In this document: positions 1-64,000 of the stretch, piece by piece | Numbering within the stretch: the stretch's first letter is position 1 | Layout: every line of letters begins with the position of its first letter | Assembly: GCA_026418175.1 (NCBI GenBank) | Contig: JAOABX010000001.1 | Coordinates: forward strand, 68,957-132,956 | DNA length: 64,000 bases | Direction: 5' to 3' | Source of the DNA: Flavobacteriales bacterium | Lineage (GTDB): Bacteria; Bacteroidota; Bacteroidia; CAIKAF01 | The notes under the pieces: generated by a model | The model's input: the letters and a program-made list of their open reading frames with translations, nothing else | Database searches by the model: none | What the model was told of the DNA's origin: nothing | Made by a program: the position numbers and the translations under genes

Positions 1-671
1 GCTCTAATCCACAAATTGGTGGATATACAGCTTCAACGCATTACGATGCTGGTGCTTCAATTGTACAGCTTCTTACTGATGCAAACGGCGTTCCAGTTTC
101 CAATCCTCCGGTAGCTCAGGCGCGTAATGTATGGAGAAATTGTATGTGGGCCGGTATCCCGTTCCATGTAAAAGGTAAAACATGGCTAGACGGTGATGTG
201 CGCATTCGTTTGCGAGTATTTAAAAACTATCAACCTAAACTTTCGGCTGTTAACAGTGTAGCCAATCCTCAAAACAACAACAATCCGATGTATGAATTTG
301 GATTTGGAGATTTGGCAGCTATTACCGGAGATAATGATGCTGCTAAAGCAGCGTTGGATTTGATTCAGGTTGTCCCCAACCCATATTATGCTGCAAGTGA
401 TTATGAAACTAATCAGGTGGATAACCGTGTTAAAATTGTTAACCTTCCGGATGTTTGTACCGTTACGATTTACTCATTAAATGGTACGTTAGTACGACGC
501 TATGAAAAGAGCACTTCTGCTAAAACATCCATTGATTGGGACCTGAAAAATTATAAGAACATCCCAATTGCCAGTGGTTTGTACATTATTCATGTTAAAG
601 CTCCCGGCATAGGTGAACGAATTTTGAAATGGTACGGTGTGCTTCGTCCGTTTAGTTTAGATAACTTCTAA
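1..671 (+). CDS. 3' end of a large secreted protein with a T9SS C-terminal sorting domain; the 5' end lies outside the window
   Basis: The frame is open from base 3 with no stop until 671. The C-terminus (PNPYYAASD...VTIYSLNGTLV...ASGLYIIHVKA...) looks like a T9SS β-sandwich CTD. A PorV-like outer-membrane gene follows immediately downstream. Confidence 0.6.
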   Translation, partial: SNPQIGGYTASTHYDAGASIVQLLTDANGVPVSNPPVAQARNVWRNCMWAGIPFHVKGKTWLDGDVRIRLRVFKNYQPKLSAVNSVANPQNNNNPMYEFGFGDLAAITGDNDAAKAALDLIQVVPNPYYAASDYETNQVDNRVKIVNLPDVCTVTIYSLNGTLVRRYEKSTSAKTSIDWDLKNYKNIPIASGLYIIHVKAPGIGERILKWYGVLRPFSLDNF

Positions 672-700
672 TTGGTTAACCCATTAAAGCATAGAAGAAA

Positions 701-1789
701 ATGAAATTCATGAAATATAAAATCTGGATGTTGATTGGAGCCTTGATGGCTTCAGTGATTGCCACCCATGCCGGTAATGAAGATCGTGCCGGTTCTGCTG
801 GGTGTATGGATTTATTGGTTAATCCATGGGCCAGGAGTTCTGGTTGGCATGGCGCCAACACAGCGATTGGACGCGGCTTGGAATCACAATTCCTCAATGT
901 AGCCGGTATGGCATTTACAGAAAGGACAGAAATTTTATTTGCCCATACCCGTTGGTTGGCTGGTTCTGACATTGGAATAAATACTTTTGGTTTTAGTCAG
1001 AACCTTGGTAAAAAACGTGGAGTTTTGGGTTTAAGTGTTATGTCTTTGGGGTCTGGAGCTATTGAAGAAACAACGGTAAATTCACCGGAAGGAACTGGAA
1101 ATACCTATCAAGTAAACAACCTGAACATTGCAGCGAGTTATGCTCGTGGATTTTCAGATAAAATCTATGGGGGATTCACCATTCGTTTGATGACACAGTC
1201 CATTAGTAACATTGCTGCAACCGGGTTTACCATTGATGCAGGTATTATGTACAAAACCACGTTAGGCAAACGTGAGTTAAATAAAGATAATCTGCATTTT
1301 GGTATTACACTTAAAAACATTGGCCCACGGATGATGGCAACGGGAGATGGTTTAACAGTGTATAACGTAAGCCCGATAAATGGCGCTGTACTTACACAAC
1401 AACAACGCTCCGCTGAATTTGAGCTTCCAGCTTTGATGAATATTGGGATAGCTTATGTTTATCGGTTTACTAAAAAGCATGGATTAACCACAGCCTTTAA
1501 TTTTACCACCCATTCTTTTACACGCGACCAGTTTATTTTAGGATTGGAATATAATTTCAATAATATGTTGATGTTGCGTGGTGGCTATGCATTTGAAGAA
1601 GGAATTTTTGGTGAACGTGATGGGGTAAATCCTAACTTGCTTAATGCCTTTACAGGTCCAAGCGGAGGTTTTACTTTTGAAGCTCCTTTTAAGAAAAATG
1701 GTAAAACTAAAATCGGTTTGGATTATTCATTCAGGGCTACTTACACATTTGCAGGGGTACATACCTTTGGGGTACGCTTGCTTTTATAA
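701..1789 (+). CDS. Outer-membrane β-barrel protein of the PorV/PorQ (FadL-like) T9SS family
   Basis: Signal peptide MKYKIWMLIGALMASVIATHA. The N-terminal motif ARSSGWHGANTAIGRGLESQFLNVAGMAF matches the PorV-type AR.AGMG.A....NPA.LAF pattern. C-terminal residues are aromatic (β-barrel). It sits directly after a T9SS cargo gene. Confidence 0.5.
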   Translation: MKFMKYKIWMLIGALMASVIATHAGNEDRAGSAGCMDLLVNPWARSSGWHGANTAIGRGLESQFLNVAGMAFTERTEILFAHTRWLAGSDIGINTFGFSQNLGKKRGVLGLSVMSLGSGAIEETTVNSPEGTGNTYQVNNLNIAASYARGFSDKIYGGFTIRLMTQSISNIAATGFTIDAGIMYKTTLGKRELNKDNLHFGITLKNIGPRMMATGDGLTVYNVSPINGAVLTQQQRSAEFELPALMNIGIAYVYRFTKKHGLTTAFNFTTHSFTRDQFILGLEYNFNNMLMLRGGYAFEEGIFGERDGVNPNLLNAFTGPSGGFTFEAPFKKNGKTKIGLDYSFRATYTFAGVHTFGVRLLL

Positions 1790-1820
1790 TCTAAAAAAAT
1801 TTTTTATATCTTTGTAGTGT

Positions 1821-1855
1821 AAACAGAAAGCGAAAGCTTTCTGTTTGCTTTTTAT
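1821..1855 (+). terminator. Rho-independent terminator
   Basis: Perfect 11-bp stem aaacagaaagc/gctttctgttt with gaaa loop, followed by gcttttta. Confidence 0.6.
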
Positions 1856-1878
1856 ACAAAACGACCAAAAAAACTTTT

Positions 1879-2352
1879 ATGTCGAAGATAACATATTTAA
1901 CAGCCGAAGGATACAAAAAGCTCAAAGAAGAGCTTGATTACATGATTAATGTGGAGCGGCCAAAAATATCTGCACAGATTGCTGAAGCTCGTGATAAAGG
2001 AGATCTAAGCGAAAATGCCGAATATGATGCTGCCAAAGAGGCTCAAGGATTGTTGGAGTTAAAAATATCCAAACTACGTGAAACTATTAATAATGCACGT
2101 ATTCTGGAAAATGATAACACCGATGTTTCGAAAGTTTTTCTACTATGTAAGGTGAAAATTAAAAACCTTAAGAATAATGCTGTGATGGAATATCAAATTG
2201 TTTCAGAGAATGAAGCTAATTTAAAAGAAGGAAAAATATCTTCAGATTCTCCCATAGGAAAAGCATTGCTGGGCAAATCAAAAGGTGATAAAATAGAGGT
2301 ACAGGTACCCAATGGCATAATGCCCTTTGAAATTCTAGAAATTTCACGTTAA
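1879..2352 (+). CDS. greA: Transcription elongation factor GreA
   Basis: 157 aa with the GreA N-terminal coiled coil (LTAEGYKKLKEELDYM...DLSENAEYDAAKE) and C-terminal FKBP-like domain. Confidence 0.9.
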   Translation: MSKITYLTAEGYKKLKEELDYMINVERPKISAQIAEARDKGDLSENAEYDAAKEAQGLLELKISKLRETINNARILENDNTDVSKVFLLCKVKIKNLKNNAVMEYQIVSENEANLKEGKISSDSPIGKALLGKSKGDKIEVQVPNGIMPFEILEISR

Positions 2353-2744
2353 TGGCTTCGTTATTTACTCGCATTATTCAGGGTGAAATACCTTGTTATA
2401 AAATTGCCGAAGACGAGCATTGTATTGCATTTCTTGACATATTTCCTTTAAAAGAGGGACATACCTTGGTTGTACCTAAAAATGAAGTAGATCATTGGCT
2501 TGATCTTGATCATGAAACACAACAACATTTAATTCTTTTTGCCCAGCGTATAGGTAAAGCCATTCAAAAAGTTACTTGCTCGGAGCGTATTGGTTTAGTG
2601 ATAGCCGGATTTGAAATTCCACATGTTCATATTCATTTAATTCCAGTAAATAACATGAATGATATGAATTTTAGTAACCCTAAAATTCAGCTTACTGAGG
2701 ATCGTTTCAAAGAACTGGCATCACTCATCAAAAGCCAATTATAG
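2352..2744 (+). CDS. HIT-family (histidine triad) hydrolase
   Basis: 130 aa with the HVHIHLIP histidine-triad motif. The start overlaps the greA stop by 1 nt (taATG). Confidence 0.8.
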   Translation: MASLFTRIIQGEIPCYKIAEDEHCIAFLDIFPLKEGHTLVVPKNEVDHWLDLDHETQQHLILFAQRIGKAIQKVTCSERIGLVIAGFEIPHVHIHLIPVNNMNDMNFSNPKIQLTEDRFKELASLIKSQL

Positions 2745-2821
2745 TTCCTTTTTTGAAGCAATATATAAAACACTTATTGCCACAACAATAATTTCAAAAG
2801 TATAATCCATTTCATTTAATG

Positions 2822-2855
2822 AAAAAAGCAACTTTTTTAAGTTGCTTTCTATTTT
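2822..2855. terminator. Bidirectional terminator between the convergent HIT gene and dnaN
   Basis: Stem aaagcaac/gttgcttt flanked by A-run and T-run on both sides. Confidence 0.5.
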
Positions 2856-2895
2856 AATGACTTATTAGCTTTATGCTTTTCTCTTTATACTGCCT

Positions 2896-4026
2896 TTAGT
2901 TATTCAGCATAATTGGCATTACCAGCATGGTGATATCTTCTACTTCTGAATCAATTTCGGCCGGTTTAATAATGCCTGCGCGGTTGGGCTCAGATAATTC
3001 AAACAATACATATTCACCGTCTATATTCTGTATCATTTCGATGAGGAAGCGGGAATTAAATCCGATTTCCATATCATCGCCATCATATTGACAAGTTAAC
3101 CGTTCATACGCTTCATTCGCAAAATCCAAATCTTCAGCCATTATTTGCAAATCACTTCCTGCTATTTTCAATCGAACTTGGTATGTAGTTTTATTAGAAA
3201 AGATTGAAACCCGACGAATAGCACTTAACAATGATGCCTTTTCAACCTGTAGTTTATTTGGATTGTTTTTAGGAATTACTGCTTCGAAATTGGGGAATTT
3301 CCCTTCAATCAATCGGCTTACCAATTTAAAATTACCAAATACAAATTGTACATTACTATCGCTAAAAGATACCTGTACCGTAGTTTCAAAGGTAGAAAGT
3401 ATATTTTTAAGAATATTCAGTGGCTTTTTGGGTAAAATTATTCTACTGTTCGTTGAAGCTTTAACATCTTTTCTTTTATAAAGAACTAGTTTGTGAGCGT
3501 CGGTAGCCACAAAGCTGCAGCTCTCGGTTCCCATTTCAAATAAAACCCCCGACATTACCGGACGCAATTCGTCATTACCAGTAGCGAAAATTGTTTTATG
3601 AATGGCGTGTGCCAAAGTAAGTGAGTCAATATTCACACTTCCAATGGCCTGTATTTCCGGCATACGAGGAAATTCATCGGCTTTATGCCCGGCCAGTTTG
3701 TATTTTCCACTGTCTGAAGAAACTAAAATACCGTTTGTTTTTGCATCCACCGTAAATGTTAGCGGAACATCGGCAAAGGTTTTTAAAGTATCCAGTAATA
3801 ACTTAGCCGGAATAGCAATGCTACCGTCTTTTTTGGCATTTACCTGGTCGGCACTCAATTGAGTGGATATGGTGGTTTCAAGGTCAGAACCTGAAATGGT
3901 GAGATTACCATCATGTACTTCAAACAAAAAATCATTCAAAATGGGGACGTTGCTGTTTGAACTGATAACACCACCAATAATTTGCAGTTGCTGCAAAAGG
4001 GTTTTACTGGATATGACAAAATTCAT
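2896..4026 (-). CDS. dnaN: DNA polymerase III β sliding clamp
   Basis: 376 aa, three-domain clamp with MNFVISSKTLLQQLQIIGGVISSNSNVPIL at the N-terminus. Confidence 0.9.
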   Translation of the reverse strand: MNFVISSKTLLQQLQIIGGVISSNSNVPILNDFLFEVHDGNLTISGSDLETTISTQLSADQVNAKKDGSIAIPAKLLLDTLKTFADVPLTFTVDAKTNGILVSSDSGKYKLAGHKADEFPRMPEIQAIGSVNIDSLTLAHAIHKTIFATGNDELRPVMSGVLFEMGTESCSFVATDAHKLVLYKRKDVKASTNSRIILPKKPLNILKNILSTFETTVQVSFSDSNVQFVFGNFKLVSRLIEGKFPNFEAVIPKNNPNKLQVEKASLLSAIRRVSIFSNKTTYQVRLKIAGSDLQIMAEDLDFANEAYERLTCQYDGDDMEIGFNSRFLIEMIQNIDGEYVLFELSEPNRAGIIKPAEIDSEVEDITMLVMPIMLNN

Positions 4027-4129
4027 GGTATGAATGTTTGAAGCAAATATATTATTTTTTGATGGGAGCGTACAGATAAGTTTTCGACAATCCCTTCAAC
4101 TTTTTTAGATGTTCTACTTTATGGAAAAA

Positions 4130-5146
4130 CTATTTTTTCTTTGTTGCAGATTGTGGGAAAAAATAACTGGCAGGAACTGTTACCGGATCAAAAGTAAAGT
4201 ATTGGCAAAGAACCAGCGTTTTACCATCAATAATACCATACATCCGGTCTACATCAATTTTTTCCTCGTTGCCATACATATCTACGGTACCAGGCGGCAA
4301 TGGAATTTGATAAAGAGCCACCGACCGTATGTTGCCATCAGTTTGGATAACACTTATTTTATAAATACCATATTTGGCAGTTACTGAGTCTAAGCGGGCT
4401 TTGTTAACATCAAGGAATGACTCAAATCCAATGTTTTTAAAATTTTTCATCCAATCTTTTACAGCCAAAGTGTCGAAATTATGAAGGATTGTATTTGATT
4501 TTAATAATTTAATTTCAAAACGTCCTTTGTCATGAGTTACTTCATACGATTGATCAGGTAAATTCACAAACTCCATGCGAATTTTCTGTATATCATTAAT
4601 ATGATAGGCAAATATCATGCGGTCTCTCCATTCTTCAGGCATTGGCATGAAATAGGGAGTGAGATATCCTCTAAAACCCGGGACATAGCAGATGAATGGG
4701 ATAGACGAACCTTCCAACAACATATAAGTACCCAGGTGATCTTGTGTTGGGCCACCCACATACATGGTTTTAGTTAATTTGCCTTTTTGATAGATTTCAA
4801 CTTTGGTAGAGTATACCGCCAAACTTTTTATTACATTTTCAAGTGCTGATTTCGGCACATATTGTTTTACTTCAATCCGTTTTAGCAATATCAGCAGGTC
4901 ATTGATCAAATCAACACGAGCCGGAAATTCATGGTCCACTATCCATCGCCCATTCTCTTTAGTAAGCAACACCTTGCGGTTACTTTTGTCAGCCATGAAT
5001 ATTTTGTCTATTGAGGCAGTATCCTCTACTTTAAAATCACTCAATTCGTTTTTTTGACGGCTTTTTCCGCCACAACCTGTTACCAGGGTAAACAGGGGAA
5101 GAATTATCAGAAAAAGAAGGTATTTATTTCTTTTCATACTAACCAT
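4130..5146 (-). CDS. DUF4340-like lipoprotein, probably a GldG-associated accessory protein
   Basis: Lipoprotein signal LFTLVTGCGG. Lies immediately downstream of gldG and is separated from it by 2 bp; this position is commonly occupied by a DUF4340 protein. Confidence 0.5.
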   Translation of the reverse strand: MVSMKRNKYLLFLIILPLFTLVTGCGGKSRQKNELSDFKVEDTASIDKIFMADKSNRKVLLTKENGRWIVDHEFPARVDLINDLLILLKRIEVKQYVPKSALENVIKSLAVYSTKVEIYQKGKLTKTMYVGGPTQDHLGTYMLLEGSSIPFICYVPGFRGYLTPYFMPMPEEWRDRMIFAYHINDIQKIRMEFVNLPDQSYEVTHDKGRFEIKLLKSNTILHNFDTLAVKDWMKNFKNIGFESFLDVNKARLDSVTAKYGIYKISVIQTDGNIRSVALYQIPLPPGTVDMYGNEEKIDVDRMYGIIDGKTLVLCQYFTFDPVTVPASYFFPQSATKKK

Positions 5147-5148
5147 AG

Positions 5149-6834
5149 TTAAGAGGCAAATCTGCGCTTTCGAATGTAGTTATATATTAATCCAAACAAT
5201 ACAACCCAAGTAACTGGTACTATTGTATTAATTGATTTCCATTGTTGCTTTTGTTCAGATACTTTGTTCCTGTCTAGTAATCGTATACGGTATTCTTTGG
5301 AACGAAGTGGAATAAACCAACTGTCGCCGGTAAGATAATTTACACAGTTAAGTAAAAAGTTTTTATTACCTCCATAATATATTCCGGTTCTTGGATCAAG
5401 TCCAAGGGGAATAATGGATTTTGTTTTCGGATTAAACAGATTTTTGGCAATATCTCCATCGCCCACTATAATCATCTTGGTAGGCTCACTTTGTTTTTTC
5501 ACAGTACGATTACTCAGTTCCACAATTTTGTTTTCAAAAACGGATCGGAATTGGCCTTCTAATAATACCGCCACCGGCTGATGGGGTTTGTTGAAACGTT
5601 CCGGAGTAGGTTCCTGTTCTACTATGTTGAGGGCAATACGAACAGGAGCATACAATACTTTGGTAAGTTGTGAAGTAGTAAGCAATATTGTTTTTTGAAC
5701 TCCTGGAACTGAAATGGTATCTAATGTATTAGCAAATTCAAGTTTTATCGAATTAAGATTTTTTACAATAGGGTGTTTGCTATCCGGAATGATTACCGGA
5801 TAATAATACCAAGGCAAAAATTCTTGTTTATCTTGATTCCCAAAATTTCCAGTATTGATTGGAATAGGAGCACATTGAGCATCTTGTATAAGTGTAGGAT
5901 TTACACGAACACCGTATTTAAATAATTGGTCATATAGGTTTAAATCGCGGGGAATGCCTAAGGTGTAATTTGCATTTCTCATACTGTCCATGCTGGCAAA
6001 TACTTGGTCGAGCAACCATAAAACTTTGCCGCCTCGCATGATGTATTGGTCGATAATAAACTTTGAGGCATCATCAAACGCTGAATCGGGTTTTACAATA
6101 ATCAGGCAGGAAGTGGTTTGATTGATTATATCCAGATTGTTCTTTATTTCTACACCTTCTACTTCATAAAATTCACGCAAGCTCACAATCCAGTCAGCTA
6201 AATATAGCTCATTGGTTTCGCCGTGTCCGCGTGAAAAAGCAATGGTTTTCTTTTTTTCAAAATTTAAAAGTTTGTATAACGCTTTAGAAAATTCATATTC
6301 CAGTCGTTCAATGCTTTGATTCAAAACAAACTCCGGGTTTTGATTAAATTGGCTTTGCAGCAGTTGTACCGCTTCTTCCCGGCCGTTGTAAGCAATAATT
6401 GCTCCAGGGAAAATACTACGAGTGCTTCGCCCTTTTTCATCTTTTACAGTCAAGTCAGTAGGAATAAGCCCTTTATCTACCAATTCATAATAAATGTCTG
6501 CTTGTACCTTTTTGTCTTCATTTGAAAAAGGGTCTATAAATCGGTACTGAATTTTATTGCCGGCATAAAACCGAAATTCGTCCAATAATTCGCGGGTTGC
6601 ATTTTGCAACCGTTTGAATCCAACCGGAAAATCTTTTCCTTCTAAATAAACCGAGATAAGTGCCACGTCATCCATTCTGCGAAGAATGGCTTTGGTTGAA
6701 TCGCTAAGCGAAAAACGTTTTTCGGCTGTTAAGTCAAAACGTTTAAAGTGTTGAGTTGCCAGCACGTTTATTCCCAGCAATATTACCAGTCCCAGGGCTA
6801 ATTGCATTAAGTCTTTATTTCTTCTGCTATTCAT
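5149..6834 (-). CDS. gldG: Gliding-motility ABC-transporter auxiliary protein GldG
   Basis: 561 aa with N- and C-terminal transmembrane segments and a large periplasmic domain. Lies directly downstream of the GldF permease gene. Confidence 0.75.
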   Translation of the reverse strand: MNSRRNKDLMQLALGLVILLGINVLATQHFKRFDLTAEKRFSLSDSTKAILRRMDDVALISVYLEGKDFPVGFKRLQNATRELLDEFRFYAGNKIQYRFIDPFSNEDKKVQADIYYELVDKGLIPTDLTVKDEKGRSTRSIFPGAIIAYNGREEAVQLLQSQFNQNPEFVLNQSIERLEYEFSKALYKLLNFEKKKTIAFSRGHGETNELYLADWIVSLREFYEVEGVEIKNNLDIINQTTSCLIIVKPDSAFDDASKFIIDQYIMRGGKVLWLLDQVFASMDSMRNANYTLGIPRDLNLYDQLFKYGVRVNPTLIQDAQCAPIPINTGNFGNQDKQEFLPWYYYPVIIPDSKHPIVKNLNSIKLEFANTLDTISVPGVQKTILLTTSQLTKVLYAPVRIALNIVEQEPTPERFNKPHQPVAVLLEGQFRSVFENKIVELSNRTVKKQSEPTKMIIVGDGDIAKNLFNPKTKSIIPLGLDPRTGIYYGGNKNFLLNCVNYLTGDSWFIPLRSKEYRIRLLDRNKVSEQKQQWKSINTIVPVTWVVLFGLIYNYIRKRRFAS

Positions 6835-6837
6835 GGT

Positions 6838-7566
6838 TTACCAGTTTCGTTTTTGCAATAAGGTTTTAGTACACAGCAGAAAAAACACATTGGCAGAAAT
6901 AAAATATATCACATCCCGAGTATCAATTACACCCCGGCTGATGGAAATATAATGTGAACGGATGCCCAATTCTATAAAAAACAAATTAAACGTACGAAAT
7001 ACCGGGAGATTGGCCAGCAATTGAAATCCTTCACTTACAAACAGACACATAACAAAGGCTACGAGTAAAGAAACAATTTGATTATCGGTAAGCGATGAAG
7101 CAAATATGCCAATAGAGACATAAACTGATGCCAAAAAGATAAGACCCAAATAAGAACCGGCTACAGCCCCACTATCAATATTCCCAGCCGGATTTCCCAA
7201 CGAATAGAGAGTTATATAATAAATTAACGTGGGAAAGAGGGCAAACAATACCAAAATTAATGCAGCGAGGTATTTACCCAAAATAATGGAAGTTTCACTG
7301 ACTGGTTTTGTAATAAGGCTTTCCAACGTGCCCAAGCTTTTTTCTTCGGCAAACGAACGCATGGTAATTGCCGGTATGAGTAATAAGAATACATAGGGTG
7401 CGTTTTCAAAGAATCTCGATAAATCGGCATACCCAATATCCAATAGGTTATCATCTGGCATCAGCCATAAAAACACGCTGTTTACCAATAAAAATAAAAT
7501 AACAACCAGGTATCCGGTTATCGAACTAAAAAACAAGTTGAGTTCTTTTTTTAACAGAGCAATCAC
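6838..7566 (-). CDS. gldF: Gliding-motility ABC-transporter permease GldF
   Basis: 242 aa with six transmembrane segments of the ABC-2 permease type. Forms an operon with gldG. Confidence 0.75.
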   Translation of the reverse strand: MIALLKKELNLFFSSITGYLVVILFLLVNSVFLWLMPDDNLLDIGYADLSRFFENAPYVFLLLIPAITMRSFAEEKSLGTLESLITKPVSETSIILGKYLAALILVLFALFPTLIYYITLYSLGNPAGNIDSGAVAGSYLGLIFLASVYVSIGIFASSLTDNQIVSLLVAFVMCLFVSEGFQLLANLPVFRTFNLFFIELGIRSHYISISRGVIDTRDVIYFISANVFFLLCTKTLLQKRNW

Positions 7567-7629
7567 AGTGGTAAAATTCTTTCTAGCCCCAAAAGTAGTG
7601 TAAAATTTGGTAACCCTACTTATACATAT

Positions 7630-7935
7630 TTAGTCGTTTGTGGCAACGTCGATTTGCAACAGGCTAAAAGCCTGCGGCTTGTCATTAAACCAACTGCGGG
7701 TGAGTTTCCAAGTTTCTTTAAATAATTCTGATTTTCGATAGGCCTCCAAATGTTCTGCAGATTCCCATTCACTTAATGTGTAATACACATGGGAGAGTTG
7801 GTCGTCTTTTAATAATCGAAGGTAAGTACAGCCTTTAAAATTTCGTATGTATGGATATTTTTTAGAAAACATATTTAAAAAATCAGGGATATGATTTGGG
7901 TGAAAACTCATGCGTACTATACGAATTATCTTCAT
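7630..7935 (-). CDS. Antibiotic-biosynthesis-monooxygenase (ABM/Dabb) domain protein
   Basis: 101 aa with the ferredoxin-like ABM pattern HVYYTLSEWESAEHLEAYRKSELF. Confidence 0.6.
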   Translation of the reverse strand: MKIIRIVRMSFHPNHIPDFLNMFSKKYPYIRNFKGCTYLRLLKDDQLSHVYYTLSEWESAEHLEAYRKSELFKETWKLTRSWFNDKPQAFSLLQIDVATND

Positions 7936-7941
7936 CGGCGA

Positions 7942-8727
7942 TTAATTGTTTTTAAATGCTACACGAATATTTGCACCTACGCCAATTTTTAAAAACTGAA
8001 GCAGGCTGCCGTTGCTCATGGCAATTTCCAAATTGCCCGAAGCATTAAATACAGCCACCAATTCACCGTTTTCTATTTCAGCATAGCTTTTTGAAATGCG
8101 GGGAATGCCGTATTCAAGGCTTCGTATATGAATAATGTATTTTCTTCCTTTACCTACTTGTTCAAACAGTTCTCGGGTGATATTGGTAATGGCATTACCA
8201 TATACATCTGAATATATAACGGTGCCTAAAATCGAATCAGCATCAATAGTGGGCCGAAACATGGTTTTTTGAATAAGCCCAATCGTTGGTCTCCCAATCT
8301 CATCTGGCTTTTTTCCATTGGCCAGTGCAGCCATCACCGGAACAAAAACTTCCAACGCCGGAAATGTTCCATCTGATCCTTCCAGGTGTGAAATGTCAAA
8401 AATCTTTTCCGGCTGATGGTCAAAGGCTAAAGAAAAAACCCCATTATCTGTTCCAACAAAATACTGGCCTTCATGTTCAAATACCACGTGCCTGCTTTCA
8501 AAGTCCAATCGGGTGTTTACTGCCACCATGTGGATGGTTCCTGCCGGAAACAACCGATAACTGTTACGAAGCATATATCCGGCCGGCAGTATGCCTTGTT
8601 CCAGCGTAATAGCATGAGTAATGTCAATGACAATAGCCCCTGGAATAAAACGATAAATGGCACCCTTTAACACTCCGGTATAATAATCAGAATGCCCCAT
8701 ATCTGATATCAGGGTTATTATGGCCAC
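7942..8727 (-). CDS. SAM hydroxide adenosyltransferase (DUF62, fluorinase/chlorinase-like fold)
   Basis: 261 aa with the N-terminal ITLISDMGHSDYYTGVLKG and T-DNGV motifs typical of the SAM hydrolase family. Confidence 0.7.
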   Translation of the reverse strand: MAIITLISDMGHSDYYTGVLKGAIYRFIPGAIVIDITHAITLEQGILPAGYMLRNSYRLFPAGTIHMVAVNTRLDFESRHVVFEHEGQYFVGTDNGVFSLAFDHQPEKIFDISHLEGSDGTFPALEVFVPVMAALANGKKPDEIGRPTIGLIQKTMFRPTIDADSILGTVIYSDVYGNAITNITRELFEQVGKGRKYIIHIRSLEYGIPRISKSYAEIENGELVAVFNASGNLEIAMSNGSLLQFLKIGVGANIRVAFKNN

Positions 8728-8805
8728 GTTTCAAAATTACATCAAAAACATAGCAAGATTTCGGCTAGGAAAAGCTATTTTTGAGCAGTTAATATTGAAT
8801 AAGTT

Positions 8806-9759
8806 TTGAGCGAAAAAATCATCATTGTTGATTCGTTAGACCCTGTTCATTTTTATGGGGTACATAACGAAAACCTAAAATTCATCAAAAAACATTTCCC
8901 TAAGTTACAAATCGTAGCCCGGGGCAATGAGTTGAAGTTGATGGGTACTGAAGATGAAATTGAAGATTTTCAGGAAAAATTTTTGGCTTTGCTGAATTAT
9001 TATGAAAAGTACAGCAAGTTAGACGAAGAAGCGATTCATTCCATTTGCTCTGAAAACGACCGTGAATTTATTAAGGAAAGAAGCCCAGAAAGCAATACTA
9101 TTCTGTATGGTAACGATGGCCTGGTGATTAAGCCACGTACTCAAACCCAGTTAAAACTGGTGGAAGCCATTGATAGTAACGATTTGGTATTTGCTGTTGG
9201 ACCGGCTGGTACAGGAAAAACATATGTTGCAGTTGCAATGGCTGTAAAGGCTTTGAAAGCCAAACAAATTCGACGCATCATATTAACTCGACCAGCTGTG
9301 GAGGCAGGAGAGAACCTGGGTTTTCTTCCCGGTGATTTGAATGAAAAATTAGCCCCATATCTTCAGCCGCTGTATGATGCGCTGCGGGACATGATTCCGG
9401 CTGAAAAACTACGTATGTACAATGAAACCGGGGTCATTCAGGTTGCTCCTTTAGCCTATATGCGTGGCCGAACGCTCGATAATGCATTTGTGATTTTGGA
9501 TGAAGCACAAAATGCTACTTCCAATCAAATGAAGATGTTTTTAACGCGAATGGGGAAATCAGCTAAATTTGTGGTAACTGGTGATATTACCCAAATTGAC
9601 CTTCCCCGCAATCAACGTTCAGGCTTGCCTGAAGCAATGAAGTTGTTAGAAAAAGTGAAGGGAATCAGTTTTATTCATTTTCATGAAAAAGATGTGGTAC
9701 GTCACGAACTGGTGAAAAAAATTCTGAATGCCTACAACAAATATGAAATCATGAAATAA
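8806..9759 (+). CDS. phoH: PhoH-family ATPase
   Basis: Walker A motif VGPAGTGKTYVAVA and the conserved PhoH C-terminal region. Confidence 0.85.
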   Translation: MSEKIIIVDSLDPVHFYGVHNENLKFIKKHFPKLQIVARGNELKLMGTEDEIEDFQEKFLALLNYYEKYSKLDEEAIHSICSENDREFIKERSPESNTILYGNDGLVIKPRTQTQLKLVEAIDSNDLVFAVGPAGTGKTYVAVAMAVKALKAKQIRRIILTRPAVEAGENLGFLPGDLNEKLAPYLQPLYDALRDMIPAEKLRMYNETGVIQVAPLAYMRGRTLDNAFVILDEAQNATSNQMKMFLTRMGKSAKFVVTGDITQIDLPRNQRSGLPEAMKLLEKVKGISFIHFHEKDVVRHELVKKILNAYNKYEIMK

Positions 9760-10707
9760 ATGATGAATACCATTTTTCAAACCAATTTTCAGTTTCCGAG
9801 CCAAACCGGTATATATCATGGCAAGGTACGCGATGTTTATTCTATTGAGAAAGATTTGCTGGTAATGATCGCTACAGACCGTATATCTGCCTTCGATGTG
9901 GTGCTTCCCCGCCAGATTCCCTTCAAAGGGCAAGTGCTAAATAGTATTGCCACCACATTTTTAGAGCAAACACGGCATATTGTTCCTAACTGGTTTATTC
10001 GCTCTCCACATCCTAATGTAAGTATTGGTCATAAAGCAGTGCCATACAAAGTTGAAATGGTAATTCGGGGATATCTTACCGGACATGCCTGGCGTGAATA
10101 TAACAGTGGCAAGCGAATGCTTTGCGGGGTAGTGCTTCCCGAAGGAATGAAAGAAAATGACCCTTTCCCGGAACCTATCATTACGCCGGCTACCAAAGCT
10201 GATGAAGGACATGACATGGATATTTCCAGAGATGAAATCATCCGGCAGGGCATTGTGCCAGAAGCAGAGTATCTCCAATTGGAAGAATATACGCGTAAAC
10301 TCTATGCCTTTGGAGTAGAGTATGCAAGACAGCGAGGGCTTATATTGGTGGATACCAAATATGAGTTTGGAAAACGGAATGGTGAAATTATATTGATTGA
10401 CGAAGTACACACGCCCGATTCCTCCCGTTATTTTTATTTAGAAGGGTATGAAGAAAATCAAAAGAAAGGACTGCCACAAAAACAACTTTCCAAAGAATTT
10501 GTACGTCAATGGCTGATTGAAAATGGATTTCAGGGAAAAGAAGGACAAAAAATTCCTGAAATGACCGACGAATATGTAGAAACGGTAAGTCAGCGATACA
10601 TTCATTTGTATGAAATCATCACCGGAAAATCCTTTGTGGGAGAGCCAATAGATGGAGTTTTTGAAAAAACAGTGGCTGCACTTCGTGAAATTTCTGTTCA
10701 TGCCTGA
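9760..10707 (+). CDS. purC: Phosphoribosylaminoimidazole-succinocarboxamide (SAICAR) synthase
   Basis: 315-aa long-form SAICAR synthetase (GKVRDVY...ISAFDV). The start abuts the phoH stop. Confidence 0.9.
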
Positions 10708-10740
10708 AATGAATAGCCTTCAATAGCGTTATCACAACAC

Positions 10741-11688
10741 ATGGAATCAATCAATTTACAGGAATTTAGCCGATTTACTCATTTTGAGTTGTTGGCACGC
10801 CAGGTGGTAGAAGGCTTTATTACCGGGTTGCATCGTAGCCCGTTTCATGGGTTTTCGGTAGAATTTGCCGAACACCGGCAATACAATACCGGCGAATCTA
10901 CCCGGCATATTGATTGGAAATTGTATGCCCGTACAGAAAAATTATTTGTAAAACGATATGAGGAAGAAACCAACCTGCGCTGTCATATCATATTAGATAA
11001 TTCTTCTTCCATGTATTTCCCGCTAAAAGAGGATTTACCTCAGGGAGCAAAAAATAAAATTTCATTTGCTGCGCTGAGTGCTGCTGCGCTGATTGAGATG
11101 ATGCGTCGTCAACGGGACGCATTTGGTATTTCCGTGTTTTCTGATAAAATAGATTTACATACCCCCGATAAATCAAATCCGGTTCACCAGAAATACATTT
11201 ACCATCAGCTAGAGCAATTAACCGATGTGCAAAATGCACGGTTGCAGAAAAAATCGGCAGTAGCAATGTTACTGCATCAGATTGCCGAAATGATTCACCG
11301 GCGATCCTTGGTAGTTATTTTCAGTGACATGTTTCAGAATATCGGAGCTGAAAGAGAGGCCGCCTTGGATGAAATATTCTCAGCATTGCAGCATCTGCGT
11401 CATAACAAACATGAGGTTTTGCTGTTTCATGTAGTGGATAAAAAATTGGAACTCCAGTTTGAATTTGAAGACCGGCCATATCGTTTTATTGATTTGGAGA
11501 CTGGCGAAGAATTAAAACTACATCCGTCAGAAATTCGTGAGGAGTATAAAAAATCACTGGAAAAGTTTGAGCAAAAGCTCAAATTACGTTCGGCTCAGTA
11601 TGGAATTGATTTTGTTGAGGCTGACATTAATCAGGGGTTTCATCAGGTTCTCTGGAATTACCTGGTAAAACGTAATCGGCAGTATTAA
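10741..11688 (+). CDS. DUF58 protein (vWA-like, MoxR-associated family)
   Basis: Conserved DUF58 N-terminal block EGFITGLHRSPFHGFSVEFAEHRQY..GE..RHIDWK. Confidence 0.75.
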   Translation: MESINLQEFSRFTHFELLARQVVEGFITGLHRSPFHGFSVEFAEHRQYNTGESTRHIDWKLYARTEKLFVKRYEEETNLRCHIILDNSSSMYFPLKEDLPQGAKNKISFAALSAAALIEMMRRQRDAFGISVFSDKIDLHTPDKSNPVHQKYIYHQLEQLTDVQNARLQKKSAVAMLLHQIAEMIHRRSLVVIFSDMFQNIGAEREAALDEIFSALQHLRHNKHEVLLFHVVDKKLELQFEFEDRPYRFIDLETGEELKLHPSEIREEYKKSLEKFEQKLKLRSAQYGIDFVEADINQGFHQVLWNYLVKRNRQY

Positions 11689-11780
11689 AAGGGTTACTCT
11701 ATCGTCAGCCTCTTAACTTAAGTGAGAGATCACTTTGCCCTACACTTTGTACCACTGCTATTCAGTTAGGATGATTAATA

Positions 11781-11820
11781 AAACAGCACACCCATAGTAG
11801 GGTGTGGCTGTTTTTAAAAA
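11781..11820. terminator. Bidirectional terminator
   Basis: Stem acagcacaccc/gggtgtg(g)ctgt followed by tttttaaaaa, between convergent genes. Confidence 0.5.
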
Positions 11821-11830
11821 AGAAAAATAA

Positions 11831-12841
11831 TTAATCCACTTTGGTCATGCGTTTGGTTTCAACGATTTGACCGTCCACAATCAGGCTGTAGTTGTACAGG
11901 CCGCTGCTCAGGTCATCGGCATACACCAACAATTTACCGTGCCCGTTTTCACGGATATCTACCATTTTAATTACCTGCCCTAGGTTGTTTGTAAATACCA
12001 ATTGGGCGCGTTGAACCCGTTCGGGCAAATACCAGGTAATAGTGGTTTGTTCCTTGAATGGGTTGGGAGCATTCTGATTCAGCACCACCATGTCTTCGTT
12101 ACGTAATCTCACTTCCAGGGAATATTCATGGTATATGGAAGGCATGGACGGGTTGTTGCCTTGAATCTGCATGGGTTGAGCAGCATTGCAGCAGTTGGTT
12201 ATCATCCCGGCAAGTAGTTGCAATTGTTGTTGCATGGATTGCATGAGCGAATCCTGATGGGCAATTTTTTGCTGCTGCTCCTGAAATGCTTTAATCAGCA
12301 GAGGAATGATTTCTACATAGTTGACACTTTTTACAGTTGCCGCCGGATGAATTACCTGTCCCAGCGAATCGTACACCGGAGCCACCCGGGTATTTTGTAC
12401 CAGTTCAGGAAAAACCTGTTCCACCTGTTGTGCTATCAGCCCGTAGTGGTTACCGGCACTAAGGTTTAGTTGTGGTACAGCCATGTTGGTGTATTGAAAT
12501 GAAATGGGTTGCAGTTGTTGTAATTGCTGAGCTACATGATTCAATGGTTGAACATTGGTTTTAACCACTTCGTCAGAAGGATTTGTAAAAGTGCCGGTTA
12601 CATGCACATCTCCTTCAAACCAACCGGCATAGCTGTTGCCCGGATCTGCTGGAGCAGTGGCATAAATACCATATTGCGTAGCACCGGTAACGGCATTGCT
12701 TGTAAATTTTCCTACAAAGTAAGTACTGGAGGTTGATAAACCACTGGCATTTCCTTCAATACCGGTAGTGGTATTATTACCCGCAAAACCTCCAAAAAAT
12801 CCGCCTCGCGGCTGTAACCCGTTGCTGGCAATTCCATACAC
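11831..12841 (-). CDS. C-terminal part of a tail-fibre-like secreted protein: peptidase-S74 intramolecular-chaperone domain plus T9SS C-terminal domain; continuation of the 12862..14907 reading frame
   Basis: S74 motif SDEVVKTNVQPLNHVAQQLQQLQPISFQYTN...HYGLIAQQVEQVFPELV. Terminal T9SS CTD (NAPNPFKEQTTITWYL...GLYNYSLIVDGQIVETKRM). No signal peptide, and the ORF uses a GTG start. Upstream the frame runs back to a stop at 12902..12904, so this is not an independent gene. Confidence 0.6.
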   Translation of the reverse strand: MYGIASNGLQPRGGFFGGFAGNNTTTGIEGNASGLSTSSTYFVGKFTSNAVTGATQYGIYATAPADPGNSYAGWFEGDVHVTGTFTNPSDEVVKTNVQPLNHVAQQLQQLQPISFQYTNMAVPQLNLSAGNHYGLIAQQVEQVFPELVQNTRVAPVYDSLGQVIHPAATVKSVNYVEIIPLLIKAFQEQQQKIAHQDSLMQSMQQQLQLLAGMITNCCNAAQPMQIQGNNPSMPSIYHEYSLEVRLRNEDMVVLNQNAPNPFKEQTTITWYLPERVQRAQLVFTNNLGQVIKMVDIRENGHGKLLVYADDLSSGLYNYSLIVDGQIVETKRMTKVD

Positions 12842-12861
12842 ACCAATATTATTACTAACGT

Positions 12862-14907
12862 TTACATTTGCTTTCGCCTCAAAAAACCTCCATAATTGAA
12901 ATTATCATTGATACCATTCCCGGTATTGGCCAACCCCATTACACCATAATTTACCACCCCTCCGTCTGAAGAAAAGTATCCACCGATATGAATGTTTTTA
13001 TTATCTGTTAAATCTACACCATCTGATGCACCAGCTACGCCAATGTAATAAAAAGGACCGTTTAATGCAGGCGAAGCAGAAGAATTTCTCCCTAATACAC
13101 CCACAGTATTATAGGCAACCGGTTGCCCGGGATCTTCCCACACACTGAGCTTTGCGGGTAAGTTAGATATACTATTCGGATACCCGATACCTATGGCATT
13201 TACTCCCTGCGTTGTGGCATTTTGACCCAAAAAATAAACGTTTTGGTTATTCATGGGAATTTCCCGGTAGTTGAGTAATTGTGCAGGATTTCCAGCTGCA
13301 TTAATATTTTGCCCAAACTGAACTGTATTTGCATTAAGCGGATCGGTGCTGCATCCGTTATTGGCATTGATGGCAGCGCCGGATAAATTATTCGCATCTC
13401 TCCAGTATAAGCGGCCATAATCATTGGGGTCTCTTACCAATACCTGATTGAGAGATTCGTTTTGCTGTACACTTCGGATACGGGCATCACCATCGATATC
13501 TAATGTAGCACCTACGTAGTTATTTGCATCAATAGGTATCCCCGTAAAATCACCAATACCCACAGAAGGTTTATTGATTACCTGTGGATTATTAACTAAA
13601 TTATTTGGGGTAAGCCGCATTACCTCAACTCCATTTGTACTTCTACTTTGTGTTGTACCAAAAGGATCGTTTATGCCAGAGGTAAATAAGAATCGTAAAT
13701 TGTCAGGGCCTTCTTGTAATAAAGGATTTTGCATGTTATCACCCCAGTTAATTACGGCATCGTACCGGTCGCCTTGGTTAATAGGATTATTGGAAGGTTC
13801 TCTTTTTAAACCAAAGTACATGTTATCGGTACCTTGAGAGATAAAAGTACCCACATCCATCCAGGGTCGCCATCCATTGAGTGGACTAATGGTGCCTGTG
13901 GTATTATATCCTAAATGAAGTAAGCTTAATGGTTGGGTTACCGGATTGGAAGGATTATGACTAATGCTTACACGTGTTACGTTAGCAGGCAATCCTGCCG
14001 GATTGTTTAGTCCCGGAGCACCGATCTGTGTTATTCGAATGCGTTCATTCGCTGCACCAGCTGCATTGGTTAAAATTCTAATATTACTGTTTTCCTGTTG
14101 CCGAATATGAACTTCATTGGTAGGGCCTGTTACCCCTATACGAAGGCCATCTGTTGTTGTAGTACCTGTTACATTATTCGAAATTTGAATAAAGTCATTA
14201 TCACCAAAAGCATTGTGCACATGCAGGTGGCTTTGTGGACCGGAAGTAAAGTTGATGAAATCACCAATACCTACATTTCGGTCTGGCCAAACCGACATCA
14301 TTTCCATATCACGATTTTGTGCAGCTACTACACCTGTTCCTATCACACCTATAGATGGAGTAAATATAAACCGCATACGGGTGGGAGTAGAGGCATTGAT
14401 ATTATCATCACCCCAATTTACCACAGCATCGGGCCGTTTAGTACCAGTAGAATCTACATGATACATTCCTACATACATATTATTACTCTGCTCGTTGATA
14501 TACACCCCGGTTTTCATCCAGGGGCGCCAGCCGGTACCGGAACCAAAGATGCCTTCCGGCCCGCGAATATGCAACATAGCCCTTGGCGAGCCGGTACGTA
14601 TTCCTACATATCCATTGGCATTCATGGGCATGAGTAACGGATAGTTGGCTGCACTAAATGCAAACAATCCCGGATTGCCTAAATACCCTGCATTGATAAG
14701 AGTATTCTCATTGATGCGCATGCGCTCGGTATTTGAGGTTTCAACCCTTACTGGTAAGTTGTTGTTAGTACCAAGAACATTATTTGTAGCATTTATACCT
14801 AAAGGTCCATTACCTCCAAGCAACCAGTTTTGGGAATTTGCTTGGAAAGTTGAAGCAGTTATAAGACCTACTATTAAAAAATTATATTTTATTTTCATTT
14901 TATTCAC
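12862..14907 (-). CDS. N-terminal part of the same tail-fibre-like secreted protein (signal peptide plus internally duplicated β-rich region); interrupted by a frameshift in a T6 run
   Basis: Signal peptide MNKMKIKYNFLIVGLITASTFQA. Internal duplication (GWRPWMKTGVYINEQSNNMY...AVVNWGDDN...RMRFIFT versus GWRPWMDVGTFISQGTDNMY...AVINWGDNM...NLRFLFT). The end ...NYGGF|LRRKQM* reads through in the +1 frame to FEAKANVNV...GVYGIASNG of the downstream ORF. Confidence 0.6.
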   Translation of the reverse strand: MNKMKIKYNFLIVGLITASTFQANSQNWLLGGNGPLGINATNNVLGTNNNLPVRVETSNTERMRINENTLINAGYLGNPGLFAFSAANYPLLMPMNANGYVGIRTGSPRAMLHIRGPEGIFGSGTGWRPWMKTGVYINEQSNNMYVGMYHVDSTGTKRPDAVVNWGDDNINASTPTRMRFIFTPSIGVIGTGVVAAQNRDMEMMSVWPDRNVGIGDFINFTSGPQSHLHVHNAFGDNDFIQISNNVTGTTTTDGLRIGVTGPTNEVHIRQQENSNIRILTNAAGAANERIRITQIGAPGLNNPAGLPANVTRVSISHNPSNPVTQPLSLLHLGYNTTGTISPLNGWRPWMDVGTFISQGTDNMYFGLKREPSNNPINQGDRYDAVINWGDNMQNPLLQEGPDNLRFLFTSGINDPFGTTQSRSTNGVEVMRLTPNNLVNNPQVINKPSVGIGDFTGIPIDANNYVGATLDIDGDARIRSVQQNESLNQVLVRDPNDYGRLYWRDANNLSGAAINANNGCSTDPLNANTVQFGQNINAAGNPAQLLNYREIPMNNQNVYFLGQNATTQGVNAIGIGYPNSISNLPAKLSVWEDPGQPVAYNTVGVLGRNSSASPALNGPFYYIGVAGASDGVDLTDNKNIHIGGYFSSDGGVVNYGVMGLANTGNGINDNFNYGGFLRRKQM

Positions 14908-14921
14908 TTTTTGATTTATAA

Positions 14922-15869
14922 CTAATCAAACATGTGAATAAACCCATTCTTAATTGATTCTTTCTTAGAATTACAAATTACATAGTAATAGATTCCATTA
15001 CTTGCTTTAATACCCGTGTCTGATAATTGACCGTTCCAATAGGTTTTATTAGAAGATAAAACTTGTACTATTTCACCCCATCTATTATATATGAGAACTT
15101 GATAATTGCTATTTTTTAGCCAATGAAAATCAATGCTATCATTTATTCCATCAGCATTGGGTGTAAATACATTCGCTGGTTTAAACTCACCAAAGTCAAT
15201 CATTGAAATAGAGTCAATAAAATAGTAACTTTGAAGATAAACGGAGCCATCATTTAAATTTAATATATCTGTATAAGAATCATCATAAAAATTACCAATA
15301 GTTAAGTATGAATATTTCTTATCAGCTAAATAGAACAAATCATACTTAGTCCAACCATTTTTATTAGTAAAATAGTTAGAGTCCTCAAAAATAATAGTTG
15401 GCTCAATATTTATAGTTTGAAAATCATTTTGTACAATAGGAAACTCTGATAATACCATATGGATTTGTTTGATTGCATAACTAAAGTTATCAGCCAAGCT
15501 GGTAAAAATTGATATTTTATAGATGTGTCCAATCTCTGTAGGTGTGGTAAATTTTGTTTGAATATATTCCCTATAGTTAACACCATCACCCAATAATCCA
15601 AATCCAATATAAGCATCACCATCAATTGGAAATTCATTACCGAATGTATTAAGTGGTATCATTATATCTGGATTTGTGGTACATATATTAAAATAATCGG
15701 ACGTACCATAGCTAGGTAGTCTCCAACCTATAATACTATCTATTTGACCAACAGATGTTGGGCATGAATAGTAATATTCAAAACTTCCATTTGGTATAAT
15801 ATTTACCTGGCTCGTAATTTTATTATACAAGAATAAAATGAGTATAATTAAAAGAATGGATTTATTCAA
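14922..15869 (-). CDS. Secreted protein with a type-B T9SS (gliding-motility-associated, CHU_C) C-terminal domain
   Basis: Signal peptide MNKSILLIILILFLY. C-terminus FTPNADGINDSIDFHWL...LIYNRWGEIV...WNGQ...NGIYYYVI matches the TIGR04131 type-B CTD. Base composition is well below the local average. Confidence 0.6.
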   Translation of the reverse strand: MNKSILLIILILFLYNKITSQVNIIPNGSFEYYYSCPTSVGQIDSIIGWRLPSYGTSDYFNICTTNPDIMIPLNTFGNEFPIDGDAYIGFGLLGDGVNYREYIQTKFTTPTEIGHIYKISIFTSLADNFSYAIKQIHMVLSEFPIVQNDFQTINIEPTIIFEDSNYFTNKNGWTKYDLFYLADKKYSYLTIGNFYDDSYTDILNLNDGSVYLQSYYFIDSISMIDFGEFKPANVFTPNADGINDSIDFHWLKNSNYQVLIYNRWGEIVQVLSSNKTYWNGQLSDTGIKASNGIYYYVICNSKKESIKNGFIHMFD

Positions 15870-16050
15870 TGTTTATCAATTTTGTTTCCCTTCCTCACTT
15901 TGGGGCAGAGGTTGGTTAACAAGCCCACCTGTTTAAGCCATGTGAAGTTTGGTGTAACCCAGTAAACCATATAACATGGGTTAAGCGAGGTTTTTATAGT
16001 TATTCATGGTTGTTCCCCACAGGGAACTTCAGGTAGGTGCTAAGATTTTA

Positions 16051-16060
16051 CCCCCCCCCC
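16051..16060. repeat. C10 homopolymer tract in an intergenic region
   Basis: Ten consecutive C residues, about 180 bp upstream of the start of the 14922..15869 gene. Confidence 0.9.
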
Positions 16061-16164
16061 TGTTAATTGTTTGATAATTAAATGAATGCATAATTTTATT
16101 GGGTTGCATGATGCAATTTATACAATGACGGGGAGATTGTCAAGAGGTGTTGGAAAAATTAACT

Positions 16165-16275
16165 TACAAATTCATGTAATTGCTATGCTCATTTATAAAC
16201 ACGGCATTCTGCATCCAGGGGCGCCAGCCGGTACCGGAACCAAAGATGCCTTCTGGCCCGCGAATATCTAGCATG
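16165..16275 (-). pseudogene. Diverged fragment of a paralogue of the tail-fibre-like gene
   Basis: 16211..16268 matches 14525..14580 (56/57 nt). The minus-strand translation MLDIRGPEGIFGSGTGWRPWMQNAVFINEHSNYMNL* aligns with MLHIRGPEGIFGSGTGWRPWMKTGVYINEQSNNMYV of the intact protein. Confidence 0.5.
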
Positions 16276-16381
16276 ATGCAGGTCAATCTGGTACTAATAC
16301 CTTTGTATTTATATTCAACAATAACTTAAAAGCAGAATTACGTGTTGGCGGTTTAACTTAAATTACTATTCAGCGTATTAA

Positions 16382-16846
16382 TCACCATCCGCTGAACTCC
16401 CCGGCAGTAACTACAATGCTGTCAGTTTCGGTAGAATTATATGCCACTCCTTGAAATGAGCCACGTATGCGACGAAGCGGACTTTGAGACCCTATTTCAG
16501 TAATGGTAATCGTACCGTGGCTGGCCGGATATCCTTCCCAAATTTTATATATTGTACCGTTTACACTAAAAATAAACTCACCTTCGCCTGCCCCTGCTCC
16601 AATGGATATGGGATAGGTGCCGCTGCCCGTTACGTTGGGTACAATGCCTGTTATCACAATCTGTGTAGAACTACCGGTTACAGTTGCAAAGTCATTTGAA
16701 TTGAGGTATGCAGCTACGTTTTCGGTGTTGTCTTCAAACAATTCTCCATCTAAGTAACAGCGAAGAAATTCTCCCTGATCAGATCCGGGATTGCAGGCCC
16801 AGGAAAACATTCCTAAAACCAACATACATAGGGTGGTTTTTTTCAT
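16382..16846 (-). CDS. Small lipoprotein of unknown function
   Basis: Start most likely at MKKTTLCMLVLGMFSWACNPG (lipobox). The six-frame ORF extends to 16897 but that would overlap the upstream terminator. Confidence 0.45.
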   Translation of the reverse strand: MKKTTLCMLVLGMFSWACNPGSDQGEFLRCYLDGELFEDNTENVAAYLNSNDFATVTGSSTQIVITGIVPNVTGSGTYPISIGAGAGEGEFIFSVNGTIYKIWEGYPASHGTITITEIGSQSPLRRIRGSFQGVAYNSTETDSIVVTAGEFSGW

Positions 16847-16859
16847 AAAAAAATATTTT

Positions 16860-16886
16860 GTGGATAAAAATAAAAAAACCCCGGTT
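16860..16886 (-). terminator. Rho-independent terminator of the DUF2795 gene
   Basis: Stem ccccgg/ccgggg with ttag loop, followed on the minus strand by a T7 run. Confidence 0.6.
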
Positions 16887-16902
16887 AGCCGGGGCAACTT
16901 TT

Positions 16903-17124
16903 TTAGTATTCGTCTTCATTAAAAAAGAAGTCATCCTTGGTCGGGTAATCCGGCCAAATGTCTTCAATGGATTCAAACGGTTCTCCATCGTCTTCCAGTT
17001 CCTGCAGGTTTTCAATTACTTCCATCGGGGCGCCGCTACGCATGGCAAAATCTATCAATTCATCTTTGGTAGCAGGCCATGGGGCATCTTCTAAGTATGA
17101 AGCTAATTCCAGTGTCCAGTACAT
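16903..17124 (-). CDS. DUF2795-family small acidic protein
   Basis: 73 aa: MYWTLELASYLEDAPWPATKDELIDFAMRSGAPMEVIENLQEL, the characteristic DUF2795 pattern. Confidence 0.75.
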   Translation of the reverse strand: MYWTLELASYLEDAPWPATKDELIDFAMRSGAPMEVIENLQELEDDGEPFESIEDIWPDYPTKDDFFFNEDEY

Positions 17125-17376
17125 AACTTTCCGGTTTTAGGGATTACAGTTTCACGTTAACGAATTATGCGCTTAAAAGTTTTCAAAAAATGTTTTTGCC
17201 TTTTAAGGGCTGCAAAAATATAGAAAATTGGTTGCGATAGGCAAATTCTAAAAAGATAAAGCTTATTTTTTTATTGAAAATCACCAATCAATTGATAATA
17301 AATAGTTTGCATATTAATTTTCATGTTTTTTATGGCATGGAATAAAAAAATAGTTTAGCCCGAAGCAGCATGATTA

Positions 17377-17931
17377 TTAATCTTTTTTACGAGGAATCCA
17401 AGGTATTTCTGAAACTCCGATATGCATGCCCAGGTAGCGTGCCAACATAAACAGGTAATCGCTTAAGCGATTGAGATAAATAATCAGCATACCGGATATT
17501 TCTTCCTGTTCTGCCAATTGAACGACCAGTCGTTCTGCTCTGCGGCAAACACAACGGGCAATGTGTGTCTGACTTACAATGGGATGTCCACCCGGAAGAA
17601 TAAAATTTTTTAGTTCAGGTAAACTAGTTTCCATGGCATCTATTTGTTCTTCCAATGCTGTGATATGTTGCTCTTCAATTTCAGGTACCCAGAGGTTTTT
17701 TTTGCCGGGTTCAGCGGCCAGCATAGCACCGATATTAAACAGGTGATGTTGAATTTGAAGTAATTCGTCTTTTTGTGGTTGAGGAATGGGTTGATCCCGT
17801 AAATAACCAATCCACGAATTTAGTTCATCAACTGTTCCGTATGCTTCAATGCGGGGATGGAATTTGGGGACGCGGGCTCCGCCAAACAAAGCCGTTGTGC
17901 CTTTATCGCCGGTTTTGGTGTAAATTTTCAT
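17377..17931 (-). CDS. PduO-type ATP:cob(I)alamin adenosyltransferase
   Basis: N-terminus MKIYTKTGDKGTTALFGG and overall length are typical of this family. Confidence 0.85.
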   Translation of the reverse strand: MKIYTKTGDKGTTALFGGARVPKFHPRIEAYGTVDELNSWIGYLRDQPIPQPQKDELLQIQHHLFNIGAMLAAEPGKKNLWVPEIEEQHITALEEQIDAMETSLPELKNFILPGGHPIVSQTHIARCVCRRAERLVVQLAEQEEISGMLIIYLNRLSDYLFMLARYLGMHIGVSEIPWIPRKKD

Positions 17932-17941
17932 AGGATTCAGG

Positions 17942-18667
17942 TTATTTTTGAGAACTTATAAAGTTCAAAAACGTTTTTTCGGGGTTGTTGGGTACATCAC
18001 TTTCAATTAGTCCGTCTCGCAGCCGAACTATACGGCTGGTGTGCTTGGCTATGTCTTCTTCGTGAGTAACTACAATAATGGTATTACCTCGTTGATGCAG
18101 CTCGTCAAATAGAGCCATAATTTCATAACTGGTTTTAGTGTCTAAGTTTCCAGTAGGTTCATCAGCCAGCAAAATGGTGGGATTATTGACTAGTGCCCGG
18201 GCTACTGCCACACGCTGTCGTTGTCCCCCCGACAGCTCATTGGGTTTGTGCTTCATCCGGTCGCCCAATCCTACCTGCTCTAATACTTCTTTAGCCCTCC
18301 GGATACGATCAGCTTTGCTGTATCCGGCATATACCAGTGGCAATGCTACATTTTCAAGTGCGGTGTATCGGGGAAGCAGGTTAAAGGTTTGAAAAATGAA
18401 TCCAATTTCTTTGTTTCTAACCCCGGCCAATTCCCGGTCATTCATTTTACTTACATCAGTACCGTTCAGATAGTATTGGCCGCCGGTAGGCGTATCCAAA
18501 CACCCAATGATATTCATAAATGTTGATTTGCCGGAGCCAGAAGGCCCCATAAATGCCACGTATTCATTTTTCATTACACTGATGGAAATTCCTTTCAGTA
18601 CTTTTATAACCTCCTTGCCCATGACAAAGTCACGAGTAATATTTACTGTACGGATTACCTCCTGCAT
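17942..18667 (-). CDS. ABC transporter ATP-binding protein (MacB/LolD/FtsE-like)
   Basis: Walker [10 protein letters not shown], signature [15 protein letters not shown], Walker [13 protein letters not shown]. Confidence 0.85.
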
Positions 18668-18750
18668 ATACCACTAAGTTTTTACAATGTTAATCAATCC
18701 CCTTATTATTCAACAGCAATCTCTGATTAAAGTTTGTTAACCTAAGAGGT

Positions 18751-19542
18751 TTACAACGGATATTTGATGATACGATGTTCTTTGCTAAGCTTCTTCGAAA
18801 TAAAAACTATGCCCATTTGAAAAATATCGAGGGTGAGGGTAACCTGTTTGTGTTTGCAAATGATTTCCCAGGCATCAGCCATTTCAGGACTCCAGTGAAT
18901 ATCATCAAAAATCAGCACTCCTTCCGGATGAATGGAGGGCAGCAACATTTCAAAATACCGAAGGGTAGGTTCTTTTCGGTGGTTGCCATCAATCCACACC
19001 ATATCAAAAGCTTCGTTGGCGGATAAAATATCAGCTAACACATCATCAAAATTTCCACAAAGTGAAAAAATGTTGTTTTTTTCAAGCGTAATAAAATGAT
19101 TGGATGCCAGCTTTTGAATGGCAGGGTCGCCTTCGATGGTGGTTACTTTTCCGTTGTCGGCTGCCAGACTGAGATACGATGTTGTGATTCCGAAGGATGT
19201 GCCCAGTTCCAGAATATTTTTAGCTTGCATGTGTTTAGCCAGTCGATACAATAGCCTTGCATTGTGTGGGGGTTGCAGGCTTTTTTGGGCTATAGACCGG
19301 ATGGTTTGTATTTTGTTTATACCTGTATTCCCAGCTCCTAAATCGGTTCTTACGATGGTTTGATAGTTTTTTAACAACTCAAGCCTTAGGTTTTCAATGG
19401 GTTCAAAAATGGGTTGAGGAGAATCGTAAAAACAAGTTTGCATGAGTTGAAATAAAAAAGGCGAATGAATGTACTGAATGCCTCGGGCATGTTGCCTGTA
19501 GCGTATATATTCACCAATTCGGAAAAGCAGTGGGTGTATCAC
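18751..19542 (-). CDS. Class I SAM-dependent methyltransferase
   Basis: SAM-binding motif ILELGTSFGITTSYL followed by an acidic loop VWIDGNH. Confidence 0.6.
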   Translation of the reverse strand: MIHPLLFRIGEYIRYRQHARGIQYIHSPFLFQLMQTCFYDSPQPIFEPIENLRLELLKNYQTIVRTDLGAGNTGINKIQTIRSIAQKSLQPPHNARLLYRLAKHMQAKNILELGTSFGITTSYLSLAADNGKVTTIEGDPAIQKLASNHFITLEKNNIFSLCGNFDDVLADILSANEAFDMVWIDGNHRKEPTLRYFEMLLPSIHPEGVLIFDDIHWSPEMADAWEIICKHKQVTLTLDIFQMGIVFISKKLSKEHRIIKYPL

Positions 19543-19545
19543 CGG

Positions 19546-20520
19546 TTATTTGATGCGGATTTTTTTACCAATTTGAAGGATGCAATTATCTTTCAATCCG
19601 TTCAGGGTACATATTTTCTTTACCGTTGTTTTATACATTAAAGATAAAGCATATAATGTATCACCTTTTTTGATGGTGTGCCAAACGGCTGATGACGTTA
19701 CAGCAGGCTTAGGGAGGGTTTCAATACCGGAAATAATGGAATTTTCAGAAATTTCTTCTCCACCCATGGGTTCATTAGTACGGGCGATGGTATAAAGGCT
19801 TGACAACGTACTGTTAGCAGTTGCTGTTGGTTGGGTTGAATATTTCCAGGGTTCAAATACAACTTCACTTAATTCCAGTTCAGTACTTTTGAGCGAACGA
19901 TTTTCATAGTCAATAAATGCAAATGGGTCTAACGGTTTGTCTTTATAACGCACTTCAAAATGTAGGTGAGGGCCTCGGCTTCTTCCAGTTGACCCGCCCA
20001 GTCCGATAACCTGGCCGGCTTTTACCGGTTGGTTGGCCTTTACATGTAGCTTAGAGAGGTGGGCATAATAGGTTTCTAATCCGTTGTAATGCCGTATGAT
20101 TACCAGATTCCCAAACCCTCCTTTGTTGTATTGGGCATACCGCACTTTTCCATTGAAAGCAGCCCGAACTGTATCGCCGGTTTGGAGGTTTATATCCAAT
20201 CCATGATGCCCTTTTTTAAATATGCTCCATAATTTACCATGTACCGGAAGGCAAAACTTTTCTTCTCCTTTTACCAGCTCCAATACATGATTATTGTTTG
20301 GGATTACCTTTTCATTTCTGTAAGCAAACGTTTGGTCAGTAACCCAATTGCATAAAAACAAATTCTCGTCAAATTGGAGGCATATCGGGTAATTAGCCGA
20401 TTCATCCATAAAAACAGCTTCTGTAAGACTTAGTTCATGCTGCGAAACAAGGACCATTGGAAATGAAAGCAACACAACCAGGCTAGTCATCCAACCACTT
20501 ATTTGGGCTGTCATTTTCAT
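19546..20520 (-). CDS. M23 peptidase with a C-terminal LysM domain
   Basis: M23 motifs HHGLDI...G..V.A..NG.V and YYAHLS. LysM at the C-terminus (HTIKKGDTLYALSLMYKTTVKKICTLNGL). Confidence 0.75.
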   Translation of the reverse strand: MKMTAQISGWMTSLVVLLSFPMVLVSQHELSLTEAVFMDESANYPICLQFDENLFLCNWVTDQTFAYRNEKVIPNNNHVLELVKGEEKFCLPVHGKLWSIFKKGHHGLDINLQTGDTVRAAFNGKVRYAQYNKGGFGNLVIIRHYNGLETYYAHLSKLHVKANQPVKAGQVIGLGGSTGRSRGPHLHFEVRYKDKPLDPFAFIDYENRSLKSTELELSEVVFEPWKYSTQPTATANSTLSSLYTIARTNEPMGGEEISENSIISGIETLPKPAVTSSAVWHTIKKGDTLYALSLMYKTTVKKICTLNGLKDNCILQIGKKIRIK

Positions 20521-20573
20521 GGGATGACAAAGATAGTATTTTCAGGCAAACTGCATCTGATTGAAAATCAACA

Positions 20574-21566
20574 CTATTTTTTCTTTTTCTGCTTTATTCC
20601 GTAAATATCTTTTAGGTGTAAAGTGTCGCCATTGGGTTGTATCACTTCCAGATCATATCGAAAAATAACCGGAGTGCCAATTGGAGCATTGTAATAAATT
20701 ATCCAGGCATCATGTTCAGTGGTGCCTACACAGCCATGTGAATAGGCTTTACCCAGCGTTTCCGGATTGGTGGTTGGATGAATCATGGCTCCATAACGAA
20801 TGCCGTTTATAGAAGGTTCAATCCAGGGTATGATAGGCATCAGGGTATATTTACCATCATCGCGTCGGGTTTTATCATATTTTTTTCCGGTTCGGGGGTT
20901 GATGTAAAGTGGTTCGCGGGATATCCGAACAATTTCTCCTCTTCCTATGGGGGTTTTAAGATTTACGGTACGTCCCACTACTTGCAAAAATTCATCAGCA
21001 TTTCTACCAACTCTTACGGGGCATTCTAAAATTTTTTTGCCATGTTGATAAATACGTAAGGTATATTCAGGAATATTTACATCAATAATAGTTTCCTTAA
21101 GTTTTTTTTGGATGGAAGCGGCCCAGCTACTGTCTGGCATAACCAGTTGAGAGCCTTTGCGTAACACGACTAGTTGCGTTTGGTCGTACACAAAAATTCC
21201 ACGTTCCATCATACGATAATAATCAAAAGCTTGTAAGGTGTCAATAATCCATGGGTTAGCATGAACTATGATGTACTCATTGGGCTTATATTTAAGAAGT
21301 TGGATATCGGCGGCAGCAACAATTGAGTCCATAAATTGGAAGTATTTTTTAACTCGAACATCGTATCCTACTTCAATGGTATAAGCAATAGAATCGCGAT
21401 TGGATGATGAATTGCTATTGATAATTGAAATGACGTTACTATTTTCTGAATCTAACGGTTGACGAGTAACATGTATGGTTGGTGATATTGTAGGCTTTTT
21501 AGACTCTCCAGAATTACAAGACAATCCCAGTATTACAATTGTAATAAAAATAACAACTTTTATCAT
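20574..21566 (-). CDS. L,D-transpeptidase (YkuD) family protein
   Basis: Catalytic region AMIHPTTNPETLGKAYSHGCVGTTEHDA (His/Cys). Has a signal peptide. Confidence 0.6.
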   Translation of the reverse strand: MIKVVIFITIVILGLSCNSGESKKPTISPTIHVTRQPLDSENSNVISIINSNSSSNRDSIAYTIEVGYDVRVKKYFQFMDSIVAAADIQLLKYKPNEYIIVHANPWIIDTLQAFDYYRMMERGIFVYDQTQLVVLRKGSQLVMPDSSWAASIQKKLKETIIDVNIPEYTLRIYQHGKKILECPVRVGRNADEFLQVVGRTVNLKTPIGRGEIVRISREPLYINPRTGKKYDKTRRDDGKYTLMPIIPWIEPSINGIRYGAMIHPTTNPETLGKAYSHGCVGTTEHDAWIIYYNAPIGTPVIFRYDLEVIQPNGDTLHLKDIYGIKQKKKK

Positions 21567-21726
21567 ATAGCAAATATACTTTGTATTTGTTCGTTAGTCA
21601 TTTAGTCAGAAAAAAGAAATTTAAAATCTGTTGTAATTAGGAATATAAAGCTTTTGTATGAAAGTTTAAAAATTTTGAAGTGGATAGGAATGGTTCGAAA
21701 AGTAGATATTTGATGTAAATTTTTTT

Positions 21727-22410
21727 ATGAATTTTAAGGAGGAAGACATTCTTTTTGAAGACAACCATTTGATTATGGTGAATAAAAAAGCTGGCCAGAT
21801 TGTGCAAGGGGATAAAACCGGTGATATGCCTTTGAGCGAAATGGTAAAAATGTTTTTAAAAAATAAATATGCCAAACCAGGCAATGTGTTTTGCGGAGTG
21901 GTACATCGCTTGGATAGACCGGTAAGCGGGGTGGTAGTATTTGCTAAAACCAGCAAAGCATTGAGCCGCATGAATGCATTGTTTAGAGAACGAGCAACGC
22001 AAAAAATTTATTGGGCGGTGGTACGGGGTGTCCCTGATTTATTGGAAAACGAATTGCATCATTACCTAGTTAAAAATGAACGGCTTAACAAATCGTTTGT
22101 AACACATCCTGGAACGAAGGGTGCTTTGGAATGCCGATTGCGTTATAAATTGTTAAAATCAGCCAACAGGTATAGTTTACTTGAAGTTTTGCCGTTAACA
22201 GGCAGGCATCATCAAATTCGTGTGCAGTTAGCAGCTAATGGCACGCCGATTGTTGGTGATGTGAAGTACGGAGATCGCAGAGCCAATGAGGATCAGTCCA
22301 TCTGCCTGCATGCACGTAAATTGATTTTCATGCATCCTGTAACAAAAGATCCACTCGAAGTAGAGGCTCCTTTGCCTGATCAGAAGTACTGGAACATATT
22401 TAAAGAATAG
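21727..22410 (+). CDS. RluA-family RNA pseudouridine synthase
   Basis: Catalytic motif HRLDRPVSGVVVFAKT. Confidence 0.85.
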   Translation: MNFKEEDILFEDNHLIMVNKKAGQIVQGDKTGDMPLSEMVKMFLKNKYAKPGNVFCGVVHRLDRPVSGVVVFAKTSKALSRMNALFRERATQKIYWAVVRGVPDLLENELHHYLVKNERLNKSFVTHPGTKGALECRLRYKLLKSANRYSLLEVLPLTGRHHQIRVQLAANGTPIVGDVKYGDRRANEDQSICLHARKLIFMHPVTKDPLEVEAPLPDQKYWNIFKE

Positions 22411-22452
22411 GAAATTATTGTACATTCGCAATCCAATTTTGAATTTAAATAG

Positions 22453-23055
22453 ATGCACATGAAAAATAAAGTAATGATTGCCCTGGGAGTAGTTGCTGTA
22501 GGTTTAATGGCAGCTTCTAAAATTGATACGGATTCCAAAAAGTTTGGTTATGTAAACTCTATGGAAATTCTAACAGCAATGCCAGAGATGAAAACGGTAG
22601 AGGCCGACTTGGAAGCATATGGAAAAGAACTGGATGCCGATTACCAAAAAATGGTTGATGAATATAAGAAAAAAGTTACCGAATACCAGAAAAAAGAGAA
22701 AGAATGGAGTGATGCTATGAAGCAGGTTAAGCAAGAAGAGTTAATCCAAGATGAGCAACGCCTGCAAAAAACTCAACAAGTGTTTGAGGATGAACTGATG
22801 GAAAAACAGCAAAAACTTTTGGCTCCTTTGATTTCAAAAATAGAAACGGCCATCAATGATGTAGCCAAAGAAAAGGGATTAAGTTATGTATTTGATACTA
22901 GTAAAGGCATGTTGCTATATGCCGACCAACAAGATGATATTACAAAAGAAGTAAAAGAAAAATTAAAAATTCCTACTGAATCGAAAACCGGGGCTACCAG
23001 TAGTGGAGGTGATAAAACAGGTACTAAAACAGAGTCCACTACACCTAAGAAATAA
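22453..23055 (+). CDS. OmpH/Skp-family periplasmic chaperone
   Basis: Signal peptide followed by a Lys/Glu-rich coiled-coil body of about 200 aa, typical of OmpH. Confidence 0.75.
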   Translation: MHMKNKVMIALGVVAVGLMAASKIDTDSKKFGYVNSMEILTAMPEMKTVEADLEAYGKELDADYQKMVDEYKKKVTEYQKKEKEWSDAMKQVKQEELIQDEQRLQKTQQVFEDELMEKQQKLLAPLISKIETAINDVAKEKGLSYVFDTSKGMLLYADQQDDITKEVKEKLKIPTESKTGATSSGGDKTGTKTESTTPKK

Positions 23056-23074
23056 ATTTTATCGAATAATGACG

Positions 23075-23110
23075 AATAGCAGGTTGTTTAACCTGCTATT
23101 TTTGTTTTTT
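23075..23110 (+). terminator. Rho-independent terminator
   Basis: Stem aatagcaggtt/aacctgctatt with gttt loop, followed by tttgtttttt. Confidence 0.6.
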
Positions 23111-23129
23111 AAAGCATATAAAACATAGC

Positions 23130-25280
23130 ATGATGAAAAAAATTGTTTCTTTTCTGTTGCAAATCATACTTACGTGGAACCTCTTTGCCCAAAAAGATAT
23201 TACTTTGGAAGATATCTGGTTAAAGTACAGCTATTCTGCCAAGGGAGTATATGGCTGGAGAAGCATGAAAGATGGGTTACATTATACGGTTAAACAAGGA
23301 AATAAAATTGTAAAATACGATTACAATACCGGAACGGTAAAACAAGAATGGACATTTACAGTGGGAGGCAAAGAGTTGGAGTTTAGTGATTATACCTTTA
23401 GCGCTGATGAGAAGAAAATATTGCTCTCTGCCGAATCTGAGCCTATATATCGTTATTCCAGCCTGGATAAAAACTATGTATATGAAATAGAAAATGATCG
23501 TTTATTTGAGCTTGATGAAGGAGGAAAGCAGCAAAATGCACATTTTTCGAAGGATGGAAGTAAGATAGCGTATTTAAAGGCAAACAATATTTTTTTTAAA
23601 GAGTTAAGTACAGGCCACTTAACGCAGGTAACTACTGATGGGCACAAAAATCATGTGATAAATGGAGGATCGGATTGGGTATATGAAGAAGAATTTGCAA
23701 TTGTACGGGCGTTTGAGTGGAGTCCGGATGAAAACTATATTGCCTTTTTACGTTTTGATGAAACCGATGTGCCTCTGTTTGAAATGGCTATGTTTGAAGG
23801 CCGTTTATACCCCAAGGATTATGAATTCAAATATCCTAAAGTAGGAGAGAAAAATTCTGTGGTTACATTGCATTTATACAATTTAGCTTCACAACAATCA
23901 CAAAAAATTGAATTAGGCAGCGCATATGAATACATCCCGCGTTTAGGCTGGACCCCGGATGGAAAAATCTATGCAATAACGATGAACCGATTGCAAAATG
24001 AATTAAAGTTTCTTCTTGTGGATCCAAATAATTTACAATCCAAAGTATTATTTACAGAAAACCGAGATACATATATTGAAATACATGATCATTTCCGGTT
24101 TTTTAACGGAGGTAAAACATTGCTATGGACCAGCGAACAAGATGGATTTAATCATATTTACCTTATAGATGTAGCTTCAGGAAAACAAACGCAAGTTACC
24201 CGCGGTAATTGGGAAGTAACCGAAGTATATGGCGTAGATGAAAAAAATAAATTGATTTATTATGAATCAACAGAAGTATCTCCTTTACAGCGTCAAACAT
24301 TTGCTATAAGCTTAGATGGAAAAAAGAAAAACAGAATTACTCCATTGGCCGGTGTAAACAAAGTGCAGTTTTCTGATGGATTTAAGTACATGCTTTGTAA
24401 TACGTCGCAAGCCGGCAAGCCTCCTGTTTTTTCTTTGTGCGATAATAAAGGAAATGTAATTCGGGTACTTGAAGAAAATAAAACGCTTCAGGAAAAATTA
24501 GAAGCATTGGCCCTGAATAAGCCAGAGTTTTTTTCATTTAAAAATTCTACCGGTACTGATTTGAACGGCTATATGATTAAACCTCGCGGGTTTGATCCCA
24601 ATAAAAAATATCCGGTATTCATGTTTGTATATGGCGGGCCTGGATCGCAACAGGTGATGGATCAGTGGGGAGGAAGCAATTACTTGTGGTTTCAAATGTT
24701 GGCTCAGCAAGGATATATGATAGCTTGTGTGGATAATCGGGGTACAGGGGGACGAGGCCGTGCATTTAGAGATTGCACATACAAGCAGTTAGGAAAATTA
24801 GAAACTGATGACCAAATCGATGCTGCCCGCTACTTAGCTTCTTTACCGTATGTGGATGCAGGAAGGATTGGAATTTTTGGATGGAGTTATGGCGGATATA
24901 TGAGCAGTTTATGCATAACTCGTGGAGCTGACGTATTTAAGGCTGCCATTGCTGTTGCACCGGTTACTAACTGGAAATTTTACGACAGTATTTATACTGA
25001 ACGGTACATGGGAACCAAAGAAAGTAATCCGGAGGGATATGATGCCAATGCCCCGATGGCATTTGCTGAAAAGTTGAAAGGAAATTATTTATTAATTCAC
25101 GGTACTGCCGATGATAATGTACATTGGCAAAATACGGCAGAAATGATTCGCGCCTTGGTTAAGGCCGGGAAGCAATTTGAGCAATTTATATATCCCGATA
25201 AAAATCATGGAATATATGGTGGCAATACCCGCTATCATCTTTATACCTTAATGACAGACTTTTTAAAAAGAAAATTGTAA
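23130..25280 (+). CDS. S9B dipeptidyl-peptidase IV-like serine peptidase
   Basis: 716 aa with an N-terminal β-propeller and C-terminal α/β hydrolase domain carrying the GWSYGGYMS nucleophile motif. Confidence 0.85.
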   Translation: MMKKIVSFLLQIILTWNLFAQKDITLEDIWLKYSYSAKGVYGWRSMKDGLHYTVKQGNKIVKYDYNTGTVKQEWTFTVGGKELEFSDYTFSADEKKILLSAESEPIYRYSSLDKNYVYEIENDRLFELDEGGKQQNAHFSKDGSKIAYLKANNIFFKELSTGHLTQVTTDGHKNHVINGGSDWVYEEEFAIVRAFEWSPDENYIAFLRFDETDVPLFEMAMFEGRLYPKDYEFKYPKVGEKNSVVTLHLYNLASQQSQKIELGSAYEYIPRLGWTPDGKIYAITMNRLQNELKFLLVDPNNLQSKVLFTENRDTYIEIHDHFRFFNGGKTLLWTSEQDGFNHIYLIDVASGKQTQVTRGNWEVTEVYGVDEKNKLIYYESTEVSPLQRQTFAISLDGKKKNRITPLAGVNKVQFSDGFKYMLCNTSQAGKPPVFSLCDNKGNVIRVLEENKTLQEKLEALALNKPEFFSFKNSTGTDLNGYMIKPRGFDPNKKYPVFMFVYGGPGSQQVMDQWGGSNYLWFQMLAQQGYMIACVDNRGTGGRGRAFRDCTYKQLGKLETDDQIDAARYLASLPYVDAGRIGIFGWSYGGYMSSLCITRGADVFKAAIAVAPVTNWKFYDSIYTERYMGTKESNPEGYDANAPMAFAEKLKGNYLLIHGTADDNVHWQNTAEMIRALVKAGKQFEQFIYPDKNHGIYGGNTRYHLYTLMTDFLKRKL

Positions 25281-25349
25281 AAGCATTTCTTCCGGTTTGT
25301 TGCCTGAATATTATTTTTACATTAGCTAAAATAATTTAATCATTTACCC

Positions 25350-27242
25350 ATGACAGAAACTGTAGCCAAAGGACATCCGAAGGGGTTATATCTCCTGTAC
25401 TTTACTGAAATGTGGGAACGTTTCAGTTATTATGGTATGCGGGCCATTTTTACTTTATATATGGTAAATGCCCTTGTATTTGATAAAGCATTGGCTTCAA
25501 AAATATACGGTAGTTATACCGGCTTGGTTTATCTTACTCCCTTGTTGGGTGGGTACATTGCAGACCGTTACTGGGGAAATCGTAAGTCAATCATATTTGG
25601 TGGATTGCTGATGGCTATTGGTCAGTTTTTTATGTTTTTCAGCGGATCAATGTACACTGACCCAGATACCGCAAAGCTGGTTATGTATGGAGGCTTGGGT
25701 TTTTTAATTTTTGGCAATGGTTTTTTCAAACCCAACATTTCTACTATGGTAGGCCAATTGTATAAGCCAGGTGATTCAAGGGTTGATTCAGCATTTACCA
25801 TTTTTTATCAAGGAATTAATTTAGGTGCACTTATGGCACCATTGGTATGTGGTGGTTTGGGCGAACAGTACGATGCCAATGGATTGATTATTCCATCGCA
25901 ATTTAAATATGGATTTTTGGCAGCCGCCATTGGCATGTTGCTGAGTTTGTTTGCATTTGTTTGGCTTAAAAATAAATTTATCGTAACGCCTGATGGCCAA
26001 CCCGTAGGAATGCCCCCCAAACAAGCCTATAATCGCCAGGATGAGCAATCGGAACCCAAAGCCAAAATAAACCCTTTGAAAATTGTTTTGGCAGTGGTTG
26101 GTTGGATTGGATTGTTTGCCGGTTTTTATTTTGGAATGCACCTTGATGAAATTGGTGCCATGATTTTCTCTACCTGTTTGGTGCTACCTGTAATGATTAT
26201 TTCAGATACTTCATTAACTACGGTAGAGCGTGACCGCATTTTGGTAATTTATATCATTGCTTTTTTCGTAATCTTTTTCTGGTCGGCATTTGAACAGGCC
26301 GGCGCATCACTTACTTTCTTTGCACAGGAGCAAACTAACCGAAATTTGTTTGGTTGGAACATGCCTGCTTCGTTTTTCCAAATCTTCAACGCAATGTTTA
26401 TAGTAATTCTAGCTCCTGTGGCTGTTTCTGTATGGTCGTTTTTAGCTGCTCGGGGTAAAGAACCCTCATCCCCGGTGAAACAAGCCATGGGGCTTGGATT
26501 TTTGGCTTTGGGGTATTTATTTATTGCTTGGGGAGTAAACGGCATTCAGCCTTGGGACAAAGTAAGCATGATTTGGTTGGTTGGCTTGTATCTTATTCAT
26601 ACCATTGGTGAATTATGCCTGTCTCCCATTGGACTTTCTATGGTAGTAAAGCTTGCTCCGGTGCGGTTTGTATCGCTGCTGATGGGGGTTTGGTTTATGA
26701 GTACTGCTACAGCTAACAAATTTGCAGGCGATTTAAGTGCCTTATATCCCGAAGAAGTAAAGATTGAAAATGTTGTAACTGCCGACACTGCCATGATTGA
26801 AATGGTTAAAGCCAATGAACTGGGGGAGAATATTTGGAACTTGTCTGTTAAAGAAAATGCTGCTATTCCAAGTGTTAAAGTGGCATTTGATACTAAGAGC
26901 ATTACTTCGATGGAACCTACCGGTGGAACGAATGAAATTTCCATGTATTCGTTGAAGCTGATTAAAACAGCAAATCCTAATTTCTCAAAAGCTTTAATGA
27001 GTGATGATGGGAATTATATTTTAGGTTATAAGCAGGTAGAAATAAAAAAAGGAAAACAAGTTACCTATGAAGATCGCATTGAAATCTGGAACCTTCATCC
27101 CAAGAAACCTTCATTCCTGGGAATGCAGATTAATACCTTGTATGATTTCTTTATGATTTTTGTTTATATGGCCGGTGCAGCTGCAGTAATTCTATTTGTT
27201 ATTCACAAATGGTTGCTGAAAAAGATGCACGGTATCAGATAA
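25350..27242 (+). CDS. POT/PTR2-family proton-dependent oligopeptide transporter
   Basis: PTR2 signature ERFSYYGMRAIFTLYM and multiple transmembrane segments. Carries an inserted soluble domain of about 110 aa before the last transmembrane segment. Confidence 0.85.
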   Translation: MTETVAKGHPKGLYLLYFTEMWERFSYYGMRAIFTLYMVNALVFDKALASKIYGSYTGLVYLTPLLGGYIADRYWGNRKSIIFGGLLMAIGQFFMFFSGSMYTDPDTAKLVMYGGLGFLIFGNGFFKPNISTMVGQLYKPGDSRVDSAFTIFYQGINLGALMAPLVCGGLGEQYDANGLIIPSQFKYGFLAAAIGMLLSLFAFVWLKNKFIVTPDGQPVGMPPKQAYNRQDEQSEPKAKINPLKIVLAVVGWIGLFAGFYFGMHLDEIGAMIFSTCLVLPVMIISDTSLTTVERDRILVIYIIAFFVIFFWSAFEQAGASLTFFAQEQTNRNLFGWNMPASFFQIFNAMFIVILAPVAVSVWSFLAARGKEPSSPVKQAMGLGFLALGYLFIAWGVNGIQPWDKVSMIWLVGLYLIHTIGELCLSPIGLSMVVKLAPVRFVSLLMGVWFMSTATANKFAGDLSALYPEEVKIENVVTADTAMIEMVKANELGENIWNLSVKENAAIPSVKVAFDTKSITSMEPTGGTNEISMYSLKLIKTANPNFSKALMSDDGNYILGYKQVEIKKGKQVTYEDRIEIWNLHPKKPSFLGMQINTLYDFFMIFVYMAGAAAVILFVIHKWLLKKMHGIR

Positions 27243-27257
27243 TTTTTATTCAAGATT

Positions 27258-27284
27258 GGCGCCCCAAAAGGGCGCTTTTTTTAT
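27258..27284 (+). terminator. Rho-independent terminator
   Basis: Stem gcgccc/gggcgc with aaaa loop, followed by a T7 run. Confidence 0.6.
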
Positions 27285-27293
27285 TTTAAAAAT

Positions 27294-28823
27294 ATGAATA
27301 CTGTTTCTGAAAAAAAGAATTTTATCGACCGCTTTCTTTCTGTCATTGAACGAATAGGAAATGCGCTGCCACACCCGGCTTCGCTGTTTGCTATTTTTGC
27401 TGCACTGGTAATCATTCTATCATGGGTTTTCAGTGCTATGGGAGTAGAAGTGGTGCATCCCGGTACCGGAAAAACCATTGCAGTTTTTAATTTAATTTCC
27501 GTGGAAGGATTACACATGATCCTTACCAAAACTGTTTCCAATTTCACCGGATTTGCTCCCTTAGGTACAGTTTTAGTTGCCTTATTAGGGATTGGTATTG
27601 CCGAAGGTACCGGATTGATAGGAACGGTACTTCGTTTGATTGTAAATTCTTCTCCCAAACGCATTCTTACCGTTGTAATTGTATTTGCCGGAGTTATTTC
27701 AAATACGGCTAGTGAAGTAGGATATGTATTACTTGTTCCGTTAAGTGCTGTGATTTTTTTGGCAGTTGGACGTCATCCTATTGCTGGGCTGGCAGCGGCG
27801 TTTGCCGGTGTTTCGGGGGGGTACAGTGCTAATTTATTATTGGGTACTATTGACCCATTGCTTGCTGGATTATCAGAAGAAGCTGCCCGCATTATTGACC
27901 CGAATTACAAAGTTAATCCTGCGTGCAACTATTATTTCATGGCGGTTTCTACCTTTCTAATTACAGCATTAGGCACTTTTGTAACTGAACGAATTATTGA
28001 ACTTAGGTTAGGCAAATATCAAGGTAATGAAAAACCGGAGGAATTACGCCCCTTAACCAAAGAAGAAAAAAGAGGACTCTTGTATGCTTTTCTTACTGTA
28101 ATAGGGTTTACTGCTTTTGTATTAGCAGGCCTAATTCCTTCCAATGGATTTTTGCGTAACCCCGAAGACGGTGATATATTACATTCACCGTTTATGTCGG
28201 GCATTGTAACGCTTTTGTTTATTTCTGCTTCGTTGGCGGGTATTTCATATGGTTTGGGAGCCGGTACAGTTAAAAATGATGCAGATGTAATGAAAGGGAT
28301 GGCAAAATCTATGGAAACACTGGGGTCATACATTGTTTTGGTGTTTTTTGCATCGCAATTTGTGGCGTATTTCAACTGGACAAATTTGGGACTGATTGCT
28401 GCAGTAAACGGAGCCGAAATCCTAAAATCTTCCGGCCTTGGCCCTATTCCTCTCATGATTGCTTTTATACTTGTGGCTGCAACCATCAATTTAGTAATGG
28501 GTAGTGCATCGGCCAAATGGGCCATCATGGCCCCAGTGTTTATTCCTATGTTTATGTTGTTGGGATATTCTCCAGAATTTACACAGGTAGCTTACCGAAT
28601 AGGCGATAGTGTAACCAATATCATTTCTCCCATGATGTCGTATTTTGCGTTGATTGTGGCATTTATGCAACGCTATGATAAACAGGCCGGCATGGGTACC
28701 ATTATTTCAACCATGATTCCATATTCATTTATATTTTTAATTGGCTGGACACTGCTATTTATTGTTTGGATCATAGCTGACCTTCCTTTGGGCTTTGGTG
28801 CAGGCATGTATCTGCCTCAATAA
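27294..28823 (+). CDS. AbgT-family transporter (p-aminobenzoyl-glutamate/peptide type)
   Basis: 509 aa polytopic membrane protein with the N-terminus typical of AbgT ([19 protein letters not shown]). Confidence 0.8.
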
Positions 28824-28936
28824 TTGGGCAATTTTTAGTATTACTATTCAACCTTTCTTTGACAAAAAAACTATGTTGTATGGTTTTGTAATTACAAAAT
28901 GTTGTGATAGTAATGATACCAAATACAGCTAAAGCC

Positions 28937-30724
28937 TTAATCTAACTTTAATACTGCCAGAAACGCTTGCTGAGGTATTTCTACACTGCCTACTTGCCGC
29001 ATGCGTTTCTTTCCTTCTTTTTGTTTTTCGAGTAATTTGCGTTTCCGTGAAATGTCCCCGCCGTAGCATTTTGCTGTAACGTCTTTACGAAGTGCTTTAA
29101 TTGTTTCACGAGCTATGATTTTAGCTCCAATGGCAGCCTGAATAGGAATTTCAAATTGTTGCCGAGGGATTAGTTCTTTTAACTTTTCACACATTTTTTT
29201 ACCGAAATCATAGGCATTATCGCGGTGTATTAGTGCTGAAAGTGCATCAACCTGTTCGCCATTAAGCAGGATATCTAACTTCACCAAATCACTTTTACGG
29301 TATTCTAGCGGATGATAATCGAATGAAGCATATCCTTTGGAAATGGTTTTTAATTTATCGTAAAAGTCAAATACAATTTCTGCCAAAGGCATTTCAAAAG
29401 TAAGCTCAACCCTATCTTGTGTGAGGTAGTGCTGGTTTTTTAAAATTCCTCGCTTGTTGATGCACAATGTCATGATGGGGCCTACAAATTCAGATTTAGT
29501 TATAATTTGTGCTTTGATATAAGGTTCTTCCACATAATCTAATTTCGTTGCATCAGGCAGTTCAGAGGGATTATTTACGATTATTTTTTCCCCTTTTTTA
29601 GTATATGCAATGTAAGAAACGTTTGGAACGGTTGTAATAACCGTCATTTTAAATTCACGCTCCAGGCGTTCTTGAATAATTTCCATGTGTAACATGCCTA
29701 AAAAGCCGCATCGAAATCCAAAACCTAAAGCAGCCGATGATTCCGGTTCCCAAGTAAGCGAAGCATCGTTGAGTTGTAATTTTTCCATGGATGCTCGAAG
29801 TTCTTCAAAGTCTTCCGTATCAACCGGATAAATTCCAGCAAAAACCATGGGTTTCACTTCTTCAAATCCTTTGATTGCTTCGGTGCAGGGGCGATTTACA
29901 TGGGTTATTGTATCGCCAACTTTTACTTCGCGGGCCGACTTTATCCCGGAAACAATATAACCTACATTACCAGCTCTAATCTCTGGTCGTGGATCTAAAT
30001 CTAATTTTAAAACACCTACCTCATCAGCATCATATTCGCTTCCGGTAGCCATAAATTTTACTTTATCTCCCTTGCGGATTACACCATTTATTACACGATA
30101 GTATGCTATGATACCACGAAATGGATTGAAAACCGAATCAAAAATCAAAGCTTGTAGAGGAGCATTTTCATCTCCTTGGGGTGCAGGGATTCGTTGAATA
30201 ATGGCTTCCAAGATTTGTTCTACCCCCATTCCGGTCTTTCCGCTGGCAGGGATGATATCTTCCCGCTTGCATCCAATCAGCTCAACAATTTGATCTTTTA
30301 CTTCTTCGGGCATGGCACTGGGTAGGTCCATTTTATTTAGAATAGGAATGATTTCCAAATCATGCTCAATGGCCAGATACAGATTTGAAATGGTTTGAGC
30401 CTGAATGCCCTGTGAAGCATCAACAATCAGTAGCGCGCCTTCGCAGGCAGCAATGGAACGGGATACTTCGTATGAAAAGTCAACGTGGCCGGGGGTATCA
30501 ATCAGATTCAGAAAATATTTTTCACCTTGATAGGTATATTCCATCTGAATTGCCTTGCTCTTAATAGTAATACCTCGTTCGCGCTCCAGATCCATATCAT
30601 CCAGCACTTGTGCTTTTAAGTCGCGGTCGCTGATGGTTTTGGTGTATTGAAGCAATCGGTCGGCCAAGGTACTCTTACCATGGTCAATATGGGCGATAAT
30701 ACAAAAATTGCGTATGTTTTTCAT
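28937..30724 (-). CDS. lepA: Elongation factor 4 (LepA)
   Basis: 595 aa GTPase with the G1 motif [18 protein letters not shown] and the characteristic LepA C-terminal domain. Confidence 0.95.
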
Positions 30725-31151
30725 TATGTTTAAGCAATAGCAAATTCAAAGAATATGTTACAAAATTAACAAGACTGCACGCAATCACAAGTGATTTAAA
30801 AATAAAAACCAATGAACGTGTAAGGCTCATTGGCTTTTTGGAGTTGGATGGTTTAACTTTAAAACACTTCCATGAAAAAACTTTTACTGTTGCAATGAAA
30901 TTGAATACTCTTCAGAGGTTTTCAGTTACTCAAATGTAACAGGTTAATTGATTGACATAGGGCGAATTTTGCAATGTTATCTGGCCATATATATGAAATA
31001 AAATTGTATAAAAAAGCTATAGTCAATACTGATTTTTGTTTTGTTCATATCTATAAATTTTTATATAAACATTATACATATAAAAATTGAACACGATGTA
31101 TTTTTACGAACTAGCCTTTTGATTTTACAAATTATTGATTTGAGTTTTCAT

Positions 31152-31186
31152 AAATAAAAATCCCTCAACCTTGAGGTGAGGGATTT
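31152..31186 (-). terminator. Rho-independent terminator
   Basis: Stem atccctca/tgagggat followed on the minus strand by ttttatttat. Confidence 0.55.
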
Positions 31187-31206
31187 TACTATGAAAACAC
31201 TACTTG

Positions 31207-32364
31207 CTACTTATTTACAACCAACTTCTTTTGGGTGATTTGTCCATTATTTTCTAATTGAATAATATACAATCCGTTAGATAATTTTTCAATATTTATA
31301 GTATGCGTTGAATGAAAAGCTTTTTCGCTAATGATTGTTTTTCCGGTTATATCAATGATGCTGATATGAGTTGTAGGTGATATGTTATTTATACTTAACA
31401 AAGTACTAGCTGGGTTAGGAAATATATGAGATTGTTCACTATTGCTAGTTTCAATACTTGTATTGTTAACTGAAAAATTTGTACATGATGATGTTTTAAC
31501 GCAATCGTTAAATGTGATTTGTACAGCATAGTTGCCAGATTGGGAAGGATAATAACTAGCATATGTTGCATTGGGTATTGGTTGCATACCATTATCGCAA
31601 TCAAGCCATTGATATGAATTACCATTTAATATATTTGCAGATAAATAACTTCCGTTATTAATAACTGAAATTGTATTAGGTACTATTTGTAAATTAAGGT
31701 TTGAAGATAAGTGACATCCGTTACTTCCTCCATTTAATGTTATAACTTCTTCTTGTGTTGAAGAAGAATAGGTTTGTCCATTTGCATTCCACGTATAAGG
31801 ATTGCATTGTACTATATTTGTATAATTTACTTCCATTGACGATGCCCAGTACATAAAATCCTGTCCATAATATGAAGTTCCACTAAAATTATTTGGAAGC
31901 GTTGTTCCAAAGATAACAGGTGCATAGAATACGTATTTACTAGCACTTGACATTAACGTATGATTAGTTGATGAACCATTTCCATTGTAAACGGCCATGA
32001 TCCAGTAATATTCATTATCAGCAAGATTAGTAATAGGAATAGGGAAATATAAATTTCCTGTATCTACAGTATGAATGCCTGTATGAGCAATCAAATAACC
32101 AGGAGTTCCACCATTATCAGAATATAATGCTAATATTACACCGGCATTGGTACCATTGCCTTTCATGCCTAAATGCGTTATTGTTGAAGCTGTAGAATTG
32201 TAGTGCCGAGTACCTAATAAATAATTAGCAGAAAAGCTAGTATTGGTTGTAAAATTAGCACCTTCATTACCAAAACCGCACTGCGCAAAGCTGATTTGGT
32301 TAATAAAGAGTTTAACAATAAACCATGTAAATAATAAAGAATAATTTTTTGTTAAAGCATTCAT
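31207..32364 (-). CDS. Secreted protein with a type-A T9SS C-terminal sorting domain
   Basis: Signal peptide and the CTD FPNPASTLLSIN...ISIIDITGKTII...NGLYIIQLENNGQITQKKLVVNK. The CTD is paralogous to the one in the next gene. Confidence 0.6.
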   Translation of the reverse strand: MNALTKNYSLLFTWFIVKLFINQISFAQCGFGNEGANFTTNTSFSANYLLGTRHYNSTASTITHLGMKGNGTNAGVILALYSDNGGTPGYLIAHTGIHTVDTGNLYFPIPITNLADNEYYWIMAVYNGNGSSTNHTLMSSASKYVFYAPVIFGTTLPNNFSGTSYYGQDFMYWASSMEVNYTNIVQCNPYTWNANGQTYSSSTQEEVITLNGGSNGCHLSSNLNLQIVPNTISVINNGSYLSANILNGNSYQWLDCDNGMQPIPNATYASYYPSQSGNYAVQITFNDCVKTSSCTNFSVNNTSIETSNSEQSHIFPNPASTLLSINNISPTTHISIIDITGKTIISEKAFHSTHTINIEKLSNGLYIIQLENNGQITQKKLVVNK

Positions 32365-32549
32365 ATGTAGTTTTTTGATACAAGTGTAAGTTTTTTTTTA
32401 AAGTGTAGTACCAATATTTTCCGAACGGTTGTTTTGAGTTTACTAAATGCATACTAATAAAAAATTTGACTCAATGATTAGCTTTTTGGGAAAGAATTTT
32501 TTTAAAGTTAGTAATACATTAACTAAGGGGGAGGGGCTATTTGGCTTAA

Positions 32550-32593
32550 AGCAATAAAAGAAAAACCCTCTTCTTGTGTAAAAGAAGAGGGTT
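32550..32593 (-). terminator. Rho-independent terminator
   Basis: Stem accctcttc/gaagagggt followed on the minus strand by tttttcttttatt. Confidence 0.55.
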
Positions 32594-32616
32594 TTATCGA
32601 AGAAAACTACTACTTA

Positions 32617-35565
32617 CTACTTGTTTACAACAAGTTTCTTTTGGCTGAATTGGCCATTATTTTCAAGCTGTACGAAATAAATTCCATTTACTAAATCTTT
32701 GGTTGAAATATTATGTGTACTTGCATTTACTTTTTCAATTAGCATTACTTTACCTGTAATATCAATAATACTTACACGTGACCCGATTTCTACATTGGCA
32801 ATGGTAAATTGCGTTGATACAGGATTAGGATAAATTACAAAGTAATTTATGCTGTTATTTTCCGCTATACCCGTACAATCATTTACCTCAATATTACCGC
32901 TAGCCGATACGTTTCCACATCCACCGGTAAGCGTTACGGTGTAGTTAAAGGTTCCTGTTGCCGTTGGTGTTCCGCTGATAGTTACCGTTCCACTGCTGTA
33001 ATTACCGTTTACACCTGTTGGCAAGCCACTGAATGTAGCCCCCGTAGCATTTGTAGTGCTATACGTAATGTTTGTAATAGCTGTGTTTACGCACAGGGTT
33101 TGGTTGTCAGTGCCCGATGATGATAATAAATTAATTGTATTTATTGAGTTTACAGTTATTGTTCCGGTAGCTGTAACATTTCCGCCGCAACCACCTGATA
33201 AAGTAACAGTATAATTAAATGTACCTGTTACAGTAGGAGTACCGCTAATAGTTACTGTATTGGATGCAAATGTTCCAGATACACCGGTTGGTAATCCGGT
33301 AACAGTTGCACTTGTAGCACCAGATGTGTTATAAGTAATATTCGTAATAGGATTGTTTACACATAAACTTTGATTGTTTGTTCCAGCTGATGAAGTTAAA
33401 TTAATAGTAATTAAACTTCCTAAACATAATTTTGAAACAAAAACATCACTAGCTCCTCCATTTAAAGTTTGGAAACAACCAGAAACGATATCGTAATTGG
33501 AAGAATTAGTTACCCCCGTAACATATACGTTATTTGATCCATCTAAAGCAATACCTCGTACCATATCATCGTTTGTTCCCCCTATATATGTAGAATAAAT
33601 TAAAGATGAACCAGTAGGATTTAATTTTGTAACTAATACATCCCATCCTCCCTCATATGTAGTTTGATATGCACCTGAGGTAATATCATAGTCATTAGAA
33701 GCGGTCTGTCCGGTAATATATGCATTACCGAAACTATCTATTGCTAAAGAACGAACATCATCCCAATTAGCCCCCCCTATATAAGTAGAATATATTAATG
33801 AAGTACCATTGGAATTTAATTTTGTTACAAAAGCATCATAATTTCCTCCATTTGAGTTTTGAAAGACTCCGCTAGTGATATCATAGTTAGTTGAATTTGT
33901 CATTCCGGCAACATATACATCGCCTGAATTATCTACAGCAATTGTGTATCCTTCATCATTACTACTACCACCAATGTATGTAGAAAATAATAAAGCAGTT
34001 CCTGTAGAATTTAGCTTTGTAACAAAAACATCCCAACCTCCTTGTAATGTAGTTTGAAATGCACCGGTTGTAATATCAAAATTACCGGATGATGATCTAC
34101 CAACGATATATACATTTTCAGTAGCATCTACATTAATCCCATAAGCTTCATCATTATCACTGCCTCCTAAATATGTTGAAAATACTAAATTTGAACCATT
34201 TGAATTTATTTTAGTAACAAAAACATCCCATACACCTTGATTGGAGCTTTGAATTACGCCAGGTGTAACATCATAATTTGTGGAGCTTGTTGAACCTGTT
34301 ATATATGCATTACCTGATGCATCTACTTTAATTGAATACGCTTGATCATTAGAGGTTCCTCCAACATATGTTGAATATAGTAAAGCAGTTCCTGTAGCAT
34401 TTAATTTTGTAACTATTACATCGTTTGTGCCTCCCCCAAAAGTATTTTGAAAAACTCCACTTGTAATAGGATAACCTGATGAACTTGTAAATCCGGTTAT
34501 ATATGCATTACTCGAGGCATCAATATCAATAGAAATAGCTTCATCATCACCAGTATTAGTTCCTATAAAAGTAGAGTATATCAAGTTTGTTCCCGTTGGA
34601 TTTACTTTTGTAACGAAAATATCCCAACCGCCTCCGCTATAAGTTGTTTGAAATGAACCCGTAGTAACATCATAATTTGATGATGTGGTTCTGCCAGTAA
34701 TGTAAGCATTACCCGAACCATCAACTTTGATTGAGAAAGACTGATCATGAGAATTACCTCCTATATATGTTGAATAAATCAATGGGTCAATTATTAAGGT
34801 TTGGTTTTTATCATATTCGGCAACTGCTATGCTCCATAAATCTTTTTGCTTTATAAAGCGGCTAGCGATAGTTTTTCCTTGTTGATAAGTTTTAAGTTCA
34901 GCCATTTGCACTTCCCCAAAGCGGGTGTTAAATATGAGCTTATTACCGTCTTTGCTATAGGTATCAAATTGTCCTTTTAGTTTAAATTTTATTTGAGTAG
35001 GATCTGCTCCTGGATGTACTACATAATCATAGCGCAGAAATCCTCTGTCAAAATAGTAACGAATATCTATGCCTTCATACACATTTTTTATTAATGCCTC
35101 TTTGTACAAACCCACATAAGCAGCGTGTTTGCTTGGGTCGTTGCCAATAAAGTAATTGTAATAGCTTTCCTGCTTTTGTTTGCCTTCGTGTTGTGGTAGA
35201 GGGTTGTGGTTTTGAAGTTCAAACAATACCCTATGCCCCAACAGGATGCTGTTTTCTAAATCCTCATGCTCAAACTTGCCTTTGGGCATACGCTCATCGC
35301 ATTTATTAGGAGCCTTAGAGTCTTTTTTTATTTGGTAAAACGTGTAGTTTACACCATACTTAGTAATCCAGGCATCCAAGCCGCCCATTCGAGCCAAGTA
35401 CAACACATCGGAATCCCACTGGCCTTTGTTTTCGATAAAAAAACTTTTGTCGCTGCCTTGCATGAGCGATTGAGCTTCTGAATTGAAAAAGTTACTTTTT
35501 TGTGAGAATAAATCACACAAGTTTAAGATTAGCACTGCAAATAGTAAAGCTAGTTTTGTTTTCAT
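32617..35565 (-). CDS. Large secreted SBBP β-propeller-repeat protein with two Ig-like domains and a T9SS C-terminal domain
   Basis: 982 aa with signal peptide. About eight SBBP-type repeats (YSTYIGG..DEA.GI.VD..GN.YITG.T.S.N.D.T.G.FQ). Two tandem Ig-like units of about 88 aa. CTD ...GIYFVQLENNGQFSQKKLVVNK. Confidence 0.65.
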   Translation of the reverse strand: MKTKLALLFAVLILNLCDLFSQKSNFFNSEAQSLMQGSDKSFFIENKGQWDSDVLYLARMGGLDAWITKYGVNYTFYQIKKDSKAPNKCDERMPKGKFEHEDLENSILLGHRVLFELQNHNPLPQHEGKQKQESYYNYFIGNDPSKHAAYVGLYKEALIKNVYEGIDIRYYFDRGFLRYDYVVHPGADPTQIKFKLKGQFDTYSKDGNKLIFNTRFGEVQMAELKTYQQGKTIASRFIKQKDLWSIAVAEYDKNQTLIIDPLIYSTYIGGNSHDQSFSIKVDGSGNAYITGRTTSSNYDVTTGSFQTTYSGGGWDIFVTKVNPTGTNLIYSTFIGTNTGDDEAISIDIDASSNAYITGFTSSSGYPITSGVFQNTFGGGTNDVIVTKLNATGTALLYSTYVGGTSNDQAYSIKVDASGNAYITGSTSSTNYDVTPGVIQSSNQGVWDVFVTKINSNGSNLVFSTYLGGSDNDEAYGINVDATENVYIVGRSSSGNFDITTGAFQTTLQGGWDVFVTKLNSTGTALLFSTYIGGSSNDEGYTIAVDNSGDVYVAGMTNSTNYDITSGVFQNSNGGNYDAFVTKLNSNGTSLIYSTYIGGANWDDVRSLAIDSFGNAYITGQTASNDYDITSGAYQTTYEGGWDVLVTKLNPTGSSLIYSTYIGGTNDDMVRGIALDGSNNVYVTGVTNSSNYDIVSGCFQTLNGGASDVFVSKLCLGSLITINLTSSAGTNNQSLCVNNPITNITYNTSGATSATVTGLPTGVSGTFASNTVTISGTPTVTGTFNYTVTLSGGCGGNVTATGTITVNSINTINLLSSSGTDNQTLCVNTAITNITYSTTNATGATFSGLPTGVNGNYSSGTVTISGTPTATGTFNYTVTLTGGCGNVSASGNIEVNDCTGIAENNSINYFVIYPNPVSTQFTIANVEIGSRVSIIDITGKVMLIEKVNASTHNISTKDLVNGIYFVQLENNGQFSQKKLVVNK
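32880..33414 (-). repeat. Tandem in-frame duplication (two units of about 264 bp) encoding the Ig-like domains of the SBBP protein
   Basis: Two adjacent DNA and protein copies (ITINLTSSAGTNNQSLCVNNPITNITYNTSGATSATVTGLPTGVSG... versus INTINLLSSSGTDNQTLCVNTAITNITYSTTNATGATFSGLPTGVNG...). Confidence 0.55.
33423..34782 (-). repeat. Array of about eight SBBP repeats (roughly 140 bp each) within the CDS
   Basis: The protein motif YSTYIGG...NAYITG...NYD.T.G.FQ...WD.FVTKLN recurs at a period of about 47 aa. Confidence 0.5.
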
Positions 35566-35650
35566 TGCGAAACGAATTATTATAATAAAAACAAATTAAT
35601 ATAAAAATACTTGTTGTTTAAAGGGGGATTTATTGAAATGCATTTATTAT

Positions 35651-35686
35651 TTAACGAATGGTTGATTTTATTTAACCATTCGTTAA
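35651..35686. promoter_or_regulatory. Perfect 13-bp inverted repeat with 10-nt spacer (ttaacgaatggtt-N10-aaccattcgttaa)
   Basis: Read directly from the sequence. Lies in the intergenic region upstream of the LytTR remnant. Confidence 0.3.
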
Positions 35687-35747
35687 GTGTTTGTATTTAA
35701 TCGCATAAATTAATTCATATTCCGAGATAAATTGTAACAAGTCAGAA

Positions 35748-35957
35748 ATGATTACTGCCAGCAAGGGGTTAAAATATTTTGAAGACATACTGGATGTTTA
35801 TTCGCAATTCAAACGATGCCATAAATCCTACATCGTAAATCTGAATTGTGTGGATGAATACATTAAAAGCGATGGAGGAAGCTTAGTCATTAAAGGGTAA
35901 GTCATTCCGGTGAACTCGGAAAAATCAACAGAGTTCCTTCAGCGGCTTAGCAGATAA
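35748..35957 (+). pseudogene. Remnant of a LytTR-family DNA-binding domain, N-terminally truncated and with an in-frame stop
   Basis: Translation MITASKGLKYFEDILDVYSQFKRCHKSYIVNL...GGSLVIKG*VIPVNSEKSTEFLQRLSR*. FKRCHKSYIVNL plus the IPVS-type end match the C-terminal half of a LytTR domain. There is an in-frame TAA at 35898 and no receiver domain upstream. Confidence 0.45.
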
Positions 35958-35960
35958 AGG

Positions 35961-36899
35961 TTACTTGATGGCACCCAGTGCGCTGGCATTGGCACTAATA
36001 GGAATATCAGCCACCCAGTCTTTGTCCGGTACATTGGGTGGCAATACAATGGGATTGCCAAGATAATCAACACGCTTTCCAGGATATATGCATGATCTCC
36101 ATAAATATTTCAGTAAACTTTTCTGATTGAGGTTGGGATGAATGTAAGGTGCAATGTATTTTTCGTGAAACTGTGGCAGCAAGCTCCAGTGAAGACCCGG
36201 ACGTAAGTGATGGATACCATGATATCCATTATTGAAAGCAAACCAGTTTAGTAGCTTGCCTGTAAAATTTCGGCTGTGATTATATGGATGATTTTCATCG
36301 CAACCTTCATGTTGCCAATAATTTGTTCCTACAATGCCCCACGCTGCATATTGATGAGGGATAAGTACTACCAATAAAAATTTTTGCCAATCAATTATTA
36401 ATAGTGTAATTCTTACACTATTTAATAAAATAGATTCAATCAAATATTGTTTAAACCACCGTGGTTTTTCTTTATACATTCGACGTACGAATCGTATTTC
36501 AGATTTTAAAATATCGCCGCTCATGAGATAAAAGAAGAGCAGTTGATTTAGCAAATTCCATTTAAAGCGTGCCTTAGTAGTACGAATGCTATCTTTTTCT
36601 GTTTGTGTGTATTTGTGGTGACTAAAGTTGTGCCCTGGCACATAAGCACTTACAGGATGCCCATAAGTGAATGTAAGAATAACCTGCATTACCTGGTTGG
36701 CAATGCGATTTGTAAACATGGGACAGTGTATCGTATTGTGTACAATGGTGGCGCAGAAAAACGAAAAGGTGCAATTAAGTAAAATAAGTGGAGTAGCGAT
36801 ATACCAGGGTTGAGGTAGGGCAATCCAGGTACCAATGGCTAACGAAAAGTAAAAAGCCACAAAAACCAAGGTTCGTATATCAGCTTTATATTTCAACAT
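35961..36899 (-). CDS. Membrane fatty-acid desaturase-family protein
   Basis: Three histidine boxes (HNTIH, HNFSHH, HGIHH) in a polytopic membrane protein. Confidence 0.7.
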   Translation of the reverse strand: MLKYKADIRTLVFVAFYFSLAIGTWIALPQPWYIATPLILLNCTFSFFCATIVHNTIHCPMFTNRIANQVMQVILTFTYGHPVSAYVPGHNFSHHKYTQTEKDSIRTTKARFKWNLLNQLLFFYLMSGDILKSEIRFVRRMYKEKPRWFKQYLIESILLNSVRITLLIIDWQKFLLVVLIPHQYAAWGIVGTNYWQHEGCDENHPYNHSRNFTGKLLNWFAFNNGYHGIHHLRPGLHWSLLPQFHEKYIAPYIHPNLNQKSLLKYLWRSCIYPGKRVDYLGNPIVLPPNVPDKDWVADIPISANASALGAIK

Positions 36900-36961
36900 A
36901 TATTGTTAATTGCGAATTTACGTTTTTTCGGTTAATTGGATGATGATTTTTAAAAATATAC

Positions 36962-37891
36962 TTATGAATTCATCTGCACAATTTCTGGAAACCAAAAAAC
37001 AGGCTGCATTGCTTTTTGTTGAAAATACGATATAGCTTCTTGTGGATTACGACAGGTAAACAAAATAAAATCTCCCCCCCAGGCCCCTAGCGATTTTATT
37101 GTATATGGATAATCGATAAACAACTGTTGCTTTATAGGTTGAATCTGAAGTACATCTGACATAATGGATTCATGGTCATTTAGCAGATTTTCAAAAACAT
37201 CAATAGTAGTAGCTTTTGTAATTTCTATTGAAATATCGCTGATTCGTCGGATGGTTTGTTCTGTATAATTAGCTTGTTGATTGAATTGGTTCATAGAACT
37301 TCGGGAGTTCATTTTTTTACCTAGATAAACAAATCCAATGTAATGTGAATACAACGGATGAAACTCAGCAGCTTTAACTTCAGGTTGTTGGTTTATTAAC
37401 TGAAAAAATATAGGCCCTTGGGCTGTTGCGCAGGCAATATCATATCCTGAACCACCAAAAGTTTTTTTCAACAAAGTATATGGATTTACATTGGCCCAAC
37501 GTGCAATGGAAGAAATTAGGGTTGAGCTGCTTCCGAGTCCCCACTGCATCATAAAATCAGTTTCAGTTTCTGCATGGATTTCATGATTGTTTCTAAGAAA
37601 ATCGAAATTCATCTCCCGAGCCGCAATTAATATTTGTTGTAGGGTGGTGGCTATTTGTTTGTCGGTAGTAGCATTAATTTGAAAATCATCTTTATCAAAG
37701 GTAGCTTCGAACCATACCTGGCCTTGCTCGCGGCTTTGCCATAGCAACTCTGTGCCGTTTTTACCTGTGTCAGTAATTTTAAGAGTTTGTTTGAATTTTA
37801 ATGGTAATGCTAAAGCTAAAGCGCCTCGGGTTACTAAATATTCACCAGTGAGCAATAATTTTGTATGTGAAGCGAAAATAAATTCTTGCAT
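36962..37891 (-). CDS. GYDIA-family GHMP kinase (putative phosphomevalonate-kinase equivalent of the Bacteroidota mevalonate pathway)
   Basis: GHMP motif WGLGSSSTLISSIA and the family-defining SGYDIACA. Adjacent to HMG-CoA reductase and IDI-2. Confidence 0.7.
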   Translation of the reverse strand: MQEFIFASHTKLLLTGEYLVTRGALALALPLKFKQTLKITDTGKNGTELLWQSREQGQVWFEATFDKDDFQINATTDKQIATTLQQILIAAREMNFDFLRNNHEIHAETETDFMMQWGLGSSSTLISSIARWANVNPYTLLKKTFGGSGYDIACATAQGPIFFQLINQQPEVKAAEFHPLYSHYIGFVYLGKKMNSRSSMNQFNQQANYTEQTIRRISDISIEITKATTIDVFENLLNDHESIMSDVLQIQPIKQQLFIDYPYTIKSLGAWGGDFILFTCRNPQEAISYFQQKAMQPVFWFPEIVQMNS

Positions 37892-37894
37892 GAA

Positions 37895-39268
37895 TTAGCT
37901 CTGATGAATGATTTGTCCACGTTCAGCCGTAATAAAATCACGTACTGTAGAAAAAGAAACTTTATGATGCTTAAAAAATTCAATGGCCTTTTCTTTTTCT
38001 TCTTCCGTAGCATCAAAGTGGTTCAAAATATTCAGTAAGTGCATTTTCATATGCCCTTTCTGAATGCCGGTAGTAGTTAATGATTTTAATGCGGCAAAGT
38101 TATTAGCCAATCCAATGGTAGCTGCAATCATCATCAATTCTCTAGCACTGGGATTCCCCAACAATTCTAACCCCCGTTTTACCAACGGATGCAAGCTGGT
38201 AAGCCCACCCACTACACCAAGTGCCATGGGTACGGTTAGCGTAAATGTAAAGAGGTCATTATCTAAACTTACTTCTGTAAGGCTTTTATATTGGCCACTA
38301 CGTGATGCATATGCATGGCCGCATGCCTCTACTGCTCTGAAATCGTTGCCTGTGGCTAACACCACCGCATCAATTCCATTGTATATTCCTTTGTTATGAG
38401 TGGTGGCCCGATACACATCTACCTGGGCAATTTTTACGGCTTTTTGGAATTTCCAGGCAAACTCTCGGGCTGTCATTCCGCCGTCAAACGTTCCCAGTTC
38501 ATCAATAGGGCATTGCACCCAGGCTTTTACCAGGCAATCAGGAGTATAATTTGAAAGTATACTCATGATTACATGGACTTGTTTTTCTTCTTCGTTGAAT
38601 ATGCTTTGTGTTTCTATCCAGTCTTTCAGAATGGTAGCAAATTCTTCAAGGCATGAATTGATGAAATTCGCTCCCATCGAATCGCAGGTATCAAATTCAG
38701 CCTTCAGTTGGTAATAACCAGGTTCATGCATGGTCATATCTACCAGCATTATATCAAGTATTCCTCCCCCCCGCTGTTGCATGTTAGCCGTAATATGCGT
38801 GGTGTTTTGAATGAGCAAATGCTTTAACTCTGAAAAGTTATTTTCTAATTTTTTCTTATCACCATGCCATATAAAGTGTACTTGGCCTACTTTTCGGGTA
38901 TCAATTACTTCGGCTTTAAATCCACCTTTATCTGCCCAAAATTTTGCACTTTTCGCTGCAGCAGCCACAACCGAACTTTCTTCAATAGCTGTGGGTACCA
39001 TATAAACTTTTCCGTTAAGCAATACGTTAGGTACTATGCCAAACGGGAAGTAATAGTTGGCGATGGTATTTTCGCTGAATTCATCAAATTTTTTTTGCAA
39101 TTCGGCGTTGGGATGATTGAAACTCCTTAATTCTTTTTCTATCAATTCCGGATGTTCAAAATGAGAGGCAACTGCCCGAATTTTTTCTTCTTTACTTAGT
39201 TTAGAAAAACCTGGTATAATTTTACTGATACTCATATAATTTGTGTACTTATCAATTAAATCAGCCAA
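37895..39268 (-). CDS. Hydroxymethylglutaryl-CoA reductase (class II-like motifs)
   Basis: EESSVVAAA, DSMGANFIN and ALGVVGG motifs. Confidence 0.85.
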   Translation of the reverse strand: MADLIDKYTNYMSISKIIPGFSKLSKEEKIRAVASHFEHPELIEKELRSFNHPNAELQKKFDEFSENTIANYYFPFGIVPNVLLNGKVYMVPTAIEESSVVAAAAKSAKFWADKGGFKAEVIDTRKVGQVHFIWHGDKKKLENNFSELKHLLIQNTTHITANMQQRGGGILDIMLVDMTMHEPGYYQLKAEFDTCDSMGANFINSCLEEFATILKDWIETQSIFNEEEKQVHVIMSILSNYTPDCLVKAWVQCPIDELGTFDGGMTAREFAWKFQKAVKIAQVDVYRATTHNKGIYNGIDAVVLATGNDFRAVEACGHAYASRSGQYKSLTEVSLDNDLFTFTLTVPMALGVVGGLTSLHPLVKRGLELLGNPSARELMMIAATIGLANNFAALKSLTTTGIQKGHMKMHLLNILNHFDATEEEKEKAIEFFKHHKVSFSTVRDFITAERGQIIHQS

Positions 39269-39272
39269 ATAT

Positions 39273-40289
39273 TCAGGATGTTTTTACACGCAAAAAAGCA
39301 TGTGCTATTTCCAAGCCTTTGATTTGCATAGAAACATAGTTATGTAATGTTTCATAATTGCCCTGTGCATATTTCAAAAACCCGGATGCTTGACCATAAA
39401 TGGCTGGAGTTTTAATTTTTTGGATGTAATAATAACCGTCTAAGAAATTTCGAACACCGCCTGAAATAATCACTTCATTGCAGCATGCTTGTCCCATGAG
39501 TTCGTCTAAAATACGGTTAGTTAAATGAACCATTTCTTCGGCAGTGTGGCCAATCAGTGCCAATGGTTCATATAATTCTTTTACTTCAGGCTTGGCTCGT
39601 AATAGTTCCAACATGGCAAAGTTAGTGCCTCCGTGTGCACCAAAATCAATAGCCTGTAAGGGAAGTTTAAATAACTCTTTTAGGCTATGATACCCCATAC
39701 CCTGGCCAACTTCTTTTACAATAACTGGAAAATTTACAGCATCGAGCACCCGTTTTATGGTAGTTAGTGAGTCATGGGCAAATCGGTCTCCTTCGGGTTG
39801 TAACCATTCTTGCATTGGGTTAACATGAATAATTAACCCATCGGCTCGAAGTCGGTGAACCAAATCAATGGCTTTTTGAAGTTTATTTGAAGCAATTAGC
39901 TCTTCTAGTTGAGCTATACCAAGGTTTGCATAAAATGGTAAATCTTCACCGATAATATCCCGAAGGTCAAAATCTGAAAAATAGGTATTATCATCCAGGA
40001 TTATCCGGCATGAACCTAGCCCCATACCTAATCCGAATTCATGGCAAGCCCTTGCCAGATTGCGATTGATGATACCGGCTTTTTGAGTGCCACCGGTCAT
40101 GCTGGAAATCCAAATAGGAGCCTTGAGTGTATGGTTTAAAATCTTAATTGGGCGGAGGCCGCCTTGAGGGTGAGCTGAAAGTAAGGGTTCGTAAAAAAAA
40201 CGATGGTCTGTTTGGGTTACCTGCGATTCAAAAGCTAAAGCAATATGATCATGCTTGCGGTTTTCTGTTACAGATGTTTCTTCTGGCAT
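39273..40289 (-). CDS. fni: Type 2 (FMN-dependent) isopentenyl-diphosphate Δ-isomerase
   Basis: 338 aa TIM-barrel with the IDI-2 N-terminus NRKHDHI and SSMTGG motifs. Confidence 0.85.
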   Translation of the reverse strand: MPEETSVTENRKHDHIALAFESQVTQTDHRFFYEPLLSAHPQGGLRPIKILNHTLKAPIWISSMTGGTQKAGIINRNLARACHEFGLGMGLGSCRIILDDNTYFSDFDLRDIIGEDLPFYANLGIAQLEELIASNKLQKAIDLVHRLRADGLIIHVNPMQEWLQPEGDRFAHDSLTTIKRVLDAVNFPVIVKEVGQGMGYHSLKELFKLPLQAIDFGAHGGTNFAMLELLRAKPEVKELYEPLALIGHTAEEMVHLTNRILDELMGQACCNEVIISGGVRNFLDGYYYIQKIKTPAIYGQASGFLKYAQGNYETLHNYVSMQIKGLEIAHAFLRVKTS

Positions 40290-40453
40290 AATTATAGGTT
40301 ATCGCTGCAAATAATAGAATAGAAAGAAACAATATCAAAAATTAAACCAAAATTGTTGAATGGTTTCATTTTCCTAGATAATTTCAGTATCATAATATCT
40401 AATGTATTCATTTCCTGAATGGTTTCGACAATATTGTTATTTTCGTACCCGCG

Positions 40454-41473
40454 ATGAGACCCCGGTTAAAGATAGACATGCATACGCATATCCTGCCGAA
40501 GGAGCTCCCTGATTTTGCTAAAAAATTCGGATATGATGGGTTTATACACTTGCACCATCACCGCCCAGGGTATGCTCGGATGATGCAAGGAGAAAAGTTT
40601 TTTAGGGAAATTCAGGAAAATTGTTGGGACGAAAAAGTGCGCATACATGAATATGCACAATTTAATACCCAAGTTCAGGTGGTTTGTACAATTCCGGTAA
40701 TGTTTTCCTACTGGGCGAAACCCCATGATTGCCTGGAATTATCGCGGTTTTTAAATGACCATATTGCTGATATAACATTTCACTATCCCAAAAACTATAT
40801 TGGCTTAGGCACCATTCCCATGCAAGATGCAGAATTAGCCATAAAAGAACTGGAGCGTTTAAAATATGAATGCAAAATGCCCGGTATTCAAATCGGGTCC
40901 AATATCAATGATAAAAATTTAGGGGAAGATGAATTTTTCCCCATTTTTGAAGCCTGTCAGGCATTAGATATGGCTGTTTTTGTGCATCCTTGGAACATGA
41001 TGGGCCAGCAGCACATGGCTAAGTATTGGCTTCCCTGGCTGGTAGGTATGCCGGCAGAAACAGCCCGGGCCATAGCTTCATTAATTTTTAGCGGAGTGAT
41101 GGAACGACTACCAAACCTAAGATTTTGTTTTGCTCATGCCGGTGGCTCTTTTGTTCCAACCATTGGCAGGCTGGAGCATGGGTTTAATTGTCGGCCCGAC
41201 TTGGTAGCGATTGATAATCCGGTCAACCCTAGAAATTATCTGGGACGGTTTTGGGTTGATTCGGCAACCCATGACCCGGATTTGTTAAAATATATTCTTG
41301 ATAAAGTAGGAAGTAAAAAAGTTTGTCTCGGTACTGATTATCCTTTTCCTTTGGGAGATTTGGAAATAGGGGCTTTTATAGAAAAAATGAATCTCCCGGA
41401 AGAAGTCCTTGATGATATTTTTTTTAGATCAACGCTTGAATGGTTAAAACTTCCGGTTGAAAATTTTTTATAA
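40454..41473 (+). CDS. Amidohydrolase-2-family decarboxylase (ACMSD-like)
   Basis: Metal-binding HTHILP at the N-terminus and an overall ACMSD-like arrangement (IDMHTH...H...D). Confidence 0.6.
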   Translation: MRPRLKIDMHTHILPKELPDFAKKFGYDGFIHLHHHRPGYARMMQGEKFFREIQENCWDEKVRIHEYAQFNTQVQVVCTIPVMFSYWAKPHDCLELSRFLNDHIADITFHYPKNYIGLGTIPMQDAELAIKELERLKYECKMPGIQIGSNINDKNLGEDEFFPIFEACQALDMAVFVHPWNMMGQQHMAKYWLPWLVGMPAETARAIASLIFSGVMERLPNLRFCFAHAGGSFVPTIGRLEHGFNCRPDLVAIDNPVNPRNYLGRFWVDSATHDPDLLKYILDKVGSKKVCLGTDYPFPLGDLEIGAFIEKMNLPEEVLDDIFFRSTLEWLKLPVENFL

Positions 41474-41559
41474 GCAACATTAATTAAAAAAATTATCAAC
41501 ATCCCTTTATCATCCATTACCTCCTTTTTAACTTCGAAAGCAGTTTAAATTTTATTGTC

Positions 41560-42192
41560 ATGAAAAATAAAGCATTATTACTGTTCTTCTTAACCCAGGC
41601 CGTAGCATTGATGGCTCAAAAGGGCTCTAAATCGTTTCGCGATGATTTTGATGACAATAAAAACCAATGGCCTATCCTCAATAATGAATACTTTAAAACC
41701 GAAATTGCTGATGGCAAATACGTTATTTATTTTAAACAAAAAGAAAAAGTAGATAAGAATTATTTTGTGAAATATGATATAGTTTCTTTGCAGAAACCTT
41801 TTGTTTTAGAAGTGCGCATCAAACAATTAGAAGTCAAGAATGCAGAAATGCCCAATACGTATGGTTTAGTTATAGGCGAAAAAGACCGAGGCAATTCGCA
41901 TTATTTTACCGTTTCGCAAAGCGAAAAAGTAAGTACCTGGTACTATTTGCAAATGCACAAGTATGCACTTATTAAACGCATGCCTGTATTGGCTAATACC
42001 TTTCAAAAAGAAGACCCGGCCGGTACTAAATTTTTGGTGAAGTTTATTGATGGCCACTTGTATTTTTATATCAACGATGAGTTTTTAGGCAAACTACCCA
42101 AGCCCGATTTCTGGATGGGTTCTGGTGTGGGGATTTATGTAAGCAGTGGAATGAAGCTTGCCGTAGATTATATTGAGATGAAAGAATTGTAA
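41560..42192 (+). CDS. Secreted hypothetical protein
   Basis: Signal peptide MKNKALLLFFLTQAVALMA. No recognisable family. Confidence 0.4.
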   Translation: MKNKALLLFFLTQAVALMAQKGSKSFRDDFDDNKNQWPILNNEYFKTEIADGKYVIYFKQKEKVDKNYFVKYDIVSLQKPFVLEVRIKQLEVKNAEMPNTYGLVIGEKDRGNSHYFTVSQSEKVSTWYYLQMHKYALIKRMPVLANTFQKEDPAGTKFLVKFIDGHLYFYINDEFLGKLPKPDFWMGSGVGIYVSSGMKLAVDYIEMKEL

Positions 42193-42227
42193 TTTTTGTT
42201 TAACACAGCTCTACAAAAATTTATTTT

Positions 42228-43583
42228 TTATGCAGTACCTAAGGCTTGCTTATAGGTTGTGAGTGCACGTTCACGAGCTGTTTTGTGATCAACTATAGGT
42301 TTTGGATAACTGAAACTGTCAATTTCCTTTACCCATCGTCGTATATATATACCTTTGGGGTCAAACTTCTTTTGTTGTTCTATGGGATTGAAAATACGAA
42401 AGTAAGGAGCTGCGTCGCATCCGGTTCCTGCAGCCCATTGCCAGTTGCCGTTGTTGGAGGCAAGTTCAAAATCTAACAACTTTTCTGCAAAGTAAGCTTC
42501 CCCCCATCGCCAGTCAATCAATAAATGCTTACACAAAAAGCTGGCGGTTATCATTCGTACCCGGTTATGCATAAATCCAGTTTCATTCAGTTCACGCATG
42601 CCGGCATCAACCATGGGGAAGCCGGTTTCTCCGTTGCACCAGCGTTTGAATTCGCCTTCATTATTCCGCCAGGGAATGGCTTCGTAGGGTTTTTTGAATG
42701 ATTGATTTACAACATGTGGATAATGCCAAAGGATTTGCATAAAAAACTCCCGCCAAATGAGTTCTTTCAGGTAGGTTTCACTGATATTTTTTACATGTGA
42801 TACCAGCTCACGGATACTTATAGTTCCAAATCGCAAATGAATGCCTAGATGTGAGGTGGCATCCAGCGAAGGAGTATTTCGTGTGGTTGCATATTCGCGA
42901 ATAATTTTATCAGGCACATGTTCAGGCGGAAATACGATGTAAGTGGTTTCAAAACCGATGCTTTTTAAATCGGGCATGGGCATCGGAGGGCTTTCAGCCA
43001 GGTTGTGCAGATATTTTTCTACCGGATAGGGTTTGATGTAAAATGTATTTAGTTTTTGTAGCCAAGCCCGGCTGTATGGAGTATAAACCGTATATGATTT
43101 ACCGGTAGAACTTAACACTTCATCTTTTTCGAAAATTACCTGGTCTTTCCAGGTATAAAATTTTACTCCCCGTGATGCTAACAGGGTTTTAATCTTTTCA
43201 TCTCGGTGTATGGCATAAGGCTCATAATCATGATTAGTATGAACTTCTTTTATGGAATGATTTTGTAATAGTTTTTCCCAAACTTCTTCCGGTGAGCCAT
43301 TTTCTATCCATATGTCAGCTCCTCTCTGATGTAATTGTTGTTTAATGCGTTGAAGTTGAAGGTAGATAAAATTCACCCTGGCATCGGCTCGGTTATTAAG
43401 TTTGGAAAGAATATTTGTATCAAAAATAAATATTAACTGAACCGGATAAGGGCTTTTAAGAGCGTGGTATAATGCTGCTTGGTCGTGCAAACGCAAATCA
43501 CGTCGAAGCCAGCAAATTGTTATTGGCGTAGATGATTTCATGTTGAATAAATGCAAAGGTGAAGGTTTTTGTTCATGAATCAT
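42228..43583 (-). CDS. Cryptochrome/photolyase-family protein (DASH-like)
   Basis: N-terminal α/β domain (WLRRDLRLHDQAAL) and FAD-binding domain (GFMHNRVRMITASFL...W.W..G..YF...L.D.....N.G.WQW). The true start is possibly at MKSS (43541). Confidence 0.85.
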   Translation of the reverse strand: MIHEQKPSPLHLFNMKSSTPITICWLRRDLRLHDQAALYHALKSPYPVQLIFIFDTNILSKLNNRADARVNFIYLQLQRIKQQLHQRGADIWIENGSPEEVWEKLLQNHSIKEVHTNHDYEPYAIHRDEKIKTLLASRGVKFYTWKDQVIFEKDEVLSSTGKSYTVYTPYSRAWLQKLNTFYIKPYPVEKYLHNLAESPPMPMPDLKSIGFETTYIVFPPEHVPDKIIREYATTRNTPSLDATSHLGIHLRFGTISIRELVSHVKNISETYLKELIWREFFMQILWHYPHVVNQSFKKPYEAIPWRNNEGEFKRWCNGETGFPMVDAGMRELNETGFMHNRVRMITASFLCKHLLIDWRWGEAYFAEKLLDFELASNNGNWQWAAGTGCDAAPYFRIFNPIEQQKKFDPKGIYIRRWVKEIDSFSYPKPIVDHKTARERALTTYKQALGTA

Positions 43584-43668
43584 TGAATGGAAATTAGATT
43601 TTCACTCTGGATAGACATCCCGAAAATACTTTGTATATTGTACCTTTGCATATTATGACAATAAAGGC

Positions 43669-45111
43669 ATGATACGATTTGATGAATTTGACACTCCAAC
43701 TGACGATACTTGGTGGGAAGTCGTTAAGAAAAGTGTAAAAAACCCGGATGATTTACATCGCATGATTCATGAAAAAGCTGGTGGACTGAAACTTAATTCC
43801 CTATACCGCAAACATTCACTGAATGCTATTCAACCGTTGCAGGTTCCTGTGGTTTTCGATAAACCAAAAGTTATACAGCCGATTTATATTCATAAAGTTG
43901 TGGCGGCAAACCAGGCTGCATTGCATGCATTAGAAAACGGGGCAGATACCATTTTGTTTACAGGGCCCGATCTGCCAACCCCTAATGAATGGGTGGCACT
44001 CATGAAAGGAATTCATCTTGACTGGTTTGAACCTGAATTTGACTTGGGGGAATCAAATACTGCGTTATTTTTTCATTTGTTGAATGAGTATCAACAATTG
44101 GATATATCATTTTCCAATCGTCGAGGTGCTATTGCAATTGACCCAATTACTCATGCATGGCTCACCGGAAATTTTGAATATTCGAGGGATGAAAATTTTA
44201 AGGTTTTAGCTACTATTTTGGATGTAGCACGCGAACAAATGCCTGGCTATCGATTGTTGCATGTAAACAGCTATTTGCTACGCGATGCCGGTGCTACTGC
44301 AGTTCAGGAGCTGGCTTGTACGTTATCTCACCTCGCCGAGTATTTGGATTATTTTACCAATAGAGGTTGGAATGCCCATGATCTTTTCGCTAAAATGCAA
44401 ATAAATGCCGGAACTGGTGAAGATTATTTTACTGAGATTGCTAAGTTTAGAACCTTACGTTTTTTATTAGCAAAATTTGCGGAAGCCTATCAGGTGAATA
44501 ATATCAAAATACATGTTACTGCCATAACTACCCGCAGAAATAAGACAGTGTATGATATACACAATAATGTGCTTCGTGCATCATCTGAAGCTATGGCAGC
44601 GATTATAGGTGGTTGCAACGGAATTTGTATATGGCCATACAACGAAACATATCAATTACCTGATGAGCAAGCTTATCGCTTATCGCGAAATATTCCGCTG
44701 ATATTAATGCATGAAGCTTATCTAGATGTAGTGGCCGATCCTTCAGCCGGTTCGTATTACCTGGAAGTACTTAGCAGAAAAATGGCAGATGCCGCCTGGA
44801 GTTTGTTTCTTGAAATAGAAGGGAAAGGAGGATATATAAAGGTATTGGAAGAAGGTTGGATTCAGGAGAAAATTCAAAAAGAAGCTGCCAAAGCCGAAGA
44901 CGCCTTCCGTCAGGGGACTCAAGTATTGGTGGGCACCAATAAATATGTTAATAAGCAGGAAGTAAAAATGAATGATGTTGCACGCCCGTCGGATAATTTA
45001 TTCCTTAAAGAAAATCGAATAATACCGGTAATGAAGTTAAAACGCCTTTCTGAAAAGTTAGATGAAGAACGTATGCGCCTTGAACGACAAAAAGAAGAAA
45101 AACTGAATTGA
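43669..45111 (+). CDS. Methylmalonyl-CoA mutase small (β) subunit
   Basis: 480 aa with a mutase-like barrel and no B12-binding domain. Immediately precedes the large subunit gene. Confidence 0.65.
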
Positions 45112-45112
45112 C

Positions 45113-47236
45113 ATGAGACCTGATTTTTCAAAAATATCGTTATCCAATCCAATGGGTTCATTCCAAGTGGCTAAAGACACTAAAATTTTTACTACAGCCG
45201 AGGGGATTGAATTGAAACCGATGTTTCAATCGGATGATATAGCTTCGTTTTATCATACTGATTCTTTGCCTGGAATGCCTCCCTTTTTACGCGGGCCGTA
45301 TGCCACTATGTATGTATTAAAACCCTGGACCATTCGGCAATATGCCGGATTCAGTACTGCTGAAGAGTCAAATGCGTTTTATCGAAGAAACCTGGCTGCC
45401 GGACAAAAAGGATTGTCCGTGGCTTTTGACTTAGCTACTCATCGTGGATACGATTCAGATCATCCCCGGGTAAAAGGAGATGTTGGAAAAGCCGGAGTAG
45501 CCATCGATTCGGTGGAGGATATGAAAATCTTATTTGACCAAATTCCACTGAATGAAATGTCAGTATCCATGACCATGAATGGCGCTGTGATACCGATTAT
45601 GGCATTTTATATTGTAGCAGCCGAAGAACAGGGTGTAAAGCCTGAACAATTGAGTGGAACTATTCAGAATGATATTCTGAAAGAATTTATGGTACGCAAT
45701 ACGTACATTTACCCACCCGCAGCTTCGATGCGTATTATAGCTGATATTTTTAAATATACTTCGAAGTATATGCCGAAATTTAACTCCATCAGTATTTCGG
45801 GATATCATATGCATGAAGCCGGCGCCCCGGCTGATATCGAATTGGCTTACACATTGGCAGATGGCATAGAATACATCAAAACCGGTTTAGAGGCCGGATT
45901 GAAAATTGATGATTTTGCACCAAGGTTATCATTTTTTTTCGCCATCGGCATGAATCATTTTATGGAAATTGCTAAGCTTCGAGCTGCTCGATTGTTGTGG
46001 GCTAAACTTGTAAAGTCATTTAATCCCAAAGACGAACGCTCGATTATGTTGCGTACCCATTGCCAAACCAGCGGGTATAGCCTCACGGAGCAAGATCCTT
46101 TTAACAACATCACCCGTACCTATGTAGAAGCAATGGCAGCGGTGTTAGGTGGAACACAGTCGTTACATACCAATTCGCTGGATGAAGCCATTGCTCTTCC
46201 TACTGACTTTTCAGCTCGCATTGCACGAAATACACAACTCATCATTGCTGAAGAAACCGGAGTTACACAAGCCATTGATCCGTGGGCTGGTTCTTATTAT
46301 GTAGAATACCTTACCGGTATGCTAGTAGAAAAAGCTTGGAAACATATTGAAGAAATTAATAATCTCGGTGGTATGGCCAAAGCAATTGAGGCTGGAGTTC
46401 CTAAAATGCGTATTGAAGAGGCTGCTGCACGGAAGCAAGCTCGTATTGACAGTGGAGAAGAGGCAATTATTGGCGTAAATAAATATCCTGTGAATGAGGA
46501 AGTGAAACTCGATATTTTGGAGGTTGATAATGATAAAGTTAGGCAACAGCAAATTGCCCGGTTACAACAAATTCGGGCTTTACGCAATGAATCGGATGTG
46601 CAGGCTGCCCTGCAGGCTATTACCAATGCTTGTAATAATCAAAATCAAAACTTATTAGAACTCGCAGTAGATGCAGCCCGTAAACGTGCTACCTTAGGTG
46701 AAATTAGTGAAGCTATGGAAAAAGTATTTGGCCGCTATAAAGCACAGATACAAACAATTTCCGGAATATATGCCAAAGAAATAAGTATGGATGATGAATT
46801 TATGGAAGCCCGACGGCTTGCCGATGAATTTGCAGAAAAAGAAGGGCGCCGTCCACGAATTTTGGTTGCAAAAATGGGACAAGATGGTCACGACCGTGGA
46901 GCTAAAGTTATTTCTACATCGTTTGCTGATATTGGTTTTGATGTGGATGTTGGACCCCTATTTCAAACCCCTGCAGAAGTGGCTAAAATGGCTGTAGAAA
47001 ATGATGTGCATATTGTGGGTGTATCTTCATTAGCAGCCGGGCATAAAACCTTGGTTCCAGAGCTGATTGAAGAACTTAAAAATGCGGGGCGTGAAGACAT
47101 TTTAGTGATTGTGGGAGGGGTAATTCCATCACAAGATTATTCGTTTTTATTTGATCATGGAGTAGCTGCTGTGTTTGGGCCTGGTACTCGTATTCCAAAA
47201 GCAGCAATTCAAATTCTAAAATTGATGCTCGATTAG
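45113..47236 (+). CDS. scpA: Methylmalonyl-CoA mutase large (α) subunit
   Basis: 707 aa with a TIM-barrel substrate domain and a C-terminal B12-binding domain ([19 protein letters not shown]). Confidence 0.9.
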
Positions 47237-47259
47237 TGTAATTTATACACTATGCCTTC

Positions 47260-47901
47260 ATGGATGTAATTTTACAAGGAATATTGGTTGGCTTGGTGAT
47301 GAGTGTTGGTGCTGGCCCGGTGATGTTTGCTTTGATTCAGACTTCTCTGCGGGAAGGTTTTTGGCGAGCCATGATATTTGAAATAGGTGTAATTTTGGCT
47401 GATGCTTCATGCATTACAATTGCTTTTTTTACGTTTGGTCGCCTACTTAATAATCCTTTGATTAACAATTATATCTTATTGGCAGGTGGCCTTGTATTAA
47501 TTGTTTTGGGGGTAAGCAATTTTAAAGGTAAAACAGCCCGTTTGCGTGCAGCTCGCGAATTTTTAAGGGGAAAACAAACTCATGGAGGATTACTCATCGT
47601 TCAGGGGTTTTTGTATAATCTGCTTAATCCTTCGGTAATTTTGTTTTGGCTGGGAGCAGTAACGTTAGCTGCTGCCAATTTTGAAGGGAATCGTTCACTG
47701 ATGATTCAGCATTTTAGTGCTACGCTCACAACTGTTTTTTTCTTTGATACTCTTAAAGCATTTTTTGCCCATACGGTTCGAAAATTCATAACCCCTAGAT
47801 TTATGATGTATTCAACTCAAACAATGGGTGTGATTTTTATTTTGTTTGGCACAGGGCTAATAATTAGAAGCATTATTTCACTTATAAATTTTTACAATTA
47901 G
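47260..47901 (+). CDS. LysE/RhtB-family amino-acid exporter
   Basis: 213 aa, six transmembrane segments, LysE-type N-terminus. Confidence 0.7.
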   Translation: MDVILQGILVGLVMSVGAGPVMFALIQTSLREGFWRAMIFEIGVILADASCITIAFFTFGRLLNNPLINNYILLAGGLVLIVLGVSNFKGKTARLRAAREFLRGKQTHGGLLIVQGFLYNLLNPSVILFWLGAVTLAAANFEGNRSLMIQHFSATLTTVFFFDTLKAFFAHTVRKFITPRFMMYSTQTMGVIFILFGTGLIIRSIISLINFYN

Positions 47902-47990
47902 AATTGTTAACTAAACTCCTATGAACAACCATATACATATTATTAAATTCATCTTGTAACTTCTTTGGTTTTTATACCTTTGACATACTT

Positions 47991-49448
47991 ATGAGTGAAT
48001 CAGTGTACGATACATATGAAGTGGTGGTTGGCTTGGAAGTCCATGCCCAGCTGCTTACTGCATCCAAAGCATATTCATCAGATAGTGCTGCATATGGCGG
48101 AGCACCCAATACATATGTTAGTCCAGTTTCGCTGGGTTTGCCTGGTACATTGCCGGTAATGAATGAAAGGGTAATAGAATTTGCTGTTAAGCTTGGGTTA
48201 GCCTGTCATTGTGATATTCGCTACGAAAACCGGTTTGCAAGAAAAAATTATTTCTATGCTGATCTTCCCAAAGGATATCAAATTACACAGCATACTACAC
48301 CGATATGTGAAAATGGATACATAAAAATAAAAGACGATGCAGGCAATGACAAGCAAATTCGGTTGGAACGAATACATATGGAAGAAGATGCCGGAAAAAG
48401 TATGCACGACCAGGATCCCTTCGATACATTGATTGATTTGAACCGTGCAGGTGTACCACTACTTGAAATTGTTTCCCGGCCAGATATTCGTTCATCCAAA
48501 GAAGCATATAATTACCTTACAGAAATACGAAAATTAGTTCGCTATCTAGAGATTTGCGACGGAAATATGGAAGAAGGAAGTTTACGTTGTGATGCAAATA
48601 TTTCTGTACGAAAAAAGGGCGATGCCGCGTTTGGAAAAAAAGTAGAAGTAAAAAACATGAATTCCATTCGGAATGTACAACGTGCCATCGAATTTGAAGT
48701 AAAACGCCAGATTGATGCTTTGGAAAACGGAGAAGTGATTCGGCAAGAAACTCGTACTTTTGATGCAATTTCCGGAAAAACTTTCCCCATGCGGAGCAAG
48801 GAGATGGCACATGATTACCGTTATTTTACCGAGCCAGATTTGCCCCCAGTATTGGTATCAGAATCATACATTGCTAAGGTTAAAAAAACCATGCCCCCAT
48901 TGCCGGATGAATTGTTTCAAAAATATACTTCCCAGCTTGGGCTTCCAGCTTATGATGCGGCTGTGATAACTGAGTCAAAATACGATGCTTTATATTTCGA
49001 AGAACTTATTTCACATACATCTCATATAAAAGCTGCAGCCAACTGGATGATGGTACAAATCAAATCATACCTGAACGAACAGGGAATTACCATTCGTGAA
49101 TTTCCGTTACCACCTGCCAGAATTGCTGCTATTATTGAAATGATAGAGTCTGGGAAAGTAAGTAATAGTGCAGCATCCCAACAAATTTTCCCGGAAATGG
49201 TTGCACATCCTGATGAAGAACCACTTGCTATTGCTCAACGATTAAATTTGATTCAGGAAAGTGATACTCAGGCTATTGAAGCCATTGTTGATTCAGTACT
49301 TGAACGTTTTTCTAATGATGTTATCCGCTATCGCGAAGGGAAAAAAGGGTTATTGGGAATGTTTATGGGCGAAGTAATGAAAGCTAGCGGTGGAAAGGCT
49401 GACCCCAAGGTAGCCTCAGTTATTCTCAAACAAAAACTTGAAGCTTAA
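47991..49448 (+). CDS. gatB: Asp-tRNA(Asn)/Glu-tRNA(Gln) amidotransferase subunit B
   Basis: 485 aa with the GatB N-terminus YEVVVGLEVHAQL and a C-terminal GatB/YqeY domain. Confidence 0.9.
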   Translation: MSESVYDTYEVVVGLEVHAQLLTASKAYSSDSAAYGGAPNTYVSPVSLGLPGTLPVMNERVIEFAVKLGLACHCDIRYENRFARKNYFYADLPKGYQITQHTTPICENGYIKIKDDAGNDKQIRLERIHMEEDAGKSMHDQDPFDTLIDLNRAGVPLLEIVSRPDIRSSKEAYNYLTEIRKLVRYLEICDGNMEEGSLRCDANISVRKKGDAAFGKKVEVKNMNSIRNVQRAIEFEVKRQIDALENGEVIRQETRTFDAISGKTFPMRSKEMAHDYRYFTEPDLPPVLVSESYIAKVKKTMPPLPDELFQKYTSQLGLPAYDAAVITESKYDALYFEELISHTSHIKAAANWMMVQIKSYLNEQGITIREFPLPPARIAAIIEMIESGKVSNSAASQQIFPEMVAHPDEEPLAIAQRLNLIQESDTQAIEAIVDSVLERFSNDVIRYREGKKGLLGMFMGEVMKASGGKADPKVASVILKQKLEA

Positions 49449-49454
49449 TTAATT

Positions 49455-50615
49455 ATGGTACAATTAAAAAAAATATCTATTCATATTTTGAGCATTAGTC
49501 TTTTGGGCGTATTTTTTTTGAGCAATTGTGGAAATAAGCCCAAAGGAAATCCTTCTATTACAGGAACGATTGAAGGTGCAGGCGGACAAACAATATATCT
49601 AGAAAAGCTAGAGCCTCAAAAAGCAATTATTTTAGATAGTGCCAAAATTGAAGAAAATGGGAGTTTTTCTATTTATAAAAAAGCGGGCGAACATACTTTT
49701 TATCAGATACGTGTTGGAAAACAAAAACCGAATAGTTCCATTGCCCCTAATACCAACATCATGGTAATAATTACCGATTCAACCGAAACACTAAAAATTA
49801 CTGCCACATATCCTACCTGCAGTGCTACTTATGTAGTAGAAGGCAGTGAAGAAACTAATCTGCTAAAGGAAATCAATGCTATTGTACTTGCTAATCAGGC
49901 ACGACTTGATTCACTCAACAAAGCGTATCAGCAAAATCCGCAAGCCTTTGATAAAATAAAAGCAACGGAGCTAATGAATACAATTACGGCAGAGCAATCG
50001 GCCAGCATGAAGGCGTTTGTAGAAAAACATCTTGGGAAGTTTGTTACGCTTCAGGCCATTGCAATGCTTAATCCAGATGCAGATTTGAACCTTTTCAAAC
50101 AATCATCAGAACTTCTTAGTCAGAAATATCCCAATAATCCATTTGTATTGAATTTTTCTTCCAGTGTTGCAAGTTTAACCAAGTTAGCTCCCGGCACTAT
50201 TGCGCCTAACTTTACTATTTCTACGCCAGATGATAAGCCCATTAGTTTAAATGATTTTAAGGGCAAGTATGTACTTATTGATTTTTGGGCATCATGGTGT
50301 CGTCCGTGTCGTGCTCAAAATCCGGAGTTAGTGGCTTTGTATAAGAAGTTTAAAGGGAAAAACTTTGAGATTTTCGGGGTGAGTTTGGATCAGAACAAAG
50401 AAGCCTGGATTCAGGCTATTAAGGATGATAAGCTCACGTGGCCACAAGGCAGTGATCTTCAATACTGGAATGCGGCACCGGCAAAACTTTATAATGTAAC
50501 GTTCATTCCTTTTAATTTTCTCATTGGGCCTGACGGTACAATAATCGCCAAGAATCTTACCGGCAAAGCCTTGGAAAATAAATTACTGGAATTGCTGAAC
50601 AGCAAACAATCGTAG
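49455..50615 (+). CDS. TlpA-like thiol-disulfide oxidoreductase lipoprotein (thioredoxin fold)
   Basis: Lipobox LSNCG and thioredoxin motif DFWASWCRPC. Confidence 0.75.
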   Translation: MVQLKKISIHILSISLLGVFFLSNCGNKPKGNPSITGTIEGAGGQTIYLEKLEPQKAIILDSAKIEENGSFSIYKKAGEHTFYQIRVGKQKPNSSIAPNTNIMVIITDSTETLKITATYPTCSATYVVEGSEETNLLKEINAIVLANQARLDSLNKAYQQNPQAFDKIKATELMNTITAEQSASMKAFVEKHLGKFVTLQAIAMLNPDADLNLFKQSSELLSQKYPNNPFVLNFSSSVASLTKLAPGTIAPNFTISTPDDKPISLNDFKGKYVLIDFWASWCRPCRAQNPELVALYKKFKGKNFEIFGVSLDQNKEAWIQAIKDDKLTWPQGSDLQYWNAAPAKLYNVTFIPFNFLIGPDGTIIAKNLTGKALENKLLELLNSKQS

Positions 50616-50616
50616 C

Positions 50617-51375
50617 ATGCACCAGTTGCTGCCGGGACAGAAAATATATTTTGCATCCGACTTTCATTTGGGCGCCCCCGATTATAAAGCTAGCCGGGAA
50701 CGAGAAGATCGTATTGTTCGTTGGCTTACTTCGATTGAACATGATGCAGCCGAACTATTTCTGGTAGGTGATTTGTTTGATTTTTGGTTTGAATACCGAC
50801 ACGTAGCACCTAAAGGATACATTCGTTTATTGGGAAAGATAGCTTCGTTTACCGATCGAGGCATTCCGGTTCATCTTCATGTTGGGAATCATGATATGTG
50901 GATGTTTGGTTATCTAGAAAAAGAATTGGGGATTACTGTTTCATTTCAACCGGAAGAACGAAATTGGAACGGAATCAATTTTTTGATTGGCCATGGTGAT
51001 GGATTAGGCCCCGGCGATTATGGATACAAATTCGTAAAAAAAATATTTCGCAACCGTTTTTTTCAGTGGAGTTATGCCCGGTTACACCCTAACTTGGCCT
51101 TTGGTGTTGCCAATTTTCTAAGCAGACAAAGCCGTAAAGCCAATTATTCTGCAGATGCTCGATATTTGGGTGATGAAAACGAATGGCTGGTTCAATTTTG
51201 CAAACAACAAGTGCAGCATAAAGCATATCATTATTTAATTTTTGGCCATCGTCACCTTCCTCTTGAAAAAGAAATTCAACCCGGTAGTAAGTATATAAAT
51301 TTGGGCGACTGGATTAAGTACAATACATATGCTGTATTCGACGGGGAAAAAGTAATGTTGAAAACCTTTACCTGA
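50617..51375 (+). CDS. LpxH-like metallophosphoesterase (UDP-2,3-diacylglucosamine diphosphatase family)
   Basis: Metallophosphoesterase motifs YFASDFHLG, LVGDLFDFW, GNHD, GHGD and GHRH. Confidence 0.65.
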   Translation: MHQLLPGQKIYFASDFHLGAPDYKASREREDRIVRWLTSIEHDAAELFLVGDLFDFWFEYRHVAPKGYIRLLGKIASFTDRGIPVHLHVGNHDMWMFGYLEKELGITVSFQPEERNWNGINFLIGHGDGLGPGDYGYKFVKKIFRNRFFQWSYARLHPNLAFGVANFLSRQSRKANYSADARYLGDENEWLVQFCKQQVQHKAYHYLIFGHRHLPLEKEIQPGSKYINLGDWIKYNTYAVFDGEKVMLKTFT

Positions 51376-51457
51376 TAGATAATAAAACATAAGTTGTATT
51401 TTATTAGCCAACTTTTTTAAAAGTTGATGTAATTAAATAAATAAAGTAAATAAAAAA

Positions 51458-51484
51458 GCCCCGCGAGGGGCTTCCCATTTATTA
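51458..51484. terminator. Terminator between convergent genes; acts for gap and possibly for the LpxH-like gene
   Basis: Stem agcccc/ggggct with gcga loop, flanked by an A-run and a T-rich stretch. Confidence 0.55.
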
Positions 51485-51494
51485 TCTACAGTGT

Positions 51495-52496
51495 TTATTT
51501 TTTAGCCAGCATCTCACACAAGTCGGCCAGGCGGTTTGAGTATCCGGCTTCGTTGTCATACCAACCAAATACTTTTACCATGTTGCCTTTTACTACGGTT
51601 AGCGGGGCATCAAATATGCACGAATGTGGATTGCCTATAATATCAGCTGATACTATTTCATCTTCAGTGTATTCTAGTATGCCTTTCAGCGAGCCTTCGG
51701 CAGCTGCTTTAAAGGCAGCATTGATCTCGGCCGGGCTTTTTGGATTTTTTACAATCAATGAAAGGTCTGTAAGTGAACCGGTAGGTGTGGGAATACGCAC
51801 TGATGTTCCGTCCAGCTTTCCATTTAGGTGAGGAAAAATTTTTCCGATAGCTTTAGCTGCACCCGTGGATGTAGGTACAATGGAAAGTGCGGCCGCACGG
51901 GCTCGACGTAAATCTTTGTGTGGAGCATCTTGCAAACGCTGGTCGGCAGTGTATGCATGAATAGTCATCATGTATCCATTTTCAATACCGCAGAGATCAT
52001 CAACTACTTTTACCAGGGGAGAAACGCAGTTTGTAGTACATGATGCATTGGATATAATTTGATCATCGGTTGTAATGGTGTTTTCATTGGCACCCAATAC
52101 AATCATTTTAATATCATCGCCTTTAGCAGGAGCAGAAAGTATAACCCGCTTAGCGCCGGCTTTAATATGACCGGATGCTTTTTCTTTGTCTAAGAATAAA
52201 CCCGTACATTCCAATACAATATCTACCCCCAAATCTTTCCAAGGTAAATTCTCCGGATTTTTTTCGCTCAGCCCCTTGATGGCTTTACCGTTGACAATAA
52301 TATGCTGTTCATCGGCTGAAACAGTTCCATTGAAACGGCCATGAATGGAATCATATTTTAACAAATGTGCCAAGGTGGCATTATCGGTCAGGTCGTTTAT
52401 AGCAACCACATTTACATTAGGTTTGTTTTGAAGGGCACGAAAAGTAATCCGCCCAATGCGTCCGAAGCCGTTAATGGCGACATTGATTTTGCTCAT
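51495..52496 (-). CDS. gap: Type I glyceraldehyde-3-phosphate dehydrogenase
   Basis: NAD-binding motif INGFGRIGR and catalytic SNASCTTNC. Confidence 0.9.
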   Translation of the reverse strand: MSKINVAINGFGRIGRITFRALQNKPNVNVVAINDLTDNATLAHLLKYDSIHGRFNGTVSADEQHIIVNGKAIKGLSEKNPENLPWKDLGVDIVLECTGLFLDKEKASGHIKAGAKRVILSAPAKGDDIKMIVLGANENTITTDDQIISNASCTTNCVSPLVKVVDDLCGIENGYMMTIHAYTADQRLQDAPHKDLRRARAAALSIVPTSTGAAKAIGKIFPHLNGKLDGTSVRIPTPTGSLTDLSLIVKNPKSPAEINAAFKAAAEGSLKGILEYTEDEIVSADIIGNPHSCIFDAPLTVVKGNMVKVFGWYDNEAGYSNRLADLCEMLAKK

Positions 52497-52744
52497 GTTG
52501 AAGATGTTTATGGTTAAAAGTTCGTTATTTCTGGGCGCGAAGATAGTAAATCAGCAGTTTACTTGGGCTGATTTTATCTGTTATAAAAGTCAAGATTTTT
52601 CATTGATTTTTGGGTAGGTTTGGGTTTTCAAGCAATTTCATATAGATTTGTAATTTACAATCTTAACCGATAAAGTTTTAAAATTGTTATATTTTTTTAA
52701 AGTTTGAATCATCAAATTCGCATTAAATATAATTTCATAATCGT

Positions 52745-55015
52745 ATGAGTAGAAAACGCTACACTTGGAACCACGAATGGAAAAAAAGCCTGATATTTAG
52801 TCTGGTTGCCGGTGCCATGGCTTTGACCAATCCGGTGCTTGCACAGCAACCGTATGGCTGTGGCAGCGATATCCACCTGGTTGAAAAAGAATATCCGGGT
52901 ACTTTGTTCAATATGCAGCAATTTGAACAGGAATTCCTAAACTGGATTCAAACCATAGATATTAACCAGCTTGAATTATCTGAATCAGGAACGCGTATTG
53001 TGCCTATGGTTGTGCATGTATTGCATGAAGGTGGAAATGAAAATATTTCCAAAGCCCAAATTCAAAGTCAAATAGTGGCCATTAATAAAGATATGAAGGC
53101 TCAAAATAGCGGGCTTACTACTCCTGCCTTCATTGCGCATCCTACGTTTGATACTTTAGTAGCTAATTACAACCTCGAATTTCGATTGGCTACGAAAGAT
53201 ATGTTTGGTAATTGTACCGATGGTATTGTTCGGGTTTATACTCCCAAAACGAATCAAGCCAAAGATTTTACAAGGTTTAAGCAAGAAAGTTATTGGGACC
53301 GTGATAAGTATTTTAATGTTTGGGTAGTAAAAACCATTTTTAATGATACGCAATATGGAACAATATTGGGGTATGCACAATTCCCATTTGCATTTGGAGG
53401 TCAATATCCATTGACTTCTACCGATGGCGTAGCTGTAATTCACAATGTATTTGGAACAACAGGAACAGCGGCAGGAAATACCGGTGCTACCCTTACTCAT
53501 GAGGTAGGACACTGGTTGGGATTACGCCATATTTGGGGGGATGAAAATTGTGGAAGCGATGGAATTGATGATACACCACAACACAAAGAGCCTAATTTCA
53601 GTGGCCCTTCTTGTTTTTCAATTCCTAAAACAGCAACTTGCTATGAACCTGGCTTTAATGATTATCTCAGAGATACAATTGGTGAAATGTGGATGAATTT
53701 TATGGATTATACGGCAGATCAGTGCTTGTGGATGTTTACCAAAGGCCAAAAAGCATTATCTGATTTTGTATTTAATACCATTGCTTTCCGCGGAAATCTG
53801 ATTACTAATGCCAATAATGTTGCTACCGGTACAGATGATGCCAGTTATGCGGCCCCATGTTCTCCTGCTCCTATTGCTGATTTTTGGAGCCGGAGTGGTA
53901 CGAATGAGCTTATTTCTACAAAATTGCTTTGTGCCGGAGGGCAGCTTACATTTGCTAACGGAACCTATAACGCTACACCTACTTCTATTGATTGGAATTT
54001 TCAAGGTGGAAGTCCTTCCACATCAACCGCCAGTGCCCCAACCATTACTTATAACACTCCTGGAGTGTATGATGTAACACTTACTGCTACTAATGCGCAG
54101 GGAAGCAACACTAAAACACGCGACGACTATGTACGTGTTTATCCAAATCAAGCTGATGAAGCCAGCTTTATCTACTATGATTCCTTTGAATATGGCTCTT
54201 TGTATGATCAAGGCAAATGGTTAGCAGTAAATGAAGGAAATCAAACCAATGGATGGGAAAATTTTGCAGCCGGTTATCTGAGTAATCGTTCTATGCGCAT
54301 GCGAAATGAAAGTAATGTACGATTTGAAACTGATGCCCTTATTTCACCCATGTATGATTTAACTACCATTGACAATGATCAGTTTACATTCCGCTATGCA
54401 TATGCTGTTCGAACTAACAATCCGTTTGTAGAACAAACCGATCGTTTGGAAGTTTATGTTTCTACAAATTGTGGTCAAAACTGGACTAGAAGAAACATAA
54501 CGGTGGATAACCAAACCGCTTCAAATCTCAGTGGTGCTCGTTTGGTTACGGCAGGCCTTGATCCGGATGGGTTCGTGCCTACAAGCCCGTTACAATGGAA
54601 ACAGGCTTCCGTAAATATTACTCCATACGTTAATAATAACAACGTGCGTTTTATGTTCCTATGGACTTCTGGTGGCCCATATGGTAATGATTTCTTCCTG
54701 GATGACATTATGATTCAGAATTCTCAGGCCATCGGTATTGAAGAAGCTACTGCTGGACAAACCGGATTTAAGGTATTCCCTAACCCTGTTTCATCTGTAT
54801 CACAAGTGTATTTCAACCTGACACAAAGTGGTGATGTACAAATCGATTTGTTGGATATTACAGGCCGGGTGGTTGGTAACGTATTCAATGGCACCCTTAA
54901 TGCAGGCGAGCAGACCTTCCAGATTGAACACAGCCGTTTCCAGGCTTCCGGTATTTATATCGTTCGTCTGATTGTGAATGGTGCTGTTTCTACTCAGAAA
55001 ATTGTAGTTGAGTAA
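52745..55015 (+). CDS. Secreted M43 (pappalysin/ulilysin-like) zinc metalloprotease with a PKD domain and a T9SS C-terminal domain
   Basis: Zinc motif HEVGHWLGLRHIW followed by a Cys-rich region and DDTPQ. PKD-like ITYNTPGVYDVTLTATNAQG. CTD FPNPVSS...GIYIVRLIVNGAVSTQKIVVE. Confidence 0.75.
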   Translation: MSRKRYTWNHEWKKSLIFSLVAGAMALTNPVLAQQPYGCGSDIHLVEKEYPGTLFNMQQFEQEFLNWIQTIDINQLELSESGTRIVPMVVHVLHEGGNENISKAQIQSQIVAINKDMKAQNSGLTTPAFIAHPTFDTLVANYNLEFRLATKDMFGNCTDGIVRVYTPKTNQAKDFTRFKQESYWDRDKYFNVWVVKTIFNDTQYGTILGYAQFPFAFGGQYPLTSTDGVAVIHNVFGTTGTAAGNTGATLTHEVGHWLGLRHIWGDENCGSDGIDDTPQHKEPNFSGPSCFSIPKTATCYEPGFNDYLRDTIGEMWMNFMDYTADQCLWMFTKGQKALSDFVFNTIAFRGNLITNANNVATGTDDASYAAPCSPAPIADFWSRSGTNELISTKLLCAGGQLTFANGTYNATPTSIDWNFQGGSPSTSTASAPTITYNTPGVYDVTLTATNAQGSNTKTRDDYVRVYPNQADEASFIYYDSFEYGSLYDQGKWLAVNEGNQTNGWENFAAGYLSNRSMRMRNESNVRFETDALISPMYDLTTIDNDQFTFRYAYAVRTNNPFVEQTDRLEVYVSTNCGQNWTRRNITVDNQTASNLSGARLVTAGLDPDGFVPTSPLQWKQASVNITPYVNNNNVRFMFLWTSGGPYGNDFFLDDIMIQNSQAIGIEEATAGQTGFKVFPNPVSSVSQVYFNLTQSGDVQIDLLDITGRVVGNVFNGTLNAGEQTFQIEHSRFQASGIYIVRLIVNGAVSTQKIVVE

Positions 55016-55037
55016 TTGATAGTTCTTGTAAAAGAAT

Positions 55038-55070
55038 AAAAAGCCGGAGCGATGCTCCGGCTTTTTTTAT
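55038..55070 (+). terminator. Rho-independent terminator
   Basis: Stem agccggagc/gctccggct with gat loop, followed by a T7 run. Confidence 0.6.
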
Positions 55071-55383
55071 GGATGTAAATCAGTGACCAGGGTGGATTTC
55101 TTTTTTGTTTTTTCTCTTCTTCGTTTTCTGATTCCCTTTTACCAGATTTGATTTTGATGAACCGGAAATTGAATAATGAAGGTTTATGGCTATACCAATC
55201 TAGAATGGGATTGATGATTTCTTCCAGAAAAATAGACCCGGGAATCCGCTTTTTTGACAGGCTTGTCCGCATTGTTAGTCTACTGTGGCTTCGGCTGATT
55301 GGTGGCATCTTGTTTTATAGTGAAGTCTGAATGCACTATGCAACTGCTAACGCGCTGATTTGAATTGTTGTATGCACAGAAAA

Positions 55384-55845
55384 TTATTTGGTCAGTTTAA
55401 TTTGACCCATTCTATTGGCTTTGGTGGCAAGTTGCTCCAATTTCTCTGAAATTTCTGCCATGTGTTCACGAACCTTATTAGCCTGTTGAAACTTATATTC
55501 ACTTAGCAATTGTTTTTTTTGTTGTTGTAGTTTCTCCAGTTCGTATTCTAGTCGGGCTTTTTCCTGGTTGATGGCTGTGAGTTGTTCAAGCATATTCATA
55601 CTGAAAAATTTCCGGGCCTGCTGGCTAAAGTCCAGGTATTCTTTCTGGTCAGCTTCCGGCAGCGATGCTATAGCCTGATCCAGTTCTTTCAATCGGTGTT
55701 TTGCTTTCTCCAGCAAGGCGCGTTCGCGTACCCGTTGCCGGGTAGCTTTCAGGTATTCTTGTTTTTGAATGGCTTTGGCTTTTAACTGTACTGCCTGATC
55801 AAATTCACGTTGCAAGGTAATTAGATCCTGAATTATTTGATTCAT
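55384..55845 (-). CDS. Coiled-coil protein of unknown function; third gene of the WYL-associated cassette
   Basis: 153 aa, almost entirely heptad-like and Lys/Glu/Gln-rich, with no transmembrane segment or signal peptide. Its start lies 2 bp from the stop of the upstream gene. Confidence 0.45.
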   Translation of the reverse strand: MNQIIQDLITLQREFDQAVQLKAKAIQKQEYLKATRQRVRERALLEKAKHRLKELDQAIASLPEADQKEYLDFSQQARKFFSMNMLEQLTAINQEKARLEYELEKLQQQKKQLLSEYKFQQANKVREHMAEISEKLEQLATKANRMGQIKLTK

Positions 55846-55847
55846 AT

Positions 55848-56174
55848 TTACATTTTAGCCATTAATTGAAATAATTTGTTTTTAATACACCAGGTTTCTT
55901 CTTCTGTAAAAACATTTTTTAAACGGTTTTCACTGCCAATAATTGTTTTTTCTTCATCCACTTGTACAGATTCTAACAAGCGCCGAAGGGTTTCAATTTT
56001 TTCGATCAGAGTTTTTGCTTCATTGTCATCCAATTTTCGCTTTTCCCAATCTTCAATTTGTGCTTTTTTTTCTGCGGCTTCCAGTTTTTTCAATTCTAGA
56101 TTAATTCGTTTTTCTTCCTCTTGAAGGTTTGTAGAACGTTTGGAAGTCTTTTTTTGTGATGCTGAAGTTTTCAT
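55848..56174 (-). CDS. Small coiled-coil protein of unknown function; second gene of the cassette
   Basis: 108 aa with a Lys/Ser-rich N-terminus followed by a Glu/Lys coiled coil. Tightly coupled to both neighbours. Confidence 0.45.
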   Translation of the reverse strand: MKTSASQKKTSKRSTNLQEEEKRINLELKKLEAAEKKAQIEDWEKRKLDDNEAKTLIEKIETLRRLLESVQVDEEKTIIGSENRLKNVFTEEETWCIKNKLFQLMAKM

Positions 56175-56187
56175 ATCTGTCTGATTT

Positions 56188-56691
56188 TTAATCTCTAAAA
56201 GGGGTTAATTCAATTTCGTAAAAATTAAAATAGGAGCTGTCTCCAGGCTCTTTTTCTATAAGGTCTATTTTTTTCCAGGATTTGGGTATGGGTGGAAATA
56301 CGAGTTGAAAAGACAGGTTTTCTTTGTAATGTTGAAATTCATGTTTGTTCGGACTTATCGGTATGTATAGCGCCTCCCTCATGGGCAAAATTTCATCGGT
56401 ATCGCTTTTTCGGATAAAAGTTTCCGGCTGGATTCTTACCCAACCTCCATTTATAAATTCTGGCTGGGCATAATACATAATATGAATGATCGTATTTTTT
56501 TCAGAAGAATTGATTGACAGAATTTCACAACATCTTCCACAGGTGCTGAAACGGTACCTCGGGCGCTGAACTGGATATTTCAATAAGTCAATAAGTTCAT
56601 GAAGTATGGTATTTAGTTCCTCGATGCGTTTGTTTTGATTTGCCATAATTCTATGCATAATTTTTATGCAAGAACGCAAAGCAAAACGCAT
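56188..56691 (-). CDS. Hypothetical protein with a CxxCC motif; first gene of the cassette downstream of the WYL regulator
   Basis: 167 aa as given; an alternative start at MANQ (56646) gives 152 aa. N-terminal helix followed by CGRCCE, then a β-rich C-terminus. No recognisable family. Confidence 0.45.
   Translation of the reverse strand: MRFALRSCIKIMHRIMANQNKRIEELNTILHELIDLLKYPVQRPRYRFSTCGRCCEILSINSSEKNTIIHIMYYAQPEFINGGWVRIQPETFIRKSDTDEILPMREALYIPISPNKHEFQHYKENLSFQLVFPPIPKSWKKIDLIEKEPGDSSYFNFYEIELTPFRD
56653..56669. promoter_or_regulatory. Perfect palindrome TGCATAA-N3-TTATGCA at the start of the first cassette gene (candidate operator)
   Basis: Read directly from the sequence. Lies 7 nt upstream of the MANQ start codon. 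Confidence 0.3.
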
Positions 56692-56766
56692 TCTATATCC
56701 GGTTTAAAAAAAAAAGAAATTTTTTTTAAACAAATATTCAGTACTATAATTGATGAGAAAACGTTA

Positions 56767-57783
56767 TTATCTCAATGATTTTACAGGCATAGATGCTAAC
56801 AAATGTTTTTTTCTCACAGACTCAGCGAGCCAATTCGGCGACAAAATTGTAACCTGATGCCCGTAAGAAAGTAACAGGCTTTCCAGTTCTACCGTAACAT
56901 AAACATCTAAGGTAATTTCCAGTGGGCCTCGCTTTGATACAACCTGCTGGGATGGATGTAAAGGTTTTGATACAATATAAGGTTCCAAATCCGAAGTAAA
57001 ACGAAGGTGGATACGTTCTTTTTTTCCTTGGGTACTTCGTGTTATGCCTATACAATGTTTAAAATATTCTTGTGGGTCAAATTTCCCTGAAATATGAAAC
57101 GGATGCCGGGCAAGTTGTTTTAAGCGGAGTATTCTATCCAGGCCAAAAGTACGTATTTCGTGGTGTTTTTCACTGAATCCAACAAGGTACCAGGCACCTC
57201 GATATTCTTTTAAAATATATGGGTGTACTATTAATTCGCTACTGGTTTTTCGCTGATATGAAAAATGCAGAATTTGTACCGGATGTTTTTTTTCAATGGC
57301 TTTTACTAGCTTATCAAACACAGGCAAATGATTTCCATTTTCATTTGTTTCAGGCATAATAAAAGTATGGGCATAAGGACCGGCTTGCTTATCTATGGCT
57401 AAATATTTGTATATTTTTTCCAGGGCTTTGACGTAGTTTTTCCCAATAGTAGTTGAACGCAATGATCGCATAAAAGTGAGCGCTGCATCCAAGGCCTCTA
57501 ATTCTTCATCGTCAATCAACAAATGATCTATCGAATATTGGGGGTTTTTGTAATAATAGCCGTTGTATCTTCTACTAAAAGCAATGGGTGCAAAAAAACC
57601 AAGTTCTTCATCTTCTTTCATGGCTTTAATATCTTTTTGAATGGTAGAAATGGCAAAGGGCTTTCCTATCCTTTCTTCCATTGTTCGTCGGATGTCTTCC
57701 ATGGTAGGATAAGGCCTTCGCTTATTAAGCAGCATCCGATTGATGATTTTATAGCGTAGCAAGGCATCTTTATTTAGCGGCAT
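56767..57783 (-). CDS. HTH-WYL-WCX transcriptional regulator (BrxR/CapW/YafY-like)
   Basis: N-terminal wHTH (LLRYKIINRMLLNKRRPYPTMEDI), a WYL domain containing EYRGAWYLVGFSEKHHEIRTFGLDRI, and a C-terminal WCX-like region. Confidence 0.7.
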   Translation of the reverse strand: MPLNKDALLRYKIINRMLLNKRRPYPTMEDIRRTMEERIGKPFAISTIQKDIKAMKEDEELGFFAPIAFSRRYNGYYYKNPQYSIDHLLIDDEELEALDAALTFMRSLRSTTIGKNYVKALEKIYKYLAIDKQAGPYAHTFIMPETNENGNHLPVFDKLVKAIEKKHPVQILHFSYQRKTSSELIVHPYILKEYRGAWYLVGFSEKHHEIRTFGLDRILRLKQLARHPFHISGKFDPQEYFKHCIGITRSTQGKKERIHLRFTSDLEPYIVSKPLHPSQQVVSKRGPLEITLDVYVTVELESLLLSYGHQVTILSPNWLAESVRKKHLLASMPVKSLR

Positions 57784-58257
57784 AGATTTATTATTTATTT
57801 TATTGTTCCAATTTTATATTATCTTGTAACCTATAAAAAAACAATTGCATTATTTACAAATCAATTTGACAGATGCTTTATTTATACTAATCATTTGATT
57901 GATTCATTTTTTAATTCATTTTTGAAATTCTATGTAATTCTTTTTTCAATCAGCGAATTTCTTTACTTTATTTCAATTTTTAATTTTTTATGTATGAAAT
58001 GATAAGTACCAAGATAATATTTATGAAGTTTACATAGTTTATATATAAAATACAATTCATTTGACTTTTACATAACATCTCATGGGGGGTATGAAATTAT
58101 AAAAAAGTATAATGTAAATTATTATTTCCATATTCATTAACAAATGTTGATGTAAGATTACAACTTTTTGATAAAAAATTTAAATATGGTATTTATAAGT
58201 TTGTTTTGTAATTTAAATCAAAATGCATCAATATTTTTAAATGTTAGTATTTAAGTT

Positions 58258-60840
58258 ATGACAAAAAAATCAATTCTGCTTTTGATAAAACGCATTTCTA
58301 TTGCGTTTGCAGGATTTGTATTACTTATAATAATCGCAACGTTTGTTCTCCTTTATTTTTTTCAAGACCGTTTAATTCGTTTGGCCATAGATGAAATCAA
58401 TCAAAACCTAAATACAAAAATAGAAGTAGAGCAGATTGATCTTACGTTATGGAAAAAATTTCCACAAGCTTCACTTCAGTTTAAAAATGTACGTTGTGAT
58501 GAGGTAACCGAACAGCCTGAAAAAAAGAAATTGCTTAAAGCTGAATCAGTTTTTTTGTCATTTGATATTTGGGATTTCTTTACCGGGAATTATACTTTTA
58601 AACGAATTGATATAGTGAATGCCAACGCGTACCTTCGGATTAATAAAAAGGGAACGACCAATTTTGATATACTTAAAAAACAGCAGCAAAAAACTAAGAA
58701 TGTTAAATCTGGCCAGACTTTTCAGTTCAACAAAGTTATGTTGAAAAACGTATTAGTAGATTTTGAGAATGAGAAACTTCAGCATGTAGTGCAAGTTACC
58801 GTTCAACAACTTGATTTAAAAGGTAAATTTTCAGAAAAACGTCATACTTCGAGATTACGTGGTAAATTTTTTATTGACCGATTGGTGCTTCATGATGAAA
58901 CGTATATGCAACATCGACACGTTGAATTAAATATGGGTTTTGACAACAATACTGAAACCAAACAAATTACTATTGATAAAGGAAAGATTAGTATTGAAAA
59001 TTTAAATGTAGAAGCATCTGGTATTATTCGTACCGATAGTACTGGATATGTTGATCTAAACCTGGTAGGAAAAAAACTCAACATTCAATCTTTTATTTCA
59101 TTGTTACCAGGCGAATGGCGTAAGTTTGAAAATGAATACCAAAGTGAAGGTGAATTTTTCTTAAAAAGCTGGATTCGTGGCAATACTTCACATGGGAATG
59201 TTCCCGACATGGAAATTAATTTTGGAGTTCGCCAAGGGGCTGTGACATACAAGCCAACACAGACCCAAATGAAAAACTTAAATCTAACCGGTCGATTCGT
59301 TTCGGTGAAAAATGGCAGAGAGTGGGGGATGTATATAAATGATTTTGATGGTATATTAAAAAAATCAAAGCTCTCCGGAAAATTTAGTTATGAAATGCTG
59401 AATCATCCAGTAATGAAGTTTTCTGCCAAAGGGTCGGCAGATTTAGCTGAGATTTATGCTTTCATGCCAATACCAGGTATTTTGTCTATGCAGGGATTGA
59501 TAGAGTTGGATGTAGCTTTTGAAGGATCATCACATAATGCCCGCGAATTTACATTTAATGACTATCAACGCAGTTTGCTCAATGGAACAGCTAATCTAAA
59601 TAATGTTACTGTTCAAATGAAAAATCAACGTCATCCGTTTCGTGGTATGAATGGGACCTTGGAGTTTAATCGGAGTGATGCTACAATACGAAATTTAAGC
59701 GGTAATGTTGGAAGCTCTGACCTTACCCTGAATGGTTCAGTAAAAAATCTCCCGGCATATTTATTTGTTTCCGATGCTCCGCTTCAAATTGATGCAGATG
59801 CTCGTTCATCCAGCGTACTATTACATGAATGGTTAAGCAATGAAGAAAAGGAAAAACCAGTTGGTCAACCGGTACATGAATTTCGATTAAAATTACCGGA
59901 ACGAGTAAATGTATCTCTAAACATGCAAATTGACAAACTGGAATTTAATAAGTTCAGCGCTGAAAATATTCAGGGTATATTTACTTTCCGTAATCGCTCA
60001 TTACAAGCAGAATCAGTAACTATGCATGCTTTTGGTGGGCTTGTAAAACTTAGTGGTATTGCTAATGGCAAAGAAGAATCATTTATTCGAGTTAATGTTG
60101 AAGCATCGCTTCAGGGAATTCAATTAAACAGGCTGTTTTATGAATGTGGGAATTTTGGCCAAAAAACCATTACTCACGAAAATTTAAACGGGAATGTAGA
60201 TGCTTTTATCATCATGAGTATGCATTTTACAGATGCATTAAAAGCGGAGTTGCCTTCAGTATTAGTTAATTCGCAACTTACCATACAAAATGGAGAGTTG
60301 ATTCGTTTAAAATCGCTGGATGCATTATCAAAATTTATCCGGGTAGAAGAATTGCGCCATGTTAAATTTGCAACGTTAACCAATCAAATTCGTATTGAAA
60401 ATGAAACCGTCATAATTCCCGAAATGCAAATTAATTCATCGGCTATAAATCTTGTTTTGTCAGGTACTCATACATTTAAAAATCAGATTGATTATCGCTT
60501 TAATGTGCTTTTGAAAGATTTGTTGGCTCAAAAATTTAAGAAGAATCGAAAGCAGCAGGAGTTTGGAGAAATTATCGAAGAAGAGGGAACCGGAGCCAGA
60601 CTCTACTTGAAAATGACAGGTACTGCCGATGATCCTATTGTGGCTTTTGATACAAAAGGTGTACGAGAAAAGATAAAACAGGATTTGAAAGAAGAAAAGA
60701 AAGATTTAAAACAAATGTTGTACGAAGAATTTGGTTGGTTTAAAAAAGATACAACCATTCGTAAAGAAAATCTTTTACCCCCAAAACAGCGAAATAATAA
60801 AAACAAAATCAACAATTCGGATGACTTTGAGTTTGAATAA
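58258..60840 (+). CDS. AsmA-family outer-membrane assembly protein
   Basis: 860 aa with an N-terminal transmembrane anchor and AsmA-like N- and C-terminal regions. Confidence 0.7.
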   Translation: MTKKSILLLIKRISIAFAGFVLLIIIATFVLLYFFQDRLIRLAIDEINQNLNTKIEVEQIDLTLWKKFPQASLQFKNVRCDEVTEQPEKKKLLKAESVFLSFDIWDFFTGNYTFKRIDIVNANAYLRINKKGTTNFDILKKQQQKTKNVKSGQTFQFNKVMLKNVLVDFENEKLQHVVQVTVQQLDLKGKFSEKRHTSRLRGKFFIDRLVLHDETYMQHRHVELNMGFDNNTETKQITIDKGKISIENLNVEASGIIRTDSTGYVDLNLVGKKLNIQSFISLLPGEWRKFENEYQSEGEFFLKSWIRGNTSHGNVPDMEINFGVRQGAVTYKPTQTQMKNLNLTGRFVSVKNGREWGMYINDFDGILKKSKLSGKFSYEMLNHPVMKFSAKGSADLAEIYAFMPIPGILSMQGLIELDVAFEGSSHNAREFTFNDYQRSLLNGTANLNNVTVQMKNQRHPFRGMNGTLEFNRSDATIRNLSGNVGSSDLTLNGSVKNLPAYLFVSDAPLQIDADARSSSVLLHEWLSNEEKEKPVGQPVHEFRLKLPERVNVSLNMQIDKLEFNKFSAENIQGIFTFRNRSLQAESVTMHAFGGLVKLSGIANGKEESFIRVNVEASLQGIQLNRLFYECGNFGQKTITHENLNGNVDAFIIMSMHFTDALKAELPSVLVNSQLTIQNGELIRLKSLDALSKFIRVEELRHVKFATLTNQIRIENETVIIPEMQINSSAINLVLSGTHTFKNQIDYRFNVLLKDLLAQKFKKNRKQQEFGEIIEEEGTGARLYLKMTGTADDPIVAFDTKGVREKIKQDLKEEKKDLKQMLYEEFGWFKKDTTIRKENLLPPKQRNNKNKINNSDDFEFE

Positions 60841-61384
60841 ATCGAGATTTATTATCGGAATATTGCTTCTTTTTGCCTGTCGTACTCCGTATTTTATTCG
60901 ACCAGTAATAGCTGATAAAAATTTAAATAGAGCAGTATTTTTAGTTCGGATGAATGATATAATAGCTGAGGATGGCGTGGTTGAAAAACTTGGAAATGTT
61001 TTTCATGAAGGTGGTTTTACACCGGTAATTCCTTTTTTTACAAATGCATTTCTTACTTCTGAAAAAGTAGAAACAATTTTTAAGGCAGATAGTGTTGCCA
61101 TTCGCCAATTAAAAATTCCAATTTCTGTATCATGGCTTGTATTAGCTCATTTTAAGCACTATGCTATTGAGAATACAAGTGCCAATAATGGCTTGTATGA
61201 AATGTCATGTATGGTTGAAATAAAACTTATTAGTGTCCAAAGTGGACAAATCATTAGAACCTGGAAATTTTCTGAGAGCGGAATTCATTCAGAGTTTGAT
61301 CTGGCCACCCAACTATCGCTTAGTAATCTTTGGACACATCTTCAAAAAAATTTAATATATGAATTAAAATCGCTGTTACCTTAA
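60821..61384 (+). CDS. Lipoprotein of unknown function
   Basis: Start MTLSLNKSRFIIGILLLFACRTP (lipobox) overlaps the AsmA stop in a different frame. The six-frame ORF begins earlier, at 60731. Confidence 0.45.
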   Translation: MTLSLNKSRFIIGILLLFACRTPYFIRPVIADKNLNRAVFLVRMNDIIAEDGVVEKLGNVFHEGGFTPVIPFFTNAFLTSEKVETIFKADSVAIRQLKIPISVSWLVLAHFKHYAIENTSANNGLYEMSCMVEIKLISVQSGQIIRTWKFSESGIHSEFDLATQLSLSNLWTHLQKNLIYELKSLLP

Positions 61385-61608
61385 TAAATATATCCCTCAA
61401 TAAAAATTTTTGTTAAAAACGTAGCTCGTCACATTATATATATTGTTTCAAATCACAATAATTTCGTGTGATAAATTACGGTGTTTTTAGGGTTTTCATC
61501 AAAAAATAATTCTGTAATTATACAAGAATAATATTCAAAGCCAATGAATTGATTTGGCTGGGTTGAGTAAGTGTCATTTAAGATTATTTCAACCTGATTT
61601 TTATTCCG

Positions 61609-63801
61609 ATGATTTACCCTTTTTTTCTTACGTTTGCTGGGATTAATTTTTATTGCATGAAAAAATATTGGTTGTTATTTGTTGTTACATTACTATTCAT
61701 TCGGTCACTTTGGGCAGTAGAAGGAATGTGGCTTCCTATTTTGCTCAAAGAAATTAATGAAAAAGAAATGAAGGCAATGGGTATGCGCATTAGTGCCGAA
61801 GATTTATATTCCATCAACCGTTCCAGCCTTAAAGATGCTGTATTTTTATTCGGGGGGGGGTGTACCTCTGAAATCATTTCTTCTCAGGGCTTATTGCTTA
61901 CTAATCATCATTGTGGGTATGGTCAAATTCAGTCACATAGCTCATTAAAAAATGATTACTTAAAATATGGATTTTGGGCAAAATCGCTTAAAGACGAACT
62001 TCCTAATAAAGGGCTTACTGCTACCCGAATTGTTCGTATGGAAAATGTTACAGATGATGTTTTAAAAGGCGCAATAAAGTCAGACGGTACTCTTGAGCAG
62101 TCCATTGTAGATGCAAACAGCAAACGAATTGCCCAGCAAAGTGTACAAGGTACACATTATGAAGCTTCAGTTAAGCCTTTTTATTATGGCAATGAATATT
62201 ATCTTTTTATTACTGAAACCTTTAAAGATATCCGTTTAGTTGGCACACCTCCATCGTTCATTGGTAAATTTGGTGGCGATACAGATAACTGGATGTGGCC
62301 GCGTCACACCGGTGATTTTGCAGTATTCAGAATATATGCCGGTGTTGATAACAAACCGGCTGAATACAGCGAAAATAATGTTCCATACAAACCGCTTCAT
62401 CATTTTCCCATTTCACTTAAAGGGGTACAGCCCAATGATTTTACTTTGGTGTATGGATTCCCCGGACGTACTCAGCAATACCTGCCTTCTGCCATGGTAA
62501 AGCTCACTATGAATGATTTGAACCCGATACGTATCCAGATTCGGCAGAAAGCCTTATCAGTAATAGATAAAGCAATGGCCAGCAGCGATGAGTTACGTAT
62601 AAAATATGCAGCCAAACAATCGCGAATTAGTAATGCATACAAAAAATGGATTGGTGAAAATCGAGGATTGAAAAAATTAGATGCTATTCGAATCAAACAG
62701 GAATGGGAGAGCCGATACTTGCAGGCCGTAAAAGGTACTCCATACGAATCATTGGTTCAACAGTTTAATAATTTGGTTGAAAACTTCAGGCCTTACGCCC
62801 TAGCCAATGATTATTACAATGAGTTCATCTTCTCAGGACCTGAAATTATTCGTTACACAAATAACTATGTAAAATTTATTAAATCTTATCAAGAACTAAA
62901 ATCTAAAGGAGAACTTGATAAACAAATTCAAGCTTTAAAATCAAGCGCTGAAGGTTATTTTAAAAATTATGATAAAGAAGTAGATCGTCAAATTATGTTG
63001 GCGGTGCTTCCTGTTTTTACTTCTGGATTGGATGTTGAAATGTTCCCTCAGGTCTTAAAGGATGAACTTTCGAAATATAAAAATGATATTCCTGCTATGA
63101 CAAATAGTTTATATGCTACCACCTTGTTTGCAGATAAAAATAAAATTTTGGGCTGGCTTGAAAATGTTAATGAAAAGTCTATTAAAAAAATGATGGCAGA
63201 TCCCATGTATAAAATTACTGATAACTTGTATCAAACCTATCAAGATAAAATTGATAAAGTGTATAAAGAGTACTTTGATAAAATACAAACTGCCATGTTT
63301 GCATTTCTCAAATCTTTACGCAAGTATTTGCCTAATGATCGTCGTTATTATCCCGATGCTAATAGTACACTGCGTGTTTCTTATGGCAAAGTGGAGGGGT
63401 ATTCTCCCAAAGATGGGATTGTTTATCATTGGCAAACTACTGTTGATGGAATTATTCAGAAGTATATTCCTAATGATACTGAATTTGATTTGGATCAGCG
63501 ATTCATTGATTTGTATAAAAACAAAGATTATGGGCGCTATGGTTCCAATGGTACATTGCCTGTAGCTTTCACAGCATCTAATCACACAACCGGAGGTAAT
63601 TCTGGTAGTCCGGTACTAAATGCTAATGGTCATCTAATTGGCATAAATTTTGACCGTGCATGGGAAAGTACCATGAGTGATATTATGTATGACCCGGAAC
63701 GTTGCAGAAATATTATATGCGATATACGATATGTGTTGTGGGTTATTGATAAATATGCTGATGCAACTCATTTGGTAAATGAAATGACAATAATTGAATA
63801 A
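61609..63801 (+). CDS. S46-family dipeptidyl-peptidase (DPP7/DPP11-like)
   Basis: Catalytic His motif LLTNHHCGYG, C-terminal Ser motif GGNSGSPV, and a helical insertion domain. The likely start is MKKYW (61658). Confidence 0.85.
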   Translation: MIYPFFLTFAGINFYCMKKYWLLFVVTLLFIRSLWAVEGMWLPILLKEINEKEMKAMGMRISAEDLYSINRSSLKDAVFLFGGGCTSEIISSQGLLLTNHHCGYGQIQSHSSLKNDYLKYGFWAKSLKDELPNKGLTATRIVRMENVTDDVLKGAIKSDGTLEQSIVDANSKRIAQQSVQGTHYEASVKPFYYGNEYYLFITETFKDIRLVGTPPSFIGKFGGDTDNWMWPRHTGDFAVFRIYAGVDNKPAEYSENNVPYKPLHHFPISLKGVQPNDFTLVYGFPGRTQQYLPSAMVKLTMNDLNPIRIQIRQKALSVIDKAMASSDELRIKYAAKQSRISNAYKKWIGENRGLKKLDAIRIKQEWESRYLQAVKGTPYESLVQQFNNLVENFRPYALANDYYNEFIFSGPEIIRYTNNYVKFIKSYQELKSKGELDKQIQALKSSAEGYFKNYDKEVDRQIMLAVLPVFTSGLDVEMFPQVLKDELSKYKNDIPAMTNSLYATTLFADKNKILGWLENVNEKSIKKMMADPMYKITDNLYQTYQDKIDKVYKEYFDKIQTAMFAFLKSLRKYLPNDRRYYPDANSTLRVSYGKVEGYSPKDGIVYHWQTTVDGIIQKYIPNDTEFDLDQRFIDLYKNKDYGRYGSNGTLPVAFTASNHTTGGNSGSPVLNANGHLIGINFDRAWESTMSDIMYDPERCRNIICDIRYVLWVIDKYADATHLVNEMTIIE

Positions 63802-63820
63802 CTTTGGAAAAAAATTTGAT

Positions 63821-64000
63821 ATGAAAAGATTAGTTTTTTTCTTATTACTTGCTGCAATGGGTTCTTCAGGATGCGATACATTAACCGGAACTTTTACTGC
63901 TAATATTAATGGTCAGGCCTGGAATCCTCCTTTACCAGTTGCAGTTAGAACAGGAAATAGATATACCATTACCGCTGCTTCTTCCGATAAGCAAATGATA
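63821..64000 (+). CDS. 5' end of a lipoprotein gene that continues beyond the window
   Basis: MKRLVFFLLLAAMGSSGCDT lipobox. The frame is open to the end of the window. Confidence 0.35.
   Translation, partial: MKRLVFFLLLAAMGSSGCDTLTGTFTANINGQAWNPPLPVAVRTGNRYTITAASSDKQMI

Follow-up and report, generated by a model that had tools for sequence, protein, structure and literature searches.

The four-gene block described here is best explained as the local version of a widespread Bacteroidota regulon, in which a WYL-domain regulator, a 21-bp dyad and a gene for a small protein (orfA) recur across the phylum. The chances are about even that the block is a local regulon similar to those of DriD and PafBC, probably responsive to single-stranded DNA (ssDNA) and with effectors of a binding type. 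No account of the module was found in the family libraries or in the literature on WYL proteins of Bacteroidetes/Bacteroides and on DUF932; an earlier, sequence-only reading had listed the block as a candidate undescribed module. The features of the block within the window (the whole 64,000-nucleotide stretch of DNA that was analysed) are as follows.

56767 to 57783, minus strand: WYL regulator gene, 338 aa.
56188 to 56691, minus strand: orfA in its longest reading, 167 aa.
56188 to 56658, minus strand: orfA in its corrected extent, 152-156 aa; predicted N-terminal helix and cytoplasmic Ig-like beta-sandwich.
55848 to 56174, minus strand: orfB, 108 aa; charged, presumably helical.
55384 to 55845, minus strand: orfC, 153 aa; predicted helical hairpin (residues 2-60) and long helix (64-152), with UVR-like motifs.
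56684 to 56704, no strand assigned: 21-bp dyad operator in the WYL-orfA spacer, minus-strand sequence AACCGGATATAGAATGCGTTT; presumed WYL binding site.
56669 to 56676, minus strand: putative -7-type promoter box GTTCTTG; the box G lies 15 nt after the dyad.
58288 to 58308, no strand assigned: second copy of the dyad, perfect (14/14), inside the 5' end of the DUF748/AsmA-like ORF.
55038 to 55066, no strand assigned: perfect G+C-rich hairpin of 13 bp, flanked by T-runs; likely bidirectional terminator.

The four genes lie on the minus strand at the coordinates first reported, and orfA, orfB and orfC are translationally coupled, tightly spaced (13 nt from orfA to orfB and 2 nt from orfB to orfC, as had been read) and co-conserved. 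Purifying selection acts on each of the four genes (dN/dS 0.03-0.33) and is strong and even over orfA, orfB and orfC; the ratios are 0.04-0.09 for the regulator, 0.03-0.23 for orfB and 0.10-0.33 for orfC. Pfam places an M43 peptidase gene and a DUF748/AsmA-like gene at the flanks. Of the two long non-coding stretches that were thought to bracket the block, the upstream 474 bp is correct, while the downstream one measures 368 bp (55016-55383) and not 313 bp. The hairpin at 55038..55066 is located 318 nt past the orfC stop and is likely a bidirectional terminator common to the convergent M43 peptidase gene; an Rfam scan of 54900-58400 gave only sub-threshold matches, all on this hairpin. The products of orfA, orfB and orfC find only sub-threshold noise in Pfam, NCBIfam, PADLOC and PHROGs, in agreement with the first impression that they belong to no recognised family. 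By contrast, the three genes do not form the set of equals that had been supposed: orfA is the widespread core partner of the regulator, and orfB and orfC are lineage-restricted additions.

The regulator includes a WYL domain (PF13280, E=4.1e-17, residues 154-222) and a WCX dimerisation domain (PF25583, E=1.1e-8, residues 255-325), both over the Pfam gathering score. The helix-turn-helix (HTH) of the proposed HTH-WYL-WCX architecture was detected neither by Pfam at E<=1 nor by a search of the PDB with a 19-sequence profile of residues 1-100, and the N-terminal domain is presumed to be a winged HTH (wHTH). No other part of the protein is as well conserved as this domain, with 47-81% identity over the first 100 residues between loci compared to 34-52% over the whole protein, and a conserved dyad goes with the family. 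Within it, a putative recognition segment, STIQKDIKAMKED, is invariant across loci alongside the invariant operator, and the two are putatively matched. Among solved structures, the closest relatives by sequence are the PafBC entries 6sj9 and 7p5x (E about 1e-8); BrxR (7qfz) reaches E=0.3, while neither a chain named CapW nor DriD appears at E<=1.

The presumed operator is a dyad of consensus AAACG[C/G]A-N7-T[G/C]CGTTT, which is kept at the nucleotide level in all close relatives of the window's copy at 56684-56704. The dyad occurs 39 times in 25 related WYL loci (238 kb) against 2.5 expected, an enrichment of about 15-fold, with a maximum of 7 in 200 shuffles. These dyads are promoter-proximal and stand before WYL genes, orfA paralogues, DUF932 genes and other small genes. 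Only the full dyad is informative: by itself, the 9-mer ATGCGTTTT matches the window 3 times where 1.5 are expected, which is no enrichment. Two further candidates in the window fare differently. The palindrome TGCATAA-N3-TTATGCA, for which the operator role had been suggested at 56653..56669, actually lies at 56654-56670 and is rejected because only its left half is conserved. The perfect dyad at 58288..58308 lies 505 bp upstream of the window's WYL gene and has a right arm that is not conserved in relatives. Relatives carry a dyad about 37 nt before the WYL start, whereas the window has no WYL-proximal copy.

The position of the dyad relative to the promoter is fixed. The -7 consensus of Bacteroidota promoters is TAnnTTTG, and a TT(T)G ends 15-17 nt past the dyad at 21 of the 22 target promoters in all loci, these promoters representing about 14 evolutionarily separate groups. 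The dyad covers roughly -40 to -20 in promoters with a -7 box, which is degenerate in the window (TTCTTG), and no -33 box. Control of the three small genes by the WYL protein had been proposed earlier; the conserved dyad and fixed-distance -7 box before orfA, found also in distant relatives, support this, and the WYL protein very probably controls orfA, orfB and orfC through the 21-bp palindromic site. That it binds the dyad is suggested by their co-conservation. Activation, in the manner of PafBC and DriD, is favoured over repression by the constant distance from operator to box and by the lack of a -33 box, although a repressor would be just as compatible with a dyad that overlaps the -33 region.

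In views of about 10 kb around each WYL gene, orfA follows the WYL subfamily in 15 of 19 evaluable loci, and sampling from the orfA side finds the WYL gene linked in all three informative contexts (3/3). Thus, the co-occurrence across Bacteroidota on which the original proposal depended is observed for the WYL gene and orfA. The arrangement varies: the stop of the WYL gene and the start of orfA overlap in many loci, where the dyad is found only after orfA, while in the window's branch and the outgroups orfA is downstream of the dyad. The nearest outgroups, with WYL proteins 49-52% identical, also carry a DUF932 gene in the order WYL-dyad-DUF932-orfA-..., and this DUF932 protein matches the phage protein family phrog_1221 (4e-21) and is mentioned in the literature mainly in mobile-element contexts. 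A DUF932-like identity was considered for a 388-aa companion (c7) but discarded, as BLAST finds no similarity. Beyond these ~10-kb neighbourhoods, the regulon may have further members, or its role may be another than it seems.

The orfA protein is a member of a large family (about 707 clusters without a Pfam model) and not an orphan. Its start is assigned to ATG 56646 (152 aa, aligning with L008) or to 56658 (156 aa, the NCBI call); thus, the lower end of the 152-167 aa first proposed is retained, while the 167-aa form is rejected because its ATG at 56691 is inside the conserved operator and is CTG in L005. Of 150 family representatives, 148 have, like orfA itself, no Pfam match and two hit DUF5643; a family profile finds nothing in the PDB. 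In comparisons of predicted folds, the orfA beta-sandwich is similar to YcdA, YjhA and MPT63, and its fold neighbours are binding modules, not enzymes; a Foldseek search of viral structures gives only weak DUF4352/DUF5067 matches. While the DUF4352/YcdA/YjhA/MPT63-type proteins share this fold, their identity to orfA is 7-11% with no Pfam hit. YcdA, YjhA and MPT63-type proteins are secreted or lipoproteins, whereas a signal peptide is absent from the window's orfA and from most of its stand-alone relatives. Thus modelled, orfA is predicted to be a soluble cytoplasmic Ig-like beta-sandwich that functions as a binding module. The CxxCC motif noted at the outset is present (CGRCC), but it is invariant in its last Cys only (C51 is Ser in P0002 and C54 is Tyr in P0005), and a metal site is rejected because a single Cys is invariant. 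The orfA domain also occurs in fusion proteins: (i) with a helical region bearing a UVR motif in P0061 and P0092, the motif being detected by Pfam in one orfA-domain fusion, (ii) with an AAA ATPase, one orfA domain being joined to an IetA/TRIP13-like AAA module, and (iii) with peptidases.

The orfB and orfC genes are confined to the window's clade and the nearest outgroups, with only 4 clusters of orfB among 5.8e9 proteins and 9 of orfC. Both had been characterised as almost pure Lys/Glu, which is overstated (K+E is 33% in orfB and 24% in orfC). Within the clade, orfB is 79-82% identical (mean column identity 92%) with a central 60 residues that are almost invariant, and a homologue of 63% identity lies behind WYL-DUF932-orfA in L032/L036; its profile finds nothing in the PDB. 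Proteins similar to orfC follow orfA in L030 (hhalign E=0.0016) and L032. The AF2 model of orfC (pLDDT 83) predicts a hairpin of residues 2-27/31-60 (pLDDT about 80-88; best Foldseek E=0.19), and a Foldseek search of the PDB finds generic helical bundles only. In the model, helix 1 is followed by a turn in which a UVR-like motif, AIQKQEYLKATRQRVRE, starts, and the motif runs on into helix 2. The predicted helical hairpin would be a likeness to UVR proteins (UvrB/UvrC, the ClpC M-domain and McsA). The likeness in sequence is not significant: the UVR motif of ClpC1, the top match in the PDB by sequence, scores E=0.18, PF02151 (UVR) does not match at E<=1, and neither orfC nor orfB matches the C-terminal part of the P0061 fusion significantly (orfC UVR similarity E=0.18, 0.19). 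The resemblance of orfC to a UVR motif is thus a lead, not a finding.

In the mechanism that we consider most likely, the WYL domain would sense ssDNA or a related nucleic-acid signal, arising from DNA damage or from invading DNA. An ssDNA-type ligand is proposed because every characterised member of the regulator class (DriD, PafBC and CapW) provides the analogy. On sensing the signal, the WYL protein would switch on the operon, with the dyad-controlled promoter in the window driving orfA-orfB-orfC. No enzymatic domain was found in the three products, which would most likely act jointly as a binding or adaptor complex and not as a catalytic effector. A more specific form of this reading is put forward tentatively, as possible but well short of probable: the WYL protein, dyad and orfA family would constitute a Bacteroidota-specific, ssDNA-triggered stress regulon, the functional counterpart of DriD and PafBC, with an effector complex of Ig-like sandwich and UVR-like coiled coil. 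Such a complex might be an adaptor of an AAA+ unfoldase/protease or a blocker of replication or division.

The block had instead been viewed as a possible inserted island and likened to BrxR/CapW-controlled defence cassettes. An anti-phage cassette silenced by a repressor of this type, with orfA-C as new non-enzymatic effectors released on infection, is unlikely, even though WYL regulators of such architecture often precede defence systems (PMC9122601; PMC11662680), the promoter-overlapping dyad is compatible with repression, the fusion of one orfA domain to the IetA/TRIP13-like module is in keeping with it, and two sampled relatives are beside restriction-modification genes (type II on the P0010 contig and type I HsdR in L038). 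The defence analogy is weakened by PADLOC, which has no match for orfA, orfB, orfC or 9 of 10 companion proteins in relatives (the sole match is a generic AAA module), and by the Pfam census of 112 neighbours of related loci, in which housekeeping genes dominate and no integrase, conjugation or restriction-modification family is among the 25 most frequent. In the small proteins, no domain with a killing function (nuclease, NTPase, pore or other) was found, tblastn of two orfA proteins against phages (50,697 records) and plasmids (72,556 records) gave no match, and the similarity of the regulator to BrxR (E=0.3) contrasts with that to PafBC (1e-8). The operator is, moreover, upstream of the -7 box, whereas the BrxR site is downstream of the -10 element (PMC9122601). 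An island is not supported by the setting: the block is intact in every relative found, with no variable presence among them, and stands by the DUF748/AsmA-like gene in 4 of 5 distinct relatives. The GC content of its genes (35-43%) is near that of the flanks (38-44%), only the intergenic spacer being AT-rich, and neither a tRNA in 45000-64000 nor direct repeats flanking the block were found. The block could alternatively be a domesticated remnant of a mobile element (integrative, conjugative or phage-derived), in which the WYL protein presided over early establishment or anti-restriction genes, DUF932 was lost and the rest was fixed in the window's clade. The DUF932 gene of the nearest outgroups, with its phage-family match and mobile-element associations, is suggestive of such an origin, as are the differing neighbourhoods and gene orders of the module and the presence of RhuM, DUF5131 and RmuC among the neighbours. 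This origin is nonetheless improbable, with no integrase, relaxase, conjugation or tRNA marker near any locus, no orfA relatives on the plasmids or phages, strong purifying selection on all four genes and a stable chromosomal position.

Two further readings concern the small proteins themselves. Partner proteins produced at a fixed ratio typically show the kind of overlap seen in many loci between the WYL stop and the orfA start, and orfA might modulate or sense for the WYL protein as a co-regulator. The orfB and orfC genes, restricted to a narrow branch, would then be unrelated lineage-specific genes, possibly with a housekeeping or envelope role tied to the DUF748/AsmA-like neighbour, in the 5' end of which the window has its perfect dyad. 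Such a pairing is a poor prospect: in the window's branch and the outgroups orfA follows the dyad, which makes it a target rather than a portion of the regulator's own transcript; orfB and orfC, coupled to orfA, are conserved along with it (in L032 too); relatives have not kept the dyad on the AsmA side; and L008 has another gene in place of the AsmA-like neighbour, while in L001 a rhomboid gene intervenes. Very improbable is a toxin-antitoxin-like or growth-arrest module, in which one small protein arrests growth or division in the style of DidA and the others neutralise it. DidA is a small membrane protein, whereas no membrane segment is found in orfA, orfB or orfC; the three proteins match no family of toxins or antitoxins in Pfam, NCBIfam or PADLOC, and their conservation is strong and even. 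In favour of growth arrest are the small, tightly coupled genes behind a stress-type regulator and the precedent that the best-known DriD target is the small division inhibitor DidA (PMC10853764).

In Actinobacteria and Proteobacteria, WYL regulators act as switches of the responses to DNA damage and to phages, and, to our knowledge, the regulation of the DNA-damage response in Bacteroidota is poorly understood. PafBC-like proteins are abundant in Bacteroidetes (PMC6789036), and no role for them was found in the literature on WYL proteins of this group. For the phylum, the module amounts to a concrete, testable unit: one subfamily of regulators, a predicted operator of 21 bp that keeps a fixed geometry towards the promoter, and a core family of targets (about 700 clusters) that lacks a Pfam model. 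The dyad allows the regulon to be predicted in any complete Bacteroidota genome and binding and reporter experiments to be designed. If the cargo is indeed a stress or immunity effector that acts by binding and not by catalysis, it would be a new type of output for WYL-controlled systems.

Among known WYL systems, SiwR of Mycobacterium smegmatis differs in its cargo, reportedly DinB/YfiT-like putative metalloenzymes, while the cargo of the window is non-enzymatic. SiwR activates adjacent stress genes only, upon genotoxic stress (PMC10693628), and control of adjacent genes is its likeness to the window regulator. BrxR and CapW are WYL repressors of BREX, CBASS and defence islands, and CapW senses ssDNA (PMC9122601; PMC11662680). 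They share with the window the domain order, the upstream and co-directional position relative to the cargo and the inverted-repeat operator. By contrast, the box of BrxR, an 11-bp repeat spaced by 5 bp, is located past the -10, whereas the window dyad is upstream of the -7 box, and their cargo is defence, while that of the window has no defence family and its context is not a defence island. PafBC of Actinobacteria is a WYL-WCX activator of the LexA-independent DNA damage response, the promoters of which have no -35 element and instead combine a -10-type box with a regulator site that replaces the upstream element (PMC8635444). The dyad/-7 geometry of the window suggests a similar layout. PafBC differs as a heterodimer or fused tandem (the window has one gene), in its non-palindromic -26 element bound only together with RNA polymerase (the window site is palindromic) and in its control of about 150 genes (the window regulon is apparently local). 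DriD of Caulobacter crescentus, a wHTH-WYL-WCX protein that activates didA among other genes of the damage response (PMC10853764), is, like the window regulator, a single-gene and presumably homodimeric WYL-WCX protein. The targets differ, as orfA-C are unrelated to DidA and soluble, and so does the phylum. DriD controls genes for small non-enzymatic proteins, as the window regulator very probably does, and DriD and the window's relatives have a site in the regulator's own promoter. The half-site geometry of the window dyad is that of DriD, although the half-site bases differ: CGxC-N7-GxCG of DriD and CGCA-N7-TGCG of the window both have 4-bp CG-containing cores, a 7-nt spacing and an AT-rich centre (PMC10853764).

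The block consists of four minus-strand genes, drawn as in the sequence-only reading except for the start of orfA:

56767-57783, minus strand: WYL, ORF for a 338-aa WYL-WCX regulator
56188-56691 in its longest form, minus strand: orfA, start revised to 56646 or 56658
55848-56174, minus strand: orfB, ORF
55384-55845, minus strand: orfC, ORF

The gaps of 13 nt (orfA-orfB) and 2 nt (orfB-orfC) are also as read. All four ORFs have dN/dS values of 0.03-0.33 in pairwise comparisons with four orthologous loci, at synonymous sites close to saturation, and are thus taken to encode real proteins under purifying selection. Pfam recovers the WYL (4e-17) and WCX (1e-8) domains of the regulator, while the HTH also ascribed to it is detected by no model. 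The most conserved part of the regulator is its N-terminal 100 residues, with a segment, STIQKDIKAMKED, that is all but invariant and mirrors the invariant operator. As had been supposed, Pfam, NCBIfam, PADLOC and PHROGs assign none of the three small proteins (orfA, orfB, orfC) to a family; none of the three has a hydrophobic segment. The CxxCC motif noted in orfA is present (CGRCC) but is not conserved, as its last Cys alone is invariant. To call orfB and orfC 'almost pure' Lys/Glu was an overstatement, although both are charged (33% and 24% Lys+Glu, respectively). Of the 152-167 aa proposed for orfA, the 167-aa form is dropped: its ATG lies inside the operator dyad and reads CTG in the related locus L005, so the true start is ATG 56646, the one in line with the closest relative (L008, WYL 86% identical), or the NCBI-called 56658.

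The regulator and the orfA family are linked well beyond this genome. Scanning the WYL protein against species-representative genomes gave 20 loci (34-86% identity) spanning Flavobacteriales, Bacteroidales, Chitinophagales and Sphingobacteriaceae. In 15 of the 19 loci open to judgement, the gene immediately 3' of WYL is of the orfA family, which bears out, for orfA, the co-occurrence across Bacteroidota that the earlier proposal asked about. The WYL stop often overlaps the orfA start in such loci, and a second orfA paralogue is also frequent; in L027 the orfA-family gene is 2.8 kb distant. Sampling from the orfA side added two loci reading WYL-DUF932-orfA and one with three orfA paralogues behind WYL. 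Both orfB and orfC occur beyond the clade of the window: L032/L036 (WYL 49% identical) read WYL-DUF932-orfA-orfB (63% identical) and then a short orfC-like ORF, and L030 (WYL 52% identical) has a 144-aa orfC-like coiled-coil protein 3' of orfA (hhalign E=0.0016). No DUF932 gene lies within the window, and from these gene orders the window version looks like a branch that would have lost DUF932. Elsewhere, dyad-controlled promoters also precede an unannotated 357-388 aa protein (cluster c7; L016 2030-4168, L023/L025 7505-8671), which is found both in the order WYL-orfA-c7-orfA and in a divergent operon, c22-c7-c21; Pfam, PHROG and PADLOC give no match for it, and BLAST finds no similarity between it and DUF932.

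In close relatives, the aligned WYL-orfA spacers share a block whose nucleotide-level conservation exceeds that of the adjoining coding sequence. This block contains a 21-bp dyad, AAACG[C/G]A-N7-T[G/C]CGTTT, the presumed operator, which is also found beside WYL genes of very distant loci. With 12 of the 14 specified positions required to match, the WYL loci (238 kb) hold 39 dyads vs 2.5 expected (at most 7 in any of 200 shuffles) and the 64-kb window holds 3 vs 0.75 expected. The dyads fall into four classes:

Class 1: 36-62 nt upstream of WYL start codons
Class 2: between WYL and the following gene (orfA or DUF932)
Class 3: directly 3' of the first orfA, ahead of the following gene, in loci with a WYL/orfA overlap
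Class 4: about 39 nt upstream of divergent orfA operons
Dyad in the window: 56684-56704, with the start codon of the 167-aa orfA inside it

At 21 of the 22 target promoters, which represent about 14 evolutionarily separate groups, TT(T)G ends 15-17 nt past the dyad; at three of the WYL genes' own promoters the dyad-to-box distance is 21 nt. TT(T)G is the end of the Bacteroidota -7-type box (consensus TAnnTTTG), and its spacing would place the dyad at about -40 to -20, the usual place of the -33 element. The palindrome first put forward as the regulator target (56654-56670) instead overlies the presumed -7 box and transcription start region and is conserved in its left half alone, which argues against it as the operator. 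In relatives a dyad precedes WYL by about 37 nt, and the window has no WYL-proximal dyad. A perfect 14/14 dyad (AAACGCATTTCTATTGCGTTT) at 58288-58308 lies 30-50 nt into the 5' end of the DUF748/AsmA-like ORF and 505 bp ahead of where WYL begins; relatives lack this dyad and do not conserve its right arm. A dyad-like GAACGCA-N7-[T/A]GCGTTT is present in the WYL coding sequence of L010, L014, L016 and L017, at the same position about 502 nt before the stop.

The block is stably inherited inside a narrow clade. Among 5.8 billion proteins, close homologues of orfA number only 7 (66-71% identity), orfC forms 9 clusters and orfB 4; the record itself comes from a Flavobacteriales MAG. Any contig with one of the four genes has the complete WYL-orfA-orfB-orfC block, usually adjoining the same DUF748/AsmA-like gene, with an M43 peptidase or metK on the opposite flank. 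A rhomboid-family gene separates the AsmA-like gene from WYL in one relative only (L001 3252-4370), metK replaces the M43 peptidase in L002/L003, and L008 has a different left neighbour; thus, the flanks rearrange while the block stays intact. In L008, orfB is recovered only as two tblastn pieces (2098-2417, abutting at 2226) of lower identity (51% and 60%), pointing to a frameshift, an error of assembly or faster divergence. The sequence-only reading found the block consistent with an inserted island, an idea left unsupported by this intactness, the lack of a tRNA or flanking repeat at the block, the lack of an integrase family among the 25 most frequent in the neighbour census of related loci, and gene GC content similar to the flanks.

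Of the long flanking non-coding stretches, the 474 bp stands and the 313 bp is in fact a 368-bp gap. In the latter, about 300 bp (55067-55383) from the orfC stop to a shared terminator hairpin (55038-55066) has no counterpart in relatives (gap of 62 bp in L005, 91 bp in L001). Rfam gave only sub-threshold, hairpin-driven matches there, and a 104-aa minus-strand ORF running through the hairpin (54994-55308) is probably spurious. The WYL/AsmA-like spacer (57784-58257; about 20-29% GC, with many A/T-rich imperfect inverted repeats) is about twice the 229-bp spacer of L002 and L005 and has no credible ORF (none of at least 36 aa) and no Rfam match.

In favour of a defence system or a domesticated mobile-element module are the restriction-modification genes that adjoin two relatives, the phage protein family matched by DUF932 and the IetA/TRIP13-like AAA module of one orfA::AAA fusion. 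PADLOC families, however, match no recurrent partner, the 112-neighbour census is mostly housekeeping enzymes, its 25 most frequent families including none for integrases, conjugation or restriction-modification, and orfA relatives are found in no phage or plasmid record. Defence is unlikely, and a domesticated mobile-element module somewhat more doubtful still. The observation behind the earlier reading is confirmed and its interpretation partly supported.

The cargo proteins may work together. The predicted orfC fold is a helical hairpin (2-27, 31-60) followed by one long helix (pLDDT 83), for which Foldseek returns generic bundles only. The best PDB match of its motif AIQKQEYLKATRQRVRE is the ClpC1 UVR motif (E=0.18, not significant). 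A UVR motif is found by Pfam in one member of the orfA-family census, and the orfA-family proteins P0061 and P0092 have a C-terminal helical region with a UVR-type motif (YEKATEMRDLE); orfC is colinear with the UVR-type region of such a fusion, not significantly (E=0.19). These fusions, the tight gene spacing and co-conservation suggest that orfA and the helical proteins would act as one complex. A secreted 797-aa protein (P0008, L028 2125-4518) joins a trypsin-like peptidase to three orfA-type beta-sandwich domains; its short contig has no WYL gene among four genes. Signal peptides are present in several further peptidase fusions of this kind too (P0059, P0088), and thus the orfA fold is used outside the cytoplasm as well.

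The regulatory logic of this very probably WYL-controlled module can now be stated concretely; no prior description was found in the literature or family libraries searched. The closest solved proteins by sequence are PafBC 6sj9 and 7p5x (both E about 1e-8), the latter deposited as 'Transcriptional regulator-like protein' and presumably mycobacterial PafBC. BrxR (7qfz) matches at E=0.3; it is a repressor whose sites, 11-bp repeats spaced by 5 bp, lie downstream of the -10 (PMC9122601). Repression by occlusion is the less favoured mode for the regulator here. DriD, switched on by ssDNA, binds as a homodimer to CGxC-N7-GxCG palindromes with AT-rich centres, its own promoter included (PMC10853764), the same half-site geometry as CGCA-N7-TGCG here. 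PafBC-dependent promoters have the regulator site in place of a -35 element (PMC8635444), which resembles the inferred dyad/-7 box layout, and ssDNA is sensed by CapW and PafBC (PMC11662680, PMC11804915). From this likeness in sequence, site and promoter geometry, the favoured reading is that the regulator would be a DriD/PafBC-like, ssDNA-responsive activator.
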